From contig NC_043004.1 in the NCBI RefSeq assembly GCF_006345805.1, forward strand, positions 24,676,001-24,740,000: 64,000 nt of DNA. The letters run 5' to 3'. Of the stretch, positions 1-64,000 are shown in pieces. Positions within the stretch are counted from its first letter, which is position 1; each line of letters starts with the position of its first letter. Made by a program: the position numbers and the translations under genes. Source of the DNA: Octopus sinensis. Its lineage: Eukaryota. Under the pieces are notes generated by a model, which was not told the origin of the DNA, searched no databases, and was given only the letters and a program-made list of their open reading frames with translations.

Positions 1-43
1 TGTTAAAATATCCCCTGACTTACCAAAGTGGTAGAGGTGGGTG

Positions 44-92
<49 letters not shown>

Positions 93-300
93 TGTGTTTT
101 TATGCGTGTATCTATATAATATTTCCTTGTCTTTTCTTTCTCCGACTCCTTGAAAGCCATTCAAATCTACTGGTCGTCTTTTATTTCATTCACTCTGTCA
201 GTTGCCTCTTCTTTCATTTAACATTTATTATTTCTTTTCCCCTCTTTCTCTCTCTCTCTCTCTCTCTCGCATTCCCTCTCCCTCTTACAGATTGTTCATG

Positions 301-508
<208 letters not shown>

Positions 509-1439
509 CGCAACTTTTTATTAAAACTTGAGAGCTTGTCCTAAGATTTGAGTTTCTTGACACTGCGATCTGCAGACGAAGTTGTGGGTGTGCCTGTGCG
601 TGGGCACGTATGCTTGTATAAATACACACACACATACATAAGGAGAGAAATTGAATGAAGGAAATAGAGAAAGAGGAAGTTATGGATAAAATGAAAGAAA
701 TGAAATGCGAACGGAGAGGAGGACGAGAGTGAAAATAAGTGAGACTGATAAACAGAGACGCTGAGCAAAATACCGTTCACTGCAAACCTATAAAAAAAAT
801 TCCGTAATCTTAATTGAATTAAAAGACAGAGGATTACTATGACAACTATTTAAAGAATATAACAATTTAATATCCTAAAACCAATTCGTCAGAAACACAG
901 TGACGAACAATGGTGTCAACTTGGAATATTGACAGGGTTAAAGAATATAGAGACATCCACAAGTGAAGTGGACGGAAATAAGACAACTTGGTTTCGGAAA
1001 ATTCTATAGAATACTTTCATACTTCTGTTGTTGCAGTTGTTTTTGTTGCTCCTGCTGTTGCTTCTGCTGCTGTTGCTGTTCCTGTTGTTGTTGTTGCAAC
1101 TGTTGTTCTTGCTCTTGTTGGCGTTTTATTCAATTACTACAAGTGATTGGAAGTACCGATGCTATGGATTTTTATTTTTCAAACAACGTTTGGTTGTCAG
1201 AATCGGTAAAACGTCGTTCAAAACACATTATTGGATATAAATATGTAAAAAATGTTTATGGGTTCAAATCACGCCTATTTTCAGACTTTCATTCTTCTGG
1301 TAGGTATAAAATAAAAACTTAAAGTGCTTGTGTAGAGGGTCAAATCCTGCACAATTGATGGGAGTAGTCTCTCTTGATTTCGTTACAAATTCTAGAGAAA
1401 TAGTGTTGACTAGTAATGATTTGGATTTAGGAAACTCCA

Positions 1440-1902
1440 TTACTCTTTTACTCTTTTACTTGTTTCAGTCATTTGACTGCGGCCATGCTGGAGCACCGCC
1501 TTTAGTCGAGCAAATCGACCCCAGGACTTATTCTTTGTAAGCCTAGTACTTATTCTATCGGTCTCTTTTGCCGAACTGCTAAGTTACGGAGACGTAAACA
1601 CACCAGCATCGGTTGTCAAGCGATGTTGGTGGGGGAACAGCACACAAACCCAACACACACACACACCACACATATCATATTATATATATATATATATATA
1701 TAATAATATATATATATATATATATATATAGATATATAATATCTACGACGGGTTTCTTTCAGTTTCCGTCTACCAAATCCACTCACAAGCTTAGGTCGGC
1801 CCGGGGCTATAGTAGAAGACACTTTCCCAAAGTACCACGCAGTGGAACTGAACCCGGAACCATGTGGTTGGTAAGCAAGCTACTTACCACACAGTCACTC
1901 CA
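1440..1902 (-). mobile_element. tRNA-derived SINE family B (CORE-like, resembling Octopus OR-type) with internal microsatellite
   Basis: The minus strand begins with a tRNA-like head (GGAGTGACTGTGTGGTAAGTAGC...GGTTCCGGGTTCAGTTCC) and ends in an (AGAGTAAA)n tail. A near-identical copy is at 9113-9526, with partial copies at ~5010-5150, 12920-13060, 58085-58230, 59372-59490 and 61710-61995. Confidence 0.8.
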
Positions 1903-2424
1903 GTAGTATGAAAATTTAGTCTTCTTGAAAAGAGATGTTGGTGACTCCCGTAATATGTGCAGCTTCTCAGAGATATAAACGCTCAATTATGTGTTCAAGG
2001 TGAAGAGATCTTGTCGAGTGCACTCCAAGCTGTAATGAGCAGGTAATTTTCCTGCTCCCAAATACCTCGACGTGGCAGGGAAGATGACCTTTCCTATCAT
2101 AAAATTTGAAGTAATGTATATGCTGAGTGAAACAGCTTTTCGAACACTTTCTTTGTTAGTCCCATGTAGTTCCTCAGAATACATATGGTGCAATGAAGTT
2201 TGGCAGCTGCAGGTGAGAACTTGAGACAAACAAAATGTGTAGGAATATGTTTCTTGCTTTTTCGTTTGTTTCTCCGTTGTAGTGTATGATGTTCAAAGCG
2301 ATGTTGTCTTAAACAAGAGTAACTAATTTAACATAATGTCCGTTGAAAAGCTTATGGTACTTATATAGACTTGGGATGTGCTGTCTTTATATTTAGGGTG
2401 AACATTTGTGTGCGGAGGGTACTG

Positions 2425-2469
<45 letters not shown>

Positions 2470-2478
2470 ACTCTCACG

Positions 2479-2516
<38 letters not shown>

Positions 2517-2629
2517 GACAGAGAGAAAGAAAGAAATAGGAGGAAAAGAAGGAGAGACGTAAAATGGAGAGTCGATAAAGAGATCACAGGATGTGTGAGG
2601 AAAGATTTCAAACAAAGGACGCTAAAATA

Positions 2630-2787
<158 letters not shown>

Positions 2788-3446
2788 AAGCTGGAGTTTA
2801 CACAGGTAGAGTAGAATAGTTAATGGACTGTTATGTAGATAGATGTATGTATGTGGGTGTGAGTATGTGTGTATGCACATGTATATTTTTATATATTTTT
2901 TATTTATTTTTTAATTTTTTTAGATTTTTTTTTTTATTTATTTATTTGTTTGTTTTTTTGTTTTTTTTTGTATGTAAGCATAAGGATATAAAAATAAACA
3001 GATCAACATACAGACGGAAAGGTACATAGGTTATAAGAACAGACAAGCACACATACGCAAATGAAATGGAGACTGAAACACATGACCATATATACACACA
3101 CACTTTACTCTACACAAGGACACATATGGAGACACGTGTCCACACATATAGAGATGCACATCCATACATACAAACATGGTACATAGTTGCAAAACACACA
3201 CACACACAGACATGCACACACAAGGAGACAGAGGTGCATACATATACAAACACACGCTCACACACACACATACATAGAAAATACACAAACACGGACATGC
3301 AAGCACACGAATATGCAGGATACATACATACAGATGCAACACATATATATATATATATATACATATGTATGCATACACATATATATACATACATACACAT
3401 GCATACACACATACACACATAAATACGTACATGAATGCATGCATAG

Positions 3447-3484
<38 letters not shown>

Positions 3485-4520
3485 ATTGACCCACACACAT
3501 GCGCACAAGCAAATAAAATGGAACGGAGTGTAAATAGTGGACAGAGTCAAGACTATTGAAAAGGTTGCAAGACGCAACGTAAATTTTATGAAAATAAAAA
3601 TAAGAAATAAGTGGAAATTTTCCAGGTGAGTGTGTTACTTTATAAGGCACAAAAAGAAAATGACTCTCCCCAGACACAACAGAATATGCTTCAACACACG
3701 AACTCAAATAAAGAATCTTGCAAGCCAAATCCAAAAACGAAATAGTTAACAATAATTCTATTGATAACTTAGAAAGAAGTCTTTATTCAATTAATTAAAA
3801 AATTATTATATAACAATTTTATCAGAATTAATGAAAGCTGTTTTTTGAAACTGTTATATAATGTTGGAAGGACATTAGATTACATTATTTCTTGGTGAAA
3901 TATAACACATCTTTAAATTCATTTTCTGACATTTGTTAATTTAAAGCAAATATGTCAGTGCTCGGAATGTGTGTGTGTAAATAAAGACATTAACATGCAT
4001 TGTTTAAACCATTTCTAAACCTTGGAATTAAATCTAAAAGTCAATATATGGGATGCTAACTTATACAACTTGGACAAAAGCGAAACGCGGAAATAAATGT
4101 ATTTATTTTTTTCATTTGTATATGAGTATATTTGTCCGTGTATGTGCGTGTACGTGTATGTGTATGTATATGCACAGTTTATACATATGGTTTTTTCTTA
4201 TATATATATATGTGCGCTTGAATTCGTTTCTGTGTATATATGTGTGTGTTTCAGTCCCATGTGTGTATTAGTGTGGCGTGAGTAGGGCAAATGAGGAAAT
4301 ATATTTATTCCTCTCTGCATGTGTATTTGTGTGTATGTGTGTATTTGTGCACATATGCATGTGTGTATGAGAGAGAATGAGAGAGAGAGAGAGAGGGACA
4401 GTGTGAGGGGGACAGAGAGAGAGAGAAAGAGAGATGGAGAGAGACGCGGAGAAGTGGTAAATACATAAATCCTATGTTTTTCTTTGCGAATGTGGGTAAG
4501 TGTGTTTGTGTACGTGATTG

Positions 4521-4587
<67 letters not shown>

Positions 4588-5263
4588 ATAGAAATGACGA
4601 ATACATTTATTGTCGTATATATGCATATTTATGCCTATGCAGGTATATGTGAGCATCCAGATGACAACTACATTTATTCTCGTATTTTTTGTTTGTCTAT
4701 CGATGGATAGATGCCTGCTTGAATACGTATCTGTGTTCATGTATTTTTGTGCGTGTATGTGCGTGTATATGTGCGTGTATATGTGCGTGTATATGTGCGT
4801 GTGTACATATGCTTGTAGTGTAGGCAAAAGAAAATATATCTATTTTGCCCCATATCCGACAAAGCACTTACATCGCAACCGACGAGTCTATTTGTCTCTT
4901 TGAGTAGGTATGACAGGTGATATACATCACCTACGCAAATAGTTGCAATGTAATAGCATGTTTAGTTGCGTCGCAGTACACACACACACACACACACACA
5001 CATCCTTTGTCTTTTACTTGTTTCAGACATTTGAGTTGCAGCCATGCTGGGGCACTGTCATGATTGGTTTTAGTCGAACAAATCGACCCCCACAACTATA
5101 TTTTTTTTAAGCTTGATACTTATTCTACCGGCTTCTTTGGCTAAACCGCTAAGTGTACCATAAGTGCGTGAATCTGAGAGGAAAATGTGTTGAATAAAAT
5201 CAAACATAACTGATCCTCCTATATTTTCTTTTATCCAAAGTCAGGAACCTTTCATCACTCCTC

Positions 5264-5315
<52 letters not shown>

Positions 5316-5991
5316 CATAGACCAGACTGCTAGCCCTCTTTTTGCGTCTGACTGTGGTCACTGCCTCATCGATATTCTTTCCTATGTTTGTGAAAGTTTT
5401 GTATCTCTACCGTAAGGCTTCATTTCCACACACGCCAGGCACCTGTTGTTATGTCCCGTTATTATTATTGTATTTTGTATTTATATTCGTGTAACATCGT
5501 CTGTTTTTCCGTCCTTGTTTTCGAATACATTCGATGCTTTCCTCCAAGGAATCTAATGCTCTTAGCTTAGGTTTTCTTTGTGAGGATGATCCGGTTCTTG
5601 ACTGAGGATAGAAAGCTTCGAATGACACGTCCTTGTTTTTTTTTTGTATCGTCTATCTGGATGTTTTGTTGTCCCTTTTTGTATCACCTAGTTGTCCGGA
5701 TGTTTTGCGTTCTTGTCCAATTTTGTATTTTATATATATATATATAATATTATATATATATATATATATATACTATTGTATCTGGGGAGAGTCATTTTCT
5801 TTTTGTGCATTATAATGTAACACACTCACCGGTAAAATTTCCACTTATTTCTTTTTTTTTACCGGTGAGTGTATTACATTATAAGGCACAAAAAGAAAAT
5901 GACTCTCCCTAGACACAACAGAATATGCTACAACACACGAATTCATATAAAGAATCTTGCAAACCAAATCCAAAAACAATATATATATAAT

Positions 5992-6307
5992 GTTAATCCA
6001 AACATGAAAACACAAAGAGAAAACACAACAACGCGAGGACGTGGAACAAATATAGTATTATTGGACGCTCAGGAAGAAGGAAAGGAGGGTTTAACGTTTC
6101 GAGCGAAGCTCTTCGTCAGAAACATAGGAAAAGGAAAGATCCAAAGAAGAGAAGACGGAGGAAAAAAATCGCCAACGGTACACACGCGGTCACATTTTGA
6201 ATATATATATATATATATAGTTAGTTAATCCAAACAAGAAAACACAAAAAAAATCACAGCAACGCGAGGACGTGGAACAAATAAACTATTATTGGACGCT
6301 CAGGAAA
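5992..6307 (-). mobile_element. Penelope-like terminal repeat (one full and one partial tandem copy) carrying a hammerhead motif
   Basis: GTTAATCCAAAC...GGACGCTCAGGAA is repeated at 5992-6075 and 6224-6306, with a hammerhead core at 6089-6123 on the minus strand. The tandem partial-repeat layout is typical of Penelope-like element pLTRs. Confidence 0.55.
6089..6123 (-). ncRNA. Minimal type I hammerhead ribozyme-like motif
   Basis: Minus strand reads GUUU-CUGACGA-A-GAGC-UUC-GCUC-GAAA-CG-UU-AAAC: core CUGANGA and GAAA, a 4-bp stem II, stem I GUUU/AAAC and a palindromic loopless stem III (ACGU). Confidence 0.6.
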
Positions 6308-6699
6308 GAATGGAGTCAATCTAAGCAAAGAATACTCTAAACAAATTGCTATTTGTTTAGAGCATTACTCACAAATGTCTTTCATTGTTAATTTAGGAGC
6401 CTTTAGAGCATTAAGAGAATGGTCGTAAAAAGTTCATAAAAATTCGCATTTTCTGGTAGAGCGTAAAAGTTAAATTTCTTCTAAGTAATTAATTTATTTA
6501 AAGTTGTTTGGCTATTAAAACTTACAAAATGTAAGAAAACCGAATAGCTGAATAAATATGTTCTATGGCCTCCGTGGTTCAAGATTGATTATGTATCTGA
6601 ACCTGTGCGTTCTAACCCTTAGGTTAGAAGGGTAACCGCCAATTAGACACTGTTACTGCTTCGCACCAGTACTGACTAAGGCCGGCGTTATGTGTGTGT

Positions 6700-6735
<36 letters not shown>

Positions 6736-7163
6736 ATATATACATATATATGTATGGTGGTATGTGTGGGTGAGCATGTGTGTCTGCTTGCCTATGTGTG
6801 TGTGTGAGTGCATACAGATACGCATACTTACGTACATCCATACATACATATATACACATGCGTTTATGCACATATGGACATTCAATACATATATAAACAT
6901 ACATATATATATATATATACATACATATAAATACGTATATATATATATATATATATATATGTACATATATATACATACACATCTATACACATATATACAC
7001 ACCTAATCGTACTTCAGCGGTGTATATGTTCTGTGCGTATAAGTGTGAGTGTTATTTGTGTGCGTATGTGTGTGCGTGTGTTTGTCTATGTGTGTGTATG
7101 TGTATGGGGTGTGCATGTGTGCATGTGTTCATATGTGCGTGTGTGCGTGTGTACGTGTGTGTG

Positions 7164-7206
<43 letters not shown>

Positions 7207-7528
7207 TTATTTTCTCCAATTTAATAAATCCAGTTACAGTATATGAGATATAATTAAACTTTTGGAATGAAGTTAATTATTTGTACTAGAAAGGACTAGA
7301 GAAGACTTGCCTACGTCTGCCAAGGGGTTTGAAGACTTAGCCACTTATTAATTGAATTGAGAACGTTTAAACTAGACATCCTGTCGGCGAAACAAAACGT
7401 ATATTAACAATGAAACCTTTACAGTTGGTACTTTAATATATCGATTGGAGTCAAAACTATCCACTAACTCCCCTCTCTAAAAATTGCTGGGCTTGTACGT
7501 AAAGCAGAAACCATTATCATCATCATCA

Positions 7529-7566
<38 letters not shown>

Positions 7567-7571
7567 TTTAA

Positions 7572-8460
7572 GGCGGCGAGCTGGCAGAATCGTTGGCATG
7601 CTGGACGAAATGCTTAGCGGTATTTCGCCCGTCGTTACGTTCTGAGTTCAATATCCGCCCATATCGACCTTATCTTTCATCATTTTGGGATCGATAAAAT
7701 AAGTACCAGTTGCAGATTGGTGGGGAGTCGATGTAACCGACTTATTCCCACCCCTGAAATTGATGTCCTTCCGCCAAAAAATTTGAAATCATTATTAGTA
7801 AGGAGGCAGAATGTCTGAATCGTTAGCACGCCGATATTTCGCCCATTTTTTTACGTTCTAAATTCAAATTCCGCTGAGATCGTCTTTGTCTTTCATTCTT
7901 TTGGGGTCGATAAATTAAGTAGCAGTGAAACACTGGGGTCGATATAATCGATTAGTCCCATCCCCACAAATTTCAGGCCCTGTGCCTATAGTAGAATGGA
8001 TTATTATAAGGCTGGCATAATCGTTAATTCGCCGGACAAAATGCTTAGCAGCATTTCGCCTGTCTTTACGTTCTGAGTTCGAATTCCACTTATGTCGACT
8101 TTGCCTTTTACTCTTTCGGAATCCATAAAATAAGTACCAGTTGAGCTGTAGGGTCGATATAATCAACTAACTCCACCAGTCAAATTTCAAGCCTTGTGCT
8201 TATAATAGAAAGGATAATTGTGGTTATTATCATTAATTGTAAGGTGGCAGGTTGACAGAATCGTTAGCACACTGCACGAAATCCTTAGCAGTATTTCGTC
8301 CGTCATTTTGTTCTGAATTCAAATTCCACCAAGTCGATGTTACCTTTCATCCTTTCGGACTCGATAAATTACGTAGCAGTGAAACACTAAGGTTAATGTA
8401 ATCAATTAATCCACTCCCGCAAAATTTCTGGCTTTGTGCCTTTCGTAGGCAGGATTATTA
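7572..8460 (+). mobile_element. Four head-to-tail diverged copies of tRNA-derived SINE family A
   Basis: Each unit reads GGC..GGCAGAATCGTTAGCAC...GAGTTCAAATTCC...CCTTTCATCCTTTCGGGGTCGATAAA...ATTATT. Starts are at ~7572, 7803, 8010 and 8243. Confidence 0.8.
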
Positions 8461-9112
8461 TTATTAATCATTATTGTTATCGTTGTTGTGATTTTACAAA
8501 ATACCTACATTTTTATCATCAAATATTTAAATGACGCTTCAAGATTCATCCTTTCCCCGCTTTCATACATTCAGCACGTACGCCTGTACATCGACCCCAG
8601 TGCGTAACTGGTACTTAATTTATCGACCCCGAAAGGATGAAAGGCAAAGTCGACCTCGACGGAATTTGAACTCAGAATGTAAAGACAGACGAAATACCGC
8701 TAAGTATTTCTGCCAGGATTGAACTCAAAAATCTCCGAATGAAGGAGCGAATTTCAGCCATAAGTCTATTGATTATTGAAATGACTCTGATTGTCACGAA
8801 ACAAAACACTGTACGTGTTTGTATGCATGTACATATGAGTGTGTGTCTGCACATGCTCGCACACATTCACATCTTCCTTCTTACCTTTTTGTTCTAGCCA
8901 GACCAATATTTGAGACAATGGTGGAAGGAAATTTACCACTTCCTATGTGTTAGTGTGTTCTTGTTTCTCTTCCTTCCAGTACTTAGAGTAATCTGTATCT
9001 CATCTCATTTCTAATGTTGACTTGTTTGAGAAATCGATTACACGTCTAGGAAACTCTGGAATAACACAAGGCCACTGGATCAGCCTAAATATTTATATAC
9101 TTATGTGTGTGA

Positions 9113-9526
9113 ATACTCTTTACTCTCTTTTACTCTTTTACTTGTTTCAGTCATTTGACTGCGGCCATGCTGGAGCACCGCCTTTAGTCGAGCAAATCGA
9201 ACCCGGGACTTATTCTTTGTAAGCCCAGTACTTATTCTATCGGTCTCTTTTGCCGAACCGCTAAGTGACGGGGACGTGAACACACCAGCATCGGTTGTCA
9301 AGCAATGCTAGGGAGACAAACACAGACACACAAACACATACACACACATACATATATATACATATATACGACAGGCTTCTTTCAGTTTCCGTCTACCAAA
9401 TCCACTCACAAGGCATTGGTCGGCCCGGGGCTATAGCAGAAGACACTTTCCCAAGATGCCACGCAGTGGGACTGAACCCGGAACCATGTGTTTGTTTAGC
9501 AAGCTACTTACCACACAGCCACTCCT
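9113..9526 (-). mobile_element. SINE family B copy
   Basis: Near-identical to 1440-1902. Confidence 0.8.
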
Positions 9527-9566
9527 GCGTCTGTACGTATATATGTAAGTATATATGTGCATGTAT

Positions 9567-9640
<74 letters not shown>

Positions 9641-9677
9641 AACATATACACACACTCACACACATATATATGTATAA

Positions 9678-9907
9678 GGCAGCGAGCTGGCAGAAACGTT
9701 AGCACGCCGGGCGAAATGCGTAGCCGTATTTCGTCTGCCGTTACGTTCTGAGTTCAAATTCCGCCGAGGTCAACTTTGCCTTTCATCCTTTCGGGGTCGA
9801 TAAATTAAGTACCAGTTACGCACTGGGGGTCGATGTAATCGACTTAATCCGTGTGTCTGTCCTTGTTTGTCCCCTCTATGTCTAGCCCCTTGTGGGTAAT
9901 AAAGAAA
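9678..9907 (+). mobile_element. SINE family A copy
   Basis: GGCAGCGAGCTGGCAGAAACGTTAGCACGCCGGGCG head with a B-box-like GAGTTCAAATTCC. Other copies are at 8588-8715(-), 16312-16430(+), 17730-17920(-), 27320-27540(-), 45718-45937(-), 58850-59045(-) and 60030-60195(-). Confidence 0.8.
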
Positions 9908-10531
9908 CATATATATATACATACACACACATAGATTACACCCACATAGTGCATACACTATATCTACTCTTTCGCGATCAACTCTCCTCTTTCCTTTTTT
10001 CACCATTATTTTCTCCGTTTTTTTTTTCCTCTCTTTCACTTCTAATTCTTCAAATTCGGTCTCCCTATAATTTTCCCATGATGAACTAGCGTCCAGAACG
10101 TGGACACTTTTCCTCTTCCTTTAAGAGTTAAGCTAATGAAACATTTGTAACAACCTGTCCCTTTTGTATATACATGCGTGTGTATGAATGTATGTATGTA
10201 TGTATGTATGTATGTATGTATGTATGTATGTATGTATGTACAAGGACGAGAAAGTAAGTATATCATTTTACCGGGGGACTGCTCCTCTAACATATTTGCA
10301 CACTATTTCTGTCTACCAGATTAACCACGCAAAACTTTAATTGTCTCGATCTGTTTGGTGGCACTAATCTTGCCGTTGGCAGCATTATCCTCTAAATATA
10401 ACCATTTGGATTCAGAAACGTAAAGTCGGAATTATGAGTGAATGTGGCCAGTTAATTCACCCAATTTCCCAGCTTTGCAGTTATGCTTTCAAAATAGAAA
10501 AATATCTGTTTCAACATGGTAGATTAAAAGG

Positions 10532-10846
10532 CAGTGGTTCTCAACCATTTATTTTTATTTTATTTTATTTTATTTTATTTCTTTTTTGCCTATGGACCCC
10601 CTTGATTCCTATTTTACTCTACTGGACCTCCATAGCCATTCGATGTCTTAAAAAAAGTTTATTGTTTTGTTTTTTTATAATTAAATATTACTAGGATTTG
10701 TATTAAAAATTGAACTACAAGGATTCGTATAAAAAAAATCAAAGTATTGTATTATAGAATTATAAGCAATCTACTGCACATAAATTTTAGCAACAAAATC
10801 TTATGTGGACTCCAAGGGCTATTTGGACCCCGGTTGAGAACCATTG
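10532..10846. mobile_element. hAT-like MITE
   Basis: Terminal inverted repeats CAGTGGTTCTCAACC / GGTTGAGAACCATTG. The 8-bp TSD is not conserved. Confidence 0.7.
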
Positions 10847-11342
10847 GTCAAGGTATAATGCAATAGGATTGAACTCTAAAATCTCCGAATGAAAGAAAGC
10901 GAATTTCAGCCATAAGTCCATTGATTATTGAAAACGACTCTGGTTGTCACGAAACAAAACATTGTTTATTAAGTGTCACCCAATCAATGGACATGGTTTT
11001 GTCATGTGACGTTTTTCACTCCCACATCGTTCATTATTCAAGCTTACGTCGAATCGTCCGAGGGGACACTTTTTGACTTTGTCGGGTGACGTTAGACATA
11101 CATCGATTCATTGTTGTACATTTATTCTTTTCGCCTTTGCTCGCTTACTATGGTACAGATGGTTCATTTTTCATCGTGGGCAATAAGAGTTACAGTTCGC
11201 CATTTTGCACTTCAGTTTGGAATTGTTACGTCTTCTTCGTTCGTTAATAATGTCATGAGTACGCCATTTTTATTGTGTTGTATTTCTTTGTTTTGTCATC
11301 CCTACTTAGTAATACTTTTAGTTACATTATAAGACACTTGTA

Positions 11343-11780
11343 AGGAAGCGAGTTGGCAGATTCGTTAGCACGCTGGACGAAATGCTTAGCGGTATTTCGC
11401 CAGTCAGCGGCGAGCTGGCAGAAACGTTAGCACGCCGGGCGAAATGCGTAGCCGTATTTCGTCTACCGCTACGTTCTGAGTTCAAATTCCGCCGAGGTCG
11501 ACTTTTCCTTTCATCCTTTCGGGGTCGATAAATTAAGTACCAGTTACACACTGGGGTCGATATAATCCACTTAATCCGTTTGTTTGTCCACTCTGTATTT
11601 AGCCCCTTGTGGGTAATAAAGAAATAGGTATTTCGCCAGTCACTACGTTCTAAGTTCAATTTCCGCCGAGTTCGACTTTGCCTTTCATTCTTTCGGAGTC
11701 GATAAATTAAGTACCAGTGAAACACTGGGGTCGATGTAATCCCCACAAATTTCAGGCCTTGTGCCTATAGTAGAAAGGAT
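11343..11780 (+). mobile_element. Nested SINE family A (young copy ~11408-11626 inside an older copy)
   Basis: GGTATTTCGCCAGTCA is duplicated at ~11391-11406 and ~11627-11642, flanking a complete SINE copy like a TSD. Confidence 0.75.
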
Positions 11781-12826
11781 TTTAAGACACTTGTCATTCG
11801 TAAGTGTTTTAATTTCTTTATGACCCCTCGTCATTCATGCTTCACCTAATTTGTAGCTCCGACACTAATCTTTTGGACTTTCCACTTTCTCTTTTGTCAT
11901 TCATGCTCTACCTAACTCTCAAACCCTCAACATCCATCACTGTACTTACTCTCAGCTCTAAACCCTCACTCGAAATTTCCTCACTCTCAAATTTTCTTAG
12001 CTTTCAGTACACAAATAGACATCTGTTTAAATTTTGTAGAGAAGCTGCCAGGATTTCCCCTGATGTTACTTGTATTTATTTCATCAGTCCGAAAATATAG
12101 AAAACAAATTGGATACAGAAGAGATTTGCACTAGAAGCTTACATATATTAACATAAATTAGAATCAGAAGAGTCTATACTGTGTACCTCGTAACACAGTG
12201 TTTCTTTATGTTCCAGAAACAAGTTCTGTTTTTGCCCTTCATCTGTAGCCCTAGATACACAATGCACAAAAATGATTCTCTTGATTCTAAATCTATTCAG
12301 TCATTGGTGGTCGGAGTCTGGGCTAAGCAACAACAACAACAGCAAATTAGCAGCAAGCAAAATACCAGAGCCGATAAAACTGTGCAATGACTATGAGCAG
12401 AAACGCAACAATACAATGTACGATAAAACACTTTGCAGAAAAGCTAAGAATGTATGTTATCTATATATAAGAAATCAGAAATACGAGACTCTCTAATTTA
12501 TACTAAGGTCAAGAGAACCAGAAGTGAAAATTATTCGAATTGAAAACAATTAAATTCTTTCACAATATAAAGATGTCATTTCCAGGACCTAATAAATATT
12601 TATCACTATTTGCAAATTCAATATCAACTATAACTTTATTGCAGAAAAAGTCAAAACGGTTTTGATTTAATAATTGGATCAGATGTGAATGTTTTCCAAC
12701 ACTGTTTATTATTCTTGCTTGAAAGCAGGAATTTTGAATTGGTATTTTCGTATGGTGATTTCTCTCTTTATGTGACAGCATCCGAGTAGAGATATTAATA
12801 TATTTATATCATGTTTGGATTAACTT

Positions 12827-12875
<49 letters not shown>

Positions 12876-13388
12876 ATGCACACACACACACATACATATA
12901 TTCTTTTCTTCTTTTCTTTTTATTTGTTTCAGTCATTTGACTGCGGCCATGCTGGAGCACCGCCTTTAGTCGAACAAATTGACCCAAATACTCATTCTTT
13001 GTAAGCCTAGTACTTATTCTTTTGGTTTCTTATGCCGAATCGCTAAGTTACGGGGACATAAACACAGACAGACAGACAGATAGGTAGATAGATAAAGACA
13101 GATATGTGTATGTATGTATATAAATATAAACGTGTGTGTGTGTTTGTATGAGTAGTATGTACGTGTGTGTCTATGTGTGTATTGAATATAATTATCAAAT
13201 ATATATATAATATATTTAATACATATAGAGTTAGAACATCTTTTACGTGTCTGCCGTAAACCGTAGTTTTGTACAGACGGACAGACAGACAGGTAGGTAG
13301 GCAGGTAGGTAGATAGGTAGGTAGGTAGGCAGGTAGGTAGGTATGTAGGTAGGTAGGTTGGTTGGTAGGTAGGCAGGCAGGCAGTGAG

Positions 13389-13703
13389 GGCGCGTGGCTT
13401 AGTGGTTAGGGTATTCGGCTCATGATCGTAAGGTTGTGAGTTCGATTCCCGGCGACGCGTTGTGTCCTTGAGCAAGACACTTTATTTCACGTTGCTCCAG
13501 TCCACTCAGCTGGCAAAAATGAGTTGTACTTGTATTTCAAAGGGTCAGCCTTGTCACTCTCTGTGTCACGCTGATTATCCCCGAGAACTACGTTAAGGGT
13601 ACACGTGTCTGTGGAATGCTCAGCCATTTGCACGTTAATTTCACGAGCAAGCTGTTCCGTTGATCGTATCAGCTGGGACCCTCGTCGTCGTAACCGGCGG
13701 AGT
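13389..13703 (+). mobile_element. tRNA-derived SINE family C
   Basis: A-box-like GGCGCGTGGCTTAGTGGTTAGG and B-box-like GAGTTCGATTCCC. A second copy is at ~17170-17490 and a 3'-end fragment at ~25879-25919. Confidence 0.8.
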
Positions 13704-13899
13704 CTTTTTTTTTTAGGCAGGCAGGCAGGCAAGCAAACAGGCAGGCAAGTACGTACGTACATACTAAAACATATATGTAAATGTGTATGTATATAACTAT
13801 TAAGATAATGGCTCTTGCATGACTACTATTTCTCTCTGTGAATTTATCCAAAATCTCTCAGGAACAAAAACGATTTATTTCAACAGTAATCACGATAAT

Positions 13900-14300
13900 A
13901 GATCTTTTCACTCTGCCTCGCATATCGAGTCATTTTTTTGCTAATTAATTTGGCCTTCCTCCCAGACGCTTCAATGAGTTCATACGAGCACGCCACCAAC
14001 CATGGTCCCCCATGCATTCATCAACATTTGCCATTCCACTATCTTGAAACAAGTTGTCCACGTGGGTTAGGTATTTTTCTTTCCTCCGTTGATTCTTTCT
14101 TCAAATAACTGCTACAAGAGCAGTTATTCTGGGTGCCCGACGCAGTGACCAGCAATTTTCGCTTTCTCTTCGGAATTTTCTTAGTCACTTTTGGTAAATC
14201 TTGATAAAGCTGCTCATTGGTTAAGTGAGCTCCCCGTGTAACATTCAGAGCCATTTATGATCCAATTATTGTCAAGCAAGCTCAGCTTTCGGGAGACTCC
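13900..14300 (-). mobile_element. Degraded RTE-like LINE ORF2 C-terminal fragment
   Basis: MALNVTRGAHLTNEQLYQDLPKV resembles the post-RT region also seen in the LINE at 28280-28708 (RAQNLSWKRHPTKMQIYGKLPPV). Confidence 0.5.
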
Positions 14301-15042
14301 TACACAGACTGTGAAGAGATCATGGTATCTGCGTGGCCACAAAGGAAAAGGTATATCGAGTCGAGGTACTTACCTTTCTCCTATATGGCTATTAAGCATG
14401 GGTGTAGTACAGATGCAATATCAAGGACCTAGATTCGCTACTTTCATACAATTTACATCAAGTAGTTGGAAAGAACCAGAGGTTCTAGCAAGATTCGTGT
14501 GACATTCTAGGCACAGAAAGTTTCCATATCAAAGCAAAACTGAGGTGTGTTTGGTCATGTGATACACATGGTATACAACTTACGTGTGTCATTTATTTTT
14601 CAAACCATGCAGATATGCAGCGGGATTGAATAGTCATCTGAGAGGCTATAAGTTAGAAAAGCGATTGACGACGAAGAAGCACGAAGAGGCGGCAAGCACC
14701 TGTGCAGATGGAGCAATCACCACGTATGCATACATGCATGCATTCATGTATGTATGCATGCATGTATGTATGTACAACACAACCAATCATTGTAAAGATT
14801 ATCTTATCAATTGCAAGCTGAGAATTACATTAACAGGTATTCTGAGTTTTAACTTTCATGTCAGGAACAACAGCTAGACAATAGATACATACATACATAC
14901 ATACATACATACATACATACATGCATACATACATACATACATACATGTGCTTGCATACATAATTAATGTAAATAAATACTGACAGCTACATAATTATTTT
15001 AATGCTTATGCATTCATTTTTTTGTTGTAGGTATCATTATGC

Positions 15043-15079
<37 letters not shown>

Positions 15080-15232
15080 TATGTAAATATGTACGTGTGT
15101 ATGTGTGCGTCTTTGTGTGTGTATGTGTGTGTGTGTGTGCGTCTTTATGTGTGTGTATGTGCGTGTGTGTGTGTACAGAAAAAGAGAGAGAGAGAAAGAA
15201 AGAGAAATAGACAGACAGACAGACAGACAGGC

Positions 15233-15298
<66 letters not shown>

Positions 15299-15299
15299 C

Positions 15300-15385
<86 letters not shown>

Positions 15386-15397
15386 GCAGATAGATAG

Positions 15398-15465
<68 letters not shown>

Positions 15466-16447
15466 TATCTTTATATATGTAAATGAATGTGTACATGTGT
15501 ATGTGGTTATGGATGAATGTGTGTATATATGTGTGCAAATGTGTGTATGCGCACGCTTGTCTGTTTTCTTTCTCTTTTTAATTTAGAGTTAAATTCCAAC
15601 GTCTATCTCATTGAGTTCTTATATGGACCAGTTCAGAATGACAAATGTAAGCGTAAGAAGAGGCACTGTAAAAGTGTTGTGGGCAATATGCTTGTTGTAA
15701 GCTGAGAGTTCAGATGACCATATTTTGTTTTTTATTCTCTTAGGGTATTCATTCCTCGTCTTCTCCTTTTTGATCGGTCCGCCGTAGCAGTCATTCTCAC
15801 TCCGCCCAAGGTAGTTGTAACTTTCCCTAGAGATCAGAAGCTGTATTTCTGACTATTTATGTTTAGTGTTATGGATGAGTGCGTAAATTTGCCACATTTT
15901 TACCGCTAAAAAGGCACATTTGGACTTGTCAAAATTCATTCCAATGTCTTTGGGGAATTGGATAATGAGATCCAGTTGCTTCTTGATGTGGTTAATTTGG
16001 CCTATACAGCTTCAGGTGAGATAAGAAAAGGTGAGATATATTATTGGGTCCATTCCTAAAACTGTGTTTTGTAGTTAGTAGGACGGGCGATTCGTAAGAC
16101 TGTAGAAAGTAGTAATAACAAACTATCACCTTCAGGGATGCTTTCTTGGTAGCGTAGCTTGAAATATACCTTATGGATGTATGTATGTACATATGCATGT
16201 ATGCATTGATGAATGAATGAATCAATGAATCAATGAATCAATGAATGTCAGCATGTATGTATAAATGAATGTGAGTACGCATCTATGAATATGTGTGTAT
16301 GCATAGAAATAGGCAGCGACCTGACAGAATAATCGTTAGCACGTCTGGCAAGATGACTAGTGGCATCTCTTCCGTCTCTTTACGTTTTGAGTTCAAATCC
16401 CGCCTGGTCAACTTTGTCTGTCATTTCTTCAGCGGGGATGTTGTGAT

Positions 16448-16714
16448 TGTTGGATGACGTCAGCAGCTGGGGAGCTGACCGGAACTTGGGGCTGATCGGA
16501 AGGGGCAGCGGTGACGCGCGCGTAGTGAGGGCAAGATTCTGCCTTTTTGAGTCGGGTCGCCGAGCGGGTAAGACGTTGTTAAGGTTGGGAGAAGCAGCTG
16601 CTATTTCTAGCGTTCGGGTCGAGCTGTGTTGACGGATCCATTACCGCTGAAGGGTCTCCATCTGAGCGAAGAGAAGGTAGGCGCCTTTATTTCGAATATC
16701 TCGCATACACCACA
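16448..16714. mobile_element. Solo LTR with 5-bp TSD GTGAT
   Basis: A GC/CpG-rich 267-bp island bounded by TGTTGG...CCACA and flanked by GTGAT at 16443-16447 and 16715-16719. Confidence 0.75.
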
Positions 16715-16795
16715 GTGATCTCGGTTACTTATACCATGGAAACCGAACAAGCGGCCTTAGGAATCTTGGGGCTCAAGAAAATTATTTTAAAAACA

Positions 16796-16798
<3 letters not shown>

Positions 16799-16848
<50 letters not shown>

Positions 16849-16962
16849 ATATATATATATATATATTATGTGTGTATATTATATATGTATATATATATAT
16901 GATATATGTATGTATATATATGTATATATATGTATGTATATATGTATATGTGTATGTATATG

Positions 16963-17009
<47 letters not shown>

Positions 17010-17063
17010 ATATATGTGTATATATATATGGATATATATATAATGTATATGTATATATGTATA

Positions 17064-17147
<84 letters not shown>

Positions 17148-17163
17148 ATATAATATATATATA
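16799..17163. repeat. (TA)n/(TATG) compound microsatellite
   Basis: Directly visible array. Confidence 0.97.
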
Positions 17164-17597
17164 GTGAAAGCGCGTGGCTTAGTCGTGTGGGTGTTCGGCT
17201 CACGATCGTAAGGTCGTGAGCTCAGTTCCCAGCAACGCGTTGTGTCCTTGAGCAAGACACTTTATTTCATGTTACTCCGGCCCAATCAGCTGGCAAAAAT
17301 GGGCTGTACCTGTAATTCTAAGGGCCAGCCCTATCTCGCACTGCATCACGCTGAATCTCCATGAGAACTAAGTTTTAAGGTACACGTGTCTGTGGGGTAC
17401 TCCGCCACATGCACGCTAATTTCACGAGCAGACCGGTTCCGTTGATCGGATCAACTGCAACCCTTGTCGCCGTAAACCGACAGAGTGCCTACCATATATT
17501 ATATATATATATATAATATATATATATATATAAGACATAAAAACATGTATACACATTCATACATACGTTTATCTCTCTCTCTCTCTCTCACTCACTG

Positions 17598-17629
<32 letters not shown>

Positions 17630-18207
17630 CTAACGTGAGAGAGAGAGAGAGTTAAACGTATGTATGAATGTGTATACATGTTTATGCCTAATTATGTGTA
17701 TCTTTATTTATATGAAGCAATACAATTCTGGTAAAAGGCCAGCAATTTCAGCGAAGGGGGATAAGTCGATTACATCGATCCCAAGGGTTCAACTGGTATT
17801 TTTTTTTATCGACTCCGAAGGTATTAAACGGCAAGGTCGACCGCGGCAGCATTTGAACTGAGGAAATAAAATCGCGATGAAATGTCGTTAAACAATTTTT
17901 TAAAGCGCAGTAACGGTTCTGTGGTCTCAGTAAAAAGAATGATTACTCTCTCTTGATTAAGTTTCGCGCGTCATTTCGTTATGTATATTCAGGCAATTTA
18001 TAGGTACGTACTGCTGTGCTTTTTTAAAATAGCTTACATAACAAGGGAAATAACTCTAAAATTGCAGAAGTTCCTTTTAAGTTATTTCCCTTATTCAAAT
18101 ATTTAAATATCGAAATGAAATGAAAATTGCCGATTAATGATTTAAAATGTTTATTTCAAACTGTTTTTAAAGATCAAGTTAAAATTCGCAACCAGTAAAT
18201 ATTATAT

Positions 18208-18307
18208 NNNNNNNNNNNNNNNNNNNNNNNNNNNNNNNNNNNNNNNNNNNNNNNNNNNNNNNNNNNNNNNNNNNNNNNNNNNNNNNNNNNNNNNNNNNNN
18301 NNNNNNN
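18208..18307. other. Assembly gap (100 N)
   Basis: Run of N. Confidence 1.
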
Positions 18308-18742
18308 TAAGATTACTTCTGTGGAAATATTTCGCGCGCTCAAACAATACGGGGTATTTAGAACGATAAAATAGAAACAATTGTTACAATGTTTCCTTTT
18401 TTCTAAAGTATGATGTTGTTTATCATTCGATGTTGCCCTGGTTGTCTTCCAGATATGAAGCTGTTGTTCCATATTGAAAAAATATTGGCGAACACCAAAC
18501 CACTCTGAGTAACAGTGAAATAAATATCATTTTATTCCTGCTACCCAATATCATCTATAATTTAAACAAAAATAATGCAACATACTTTCAATATTCTAAA
18601 ACCTTTCATTGTTGACAGAAAACTCAAATTACTGGTGTTGATCAGTGTTAAATTAGTTTCATATAATAAATGCTATCATCTCTTCATATAATAAATGCTA
18701 TCATCTCTCATGTATATCATATCTGATTATACATTAAGGTAT

Positions 18743-18844
18743 GGCAGAGGTAAAGAATTTGCACATTACCCGTTTTCGGTGTAACCGTAACCCTCTAAAC
18801 CTAAACGCCGAAAACGGGTGGTGCGCGTATTCTTTACCTTCGCC
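18743..18844. repeat. ~100-bp hairpin/MITE (GGC...GCC) with a telomere-like loop
   Basis: ~40-bp imperfect arms GGCAGAGGTAAAGAAT...CCCGTTTTCGGTGT / ACGCCGAAAACGGGT...ATTCTTTACCTTCGCC. The loop contains TAACCC-like motifs. Confidence 0.75.
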
Positions 18845-19380
18845 CGGCTAAAAGTCAGACAATAATATACATTTAATGCTTAATTTTGCAAAATAAATTC
18901 GTTCAAAATTATTTACCTCTTTGTTGCTATGTTTCAATGATAGATTTATATCTATAAATACCATTCTCTCATTAAACAGAGATACAGCTAGTTGATATAT
19001 ATATATATAAGCACACACAAAGAGTTTGTAGATTACAGTGAGTTTAGAAGCAATGAGGAATGGGAAATTAAAGTTTCAGGAAAATAATTCGAGACTAAAT
19101 CTTGAGACGATCGGCGGAAGTGAAGAAGAAAACAGGAAGTAAAAAAAGCGGAAGCGAAAGAGAGAGAGAAACAGAAAGTAAGACTACTAAATTTTTCTCC
19201 GTAAGACGGATTGAAAAGTCGAATATAATTGACATCGTTGGTGGAATTCTGGATTAAGCACCCCGTATAGGTACTACTTGAAAACAGTGGCCCCGGTGCG
19301 CGCATCCGCGCATCCACGCCAGCTAGTCGATCCTTACTTTGTGATTTTGTGTTATTTACTTTGTTTTTACAAAAATTATT

Positions 19381-19486
19381 GGCAATCTTTCGTTTGTAGT
19401 AGCACGTTTCCGTCGATCGCCAAATTGATAAAAGTTTTTTACGGAAATCATCGACGGAAACGTGCTACTACAAACGAAAGATCGCC
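19381..19486. repeat. Perfect 33-bp inverted repeat with 32-bp spacer (MITE-like)
   Basis: ATCTTTCGTTTGTAGTAGCACGTTTCCGTCGAT (19385-19417) is the exact reverse complement of 19450-19482. The duplicate is at 38214-38319. Confidence 0.92.
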
Positions 19487-19493
19487 TTGTGTC

Positions 19494-19650
19494 GTAACTT
19501 CGGTATAGGTACCGGATACATTTCAAGAAAGTGTTTTTTTTTTTTTATATATATATATGGGAGGTTAGGGTTAGGGCTAACCCTAACCCTAGAGAAAAGG
19601 GTTTCTGTTATCTTCGGAAATGTAAAGAAAGCCACTTCCGGTACGAAACA
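19494..19650. mobile_element. Small element with internal TTAGGG/CCCTAA repeats
   Basis: Homologous to 58406-58567, which has TIRs CGTAACTTCGGTATAAGT / GTACCTATACCGAAGGTTCCG. This copy carries GGTTAGGGTTAGGGCTAACCCTAACCC. Confidence 0.65.
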
Positions 19651-19924
19651 TCCGGTGATAATGTTGTCATCACACAGAAATATTTTTCTAAAAGTTTTTT
19701 GCAACAAGTGAACAACAACTGGTCAGAAGACGACCGACATTCATAATTTAAATATAAAACCTTTCTTTCATGCGTTCAAATACATCCGAATCAATACTTG
19801 AAACCAGAAAAAAAGTTTTAATGATTTCTATAATCTAAGTTTTCATTAATTCAAGAGGTAAGAGAACGAAAATCAACTTTCTAACTTCCTGCTTTTTCGC
19901 TGTTTTATTACATGCACATATACA

Positions 19925-20515
19925 ATGCGGTCACCAAGAAATATAATACAAAATAATTTATGTTTTCTCAGACAAAACATATCCGAACCTGATGTAAAAT
20001 TAATTAATGACAAGTTTCCTCAATTAAAAGAAACAGACGTTAATTTTCCAAATATTATGCGTTTTTTTATGGAGAAAAATGACGCGGATAGTTTTGATAA
20101 GCTTTTAGGATTTTTAGAAAAGGAATGCCTCAAAAAACATGTGGTACTGGCTTTGAAAAAAGATAGAAACGAATCAGAAGACACAGAGGCAGAGGACCAC
20201 ACTCAGATACAAACAAATATAAAGGAGCTGGATGTGAATTTACTCGGACGTATTCTACTGCGAGTTCTTGACGGATGGTTGCCAGTCGCTAAAGAGCTAG
20301 GAGTTACTGATCAACAAATTAAAAACTCCCGACGTGATTATTCCGATGATGAGTTGTGCAAGATAAACGTTTTTAACTGGTGGAGAAAAACAAACGGATT
20401 CCGTGAAAATGGGGTTGATTTTTTGCTGAATGTCCTTACAGAATACCCTGAATGTATTGTTGACTGCAGAAGTATGAGAGAGTTAATTAATTCAGTAAAC
20501 AGAAACGGAAACTAA
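19925..20515 (+). CDS. Death-fold adaptor-like protein: CARD-like N-terminus + C-terminal death domain (RAIDD/CRADD-like architecture), copy 1
   Basis: 196-aa non-repetitive ORF. Residues ~100-188 match the death-domain pattern (GWLPVAKELGVTDQQI...FNWWRK..G...VDFLLNVL). Residues 1-80 are helical and CARD-like (IIQNNLCFLRQNI...SFDKLLGFLEKE..KHVVLAL), followed by an acidic linker. It may be spliced at 20494/20495. Confidence 0.75.
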   Translation: MRSPRNIIQNNLCFLRQNISEPDVKLINDKFPQLKETDVNFPNIMRFFMEKNDADSFDKLLGFLEKECLKKHVVLALKKDRNESEDTEAEDHTQIQTNIKELDVNLLGRILLRVLDGWLPVAKELGVTDQQIKNSRRDYSDDELCKINVFNWWRKTNGFRENGVDFLLNVLTEYPECIVDCRSMRELINSVNRNGN

Positions 20516-20567
20516 ATAATAATGAACTGATTTTTTTTTTTTCTTTTTTGCGGTAAATCAACTCAAG

Positions 20568-20659
20568 ATAATGGACAGTCAACATCCATTGAAAAGGTTA
20601 CAAAAGCAATTAAAATTTTGGAAAAGAGAAAATATAGATAATAAATGGAAATTGACCAG
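20568..20659 (+). CDS. Candidate exon 2 of the death-fold gene
   Basis: Intron 20495-20567 has a GTAAAC donor, CTGAT branch-like site, poly-T tract and first AG at 20566-67. The exon is open in frame (IMDSQHPLKRLQKQLKFWKRENIDNKWKLT) and ends at donor CAG|GTCAGT. The duplicate is at 39416-39507. Confidence 0.45.
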
Positions 20660-22149
20660 GTCAGTGTGTTACATATATATTAGGCCTGAAATTTTGTTGA
20701 AGGCAATTAGTTGATTGAATGGACCTAACGATGATGATGATGATGATGACGCAAAGAAGCAGAAGAAATAATAGACACAAGGACAGCAACTTTAAGAAGT
20801 GCGAGTTAAACTTTCAACGTAAAGAACCGGAATGATCTGTCACAACTTGGGCTATTAAAAGGAACTCCATCTTAACTAATTCATGTCTATATATAACTAG
20901 CAGAAATACCCAGCGTTGCCCATTTTAAAGAACCTAAGGAAATTCAAGAATGCCTTTTAGATCTCTAAATAACATGAATCATGGACCATGCAGGCCTCAC
21001 CTCCTAGTAGCTGAGATACCAACTTTATATGTTAACTAGCAACTAAGCCCGATTTCACCCAGTCGATTTGGATGATGTGGTTGTAAAACCTGCTCTGTGT
21101 AAGCATTCGACTTGATTGGGTATGCTTATGTTAAAAAACAATTTTAGAATGACTTTTTTTCTGTCAAAACGCTGAAAATAACTGACCAACAAAAAAACAA
21201 CCAAGATTCAACCAAATCAAAAAATAAACCCAATTGCTAAGCAAACAAAGATTACCCATCCCACTTCCATTGTGCACACACACATTCACATACCCCCTTT
21301 TACATACACACACATATATTCACACAGTTGAAATGCTGTTTGATTTATTTTTTCAGCGTACAATTTTCATCATCCCACTACCAAGTATCACATCACCCCT
21401 TCCTTTCTCATTCAGAAACACAAGAGTATTATTATAGTAGATTATCTCGGTAACCATGGGAGCTATGAAAAAATACAAAGCCCAGCAACACCTCTGGATC
21501 ATTCTACACATCTGTGCAATTTTTCGTGCAATTCCACCCAGCCATTTGACCGTGAATCCCAAAATAAGAAAGTATTGCCCATGTCAAATTTATATATGTT
21601 TCCCATGTTATTGAAAATAATGAAATTCCTTTTAAATCTCTAAGTAAAATGAAACGTGGATTATGCAGTTCTCAACAGTAATTAGCTGAGGTACAAACTA
21701 TTAATGTCAATAACATTTTTTCTGGTGTTCTCACTGTTAAATTGTTAAAAACAAAAACAGATAGTTCTTTGTCTTTGCAGTTACCTTTATTTGTCAGTAA
21801 GTATTTGGAACACGTTGAACCTGAAAATGCATAAATTTGAGAAGAACCAGCCCTGCGGGCGCACCCCTCTAGTTAATAAAAATATTTAACAAAAATTCTA
21901 TCAGATGATGTCAGTATAAACACATGTATTGAAACAAATCCGGCAATCAATCACAGTTTTATTATCTAGAACTTTTAAATATACAATGTTTTGAGTGTGT
22001 CCTATGTAGAAATGAAAAGATTTTTGGGACTTTTAACATCCTACATATAATTGCCCATGAGAAAAGCAAAGTGAAGTCCAACAACCTTGAGAGACTGTAC
22101 TTGAGACTTGTTTATTAGATTTCTGCACCCCCCCATCATCCGAATTTGG

Positions 22150-22890
22150 ATCATAACTTTTAGAGAAATGGATATTTCTTAACGAAATTGTCTACAAATA
22201 TATACCTCGGATTATGTAGATTCCGAGCATATAGGATTTGGTGGTGGGGAACAATTGGGGCTTATTTTTGAAAACTATTCCCCACGCAGGAGTGTTTTGG
22301 AACAAGTCCATATTTGTTCCATTTTCTTTGTTGTGTGTTTGTGCATCAGTATATAACACTTAACTGTAGCTGTAAAATTTTGGGGGGGAATTGAAAATTG
22401 GCATGGGGAGCCCATTCATAGAAAATTTAATTAAAAAAATATCCGTTTTTCTGAAAGTTATGATCATCCAAAGTTGGTGGAACAGAAATCTGTAGTTATG
22501 CCGCTGGAGAAGAATATAAAAAATGAAAGTACTTTTAGAAATTCCTTTTTATCTGAAATAGTTACAACTGGATATTAAGTGTTAATAAGGTGAATTTTTC
22601 CAAAAATGTCCAAAATGCGTATTGGAAAATCAAGAAAAAGGTGTCTATATCCGTATGAAATTACCTTTTAAAATTCTTTAGACACACACATATTTCATTG
22701 CCTGCACAAAACAGAGAAAATGAAATAAATATGGATGACTTGTTCCAAAACATTCCCGAGTGCAGAACAGTTCTCAAAAATAACCCCCAATTGTTTTCTC
22801 CAAAAATCCCTATTTGCTCGGAATGTACATAGTTCGAGGTGTATTTGTAGACAATTTCATTAACAAATATCCATTTTCCTGAAAGTTAAG
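22150..22890. mobile_element. Foldback/non-autonomous DNA transposon with ~190-bp imperfect inverted arms
   Basis: 22155-22338 (TAACTTTTAGAGAAATGGATATTT...TTGGAACAAGTC) is reverse-complementary to 22705-22888. The duplicate is at ~40985-41718. Confidence 0.7.
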
Positions 22891-24498
22891 ACGAATATAC
22901 ATAATACAGAAATTGAGTTTTTTTTAATAGAAATTCTTAGTCTTTATGACTTACTCATTATTATTATAAGTCATGGTAGGAAAGGAATTTTCCACCATGT
23001 GTAATATTTTTTTAAAAAAGTTTTATGGGTGGGTACACAAGGAAGTCTTCCTTTCCCCACCAATTTTTAAATTTGGAATCTTTTTTTTTTAAGCAATAAA
23101 ACAAAAGTAACATATATGACAGGTGTGTAAAACATATTTCTGTGTACTTTCTCTCTTCATCTGGTTAAGCTATAGAAATCGTTGCGCACATACAAACATT
23201 CTCCAGGCAGCTGTTATTTTTAGCATATTGAGTTTCGTGGTGAGGGCTTCACATGCTGTGATCCTTTTGTTGTTTCACTATAAATTTACACATGCACAAA
23301 CGAACAAAACAGCTGTTCTTTATCACTTTTAGACAGGGGAGTGTGAAACAATTTTGTTGTTCTACATAGAAAATTTGAAATTGAAAATTTTTTATTTCCA
23401 TATTCTTAATCTCCATATTTTTCAACGTGGATTAAAAAAGAAAATTTTTGAAACAAATTAAAAATTAGTGTGGGAGGCAGAAATTCAAAATTTTGAAAAC
23501 ACGGTTTCTTGCATATTCAGAATCTCCATCATTGAAAACAGGAATCCGCTGGAAAAAAAAATCAGAAAGTTCGGTATCAGGGGTGGAGTGACTGTGCGCC
23601 AAGGTTCGCTGGAGAGGTGGGAGGTGAAATTTGAAAAATTTTAAACTTTGAAAAGGTGGTTTAAAAAAAAAATTGGTGGGGTAGTCAAATTTGAAAAGCT
23701 GGGTTTTTGTTTTGACATATTCGTAGTCTCTGACATCTAAAATGTTGGTATCAGAAAAAACTATTCTTCAAGGAAAGGTGCGATTCTACATTAGCCCTAC
23801 TTTCAGAAGTGCGGATTAAACTCGGAACGTAAAGAACTGGAATAATCTGTCGCTATTTAGTCTATTAAAGGGACATAACTCCATTTTAACTAATTCACGT
23901 CTATTTTTTCTTTATGTGTATGTGGAGGTAATTGGATTCATTTTTAATACATTTTAATGTTTCCCTCTCTCTCTTTCACACACACATACACTCTTTTATA
24001 GATATTCCTGTAGTAGAGTCGGAAATGTCGCACTTTTTTGGGACATGTATATTTTGTATGTTTCAATCGCCTTTGATTAGGATTCTAGGCATTCTTTCAA
24101 TATACTCCTCAGAGTTTATGACAACTCTGATAGGTATACTGAAAGAATGCTGGATTATATATATATAGATACATATCGTTTGTAGAACAGATCCAGAGAA
24201 GAAGCACACTCTAAGAAATAGAGTAGTCTATATTTTTTTCTGTGGTGAAGGCCAGTTTATGGGGATTTCCCGTCCATAAAGGATTTAAGTTTATGGTGTA
24301 TTGTCAGGCCCTTAGACTTCTTTAAAATAGACAAGTATCAAATACCATAGTATATATATTCTTTATTTGTTAAAATTATCTTCAATTGTAGAAGTATCTT
24401 AATTACTAAATAGTAGTCGATTAGCATATTCAGGGCCACAATACTGTAGACAAGGCCATTTTGAGCAAAGAAACATGCCTGGAAGAGTGGAGATAGCA

Positions 24499-25870
24499 GG
24501 ATGATGGTTCACTTGCATTAACCCTTTCATTACTGTATTTATTTTGAGATGCTCTGTGTTTCTTTCAATTACTATAAGCATAACAAAGAATTTAGTAAAA
24601 TATGTTAGTTATCATTTAGCAAGTGTTAGGAACATAAATTGTGACTATGGTTTGGTGGAAGATTTTAATTCAAAACTTATGAAAACAAAACATTTGTACT
24701 ACAGAGCCAGAGTCGGTTTCAGCCGGGTTGGTAATGAAATGGTTAAACAAGGCTACAAAGAGAAAGGCTTGGAGACACCACTATGAAAGGTTGCTAAATG
24801 AATGGGAGAAAGAGAGTCTACCAAATGTCGACCCAACAGTGGGACCAGCTATCTGAATTGACAGTACCTTGATAGATAAAGCAATTAAGGGTATGAAGAC
24901 AGGGAAAGCCTTTGTAGTAGTTGACTATGGTGTTGCCACACAAGTCATTGGGTATGACTCCTTCATGTATCACCTGGTTGACAATACTGGTGACTAGGCT
25001 ATAGCTGACACTGCCAGATATTTTGAGCATCTCTATGGTGATTCCTGATGGGCCGGGGGCTTTCCCTGTCTTCATACCCTTAATTGCTTTATCTACCAAG
25101 GTACTGTCAATTCAGATAGCTGGTCCCTCTGTTGGGTCAACATTTGGCAGACTCTCTTTCTCCCATTCATTCTCTTCATTTAGCAACCTTTCATAGTGGT
25201 GTCTCTAAGCCTTGTTTAATGCAAGTGAACCATCATCCATGTGGCCACATTTCTCTCCTATGACATCGCAATCCTCCCTCATGCACTGTCTTGCAACACA
25301 AAATACCTCAAGTCTTTGGTCCTCACGATGCAGAACATTGCTTTCCTTCTGGCTACATAAACCTGTCTCCTAGCTTCCTTTCTGGCAGTCAGATACAATT
25401 CCCTCCTCACTGCGGGAACCAAAACCGTAGCCTCCATGTATGCCCCCTGTATGTTGCTCAACATGCCCATTGAAGTTACTAACCACAAAGAGAGGGTCCT
25501 GTCATTCATCGACGAGGGTGTCATAAAATCAGTCTTTCTGTCCACTAGGTAGCCCCAGCTGAGAGAGTGGTTGCTAACCCAAGATGCAACACAAATCTAA
25601 TCTTAAGTATTCTATTGCAGACTCTTATCAACCAATTTCTCCACAAGAAGTATACCCACACACCTGACCCCTTCTGTGCTCCCTGCCCAGAAAATCTTAT
25701 GCATATGTTCTTTGCCTGTGAGGAACCTAGCAGAACCTCCTCTCCACCTTACTTCTTGGATGCAGCACAAATCTACACGTCTCTGTTCAAGCATGTCAAC
25801 AATCTCACCAGACCTACTTTTCAGTGTACCAACATTGAATGTGCCAACCCTGAGGGTGTGGGAGGTGTGG
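24499..25870 (-). mobile_element. Rearranged RTE-type LINE fragments (APE endonuclease and linker) with an inverted duplicate segment
   Basis: Translations TLRVGTFNVGTL...VDLCCIQEVRW (APE) and KGMKTGKAPGPSGI (pre-RT). Segment 24747-24910(+) is an inverted copy of ~25060-25215. The duplicate is at ~43326-44690. Confidence 0.8.
24522..24742. mobile_element. piggyBac-type MITE with TTAA TSD
   Basis: TTAA|CCCTTTCATTAC...GTAATGAAATGG|TTAA. The inverted LINE copy at ~25215 shows the empty single-TTAA site. The duplicate is at 43349-43569. Confidence 0.85.
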
Positions 25871-26340
25871 TCCAATGAGATCAACTGGAACCCTCGTCGT
25901 CGTAACCAACGGAGTGCCATGAATATATATGAACTAGAGCATCTGTCATATGACAGGTAACTTTGGAAGCACCCTTTTGACACCATGGGTAACAGAAAAT
26001 TATTATAATTTAACTTCTATTAAATATTTTGGTGATTATTACAAAATGAATACTAATTTTTAAAAGAATTATACCTTATATTAAAATTTTATAACCAACC
26101 AACCAACCAAATAATTGATTGCTTACTCAGTCAGTTGGTGAAATAGTCAGTCTGTTAATCTTCAAGCAATTCATCAAATCATTTTTTATCAGCTACCTTA
26201 TTGACTTGATATAACTTGCAAGTTAAGAAAAGAGAAATAAAATAAAATGTGAAGATCAATCGAATATTGGTTCTAAATTTTGGTACAAAGCCAGCAGCTT
26301 TGGGAGAGGGAATAAGTTGATTACATAAAGCCTAGTGCTC

Positions 26341-26761
26341 ATCATCATCATCATCATCATCATTTAGCGTCCGTTTTCCATGCTAGCATGGGTTCGACGG
26401 TTCTACTGGGGTCTGTGAAGCCAGAAGGCTTCATCAGGCCCAGTCAAATCTGGCAGTGTTTCTACGGCTGGATGCCCTTCCTAACGCCAACCACTCCGTG
26501 AGTGTAGTGGGTGCTTTTTACGTGCCACCCGCACTGGTGCCAGACAGAGCTGGCAAACGGCCACGAACGGATGGTGCTTTTTATGTGCCACCGGCACGAG
26601 GGCCAGGCGAGGCTGGCAACGGACACGAAACGGGGCGGTGCTGGCAACGGTCGCGAAACGGAAAGTTCTCTTACATGCCACCGGCACTGGTAACACATCT
26701 GCAATTTCCATTGATCGATTTCGATTCTGATCCTCACTTGCCTCAATGGGTCTTCACAAGC
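26341..26761 (-). mobile_element. Retroposon with (ATG)n tail, present only in unit 1
   Basis: (CAT)n followed by TTTAGCGTCCGTTTTCCATGCTAGCATGGG..., with internal GGTGCTTTTTA..TGCCACC repeats. The empty site GTGCTCAATTGC is at ~45154-45165 in unit 2. Confidence 0.85.
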
Positions 26762-27006
26762 AATTGCTACTTATTTCATTGACCCTGAAAGAATGAAAGA
26801 CAGAATTTGAGAGCAGATTGTAAGAACAGTATTTTGCTCAGCATGCTAATGAGTCTTCCAGCTCACTGCCTATAATTAGAAGATAAACTGGAGTTTGCAA
26901 CCATATAACACTTCTTCCTCACTATGGTGTTGAAAATGTTTGAAAATCATTTTGATTTTATTAAACATGGCAATTTGTCCCTATTACTATTTTCAATTCT
27001 CAAAAG

Positions 27007-27115
27007 ACCCTTCAGCGAGACAGAGGAATGGATCCATGTAATCCAACTAACCATCTTCCAGCATGCCATAGGATTCCAGGATCTGAGTTGACAGGTCTTA
27101 CACAACTTGAGCAAG
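27007..27115 (+). other. Candidate downstream exon of the death-fold gene
   Basis: Acceptor TTTTCAATTCTCAAAAG and donor AAG|GTAAGG bound a 109-nt block with no repeat character. The duplicate is at 45405-45513. Confidence 0.35.
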
Positions 27116-27910
27116 GTAAGGTGTTGAGAAATACAGCTGGTTATTTTACTATTTTCTTCTTAATAACAAAAGTGGAAAGTATTTGAAACAATTGTAACAT
27201 CATCATTTAATGTCTGTTGTCCATAATGGCAGAGGCTGGATGGGTTGACCAGGGCTGGCTGGCTGGAAGGCTACACCAGACTCCAGTCTGATTTGGCATG
27301 GATTCTTATTTTGTTATTGTCAACAAGGAGTTAAACATAGAGGGGAGAAACAAGGACAGACAAAGGGGTTAAGTCGATTACATCAACCCCAGTTCATAAC
27401 TGGTACTTAATTTACAAACCTCGAAAGGATGAAAAGCAAAATCCACCTTGGTGGAATTTGAACTCAGAAATGTAACAGCAGACGAAATACTGCTAAGCAT
27501 CTTGCCCAGCGTGCTAACGTTTCTGCCAGCTCGCCCGCCTTTGTGATGATTTGGCATGGTTTCTACGACAGGATACCTTTCCTAATGCCAACCACTTTGA
27601 AAGTGGTCAAGTATCACCGGTAAGGGTACCATTTGCATGACACCAGTATCTGCTACAATTGCGATTTTACTTGGCTTGATGAGTCTTCTCAAGCACTACA
27701 TAATGCCAAAGATCTGTCATTCGTCATTGCCTCAGCGAGGCCTAACACTCGAAACGTGTTTTTTACATGCCAGTTATGTGCAAATAATATGAAAAAAATT
27801 GGTCTAAATACGTTTTAGTGAAGCCACACATAGTAATCATATTATGACTTAATGAAGGACTACAACTAAGATACAGTTTATCTGTATGTGCATTTATGCC
27901 TTATTAATTC

Positions 27911-28120
27911 ATTAATCCTTCAGTATACAGATTACTGTCAAACGTAATGCTTATTTATTCACATTGTATAAAATTAATCATGTAGCTTCAAGATTTCAAT
28001 GATGTGATTGTTAATTTTTAGAATAGCATTGTAGGATAGGTGTGAGAGGACAGACCTAGCCAGTTTGAACATAGAACAGGAAGACTATTTGGACCAGATA
28101 AAGCTGGTTTAAATGCTAGA
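27911..28120 (-). mobile_element. Degenerate piggyBac-type MITE (family of 56697-56916)
   Basis: Reverse-complement similarity to 56697-56916 along its length. Confidence 0.55.
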
Positions 28121-28267
28121 GAGTGGTGCTCTGAGCGCCCCACTAGCACGGGGCACAAGTTAAACATTAACAAATATTAAAAATAACAAAACGAGGATGT
28201 ACATATGAAATGTATAAACTTGATGCTCAGTAAAGGTGGAAAAAAAGAGTTTTTTTTTTTGCTTTGT

Positions 28268-29297
28268 GCATCATCATCATCATTGTTCGACCGTGGTCGA
28301 GACAATGGAATTTACTATGTTACACCAGACTTCATGGTCCATGATAGCATTACGGAGGTCCTGTTGCTGGATTCCTGTATCCCTGGAGATTACATCAGGG
28401 TAGGAGAGTGTGCGCCCTCTGGTATTGCGAGTAGATGGCTTCCAGAGGAGGAGAGTAGAAATTACTTCTTTTTCAGCTCTACAACAATGTCCAGCAAACT
28501 GGACTCTCCTACCTTTCACAAGAGATGACACAGGTGGTAATTTCCCATATATTTGCATTTTGGTTGGATGGCGCTTCCACGAGAGATTTTGAGCTCTCAT
28601 AAGGAGGCGAGTGTAGGTTCCATCCAACCACCTCAAGCTTCTTTGATAACGTCCAGGTTTCTGAGCCATATAGTAGAATTGGTTTGACTGTGGCTTTGAA
28701 TATTTCAAGTTTAAAGTCTCTACTTAGATTTGATGACCAGATCTTATGCATGTCATTACAGGCTGACCAGGCCATACCCTTTCTAGTTAGAAAGTCTTTT
28801 CCAGATGATGATATGTATGACCCAAGATATTTATAATCAGAAACCATATTTAAAGGCGCACTGTTGAGAGTGTGGATGATGCAATCACTGTTGGACAGGC
28901 ACTTGTTTATGTATTCAGTTTTGGCCTCATTGAGGTAAAGACCTACACAATTTGAGGCTTGTTCAAGAGATTGTAAAAGAGACTGGGCATTGGAGAGAGA
29001 ATCACTGATAAGAGCGATGTCGTCAGCAAAGTCAGTGTCTGTCAAGTACTCAGCTGGGTGTCTGGAACTTCTTGGTTTTATTTCAAAGCCCTTGCCAGAG
29101 ATGGTATCAACTGACATACGTAGCACATAATCAACAACAATGATGAAAAGAAATGGGGCGAGTGTGTCTCCCTGCAGTATTCCGGCTTTGATTGAGAAAG
29201 ATGATGTTTCTCCATCAGGGGTTAAGATGGTTGAAGACGTATCTGTGTAGAGGACCTTGATGGCAGAAATAATTTTGTCTGGTATCCCATAGAGCAA
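28268..29297 (-). mobile_element. 5'-truncated RTE-clade LINE (RT domain and C-terminus, (TGA)n tail)
   Basis: GILQGDTLAPFLF, DFADDIALI, YKYLGS and LLYGSETW motifs, one frameshift, and a TGATGATG tail right after the stop. The duplicate is at ~46682-47710. Confidence 0.9.
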
Positions 29298-29779
29298 CGC
29301 CCTCCATCATAAAAAGGAGAAAGGAAAAGTCCAGGAACAGTCTGTATTTGATTACATGGTTAAAGTGACCAGAAGTGGAGAGAGATAGAAAAGCTGTTTT
29401 TGGCAGGACAGGAGAGTGCGAAGATGGCCAGTGTGTGTGTGTGTTTGTTTATGTGTGTTATGTATGCATAAGGTAGTGTTGTTGAGCAGGTTACTGGCAG
29501 GGATTCAATTCATTGGTGAGAAGTGAGGTGAAGAGTGTTGCTGTGTGTATGTATGAGGGTGTGAGGATGTGTGTGCATTATAAAATAGACCGAATAGAGC
29601 TTTGCATTTGCTTTTCTGTGGGTATGTATAAATGTCTGGTTTATTTCTCTCAGTATGTTTTTCTGATGAGGAAAAGTCATTATATTTATCCAGAAATTGA
29701 TCAATCCAAGGCTATCTAATTCATTTTATGAATTTCTGTCAGCCTACTCCCTCACTTTCAATGTGTGTATTATAATACT

Positions 29780-32454
29780 TATGCGTACACTATAAGCGTG
29801 AAGACACTGAGAAAGGTGGCGAAGATGATTTTCACGGGTGTCGCTTGCAATGAGTATATCATCGACATAGGCAAACACAAAATCAAGACCGCGGACAACC
29901 TCATCAACGAAGAGCTGGAAAGTGCTGGTAGCATTCCGCAAACCAAAACTCGTATATAAAAACTCAAAAGACCCAAAAGTAATTGCAGTTTTCGGAACAT
30001 CGGCTGGGTTGACCGGTATTTGGTGATAAGTGCGTATAAGATCGACTTTTGAAAAAGTGGTACAACCATGAAGATTTGCTGAAAAGTCCTGAAGAATTCT
30101 TATTGGGTAGCGATCGGCTATCATTACCGCATTGAGGCGTCAATAATCTCCTACTGGGCGAAAATCAGACTCCCCTGTTCGCGCCAAGTGAAGGGGAGAC
30201 GCCCATTGGCTGGTGGAGGGGCATATTAGGCCAAGTTGGAGCATGTGCTCAAACTCGGCCCTAGCCGTTTTTAGACGGTCAAGCACAAGGTGCCGTGGGC
30301 ACGAAAAAACAGGCAGCCCAGTGGTGGTGAAAAAATGAAGGGTCGAGTGGGTAGGCTTTGCCGGCTGAAAGGTAATGTCCACTAGCTCCGGAAATGAAGC
30401 CAAAAGAGAATGAAAGGCGTCTCCAGAGGTGGCAACAAAAAATGTTGGGCTAAGAACCGCATTGGTGGAACTCCTGGTCAGCGTGGAGAGCGACGTAGTA
30501 CTGTCAAGAAGCCTCCGACGCCTGACATCTACCAATAGATTAAACCGATCCAAGAAATCAGCACCGAGAATAGGATGCGGGATGTCAGCGATGATGAAAA
30601 CCCATTGAAAATCTCGACGAAGATTAATGTCGAGGCATAGTGAAATCTGACCAATATAGGAGACAAATCAATGGCATGCAAAACAATTGAGGAACGCTAG
30701 GGCTTGTCTGCAGTCAGATGAAGAGGCCAAATGCTACAAGAACCAGTGTCTACCATGAAGAATTTCTTCGACACCAGATCTTTGACGAAGAATGCACGAT
30801 TTGTAGAAAGAGAAAAGGAAGAAGGTGGCGTGCTCAACTTCTCCGGATTTAGTTTAACAAGAGTTTGAAATTGCACAGCTGGATACACTTGTTTGCCTTT
30901 TCGGCAAACTTTAAGTTGTACCAGCACAAGCCAGAACGCTGCCCAGAGGAACAAGAAACAGAGCCACTCTGACTACGACTGTGTGAACGACGCCTATTCC
31001 CACGGCACGGATCATCCATGCATCGTGTAAGCGCAGTTATTTTATCTACTAAAGAATTATGTGTCAGAGAAGAAGCTGTCAGAGGGGTCTCGGTACACGC
31101 GCACAAGCTACATGATGAAGGTGGACCAGAAAATTCCAAGATTTTGTCGGCCATCATGTCAATTTGGTCAACAGTGTTAGACTCCAGGGCTGTGGCCAAA
31201 ATTGTCTGCACGTTGGCAGGCAACCTGGAGAAAAATATCTTGCGCAGCAGAGGCGCGTCTGCTGAGTTCCCACTTAATTCCCTTAAACGGCACAGGAATT
31301 GTGAGGGTGTTCTCTCCCCCAACTGTTCATCAGACATGAGCTCATTGAACTTGCTCTCCTCCGACCATGTGTTATGTCGGAGAATTACTGCTTAGACTGA
31401 CGCATAGGTGGCATCTGGGTTGGAACTCATTATGAGATCCCAGGCCGATGTGGCAAGTTGAGGAGGCAAGCTACAGTAGAAGAGATGTAACTGCTGATTG
31501 AGAGAGACGGCATGGGCGGTAAAGTGGGACTCAACTTGGGCAAACCAAAGGCCCGCATCTCCCGTGAATAAAGGCAAACCCGGTCCAGACATGTTTGTTC
31601 GAAACGCCTGTCACAGAGCAAAGGGAAACAAGTAGAAGCAAAACAACGAGAAACGGAGAAAACTAGTGAACTGACAAAAAGCTATGTTTGTGGACTGGTG
31701 TGTGTGTACAAAAAAACAGAAAGGCAAAAAAAAATTTTTTTTTTTTTTGTAAGAACAATTTTTTCAATAATGTACTGAGTGTAGTGGAGAAAACTTTTTT
31801 TTTTTGTACGCACTTTCTGCCATCCTGAAAGAGAAAAAAAAAAGAGAGTGAGAGAAAGAAATTAAAAAAAAAAGAAAACACAAGTTGTCAACGCACGTGT
31901 GTGCTAATGTATATAAGTTTGTGTTCTGTTTCTGTGCCTTTTCTTCATTTTATCGGCGTGGACACCATGTGCCGGCTAGCATGTTCGTATCACGTCGGGG
32001 TCACCAGTTGTAACAAGATGACAGTTTCAGGAACACTTGAGGGGAGTCTGATCTTGTCACATACAAGTCAAAAAGGAACTAAAAATCCAGCTGTCTTCAA
32101 TAACAATAAATAACACTTTATTCTTCGGGTTCACAGGTAAAATATATACATATATATTTCTTAAAGGCGAACCGGCAGCCAAGTCCACAGGACTGTTTAC
32201 ATATGTTCATTCGGGTGAGCCAAGAAGATACAGTCTCCATTCCCGCTTCGAAGAGAGAGCTTCTCTATGCGTAGGGTTTTCCCTGAGAGAAGTTTTAGCC
32301 ACGTCCATTCGTTAGGGCTGCTCTTCCAAAAAGGAAGATTTAGTGAAGACACTTTCTATTTGCAGTTCATGCGCATAAGGGAACTTTCAGCGCCTACTGA
32401 AAGTAATCCAACTCTGCACATGGGCGCTGAAACTTCCACAATAGCGTCACTACA
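29780..32454 (-). mobile_element. 3'-truncated Ty3/Gypsy LTR retrotransposon (5' LTR, tRNA-Trp PBS, gag, protease, partial RT)
   Basis: LTR 32009-32454 is bounded by TGTAG...TTACA on the minus strand. PBS TGGTGACCCCGACGTGAT is at 31989-32006. Gag shows WFAQVESHF and LGERTPSQFL, protease VDTGS, and [25 protein letters not shown]. Frameshifts and stops are present. Confidence 0.92.
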
Positions 32455-32872
32455 AGTGATTTAAAGCAGTTTGACAATTTAGTGTTTATTTTCAGCATAT
32501 AGGCATATATACCTTCTGCACCCTTAATTATAATTGTATTTTATACTATTGTAAACCTCTGAAGAGAGTAATGCAAGGCCCTCTCTTCCGAAATTCACTT
32601 GTCCATGATGAAAAATATTCAACCAGTATCAGTATGTTGGTGATGCTGTGCATGGGTATGTGTGTATATATACATGTGAGAATGTATGTGTATGAGTTTG
32701 TATGTCTACACAGGCATGTGTGTATGTGTGAAGGATTTGTGCATGCAGTGGATGTGTATGTATTATATGGGGTGTGCAAGTGATGTATGTAGGTGTTGAA
32801 GATGAATAAAATGTTTTTAATTTGAAAAGAAACTTAAAAAAAGAACTTTAAAATTTTTTTAAAAGCATGCAT

Positions 32873-33014
<142 letters not shown>

Positions 33015-33028
33015 GAGACGTTAGATTT

Positions 33029-35040
33029 CTAATCCATGTGAACACGTTTATGGTTCAATAAGTTACCTTTCTGAGAGAAATTTTTACCACATGTATCACA
33101 ACGGTATGGCTTTTCTCCAGTATGAATATGTTTATGGGTCACTAAGTTACTCTTTTGAGAGAAAGTCCTACCACAGATATCACATTGGTGAGGTTTCTCA
33201 CCTGTGTGAACACGTTTGTGTTTCAACAAATTACTATTTTTCAGAAATGCTTTACCACAAATATCACAATGGAATGGTTTCTTTCCTGTGTGATTAAGTC
33301 TATGCAAGGAAAATGAATTACTACCACAAAATGTTTTATCACAAATATCACAATGATATTGCTTTCCTTCTGTGTGAATATGTTTGTGTTTGGATACAGA
33401 ATCCTTATCTGAAAAAGTTCTGCCACAGATATCACAATGGTATGGTTTTTCTCCTGTATGAATGCGTCTATGTTTCAATAAAGTACAACTTCGAGCAAAT
33501 TTCATGCCGCATATCTCACATTCATATGGTTTCTCTCCTGTATGAATACGTTTGTGTTGAGTTAAATGACCATTTGTGGCAAAAGCTTTACCACACAGAC
33601 CACACTGGTATGGTTTTTCACCAGTATGAGTACGTTTATGCCTCAATAAATGACTATTTCGAAAGAATGCGTTACCGCAAATATCACAATGGTACTGCTT
33701 TGTTCCAGTATGAATACGTTTGTGATTATACAAATACTGACTTGTAGAGAACTTTTTACCACATATATCACAATGGTAACGTTTTTCTCCTGTATGAATA
33801 AGTTTATGGCATCGAAAATAACTCTTATTGGAGAACACTTTACCACAGATATCACAGTGATATGGTTTTTCTCCTGTGTGAATATGTTTGTGGTTAGATA
33901 AACAATCATTAGTAGAGAAATTTTTACCACATATGACACAATGGTATGGTTTTTCTCCTGTATGAACACGCCTATGATTCATTAAATTATTATTTACAGA
34001 GAATGCTTTGCCACAGATATCACAATGATATGGTTTCTCCCCTGTGTGAATACGTGCATGGTTCAACAAATTACTATTTTTAGAAAAAGCTTTGCCACAA
34101 ATATCACAGTGAAATGGTCTCTCTCCTGTGTGTTTAAGCTTATGTAACGATAAAGAACTATAATCGGAGAATTTTTTATCACAGATATCACAATGATATG
34201 GTTTCTCTCCTGTGTGAATACGTTTGTGCGTGGATAAACCACTACTAACTGTAAATGTTTTACCGCAGATATCACATTGGTATGGTTTCTCTCCTGTGTG
34301 AATACGTTTATGTGTAGATAAAGAATGGTTAATAGAAAAAGCTTTACCACATATTTCACAACGGTATGGTTTCTGGTCCAAGTGAATTTGTTTGTGTGTA
34401 AATAAAGAACTATTTGCAGGGAATGTTTTGCCACAAATGCCACAACAATATGGCTTCTCTCCTGTGTGAGTGCGTTTGTGCCTTGATAAAGAACTATTAA
34501 CAGAGAAAGTTTGACCACAGATATTACAACGGTATGGTTTCTCTCCTGTGTGACTACGTCTATGGATCAATAAATTTCCATTTTGAAGAAATTCTTTACC
34601 ACAAATATCACAGCAATATGGTTTTTCTCCTGTATGAGTACGTTTGTGTTTAGACAAACTGCTATTTACAGATAAAGTTTTACCACAAATATCACACTGG
34701 TTTTGTCTCAAATTCAAGTGAATACGTTTGTGTTTAGTTAAATGATGTTTTAGAGTGAACACTTTATCACACATATCACAGTGATATGGCTTCTCACTTG
34801 TATGATTATGTTTGTGTTCAGATGAATTTTTATTTGTAGAGAACTTTTTACTGCAGATTTCATGCTCGTACACTTCTGAATCTGTGTGAATAGATTTATG
34901 TTGAATTAAATATTTTTTTAACTTAAAAGACTTCCCACAAGTTTCACACTCATGTGATATCTTTTTGTTTGATAGGAGACATCTTTCTTACCATATTGTC
35001 TTTCATTAGGAATTGGACTCTTAGCAAGTTTCTTCCTCAT
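33029..35040 (-). CDS. C2H2 zinc-finger array protein (~670 aa, 22 canonical + 1 degenerate fingers), copy 1
   Basis: Tandem CxxC...HxxxH fingers with TGEKPY linkers. The ATG at 35040 is taken from copy 2. Copy 1 has T5 instead of T6 at ~34962, a frameshift or sequencing error that shortens the ORF call to 614 aa. Splice acceptor TTTCAG|GA lies at 35393/35392 upstream of the ATG. Confidence 0.9.
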
Positions 35041-36130
35041 AATATAAAATTTTTGTTCGCAAAATAGAAAAGCTATAATTCTTCTTGAATTTTCATAGAA
35101 ATATTTCTTTAAATATTATCAACAAAGTGCATGTTTTCTTCAGTTGTAAATTTTGTGAGATTCCAAAGAGGTCTTAGTTGTAAGCGATTGTTTTTTTTCT
35201 TCAACTTAATCTTGACACTATCACAGAAATAATTTGGAAGTTATACAGGTGCAATCAATATTGGAAATTACTCAATTCACAAGAAATATTTCAGTGATAG
35301 AACTTAAGTTATTCAAACAAGCAAGATCCCTTATATCCTTGTTAATGTTAATCTTTAGTTTTCAATATGCCATCTCAATAACATCAGATATCCTGAAATA
35401 TATAAAAAGAGTATAGTCAAATATAATAATAGATAAAATTGTTAAAAATATTATTAGTGACCAGCATATAAAATAGACCTATTAAGGTGAATTCATATAT
35501 AGAGATTTATTATAGTACAAAATACAGAGGGGACTGTGCCTATATACTGAAAGCAAGGGAGTAGGCTGGCAGGAATTCATAAAATAATTCAGATAGCTTG
35601 GATTGATCCATTTCTGGATTAGTCTAATGATTTTTTCCTCATCAGCAAAGTATACTGAGGGAAGTAAGTGAGACATTTATACATACCCACAGAAAAGCAA
35701 ACACAAAGCTGCGATTACATACAATACCATGTATGCATTTGGTCAGAGTAGTACAGAAGTGACTAAACTGTCTTGAAGTGCATGGAAAATATTCAAATAT
35801 AATAATAAAGGATAAAATCATTAAAACTTTTATCAGTGGCTAGCATATAAAATAGACCCAACAGAGCTTTGCATTTGCTTTTCTGTGGGTATGTATGTCT
35901 GATTTATTTCTCTCAGTATGTTTTTCTGATGAGGAAAAGTCATTATATTTATCCAGAAATTGATCAATCCAAGGCTATCTGAATCGTTTTATGAATTTCT
36001 GTCAGCCTACTCCCTCACTTTCAATGTGTGTATTATAACAGTGATTTAAAGCAGTTCGACAATTTAGTGTTTATTTTCAGCATATAGGCTTATATACCTT
36101 CTGTGCCCTTAATTATAATTGTATTTTATA

Positions 36131-37253
36131 CTATTGTAAACCTCTGAAGAGAGTAATGCAAGGCCCTCTCTTCCGAAATTCACTTGTCCATGATGAAAAA
36201 TACTCCACCAGTACTGTTCTGACCTTGTCTACAGAATTCATATTTTTCCCGTCCAAATAATTTTGAAGACTGCAGAATAAATGATTATCAGATGGGGAAA
36301 TGTCCTGTGAATATGGTGGCTGGAGCATCATTTCCCATTCAAACTGCTCCAGCCTTTGGAATGTCTTCCTCACTGCATGTGACTGAGGATTATCCTGATG
36401 GAAGAACACCATCTTGAAAGCAAAGATGGTAGCTTTTCTTCAAACCACTTAAGCTGTTTGTTGTAGATCTCCTTTGTTATCATTTGGTTTGGGTTTAAAA
36501 GTTCAAAGTGGACTAAACCTTTCATATCCGATCAAATAGATAACATCACGTTACGTGGATGAAGACCTTCTTTAATCTGGAGTGCTTATGTTTCTCCTTT
36601 CCCTACCCACTTGACATTTTTATAGAGAACCCATTTCTTGTCACCAGTCACTATTCAGACCAAACAAGGTCCATTCGTAAGATGTGACAGCAAAGAAGAG
36701 CGCACATTCACTCTCTGCTCGTGATCAGCCTCGAAAAGTTTGTGAGGAACCCATTGACCCAATTTGCTGACTTTTCTGATGGTACACAGGTGTTGATGAA
36801 TGGTTGAATGACCAAATCCAAGCTTCTCTGCTAGTTCCTCAACAGTTACGATGAGATTTTGCTCCACTAGGGTTTGCAGGACATCCTTGTTGAGCTCTAC
36901 AGATCTTCTAGGACAAGGCCAATCTTCTAGGCTGTAGTTTCCGGCTTGGAATTTCTGGTACTTCCGTTGTCACTGGCTTATGCTTATTGTTCAATCCCCA
37001 TATACTGCATTAATATTCCTCACACATAAAGCAAAATATGCCGAATAATTTTCTTTGTCACTTCTATTATAGCTTTGAAAAAATAGCTGCTAAAATCGAA
37101 CTGCTCTCTTCAAAACTTGCACTAAGAATTAGTACAAGGTAAAATTACTATCTGTTTTTATAGTAAGTTGATGCAGGTAATTTATCCTGTCCTCCTCCAA
37201 CTTTTCGTTTACGCAACTGAAGAAAACTGAATTATATATGAGATGACCCAATA
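36131..37253 (-). mobile_element. Degenerate mariner transposon
   Basis: WVPH, VTGDKKWVLY, HQDN and PPYSQDISPSDNHLF motifs of mariner transposase, plus a TIR-like TATTGGGTCATCTCATATATAA at ~37232-37253. The duplicate is at ~54138-55289. Confidence 0.88.
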
Positions 37254-37580
37254 TATGACAAACAGTTTAAAGAACAATGAATCTGTGTAGGGACAACAAG
37301 TCGAGTGCAGGAGTTATTTGAAGATCACGTTAATTGTAATCTAATAAGGCCATGTTAAAGAAAATTTCTATATATTCAATACAGAAAATTGTAATCATAT
37401 TAATGAACTATAAACGAAGACAGGTGTTTTAATATTCTTAAATGACTACTTGACTATAATAATATGTACACCAACAACTTTACAGAGTATACTGGATGCA
37501 TTTTTGCAGTATTAGTCTGTGTATTTTTGTACGATAAAAGTTGACAGTGACTTCTAAGTTTCAGCTTACTGCCAGTTACG

Positions 37581-37843
<263 letters not shown>

Positions 37844-38756
37844 GGGACCACGACAATAGACAAGTACCACAGTGAGTTTAGAAGCAATGAGGAACGGGAA
37901 ATTAAAGTTTCAGGAAAATAATTCGAGACTAAATCTTGAGACGATCGGCGGAAGTGAAGAAGAAAACAGGAAGTAAAAAAAGCGGAAGCGAAAGAGAGAG
38001 AAAAACAGAAAGTAAGACTACTAAGTTTTTTTCCGTAAGACGGATTGAAAAGTCGAATATAATTGACATCGTTGGTGGAATTCTGGATTAAGCACCCCGT
38101 ATAGGTACTACTTGAAAACAGTGGCCCCGGTGCGCGCATCCGCGCATCCACGCCAGCTAGTCGATCCTTACTTTGTGATTTGTGTTATTTACTTTGTTTT
38201 TACAAAAATTATTGGCAATCTTTCGTTTGTAGTAGCACGTTTCCGTCGATCGCCAAATTGATAAAAGTTTTTTACGGAAATCATCGACGGAAACGTGCTA
38301 CTACAAACGAAAGATCGCCTTGTGTCGTAACTTCGGTATAGGTACCGGATACATTTCAAGAAAGTGTTTTTTTTTTTTAATATATATATATGGGAGGTTA
38401 GGGTTAGGGCTAACCCTAACCTAGAGAAAAGGGTTTCTGTTATCTTCGGAAATGTAAAGAAAGCCACTTCCGGTACGAAACATCCGGTGATAATGTTGTC
38501 ATCACACAGAAATATTTTTCTAAAAGTTTTTTGCAACAAGTGAACAACAACTGGTCAGAAGACGACCGACATTCATAATTTAAATATAAAACCTTTCTTT
38601 CATGCGTTCAAATACATCCGAATCAATACTTGAAACCAGAAAAAAAGTTTTAATGATTTCTATAATCTAAGTTTTCATTAATTCAAGAGGTAAGAGAACG
38701 AAAATCAACTTTCTAACTTCCTGCTTTTTCGCTGTTTTATTACATGCACATATACA

Positions 38757-39365
38757 ATGCGGTCACCAAGAAATATAATACAAAATAATTTATGTTTTCT
38801 CAGACAAAACATATCCGAACCTGACGTAAAATCAATTCATGACAAGTTTCCTCAATTAAAAGAAACAGACGTTAATTTTCCAAATATTATGCGTTTTTTT
38901 ATGGAGAAAAATGACGCGGATAGTTTTGATGAGCTTTTAGGATTTTTAGAAAAGGAATGCCTCAAAAAACATGTGGTACTGGCTTTGAAAAAAGATAGAA
39001 ACGAATCAGAAGACACAGAGGCAGAGGACCACACTCAGATACAAATAAATATAAAGGGGCTGGATGTGAATTTACTCGGACGTATTCTACTGCGAGTTCT
39101 TGACGGATGGTTGCCAGTCGCTAAAGAGCTAGGAGTTACTGATGAAATTAAAAAGTCCCGACGTGATTATTCCGATGATGAGTTGTGCAAGATAAACGTT
39201 TTTAACTGGTGGAGAATAAGAAAAGGATTCGATAAAAATGGGGTTAAAGATTTGCTGAAGGCCCTTAGAAAATACCCTGAATGTATTGTTGACTGGAGAA
39301 GTATGAGAGAGTTAATTAATTCAGTAAATGTAATTCAAAACTCAACAGAAACGGAAACTAAATAA
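38757..39365 (+). CDS. Death-fold adaptor-like protein (CARD-like + death domain), copy 2
   Basis: 202-aa paralog of 19925-20515 with 19 amino-acid substitutions, a one-codon deletion and a 17-bp indel at the 3' end. Confidence 0.75.
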   Translation: MRSPRNIIQNNLCFLRQNISEPDVKSIHDKFPQLKETDVNFPNIMRFFMEKNDADSFDELLGFLEKECLKKHVVLALKKDRNESEDTEAEDHTQIQINIKGLDVNLLGRILLRVLDGWLPVAKELGVTDEIKKSRRDYSDDELCKINVFNWWRIRKGFDKNGVKDLLKALRKYPECIVDWRSMRELINSVNVIQNSTETETK

Positions 39366-42300
39366 TAATGAACTGATTTTTTTTTTTTTCTTTTTTTGCG
39401 GTAAATCAACTCAAGATAATGGACAGTCAACATCCATTGAAAAGGTTACAAAAGCAATTAAAATTTTGGAAAAGAGAAAATATAGATAATAAATGGAAAT
39501 TGACCAGGTCAGTGTGTTACATATATATTAGGCCTGAAATTTTGTTGAAGGCAATTAGTTGATTGAATGGACCTGACGATGATGATGATGATGACGCAAA
39601 GAAGCAGAAGAAATAATAGACACAAGGACAGCAACTTTAAGAAGTGCGAGTTAAACTTTCAACGTAAAGAACCGGAATGATCTGTCACAACTTGGGCTAT
39701 TAAAAGGAACTCCATCTTAACTAATTCATGTCTATATATAACTAGCAGAAATACCCAGCGTTGCCCATTTTAAAGAACCTAAGGAAATTCAAGAATGCCT
39801 TTTAGATCTCTAAATAACATGAATCATGGACCATGCAGGCCTCACCTCCTAGTAGCTGAGATACCAACTTTATATGTTAACTAGCAACTAAGCCCGATTT
39901 CACCCAGTCGATTTGGATGATGTGGTTGTAAAACCTGCTCTGTGTAAGCATTCGACTTGATTGGGTATGCTTATGTTAAAAAACAATTTTAGAATGACTT
40001 TTTTTCTGTCAAAACGCTAAAAATAACTGACCAACAAAAAAACAACCAAGATTCAACCAAATCAAAAAATAAACCCAATTGCTAAGCAAACAAAGATTAC
40101 CCATCCCACTTCCATTGTGCACACACACATTCACATACACACACATATATTCACACAGTTGAAATGCTGTTTGATTTATTTTTTCAGCGTACAATTTTCA
40201 TCATCCCACTACCAAGTATCATATCACCCCTTCCTTTCTCATTCAGAAACACAAGAGTATTATTATAGTAGATTATCTCGGTAACCATGGGAGCTATGAA
40301 AAAATACAAAGCCCAGCAACACCTCTGGATCATTCTACACATCTGTGCAATTTTTCGTGCAATTCCACCCAGCCATTTGACCGTGAATCCCAAAATAAGA
40401 AAGTATTGCCCATGTCAAATTTATATATGTTTCCCATGTTATTGAAAATAATGAAATTCCTTTTAAATCTCTAAGTAAAATGAAACGTGGATTATGCAGT
40501 TCTCAACAGTAATTAGCTGAGGTACAAACTATTAATGTCAATAACATTTTTTCTGGTGTTCTCACTGTTAAAATTGTTAAAAACAAAAACAGATAGTTCT
40601 TTGTCTTTGCAGTTACCTTTATTTGTCAGTAAGTATTTGGAACACGTTGAACCTGAAAATGCATAAATTTGAGAAGAACCAGCCCTGCGGGCGCACCCCT
40701 CTAGTTAATAAAAATATTTAACAAAAATTCTATCAGATGATGTCAGTATAAACACATGTATTGAAACAAATCCGGCAATCAATCACAGTTTTATTATCTA
40801 GAACTTTTAAATATACAATGTTTTGAGTGTGTCCTATGTAGAAATGAAAAGATTTTTGGGACTTTTAACATCCTACATATAATTGCCCATGAGAAAAGCA
40901 AAGTGAAGTCCAACAACCTTGAGAGACTGTACTTGAGACTTGTTTATTAGATTTCTGCACCCCCCATCATCCGAATTTGGATCATAACTTTTAGAGAAAT
41001 GGATATTTCTTAACGAAATTGTCTACAAATATATACCTCGGATTATGTAGATTCCGAGCATATAGGATTTGGTGGTGGGGAACAATTGGGGCTTATTTTT
41101 GAAAACTATTCCCCACGCAGGAGTGTTTTGGAACAAGTCCATATTTGTTCCATTTTCTTTGTTGTGTGTTTGTGCATCAGTATATAACACTTAACTGTAG
41201 CTGTAAATTTTGGGGGGGAATTGAAAATTGGCATGGGGAGCCCATTCATAGAAAATTTAATTAAAAAAATATCCGTTTTTCTGAAAGTTATGATCATCCA
41301 AAGTTGGTGGAACAGAAATCTGTAGTTATGCCGCTGGAGAAGAATATAAAAAATGAAAGTACTTTTAGAAATTCCTTTTTATCTGAAATAGTTACAACTG
41401 GATATTAAGTGTTAATAAGGTGAATTTTTCCAAAAATGTCCAAAATGCGTATTGGAAAATCAAGAAAAAGGTGTCTATATCCGTATGAAATTACCTTTTA
41501 AAATTCTTTAGACACACACATATTTCATTGCCTGCACAAAACAGAGAAAATGAAATAAATATGGATGACTTGTTCCAAAACATTCCCGAGTGCAGAACAG
41601 TTCTCAAAAATAACCCCCAATTGTTTTCTCCAAAAATCCCTATTTGCTCGGAATGTACATAGTTCGAGGTGTATTTGTAGACAATTTCATTAACAAATAT
41701 CCATTTTCCTGAAAGTTAAGACGAATATACATAATACAGAAATTGAGTTTTTTTTAATAGAAATTCTTAGTCTTTATGACTTACTCATTATTATTATAAG
41801 TCATGGTAGGAAAGGAATTTTCCACCATGTGTAATATTTTTTTAAAAAGTTTATGGGTGGGTACACAAGGAAGTCTTCCCTTCCCCACCAATTTTTAAAT
41901 TTGGAATCTTTTTTTTTTAAGCAATAAAACAAAAGTAACATATATGACAGGTGTGTAAAACATATTTCTGTGTACTTTCTCTCTTCATCTGGTTAAGCTA
42001 TAGAAATCGTTGCGCACATACAAACATTCTCCAGGCAGCTGTTATTTTTAGCATATTGAGTTTCGTGGTGAGGGCTTCACATGCTGTGATCCTTTTGTTG
42101 TTTCACTATAAATTTACACATGCACAAACGAACAAAACAGCTGTTCTTTATCACTTTTAGACAGGGGAGTGTGAAACAATTTTGTTGTTCTACATAGAAA
42201 TTTGAAATTGAAAATTTTTTATTTCCATATTCTTAATCTCCATATTTTTCAACGTGGATTAAAAAAGAAAATTTTTGAAACAAATTAAAAATTAGTGTGG

Positions 42301-45300
42301 GAGGCAGAAATTCAAAATTTTGAAAACACGGTTTCTTGCATATTCAGAATCTCCATCATTGAAAACAGGAATCCGCTGGAAAAAAAAATCAGAAAGTTCT
42401 GTATCAGGGGTGGAGTGACTGTGCGCCAAGGTTCGCTGGAGAGGTGGGAGGTGAAATTTGAAAAATTTTAAACTTTGAAAAGGTGGTTTAAAAAAAAAAT
42501 TGGTGGGGTAGTCAAATTTGAAAAGCTGGGTTTTTGTTTTGACATATTCGTAGTCTCTGACATCTAAAATGTTGGTATCAGAAAAAACTATTCTTCAAGG
42601 AAAGGTGCGATTCTACATTAGCCCTACTTTCAGAAGTGCGGATTAAACTCGGAACGTAAAGAACTGGAATAATCTGTCGCTATTTAGTCTATTAAAGGGA
42701 CATAACTCCATTTTAACTAATTCACGTCTATTTTTTCTTTATGTGTATGTGGAGGTAATTGGATTCATTTTTAATACATTTTAATGTTTCCCTCTCTCTC
42801 TTTCACACACACATACACTCTTTTATAGATATTCCTGTAGTAGAGTCGGAAATGTCGCACTTTTTTGGGACATGTATATTTTGTATGTTTCAATCGCCTT
42901 TGATTAGGATTCTAGGCATTCTTTCAATATACTCCTCAGAGTTTATGACAACTCTGATAGGTATACCGAAAGAATGCTGGATTATATATATATAGATAGA
43001 TATCGTTTGTAGAACAGATCCAGAGAAGAAGCACACTCTAAGAAATAGAGTAGTCTATATTTTTTTCTGTGGTGAAGGCCAGTTTATGGGGATTTCCCGT
43101 CCATAAAGGATTTAAGTTTATGGTGTATTGTCAGGCCCTTAGACTTCTTTAAAATAGACAAGTATCAAATACCATAGTATATATATTCTTTATTTGTTAA
43201 AATTATCTTCAATTGTAGAAGTATCTTAATTACTAAATAGTAGTCGATTAGCATATTCAGGGCCACAATACTGTAGACAAGGCCATTTTGAGCAAAGAAA
43301 CATGCCTGGAAGAGTGGAGATAGCAGGATGATGGTTCACTTGCATTAACCCTTTCATTACTGTATTTATTTTGAGATGCTCTGTGTTTCTTTCAATTACT
43401 ATAAGCATAACAAAGAATTTAGTAAAATATGTTAGTTATCATTTAGCAAGTGTTAGGAACATAAATTGTGACTATGGTTTGGTGGAAGATTTTAATTCAA
43501 AACTTATGAAAACAAAACATTTGTACTACAGAGCCAGAGTCGGTTTCAGCCGGGTTGGTAATGAAATGGTTAAACAAGGCTACAAAGAGAAAGGCTTGGA
43601 GACACCACTATGAAAGGTTGCTAAATGAATGGGAGAAAGAGAGTCTACCAAATGTCGACCCAACAGTGGGACCAGCTATCTGAATTGACAGTACCTTGAT
43701 AGATAAAGCAATTAAGGGTATGAAGACAGGGAAAGCCTTTGTAGTAGTTGACTATGGTGTTGCCACACAAGTCATTGGGTATGACTCCTTCATGTATCAC
43801 CTGGTTGACAATACTGGTGACTAGGCTATAGCTGACACTGCCAGATATTTTGAGCATCTCTATGGTGATTCCTGATGGGCCGGGGGCTTTCCCTGTCTTC
43901 ATACCCTTAATTGCTTTATCTACCAAGGTACTGTCAATTCAGATAGCTGGTCCCTCTGTTGGGTCAACATTTGGCAGACTCTCTTTCTCCCATTCATTCT
44001 CTTCATTTAGCAACCTTTCATAGGGGTGTCTCTAAGCCTTGTTTAATGCAAGTGAACCATCATCCATGTGGCCACATTTCTCTCCTATGACATCGCAATC
44101 CTCCCTCATGCACTGTCTTGCAACACAAAATACCTCAAGTCTTTGGTCCTCACGATGCAGAACATTGCTTTCCTTCTGGCTACATAAACCTGTCTCCTAG
44201 CTTCCTTTCTGGCAGTCAGATACAATTCCCTCCTCACTGCGGGAACCAAAACCGTAGCCTCCATGTATGCCCCCTGTATGTTGCTCAACATGCCCATTGA
44301 AGTTACTAACCACAAAGAGAGGGTCCTGTCATTCATCGACGAGGGTGTCATAAAATCAGTCTTTCTGTCCACTAGGTAGCCCCAGCTGAGAGAGTGGTTG
44401 CTAACCCAAGATGCAACACAAATCTAATCTTAAGTATTCTATTGCAGACTCTTATCAACCAATTTCTCCACAAGAAGTATACCCACACACCTGACCCCTT
44501 CAGTGCTCCCTGCCCAGAAAATCTTATGCATATGTTCTTTGCCTGTGAGGAACCTAGCAGAACCTCCTCTCCACCTTACTTCTTGGATGCAGCACAAATC
44601 TACACGTCTCTGTTCAAGCATGTCAACAATCTCACCAGACCTACTTTTCAGTGTACCAACATTGAATGTGCCAACCCTGAGGGTGTGGTCCAATGAGATC
44701 AACTGGAACCCTCGTCGTCGTAACCAACGGAGTGCCATGAATATATATGAACTAGAGCATCTGTCATATGACAGGTAACTTTGGAAGCACCCTTTTGACA
44801 CCATGGGTAACAGAAAATTATTATAATTTAACTTCTATTAAATATTTTGGTGATTATTACAAAATGAATACTAATTTTTAAAAGAATTATACCTTATATT
44901 AAAATTTTATAACCAACCAACCAACCAAATAATTGATTGCTTACTCAGTCAGTTGGTGAAATAGTCAGTCTGTTAATCTTCAAGCAATTCATCAAATCAT
45001 TTTTTATCAGCTACCTTATTGACTTGATATAACTTGCAAGTTAAAGAAAAGAGAAATAAAATAAAATGTGAAGATCAATCGAATATTGGTTCTAAATTTT
45101 GGTACAAAGCCAGCAGCTTTGGGAGAGGGAATAAGTTGATTACATAAAGCCTAGTGCTCAATTGCTACTTATTTCATTGACCCTGAAAGAATGAAAGACA
45201 GAATTTGAGAGCAGATTGTAAGAACAGTATTTTGCTCAGCATGCTAATGAGTCTTCCAGCTCACTGCCTATAATTAGAAGATAAACTGGAGTTTGCAACC

Positions 45301-46681
45301 ATATAACACTTCTTCCTCACTATGGTGTTGAAAATGTTTGAAAATCATTTTGATTTTATTAAACATGGCAATTTGTCCCTATTACTATTTTCAATTCTCA
45401 AAAGACCCTTCAGCGAGACAGAGGAATGGATCCATGTAATCCAACTAACCATCTTCCAGCATGCCATAGGATTCCAGGATCTGAGTTGACAGGTCTTACA
45501 CAACTTGAGCAAGGTAAGGTGTTGAGAAATACAGCTGGTTATTTTACTATTTTCTTCTTAATAACAAAAGTGGAAAGTATTTGAAACAATTGTAACATCA
45601 TCATTTAATGTCTGTTGTCCATAATGGCAGAGGCTGGATGGGTTGACCAGGGCTGGCTGGCTGGAAGGCTACACCAGACTCCAGTCTGATTTGGCATGGA
45701 TTCTCATTTTGTTATTGTCAACAAGGAGTTAAACATAGAGGGGAGAAACAAGGACAGACAAAGGGGTTAAGTCGATTACATCAACCCCAGTTCATAACTG
45801 GTACTTAATTTACAAACCTCGAAAGGATGAAAAGCAAAATCCACCTTGGTGGAATTTGAACTCAGAAATGTAACAGCAGACGAAATACTGCTAAGCATTT
45901 TGCCCAGCGTGCTAACGTTTCTGCCAGCTCGCCCGCCTTTGTGATGATTTGGCATGGTTTCTACGACAGGATATCTTTCCTAATGCCAACCACTTTGAAA
46001 GTGGTCAAGTATCACCGGTAAGGGTACCATTTGCATGACACCAGTATCTGCTACAATTGCGATTTTACTTGGCTTGATGAGTCTTCTCAAGCACTACATA
46101 ATGCCAAAGATCTGTCATTCGTCATTGCCTCAGCGAGGCCTAACACTCGAAACGTGTTTTTTACATGCCAGTTATGTGCAAATAATATGAAAAAAATTGG
46201 TCTAAATACATTTTTCAAAAATACGTTTTAGTGAAGCCACACATAGTAATCATATTATGACTTAATGAAGGACTACAACTAAGATACAGTTTATCTGTAT
46301 GTGCATTTATGCCTTATTAATTCATTAATCCTTCAGTATACAGATTACTGTCAAACGTAATGCTTATTTATTCACATTGTATAAAATTAATCATGTAGCT
46401 TCAAGATTTCAATGATGTGATTGTTAATTTTTAGAATAGCATTGTAGGATAGGTGTGAGAGGACAGACCTAGCCAGTTTGAACATAGAACAGGAAGACTA
46501 TTTGGACCAGATAAAGCTGGTTTAAATGCTAGAGAGTGGTGCTCTGAGCGCCCCACTAGCACGGGGCACAAGTTAAACATTAACAAATATTAAAAATAAC
46601 AAAACGAGGATGTACATATGAAATGTATAAACTTGATGCTCAGTAAAGGTGGAAAAAAAAGAGTTTTTTTTTTTGCTTTGT

Positions 46682-47710
46682 GCATCATCATCATCATTGT
46701 TCGACCGTGGTCGAGACAATGGAATTTACTATGTTACGCCAGACTTCATGGTCCATGATAGCATTACGGAGGTCCTGTTGCTGGATTCCTGTATCCCTGG
46801 AGATTACATCAGGGTAGGAGAGTGTGCGCCCTCTGGTATTGCGAGTAGATGGCTTCCAGAGGAGAAGAGTAGAAATTACTTCTTTTTCAGCTCTACAACA
46901 ATGTCCAGCAAACTGGACTCTCCTACCTTTCACAAGAGATGACACAGGTGGTAATTTCCCATATATTTGCATTTTGGTTGGATGGCGCTTCCACGAGAGA
47001 TTTTGAGCTCTCATAAGGAGGCGAGTGTAGGTTCCATCCAACCACCTCAAGCTTCTTTGATAACGTCCAGGTTTCTGAGCCATATAGTAGAATTGGTTTG
47101 ACTGTGGCTTTGAATATTTCAAGTTTGAAGTCTCTACTTAGGTTTGATGACCAGATCTTATGCATGTCATTACAGGCTGACCAGGCCATACCCTTTCTAG
47201 TTAGAAAGTCTTTTCCAGATGATGATATGTATGACCCAAGATATTTATAATCAGAAACCATATTTAAAGGCGCACTGTTGAGAGTGTGGATGATGCAATC
47301 ACTGTTGGACAGGCACTTGTTTATGTATTCAGTTTTGGCCTCATTGAGGTAAAGACCTACACAATTTGAGGCTTGTTCAAGAGATTGTAAAAGAGACTGG
47401 GCATTGGAGAGAGAATCACTGATAAGAGCGATGTCGTCAGCAAAGTCAGTGTCTGTCAAGTACTCAGCTGGGTGTCTGGAACTTCTTGGTTTTATTTCAA
47501 AGCCCTTGCCAGAGATGGTATCAACTGACATACGTAGCACATAATCAACAACAATGATGAAAAGAAATGGGCGAGTGTGTCTCCCTGCAGTATTCCGGCT
47601 TTGATTGGAAAGATGATGTTTCTCCATCAGGGGTTAAGATGGTTGAAGACGTATCTGTGTAGAGGACCTTGATGGCAGAAATAATTTTGTCTGGTATCCC
47701 ATAGAGCAAC
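46682..47710 (-). mobile_element. RTE-clade LINE fragment, unit 2 copy
   Basis: Duplicate of 28268-29297. Confidence 0.9.
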
Positions 47711-48186
47711 GCCCTCCATCATAAAAGGAGAAAGGAAAAGTCCAGGAACAGTCTTATTTGATTACATGGTTAAAGTGACCAGAAGTGGAGAGAGATAGAA
47801 AAGCTGTTTTTGGCAGGACAGGAGAGTGCGAAGATGGCCAGTGTGTGTGTGTGTTTGTTTTGTGTGTTATATGCATAAGGTGGTTTGTTTGAGCAGGTTA
47901 CTGGCAGGGATTCAATTCATTGGTGAGAAGTGAGGTGAAGAGTGTTGCTGTGTGTATGTATGAGAGTGTGAGGATGTGTGTGTCATTATAAAATAGACCG
48001 AATAGAGCTTTGCATTTGCTTTTCTGTGGGTATGTATAAATGTCTGGTTTATTTCTCTCAGTATGTTTTTCTGATGAGGAAAAGTCATTATATTTATCCA
48101 GAAATTGATCAATCCAAGGCTATCTAATTCATTTTATGAATTTCTGTCAGCCTACTCCCTCACTTTCAATGTGTGTATTATAATAC

Positions 48187-50390
48187 TTATGCGTACACTA
48201 TAAGCGTGAAGACACTGAGAAGGTGCCGAAGATGATTTTCATGGGTGTCGCTTGCAATGAGTATATCATCGACATAGGCAAACACAAAATCAAGACCGCG
48301 GACAACCTCATCAACGAAGAGCTGGAAAGTGCTGGTAGCATTCCGCAAACCAAAACTCGTATATAAAAACTCAAAAGACCCAAAAGTAATTGCAGTTTTC
48401 GGAACATCGGCTGGGTTGACCGGTATTTGGTGATAAGTGCGTATAAGATCGACTTTTGAAAAAGTGGTACAACCATGAAGATTGCTGAAAAGTCCTGAAG
48501 AATTCTTATTGGGTAGCATCGGCTATCATTACCGCATTGAGGCGGTATAGGAGACAAGTCAATGGCAATGCAAAACAATTGAGGACGCTAGGGCTTGTCT
48601 GCGTCAGATGAAGAGGCCAAATGCTACAAGACCAGTGTCTGTCTCCGGGAATTGTCACTGTGATCTTCGACACCAGATCTTGACGAAGAATGCAACGATT
48701 TGTAGAAATTTGTAGAAAGAGAAAAGGAAGAAGGTGGCGTGCTCAACTTCTCCGGATTTAGTTTAACAAGAGTTTGAAATTGCACAGCTGGATACACTTG
48801 TTTGCCTTTTCGGCAAACTTTAAGTTGTACCAGCACAAGCCAGAACGCTGCCCCAGGAACAAGAAACAGAGCCACTCTGACTACGACGCCTATTCCCACG
48901 GCACGGATCATCCATGCATCGTGTAAGCGCGTTTTTTATCTGCTAAAGAATTATGTGTCAGAGAAGAAGCTGTCAGAGGGGTCTCGGTACACGCGCACAA
49001 GCTACATGATGAAGGTGGACCAGAAAATTCCAAGATTTTGTCGGCCATCATGTCAATTTGGTCAACAGTGTTAGACTCCAGGGCTGTGGCCAAAATTGTC
49101 TGCACGTTGGCAGGCAACCTGGAGAAAAATATCTTGCGCAGCAGAGGCGCGTCTGCTGAGTTCCCACTTAATTCCTTAAACGGCACAGGAATTGTGAGGG
49201 TGTTCTCTCCCCCAACTGTTCATCAGACATGAGCTCATTGAACTTGCTCTCCTCCGACCATGTGTTATGTCGGAGAATTACTGCTTAGACTGACGCATAG
49301 GTGGCATCTGGGTGGAACTCATTATGAGATCCCAGGCCGATGTGGCAAGTTGAGGAGGCAAGCTACAGTAGAAGAATTAACTGCTGATTGGGAGAGACGG
49401 CACGGTAAAGTGGGACTCAACTTGGGCAACCAAAGGCCCGCATCTCCCGTGAATAAAGGCAAACCCGGTCCAGACATGTTTGTTCGAAATGCCTGTCACA
49501 GGGGCAAACTCCGTCCACTACATGTATTTGTTCGAAACTCCTGTCACATAGATCAAAGGCAAACCAGTCGAAGCAACACAAAACTAGAACACGGCGAAAA
49601 GCTAGTGAACGCCAAAACTATGTTTGTGGACTGGTGTGTGTGTACCAAAAAACCAGAAAGGCAAAAAAAAATTTTTTTTTTTTTTGTAAGAAAATTTTTT
49701 TCAATAATGTACGAGTGTAGTGGAGAAAACTTTTTTTTTTGTACGCACCTTCTGCCATCCTGAAAGAGAAAAAAAAAGAGAGTGAGAGAAAGAATTAAAA
49801 AAAAAAAGAAAACAAGTTGTCAATTCACGTGTGTGCTAATGTATATAAGTTTGTGTTCTGTTTCTGTGTGCCTTTTTTCATTTTATCGGCGTGGACACCA
49901 TGGTCCGGCTAGCATGTTCGTATCACTGTCGGGGTCACCAGTTGTAAAAATGACAGTTTTCAGGAACACTTGAGGGGAGTCTGATCTTGTCACATACAAG
50001 TCAAAAAGTAACTAAAAATCCAGCTGTCTTCAATAACAATAAATAACATTTTATTCTTCGGGTTCACAGGTAAATATATACATATATATTTCTTAAAGGC
50101 GAACCGGCAGCCAAGTCCACAGGACTGTTTACATATGTCATTCGGGTGAGCCAAGAAGATACAGTCTCCATTCCCCCCCGCTTCGAAGAGAGAGAGCTTC
50201 TCTATGCGTAGGGTTTTCCCTGAGAGAAGTTTTAGCCACGTCCATTCGTTAGGGCTGCTCTTCCAAAAAGGAAGATTAGTGAAGACACTTCCTATTTGCA
50301 GTTCATGCGCATAAGGGAACTTTCAGCGCCTACTGAAAGTAATCCAACTCTGCACATGGGCGCTGAAACTTCCACAATAGCGTCACTACA
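48187..50390 (-). mobile_element. Gypsy LTR element, unit 2 copy with ~0.5-kb internal deletion
   Basis: Duplicate of 29780-32454 lacking ~30140-30654. LTR at 49943-50390. Confidence 0.88.
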
Positions 50391-50847
50391 AGTGATTTAA
50401 AGCAGTTCGACAATTTAGTGTTTATTTTCAGCATATAGGCATATATATCCTTCTGCACACCCTTAATTATAATTGTATTTTATACTATTGTAAACCTCTG
50501 AAGAGAGTAATGCAAGGCCCTCTCTCCGAAATTCACTTGTCCATGATGAAAATATTCAACCAGTATCAGTATGTGGTGATGCTGTGCATGGTATGTGTGT
50601 ATATATACATGTGAGAATGTATGTGTAATGAGTTTGTATGTCTACATAGGCATGTGTGTATTGGTGTGTATGTGTGAAGGATTTGGCATGCAGTGATGTG
50701 TATGTATTATATGGGGTGTGCAAGTGATGTATGTAGGTGTTGAGATGAATAAATGTTTTTAATTTGAAAAGAAACTTAAAAAAAGAACTTTAAAATTTTT
50801 TTAAAAGCATGCATACACACACACACACGCATATATATATATATATA

Positions 50848-51044
50848 GTCTGGCACCTGTGTCGGTGGCACATAAAATCACCCACTACACTCTCGGAGTG
50901 GTTGGCGTTAGGAAGGGCATCCAGCTGTAAAACACGCCAGATCTACTGGACTGGTGCAGCTTTCGGGCTCCCCAGACCCCGTTTGACCGTCCAACCCATG
51001 CTAGCATGGAAAGCGGACGTTAAATGATGATGTGATGATGATGA
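50848..51044 (+). mobile_element. Retroposon with (ATG)n tail, present only in unit 2, in the ZNF 3' flank
   Basis: Same family as 26341-26761 (CCCATGCTAGCATGGAAAGCGGACGTTAAATGATGATG). It is absent from the TA tract at 32891-33012. Confidence 0.85.
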
Positions 51045-51063
51045 TATACTGAGACGTTAGATT

Positions 51064-53047
<1,984 letters not shown>

Positions 53048-54137
53048 AATATAAAATTTTTGTTCGCAAAATAGAAAAGCTATAATTCTTCTTGAATTTT
53101 CATAGAAATATTTCTTTAAATATTATCAACAAAGTGCATGTTTTCTTCAGTTGTAAATTTTGTGAGATTCCAAAGAGGTCTTAGTTGTAAGCGATTGTTT
53201 TTTTTCTTCAACTTAATCTTGACACTATCACAGAAATAATTTGGAAGTTATACAGGTGCAATCAATATTGGAAATTACTCAATTCACAAGAAATATTTCA
53301 GTGATAGAACTTAAGTTATTCGAACAAGCAAGATCCCTTATATCCTTGTTAATGTTAATCTTTAGTTTTCAATATGCCATCTCAATAACATCAGATATCC
53401 TGAAATATATAAAAAGAGTATAGTCAAATATAATAATAGATAAAATTGTTAAAAATATTATTAGTGACCAGCATATAAAATAGACCTATTAAGGTGAATT
53501 CATATATAGAGATTTATTATAGTACAAAATACAGAGGGGACTGTGCCTATATACTGAAAGCAAGGGAGTAGGCTGGCAGGAATTCATAAAATAATTCAGA
53601 TAGCTTGGATTGATCCATTTCTGGATTAGTCTAATGATTTTTTCCTCATCAGCAAAGTATACTGAGGGAAGTAAGTGAGACATTTATACATACCCACAGA
53701 AAAGCAAACACAAAGCTGCGATTACATACAATACCATGTATGCATTTGGTCAGAGTAGTACAGAAGTGACTAAACTGTCTTGAAGTGCATGGAAAATATT
53801 CAAATATAATAATAAAGGATAAAATCATTAAAACTTTTATCAGTGGCTAGCATATAAAATAGACCCAACAGAGCTTTGCATTTGCTTTTCTGTGGGTATG
53901 TATGTCTGATTTATTTCTCTCAGTATGTTTTTCTGATGAGGAAAAGTCATTATATTTATCCAGAAATTGATCAATCCAAGGCTATCTGAATCGTTTTATG
54001 AATTTCTGTCAGCCTACTCCCTCACTTTCAATGTGTGTATTATAACAGTGATTTAAAGCAGTTCGACAATTTAGTGTTTATTTTCAGCATATAGGCATAT
54101 ATACCTTCTGTGCCCTTAATTATAATTGTATTTTATA

Positions 54138-55289
54138 CTATTGTAAACCTCTGAAGAGAGTAATGCAAGGCCCTCTCTTCCGAAATTCACCTGTCCATGA
54201 TGAAAAATACTCCACCAGTACTGTTCTGACCTTGTCTACAGAATTCATATTTTTCCTGTCCAAATAATTTTGAAGACTGCAGAATAAATAATTATCAGAT
54301 GGGGAAATGTCCTGTGAATATGGTGGATGGAGCATCATTTCCCATTCAAACTGCTCCAGCCTTTGGAATGTCTTCCTCACTGCATGTGACTGAGGATTAT
54401 CCTGATGGAAGAACACCATCTTGAAAGCAAAGATGGTAGTTTTTCTTCAAGCCACTTAAGCTGTTTGTAGTAGATCTCCTTTGTTATCATTTGGTTTGGG
54501 TTTAAAAGTTCAAAGTGGACTAAACCTTTCATATCCGATCAAATAGATAACATCACATTACGTGGATGAAGACCTTCTTTAATCTGGAGTGCTTATGTTT
54601 CTCCTTTCCCTACCCACTTGACATTTTTATAGAGAACCCATTTCTTGTCACCAGTCACTATTCAGACCAAACAAGGTCCATTCGTGAGATGTGACAGCAA
54701 AGAAGAGCACACATTCACTCTCTGCTCGTGATCAGCCTCGAAAAGTTTGTGAGGAACCCATTGACCCAATTTGCTGACTTTTTTGATGGTACACATGTGT
54801 TGATGAATGGTTGAATGACCAAATCCAAGCTTCTCTGCTAGTTCCTCAACAGTTACGATGAGATTTTGTTCCACTAGGGTTTGCAGGACATCCTTGTTGA
54901 GCTCTACAGATCTTCTAGGACAAGGCCAATCTTCTAGGCTGTAGTTTCCGGCTTGGAATTTCTGGTACTACCGTTGTCACTGTATGCTTATTGTTCAATC
55001 CCCATATACTGCATTAATATTCCTCACACTTAATACTGCATGGTTGCCTTTATTGAACTCATAAAGCAAAATATGCCGAATAATTTTCTTTGTCACTTCT
55101 ATTATAGCTTTGAAAAAATAGCTGTTAAAATCGAACTGCTCTCTTCAAAACTTGCACTAAGAATTAGTACAATGTAAAATTACTATCTGTTTTTATAGTA
55201 AGTTGATGCAGGTAATTTATCCTGTCCTCCTCCAACTTTTCGTTTACGCAACTGAAGAAAACTGAATTATATATGAGATGACCCAATAT
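54138..55289 (-). mobile_element. Degenerate mariner, unit 2 copy
   Basis: HPPYSQDISPSDNYLF and WVPH motifs. Confidence 0.88.
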
Positions 55290-55636
55290 ATGACAAACAG
55301 TTTAAAGAACAATGAATCTGTGTAGGGACAACAAGTCGAGTGCAGGAATTATTTGAAGATCACGTTAATTGTAATCTAATAAGGCCATGTTAAAGAAAAT
55401 TTCTATATATTTAATACAGAAAATTGTAATTTCATATTATGAAACTGTAATCATATTAATGAACTATAAACGAAGACAGGTGTTTTAATATTCTTAAATG
55501 ACTACTTGACTATAATAATATGTACACCAACAACTTTACAGAGTATACTGGATGCATTTTTGCAGTATTAGTCTGTGTATTTTTGTACGGTAAAAGTTGA
55601 CAGTGACTTCTAAGTTGCAGCTTACTGCCAGTTACG

Positions 55637-55683
<47 letters not shown>

Positions 55684-55789
55684 GTGGATAACCTTTATAT
55701 TATCACTCAAAATACTACAAATAACAACCAAATTCCGTTATATCACACACTAGTGTATTCTATAAAAATGGTTAAACTAAAGCGTTAAA

Positions 55790-56325
55790 CCCGGTCAAAA
55801 AAAACCAAAAAAAATTGTGTAATAGGTGTAAAACAACTTGCTCTAAACCAGTGATTCCCAAGGTGGGGCGTACGCCCCACTGGTGGGGCCTGAGAAAATT
55901 CAGGTGGGGCGCGGGGCATAGACGTGGGCTGTGAAAATATTTGTACATGACGAGCGGTACATGACGAGGTGGGGCGTAAAAACTTTTGCTATGAAAAAGT
56001 GGGGCGCCGGGAAAAAAGGTTGGGAAACACTGCTCTAAACGAATATGACCAAAAAAAAATATGCGCGCACGCGAAAGGGGAATTGGGGAGAAGCATCAGG
56101 AATTTCCGAAAGCGTCTGAGGGGCTGACCCGGGCACCAAAACCAAAAAAAAAAATAGTGTAATAGGTGTAAAACAACTTGCTCTAAACGAATATGACAAA
56201 AAAAAATGCGCGCTCGCGAAAGGGGGGAGGGGAGAGGACTCGGAAAATTCACATCTTCAGTCCAGGGCCTTTAAACTAAGAAAAAAAATAGTGTAATTGG
56301 TGTAAAACTACTTGTTCTAAACGAT
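55790..56325. repeat. Three-unit ~140-bp tandem repeat
   Basis: GTGTAATAGGTGTAAAACAACTTGCTCTAAACGA recurs at ~55817, 56157 and 56290. Confidence 0.8.
55849..56032. mobile_element. hAT (Charlie-like) MITE with 8-bp TSD CTCTAAAC
   Basis: TIRs CAGTGATTCCCAA / TTGGGAAACACTG, with a perfect TSD at 55841-48 and 56033-40. The empty site is in the next repeat unit (~56181). Confidence 0.92.
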
Positions 56326-56696
56326 TATCAAGAACACACACACACAGAATCATAAGAATCCGTATTTTTGTACGTATTTCGCAAAAAAAAAAAAAAAAAA
56401 AAAGTGGAGAAATTCTGGAAAAAGTGAAGAAAATGTTGGATCTCCGACATGTGAACCAAAATGCGTGTCAGAAACATCTTGAAATACTACAGAGAATTAT
56501 GTTATGGAAAAGATAATGTATACATACTTCTTTGAGTGGACAGTGATGATAAAGAAATGAGATGGGTTGCGTTTGGAGGAAAAAATTATCTCGGGCCAGG
56601 ATAAAGACTTGCAGCTGCCAATAAGAATACGTGTATTCTCTTGGCAGCAGGTTTAATGCTTTCCATAAATCGGAATCTAGAGAGGTATTGTTTTAA

Positions 56697-56916
56697 CCCT
56701 TTAGCATTCAAACCGGCCATATCTGGCCAAAATATTTAACCTGTTATATATTGAAACTGACCAGATCTCACCTTTCATCTCAGCCCTACCATGTCGTTCT
56801 AAAACTAAAAAATAACATCACCGAAATCTCTAAACTACAAGATAATGCATGATTAATTCAAACCATTTAAAATAAACAAACATCACATTTGACAGAATAA
56901 TCTGAACACTAAAGGG
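56697..56916. mobile_element. piggyBac-type MITE with TTAA TSD
   Basis: TTAA|CCCTTTAGCATTCA...TGAACACTAAAGGG|TTAA. Confidence 0.88.
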
Positions 56917-57569
56917 TTAAGTAACAGGCACGAATGCCTGGGCGAACAACTGATCTCTTAACTGACCCCTACAATCTCTCTATTGTCTGTGTGTGCACCG
57001 ACGTGTTTGTAGGATCAATAAAATTTTCAACTGTGGTTGATCCGCACCATTCGGCTTTATTTTTTGGTTCGAGAATGGTGTATCTAAAAAAACAGAGAAA
57101 ACGTAGTAGTTACAGCTGGAATACCTTCGATGACAAATCTATTTGCTCGATCTGGGTTGACCTAGAGGGAAACAATATTCTTAATATTTGGTCTTCACAT
57201 TTTCACTTCGCCCTTAAAAAACAAATACCATACATTTCCAATTTTCATTCATGCTTCTATCACCGAACTATTTATACATAACTCACATCAGAATGTATGG
57301 GATTTAATTAAAAGTGTGTGATATTAAATAATCATAGCAAATATAGCCATATATATATATATATAACATATACAATAACTTTGTATGAACTGTTTTCAAG
57401 TTGTGAAATTGGCGGGAAACACTGATCAAATTTGGTGTTGGTGATAAAATGTGCTTTTATGCAAGAGACTGATTTTATCATGTTGTTCTAATGGAGATTA
57501 TCGTTCATATATATTAAGGTCTTTTAACTCCAGCTGAAAATCAACACAACAATCCACAATTAATACTGA

Positions 57570-57850
57570 TTTTCGTTAAATTCGTTCAAAGATATTTACC
57601 GTCTGTAGTTATGGTTCACTAATGGTCTTTCGTTTTAGTATTTCCCTCTTGCAGTACGGCTACTTGTGTAAATATTATAGAGAAAAAAGTTTTTGTAGGA
57701 GCAAATAAGTTGTAACGAGAAGAGGTAAAATGCAAATCATGGGTAGTATACACAATTTAGATAAAAATAAAAAAATTTAGTGAAGAAATGGCGGAAGTGG
57801 AAAGCAAATGAAATTAAAGGAGGTGACAGGAAGCAGACGGGAACAGATAT
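57570..57850 (-). promoter_or_regulatory. Candidate promoter and first non-coding exon of the ZNF gene; diverged paralog of 18890-19150
   Basis: TAAATTCGTTCAAA..TATTTACC (minus-strand donor G|GTAAAT) and GGCGGAAGTG...ACAGGAAG are shared with 18894-18917 and 19112-19140. Confidence 0.45.
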
Positions 57851-58230
57851 GTGTGTATTTTCTTATACGCTGCAGCCAAAAGTGGCTATGCCGAGACACC
57901 ACACGCAGACACACACATATATATATTCTTTTATTCTACGTTATGTTACAGTGAAACAACATGCTTATTCTTCCTTTACATTTTCATTTTGCTCATTAAG
58001 GCAGCTCCCAATTTTCCTGCAGGCTACTGTTGCCGAATTGTTCACACATAAGTCACATCAAAATGTATGGTATGTAAAGTAATACCGGGGCACCGCCAAG
58101 AAGAATTTTAGCCGAACGAATTGGCCCCTGGACTCATTTTAAATTTTAAGCTTAGTACTTATTCTACCGGACTTGTTGCCAAGCAGCTAAGTTACAGGAA
58201 CGTAAACACCAACACCGGTTATCAAGCGGT

Positions 58231-58262
<32 letters not shown>

Positions 58263-58405
58263 CTTTATTTAAAGCAGCAGAAAATTCAACAAAATCTGTT
58301 ACTCTGAGTTTCTCGTTGCCGTTCGTCTGGGGAGAGTAATTTTCTTTTTGTGCTTTATATTTTAACACACACACCGGTAAAATTTCCACTTATTTCTTTT
58401 TTGGC

Positions 58406-58567
58406 GTAACTTCGGTATAAGTCCCGGATACATTTCAAGAAAGTGTTTTTTTTTTATATATGGGGGGGGGGTTAGGGTTTGTGTTAAGGTTAGAGGTGGG
58501 AGAAAAGGATTTCTGTTATCTTCAGAAATGTAAACAAAGTCACCTGTGTACCTATACCGAAGGTTCC
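58406..58567. mobile_element. MITE with ~20-bp TIRs and internal GGGTTAGGG
   Basis: CGTAACTTCGGTATAAGT ... GTACCTATACCGAAGGTTCCG. Homologous to 19494-19650. Confidence 0.7.
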
Positions 58568-59343
58568 GCGTTTTTTTAATATTTTCCTAAAATTTTCGTT
58601 GGTGTCTTGCAACCTTTTCAATAGTCTTGACTCAATCCGTTATTTACACTGTTCTTTTTTGTTTGTTTGTGCGCATGTGTGTTTTGAAACTATGTACCGT
58701 GTTTGTATGTGTGGACACATGTCTCCATGTGTCCGTGTGTGTGTATATATGGTCATGTGTTTCAGTCTCCATTGTACGTCCTTACAAATGAAACTTTCCC
58801 AATACTAAATAGGAAATAGGCATAGTAGATATACCCACCATACCTGTTTCTTTACTACCCACAGAGGGGACAGACAAACGGATTAAGTCGATTATATTGA
58901 CCCCAGTGCGTGACTGGTACTTATTTAATCGACCCCGAAAGGATGAAAGGCAAAGTCGACCTCGGCGGAATTTGAACTCGGAACGTAACGGCAGACGAAA
59001 TACGGCTACGCATTTCGCCCGGCGTGCTAACGTTTCTGCCAGCTCTACCCACATTTTACACAGGTAGAGTAGAATAGTTAGTGGGCTGTTATGTAGACAG
59101 ATGTGTATGTGTGCGTGTATATATGTGAATATGCACATGTATGTTAGAATATGGATATGAAAATAAACATATCAACATACAGACGGAGAGGTACACAGAT
59201 TATATGAACAGACAAGAACTATATCTCTAAGATTTTCGTTGCGTCTTGCAAACTTTTCAATAGTACGTCCTTACAAATGTTACCGGTGAGTGTGTCAAAT
59301 TATAAGGCACTAAAAGAGAATGACTCACCCCAGACACAACAGA

Positions 59344-59377
<34 letters not shown>

Positions 59378-62004
59378 GGCTTTGTGTCTCTTCCCCACCA
59401 CTGCTTGATCACTGGTGTTGGTATGTTTACGTTCGCGTAACGTAGCGGTTCGGTAAAAGAGGCCAATAAAAAAAAGTACCCGGCATAAAAAAGAAAGAAC
59501 TGGTGTCGATTTTCAAAATTAAGGGAAAAACGTACTTAGGCTTATTTACCATCAAAACAAGGTATACCTTCACAAGTCCCACCCTAACACCGACTTTATT
59601 CCCTCATAACGTCCAAAAAATGTGGGTATCTTTTCATGAAATTTTTTGGTGGAGGTATAAAAGACGCAAACCATCGTTTTCCATTTTCCAGAAAGTTATG
59701 AGGAAACTAAAGTGAAGGAGTCACATTTGTGTAGGTACGCAAAAGGAGTTAGGGTAGATACGCAAAACGTTGTCATAAACTGAAACAGGCTTAAAAATAA
59801 AATGTTATTAGTATTAAGTAAGCAGGAAGAAACACACTAATGACAAGAAAAAAAAAGGGATGAAAATTATAATAAAAATGTTTTTAAACCCCTCTTCCTC
59901 TTCGAATTCTTGTTTTAAAAACCAGATTTTAATAAATGGACAGTCCGAATTTTTTGCTTAAATCCCAGCTATGGACCTCTCTTGGGCGCATCATCCTTCC
60001 ATTAAATGTGTTTATGGGCAGAAATATATTCTTTTCTACTCTAGGCACAAGGCCCGAAATTTTGGTGGAGGAAGCCAGTCGATTAGATCGACCCCAAAAT
60101 GTAACTGGTATAGGCAAAGGCGACCTCGGCGGAATTTGAACTCAGAACGTAAAGACAAACGAAATACCGCTAACGATTCTGCCAGCTCGCCGCCTGGGGA
60201 CAGAAAAATATTGGAGAAAAAAAAATGTCAGAGTCAGAGGGACGAAGAACCGAAGAAGGTGTCAGGTAGTCGGGAGATGCTCTAAAAATAACTGAATTGC
60301 CCGTAAATCACATAAAATTTCTCTCTCTTTTTTTTTTTTTTTGCATGAGCATATGAATTCCTGAGTGAAGAACACAAATTCGCAAGAATTTTCTGTAAGT
60401 TTCGAAAATAAAATAAGTTACAAGGAAAGGTTATATGGGGTGCTTAAATCAGAATTCTGCCAAAAATTTTGAATGGTTTATATCACGCACAAACAGCAAA
60501 GCTGGTTGCAGAAACGATTGAACAAGCAATGTTTGCAAAGGAGAAATTTTTTAAAAAATTGTTTTTTAACATCAACACTTCTCCCCCCCACCCCAACAAC
60601 TACCTGTCTTTGACGCATGCGCACAAACTGTACTCCGGTCATGGAAACTTCTCTCCGGACAGGACCCACCTAGAAGACGGTCATTGTCTATGCGTTACCG
60701 GAAGTTCACACTAAAACGTGTATTATCTTGCATATATCGGGTAGATATATATATATTCACTGCGATCGGTTCTTATTATACTGCCAGCGTCTTGTTTTGA
60801 ACCTATTTGTCATTCATTACGTTACCATAATTCTGTGGAAACACGTCCTCTTTCGGCAACTTCCCAACGCGCGGCTTGTCGTCGTCCGAGCAGAATGGAA
60901 GACTTTCATTGAAACATACTGCAGGTAAACACACTCCTCGTTTGTTTATCAGTCTGATGTATTGATGTTACTCAACATTATTCGGTTTTTTTTTTTTCGT
61001 TGAATGAATTACTGTGACATTCTAATATGCTACAAAAAATACTGGCAATTCATTAGTTAAAATTCGAAGAATTAAACTACGTTAAACTTACAACTTACAA
61101 ATTTATCAAAAAAGCCAAGGGAAAATAATGTTTTCTTTTGACACATTCTACCAGTATACGAAGTTTCAAATTGTTTAGTTAACTAGAAATTGGGTTGAAT
61201 TCTGTCTATCTAAAGGAAAAGATCCCAAAACCCTTTTGGGGATCCGGAAAACAGAGTGTGGCAAGGTGGAAAAAAATTACCCAATTTTTCTCATTGACAC
61301 ATTTATTGGTCTTTTGCTGAGATTTAAGCTAAAAATTCGGACTATCCGTATTTTAGACTGCGATTAAAAAAATATTCGAAAAATTGACCAAAATTTTTAA
61401 AATTTGGAAAATTTTTTTAAAACTTTTTTTCTTAGTTGTGTGAATTCCCGTGCGTAGAATACACATTCTCAAAAAGTTTCTGAAAATAAAGTTATTCGGG
61501 GTTATATGGCGTGCGTAAAGCAGAATTCCACCGGTAAATAAATTTTAGATAAATTTCCACCGGTAAATAAATTTATATCGCGAAAAACCACTGTTAAGTG
61601 GTTGGTGTTAGGACGGGCATCAAGCTGTAGAAACCAAACTGAAACAGATGGTTGGATCCTGGTGCAAGTAGCCCTCCACCAGTCCGTTTGCTAAATGTGA
61701 ATTATCTTTTGTTTTACTTGTTTTAGTTGTTCGACTACGGCCATGCTGGGGCACCACGTCGACTTCCATTTTTGAAGTCCGATATTTATCGTTCCTTTTT
61801 GCCGAACCGCTATCCTCCGGAAATGTAAAAAACTAACACCTGTTATCAAGCAGTGACGAGGACAGATCCGCATGTGTTTGACTGGCTTTAAGTTTCCGTC
61901 TACCAAATTCACTCAAAGCTTTATTCAGCTCAGGGCAATACTAAAAGGCACCTGCAAAAAGTGTCACGCTCTGGGACTAAACTCGGAACCCTGTGGTTTA
62001 ATAA

Positions 62005-63260
62005 AAATGAAATTATTGTATACAGTGCTCAGGTGCACCACAACTTGTCAAAAAGTGCATACAAAGTATATGCAGTAATGTACAAATGTCTGGAAAGCGA
62101 ACTGTGTATGAGTCAGAGACATGCTTGCGTGTGTATGGAGGGGAGAAAATCAGGTGTAGTGTTGGCGAATCTCAGGAAGCATGGAAGTTTTGAAGGATGC
62201 AGTGCTCCGACAACTAACAACTGATGCTGGCAGTCTGTTCCATGCTTCAGCAACTCTTAGCATGAAAAAATGTTTCCGATAGTCATGGGAGCTGTGCTGT
62301 TTTCTGACTTTGTAAACATGTCCACGAGTGTTAGACAGGTGGAGTTTGAAAAGGTGCTCAGAGTTATTGCTTGTAAGATGGTTTATAATTTTATGGGTGT
62401 CTGCCAAGTCAGCTGTCAGACGTCGGAGTTTCAATGTGTCCATGCCCAGGGAAGTAAGGCATTCAGAATATGGCAAATTCCTGATAGAGGGTATTCTCTT
62501 GGTTGCACATCGCTGAACGGCTTCCAGACAATTAATATCCTGGGCAAGATAGGGGTTCCAGACCAGTGATGCAAATTCCAGGTAAGGTCGTACCATAGCT
62601 ATATAAAGCCGCAGACAGATAGCCGGAGAGCGGCTCACAAAGAACTTGGTGAGTGATGCCAAGACACCCTCAGCCTTCTTGGCAATTTTAGCAATGTGTT
62701 TTGTCCAACGCAAATCACTGTCGACAATGATGCCCAGGTCACATTCACACGAAGACTTTTTGAGATTAGTGTTGTGGAGGGAGTAAGTAGATGCTAAGTT
62801 TTTCCTCCCAAAATGCATGGTGGTACATTTGTCCACAGCCAGCTTGAGTTGCCAGTCCATGATCCACTGCTGCATTGTCTGATTGCAATAGAAATCTATA
62901 GTGTACAGGATCTGACCTCTTTATTTCAAGGTACAGCTTGATGTCATCTGCATATTTCAGCACAGTGGCATTCTTTAAGTTGGCATCTATGTCATTAACA
63001 TATGCAACAAATAAAAGGGGGCCAAGAATAGATCCCTGTGGTACACCAGATGTCATCTGATAGGGTGAAGAGTGCTGTCCTAGAAATGTGACAACCTCTT
63101 TTCGGCTGATAATAAAGGACTTCAACCAGTTATAGAGATCATCTCTTACATCCAACGCAGAGAGTTTCACCATAAGTCTTTTGTGTGGCACAGAGTGAAA
63201 AACCTTAGCAAAGTCCAGGTAAACAACATCCACCCAGGATCCGCGATCAGTGATTGTAAA
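62005..63260 (-). mobile_element. 5'-truncated CR1-type LINE (RT and C-terminus, 3' UTR)
   Basis: VDVVYLDFAKVF, SGVPQGSILGPLLF, YADDIKLY, DLGIIVDSDL, LEAVQRCATKRI and TRGHVYK motifs, with one frameshift. Confidence 0.92.
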
Positions 63261-64000
63261 ACATTGTAAAACACTTGTAATTTGCATTAAATTTTTTTTT
63301 TTTTTTTCCACCTTTCCGCCATCCTGCTATTCATTGTATTTCACAATTGAAATGAAATCTGTTTTCTTTTTGTCATTTATAGTATTCCATTTTCTGAAAT
63401 GCTTCTGCTAAACTTTTAATCTGCAATTAACAAAAAAAATTTTTTGAAACTTCTTAACTGTCTCCCCAACATTTCATCTTGAAATTGCCATTAAAAAAAT
63501 TTCTTCAAAAAATTCCACCCGCATCTTCACCAACTACTTTTTTGTGGGGTGTGGAGGTGGTTGTCACATTTTTATTTTCTGTAAAATCTTTACTTATGAC
63601 ACAAAAAGCAAAGAAACCATATTTATCACTTTTTTTCAACACTCCCATTACTCTTTTTTTTCCCTAAACTTTTTCTCTGCAACATCATCTTCATCATTTA
63701 ATGTCCGTTTTCCAAGCTGGTATGGGTTAGATGGTTTGCTGGAGAGCTGCTTGCACCAAGCTCCAGCCATCTGTTTTGGTTTGGTTTCTACAGCTTGATG
63801 TACTTCCTAACGCCAACCACTTTACAGTGTGTACTGGGTGCCTTCTGCATGTCACAGGCACGTAAAAATTAAATGAATTATGAGAAAAACAAGAGGTTAT
63901 TCACCTATCTGATTCCACCAAGTGTCAGCAGTCATCATTGCTATCAAATTGAATTTTACATACTATTTTTTTTATTAAAAAAAAGAAAGCAATATCCTGT

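Follow-up and report, generated by a model that had tools for sequence, protein, structure and literature searches.

A multi-allelic hypervariable patch on the death domain of a tandemly duplicated Octopus sinensis gene

Organization of the duplicated locus

The window analysed here, a 64,000 nt stretch of the Octopus sinensis genome, contains a tandem duplication with a unit of ~18.8 kb; in each unit an open reading frame (ORF) lies close to the start, and the opposite strand bears a C2H2 zinc-finger gene (Table 1). By blastn between the window halves the two units align in five blocks of 94-99% identity, and copy 2 is without counterparts of 26342-26760 and 30140-30654. No N gap is present at the junction between the copies (37841-37868); an N gap ends 727 nt before the start of copy 1. 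The copies are separated by 99 indels concentrated at 29000-33800, and this crowding suggests a poorly polished stretch. The zinc-finger gene of copy 2 differs from that of copy 1 by 19 indels and only 2 clean substitutions; its broken ORF is probably either a consensus error left by poor polishing or a pseudogene. Between 36000 and 37499 there are 18 clean inter-copy substitutions, a density above that of 21000-28000; this unevenness (noted for 36000-37600) suggests that blocks differ in age or conversion history.

Table 1. Features of the window; positions are counted from its first nucleotide and residues follow copy 1
Feature	Position	Strand	Remarks
Tandem copy 1	19035..37621		Death-domain gene, retroelement remnants, C2H2 zinc-finger gene; blastn between window halves
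Tandem copy 2	37869..55677		blastn between window halves
Inter-copy junction	37841..37868		Short unique filler behind (AT)n tract; filler occurs once in the window
Copy 1 ORF	19925..20515	+	196 aa; CARD-like domain, linker, death domain; in-frame stops upstream
CARD-like domain, shortened	19925..20173	+	Residues 1-83
Death domain	20216..20509	+	Residues 98-195; H1 104-111, H2 118-124, H3 129-138, H4 142-157, H5 163-173, H6 181-195
Hypervariable patch, copy 1	20387..20443	+	Residues 155-173; H4 end 20387-20395, H4-H5 loop 20396-20410, H5 20411-20443
Cys181	20465..20467	+	Trp in copy 2 and 5/5 homologues; start of H6
Copy 2 ORF	38757..39365	+	202 aa
Hypervariable patch, copy 2	39216..39272	+	
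17 nt found only in copy 2	39327..39343	+	Different C-terminal tails past H6
C2H2 zinc-finger array, copy 1	33029-34774	-	581-aa ORF
Copy 2 counterpart of C2H2 array	about 51060-53047	-	325-aa ORF left
Reverse-transcriptase and gag-like retroelement remnants	25600-31400, 44400-49800, 62150-63290		Duplicated with the unit or solitary

Just 5' of the copy 1 ORF, positions 19257-19700 are a high-copy repeat with very high contig depth, which holds a 37-nt inverted repeat (19381-19417 and 19450-19486) and a TTAGGG/CCCTAA palindrome; it resembles a Helitron-related non-autonomous element and may be the source of the promoter or 5' UTR of the ORF.

Residues 1-190 of copy 2 are 100% identical to XP_036361174.1 (LOC118764508), an uncharacterized protein of O. 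sinensis. The RefSeq model has another 7-residue tail whose last six residues are coded from 39469, ~140 nt further on, which implies that a 3' splice was predicted; none is evident in the unspliced ORF (39326-39490). A gap of about 17 nt, the size of the segment found only in copy 2, also occurs in contigs of public runs. For a possible intron at 19859-19971 (GT..AG), no joint was found in the contigs of run X1, which may be RNA or DNA. When residues 1-191 are compared by codon, the two copies differ by 19 amino-acid substitutions, one in-frame 3-nt indel (Q130) and one synonymous change; residue numbers are those of copy 1, and copy 2 is shifted by -1.

Predicted fold and family of the encoded protein

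The structure of the protein was modelled by AF2 on a 7-sequence alignment with a pLDDT of 81.7, a single-sequence model (pLDDT 44) being set aside; the model has two helical domains joined by a loose linker. The C-terminal domain is predicted to have the six helices of a death domain (DD), with pLDDT of 80-91 across residues 101-190. Residues 96-189 superpose on the DD of RAIDD with a Z of 11.0 (rmsd 2.4, 90 aligned residues, 14% identity), and across the solved DDs of RAIDD, Fas, TNFR1, RIPK1 and FADD Z ranges from 9 to 11, with Fas (10.4) tied with RAIDD. Residues 1-83 match CARDs with Z of 8.3-8.8, the value of 8.8 being to a CARD chain from the Apaf-1/caspase-9 CARD entries (rmsd 2.6, 81 aligned).

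Sequence searches are weaker for the single protein than for its family. Pfam Death (PF00531) gives copy 1 14.8 bits (E=0.031), below the 22.6 cut-off, and does not list copy 2; the homologues P0002, the closest (25.7), and P0007 (46.2) pass it. Foldseek returned no match at E ≤ 0.001, its best rows being DDs at E 0.12-0.3, and phmmer of the DD alone against the PDB returned only PIDD (E 0.13-0.18). An exhaustive HMMER search retrieved 7 proteins including the gene itself: four CARD + DD proteins of 218-245 aa, one DD-only protein at 47% identity, and one amphioxus multi-DD protein, which was excluded from alignments. The profile of 7 sequences matches the RIPK1 DD at 3e-8, the NLRC4 CARD at 5e-6, the FADD DD at 4e-5, and the PIDD and CRADD DDs at 9e-4 (CRADD 8.7e-4); the RIPK1 match spans the patch. 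An earlier sequence-only reading had taken the C-terminal region for a DD, and this identity is borne out by the model's Z of 9-11 to known DDs together with the family profile match to RIPK1; that reading made no mention of the N-terminal CARD-like domain.

The assignment of that N-terminal domain leans on the homologues, because the signal in the protein itself is weak: hhalign probability is 2.7% and there is no Pfam CARD match, while Pfam CARD is above cut-off in 4/5 homologues. The domain is 20-27 residues shorter than the homologues' CARD. In the ESM Atlas the DD clusters score 0.90-0.91 (residues 95-196); death effector domain (DED) clusters score 0.81 over residues 1-85, a lead only, and for the N-terminal domain the model favours a CARD. 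On the model, the architecture is RAIDD/CRADD-like, with a CARD-like domain and a DD and no other domains. No further octopus orthologue was found among annotated proteins of 66-429 aa.

RAIDD/CRADD, the PIDDosome adaptor, shares the N-terminal CARD(-like) and C-terminal DD arrangement and a length of about 200 aa; the octopus gene differs in its 14% identity by structural alignment, its shortened CARD, and a family profile that prefers the RIPK1 and FADD DDs over that of CRADD. The DDs of RIPK1, FADD, Fas, TNFR1 and PIDD have the same fold (Z 9-10), whereas the octopus gene is without the kinase, DED, receptor or LRR part of these proteins. The closest sequences (E 6e-14 to 7e-4) are the CARD + DD relatives P0003 and P0005-P0008 and the DD-only P0002 (P0002 and P0005 are from Argonauta hians), which carry the same DD signature positions; they differ in being only 26-47% identical and of no known function, and their CARD is full and Pfam-positive. 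P0006 and P0008 are near-identical CARD + DD relatives that differ mainly in the CARD, plus one H4-H5 loop position; the hypervariable site may thus differ between family members.

The hypervariable patch and its haplotypes

Eleven of the 19 substitutions fall within residues 155-173, exactly as the sequence-only reading had listed them: K155I, T156R, N157K, R160D, E161K, D165K, F166D, N169K, V170A, T172R and E173K. G158, F159, N162, G163, V164, L167, L168 and L171 are unchanged. The same reading had described a charge-switching patch with its W, G, V and LL positions kept; the charge switching stands, as 10/11 changes alter charge and 4 reverse it, with a net patch charge of -1 in copy 1 against +5 in copy 2, but V170 is one of the changes, and W153 is situated just short of the patch. 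By nucleotide, the patch has 14 substitutions per 57 nt (24.6%), against 9 per 516 nt (1.7%) in the remaining ORF and 16 per 6,698 nt (0.24%) outside the ORF over the initial 7.3 kb of the duplication. When the 23 substitutions of the ORF were placed at random, no 57-nt window received 14 of them in any of 200,000 trials (maximum 12), and 11 residue changes in 19 were reached in 1/200,000. The densest 57-nt window outside the ORF, among 17,211 aligned nt, holds 8 substitutions, or 4 without those within 10 nt of an indel.

In the model the patch takes in the final turn of H4, the loop between H4 and H5, and H5 in full, which agrees with the earlier placement in the helix 4-5 loop and helix 5. 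That the variable residues might be buried or scattered was checked: the changes cluster on polar positions, with 11/12 polar positions and 0/7 hydrophobic or Gly positions changed (Fisher P 1.6e-4), classes that are defined on five homologues only. Among polar DD positions outside the patch 3/37 differ (P 1.4e-7 versus the patch); H1, H2, the H4 body and the polar positions of the H5-H6 loop and H6 are identical between the copies. The kept H5 residues 164, 167, 168 and 171 are spaced as on a buried helix face, where exposure is read from homologue polarity and helix periodicity and not from computed accessibility. Among distant homologues the patch is not unusually variable (pairwise identity 0.39, versus 0.26-0.51 elsewhere), and the ancestral polarity of the changes is not informed by them, 7 sites matching copy 1 and 8 matching copy 2.

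In the accessible text of a review of death-fold assembly (PMC11874512), the type IIa interface is formed by H4 and the H4-H5 loop and type IIb by the H5-H6 loop and H6; the H5 body is named there in none of the three types. The proposal that the patch occupies a DD interaction interface therefore holds in part: residues 155-162, with 5 changes, lie in type IIa, whereas 6/11 changes are on the H5 body, outside the canonical types.

Contigs from 4 of the 24 listed public runs (X1, X2, X3 and X10) were compared at the patch. X1 has three patch contigs: one identical to copy 1 (depth 60.2), one of copy 2 type with all 14 letters (55.3) and a third (41.8) with 15 differences and 11/14 copy 2 letters. 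X3, possibly the assembly's own sample, likewise has three, with no copy 2 letters (36.5, by subtraction), of copy 2 type (28.9), and with 8/14 copy 2 letters (28.8); the third types of X3 and X1 carry different letter sets. In X10, which has another organism label, a single contig shows the 11-site pattern of the X1 third type, and in X2, of which 76% was covered, the copy 2 type alone was seen, its depth being roughly half that of the flank. The 4 runs thus hold at least four patch haplotypes, two of them common to different organism labels, while flanks differ well under 1% among the runs' contigs; the X10 flanks are so close that trans-species polymorphism is not claimable. The two third types (haplotypes C and D) are defined by the copy 2 letters among the rows listed; with other sites assumed equal to copy 1, they form intermediate steps at codons 165 and 166, which both have two hits, and the four-gamete test fails for 4 site pairs, a hint that alleles recombine.

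It is highly improbable that the contrast between the copies is an assembly artefact, either as uncollapsed alleles or as a consensus error in the patch. Flank divergence of 0.24% is allele-like, the indels mostly at 29000-33800 hint at poor polishing, and the proximity of copy 1 to the N gap would fit such an origin; however, X1 and X3 each contain the two versions of the patch as distinct contigs, the copy 2 version recurs in X2, and the junction is gapless with unique filler. Provided that every run represents a single animal, three types of comparable depth do not fit one diploid locus and indicate a real duplication or copy-number variant; even with a false tandem, hypervariability at the patch would stand, as an allelic feature.

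Decay of copy 1 as a duplicate under relaxed constraint is considered very unlikely. It could account for Cys181 where Trp is otherwise invariant, and would be consistent with the altered C-terminal tail and shortened CARD; relaxation, however, predicts even divergence at the flank level and not a 100-fold excess in 57 nt, the ORF is intact with the patch core kept, and other haplotypes vary at the same sites.

Selection on the patch and its possible driver

All 14 substitutions in the patch are non-synonymous, with P from 0.026 (kappa 1) to 0.005 (kappa 6), and at each of three two-hit codons every path is non-synonymous. Over the whole ORF the count is 22/23 (P 0.031-0.003), and outside the patch 8/9, which is not significant; pN is 5.2% and pS 0.9% (one event) for the ORF, and pN reaches 33% in the patch. 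The synonymous test has few events and its window was chosen post hoc.

Under a neutral origin, the patch would be a short tract acquired from an older paralogue by gene conversion or introgression, or else the product of a local mutation burst through template switching. Its sharp boundaries, its share of transversions (9/14, against 6/16 in the flank) and the mosaic haplotypes with their four-gamete failures are in keeping with such an origin, and codons 165-166 can alternatively be aligned as two 3-nt indels. Against it, with a donor of this divergence 4 or more synonymous differences are expected but none occurs (P 0.0065 for omega 1, 1e-4 for omega 0.5), no conversion donor was found within the window, no inverted or direct template exceeds chance (longest 8-9 nt, ~8 expected), and the core positions are skipped; this origin is accordingly improbable. 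The best account of the patch, with modest P values and a post hoc window, is selection for change on one face: the locus carries a multi-allelic hypervariable DD face, which does not stem from an assembly error and goes beyond a single switch between two copies. Of the earlier proposal, a specificity switch that would give the two copies different partners or escape a pathogen inhibitor, the pattern supports selection; at least four haplotypes fit ongoing diversification better than a single partner switch.

Based on analogy with known death-fold adaptors, the protein would be a two-domain adaptor whose DD joins an oligomeric DD platform and whose CARD-like domain either brings in a CARD caspase or competes for one. 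On the statistics above, one exposed face (the H4 end, the H4-H5 loop and outer H5) is probably under diversifying and balancing selection, such that several patch alleles coexist, and the young tandem duplication would let one chromosome carry two of them. The driver would most probably be a foreign, rapidly evolving binder of this face, whether a pathogen antagonist evaded by the alleles or a ligand baited by them, while faces used in host assembly would be kept. This arms-race reading, in which the patch has diversified under a foreign binder, probably from a pathogen, is given even odds as a whole (roughly 0.5).

A host-internal cause is judged unlikely, but it has to be weighed against the foreign driver. 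The patch would then be a specificity switch, with alleles or copies paired to co-evolving variants of an octopus DD receptor through the type IIa face, or part of an allorecognition-like pair. The position of residues 155-162, the four charge reversals with their swing from -1 to +5, and a duplication that permits divergence are all compatible with such pairing. The foreign driver is favoured over it because the haplotypes number more than two, the remaining assembly faces are kept, and more than half of the substitutions, being on H5, are off the canonical interfaces. The complementary IIb face (H5-H6 loop, H6) has 0/10 polar differences, and so no matched change for self-assembly; a longer DD-bearing relative was not found among annotated octopus proteins of 430-2000 aa, in a weak search. 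Three points speak against the foreign driver: the 5/11 changes in the type IIa face fit a change of host partner equally well, distant homologues show no unusual variability at the patch, and NleB, the bacterial DD-targeting mechanism in the accessible text of PMC11874512, acts on H2 and type Ib and not on the patch.

A more specific version of the arms-race reading is tentative: the helix 5 face may be an MHC-like or TRIM5-like sensor or decoy patch on a copy-number-variable, multi-allelic adaptor, which would detect or evade pathogen or non-self proteins and couple this to caspase activation via the CARD-like domain. TRIM5alpha v1, MxA loop L4 and the MHC peptide-binding groove are short exposed stretches with a non-synonymous excess and several coexisting alleles. 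The octopus patch resembles them in all three respects; it differs in lying on the DD of a signalling adaptor, and its opposing molecule is only postulated.

Death-fold adaptors are usually regarded as conserved wiring, and immune recognition in cephalopods is poorly known. Lophotrochozoan CRADD is described, in the accessible part of PMC11463336, as conserved with a dN/dS of 0.91, in contrast to a pN/pS near 6 between the octopus copies, and is proposed there as a conserved activator of mollusc CARD caspases. The same part gives FADD and DED caspases a dN/dS above 1, so there is precedent for positive selection on death-fold genes in lophotrochozoans. On octopus CRADD the accessible portions of two sources disagree: PMC9389742, in which PIDD1 and caspase-2 but not CRADD are found in bobtail squid, states that it is absent from octopus, and the supplement of PMC11463336 marks it as present in O. 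bimaculoides, with no accession among the 23 'Octopus' matches there.

In the literature that came up on the DDs of RIPK1, FADD, Fas, TNFR1 and PIDD, no multi-allelic DD surface like the octopus patch was met. A search for LOC118764508 gave 0 matches, and by title or start of abstract no hypervariable or multi-allelic DD adaptor in cephalopods was found in sources other than subscription journals and some supplements. The fold and architecture are thus known, while multi-allelic variation on such an adaptor appears to be undescribed. With 33% divergence at non-synonymous sites and none at synonymous sites, several alleles and a young duplication, this surface of 19 residues would be a site of strong current selection; its natural allelic series provides bait for the opposing protein, would connect specificity with helix 5, a DD face mostly outside the canonical interfaces, and could yield a marker of disease resistance in a farmed species.

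Variation is also seen outside the patch. The X2 and X10 contigs each have about 20 extra letters somewhere within 19594-20464, in either the UTR or the ORF. The four extra-patch differences listed for the X10 ORF (20072, 20081, 20294 and 20301) are all G>A, non-synonymous and charge-changing (E50K, D53N, E124K and G126E); selected variation may therefore extend to the CARD-like domain and H2.
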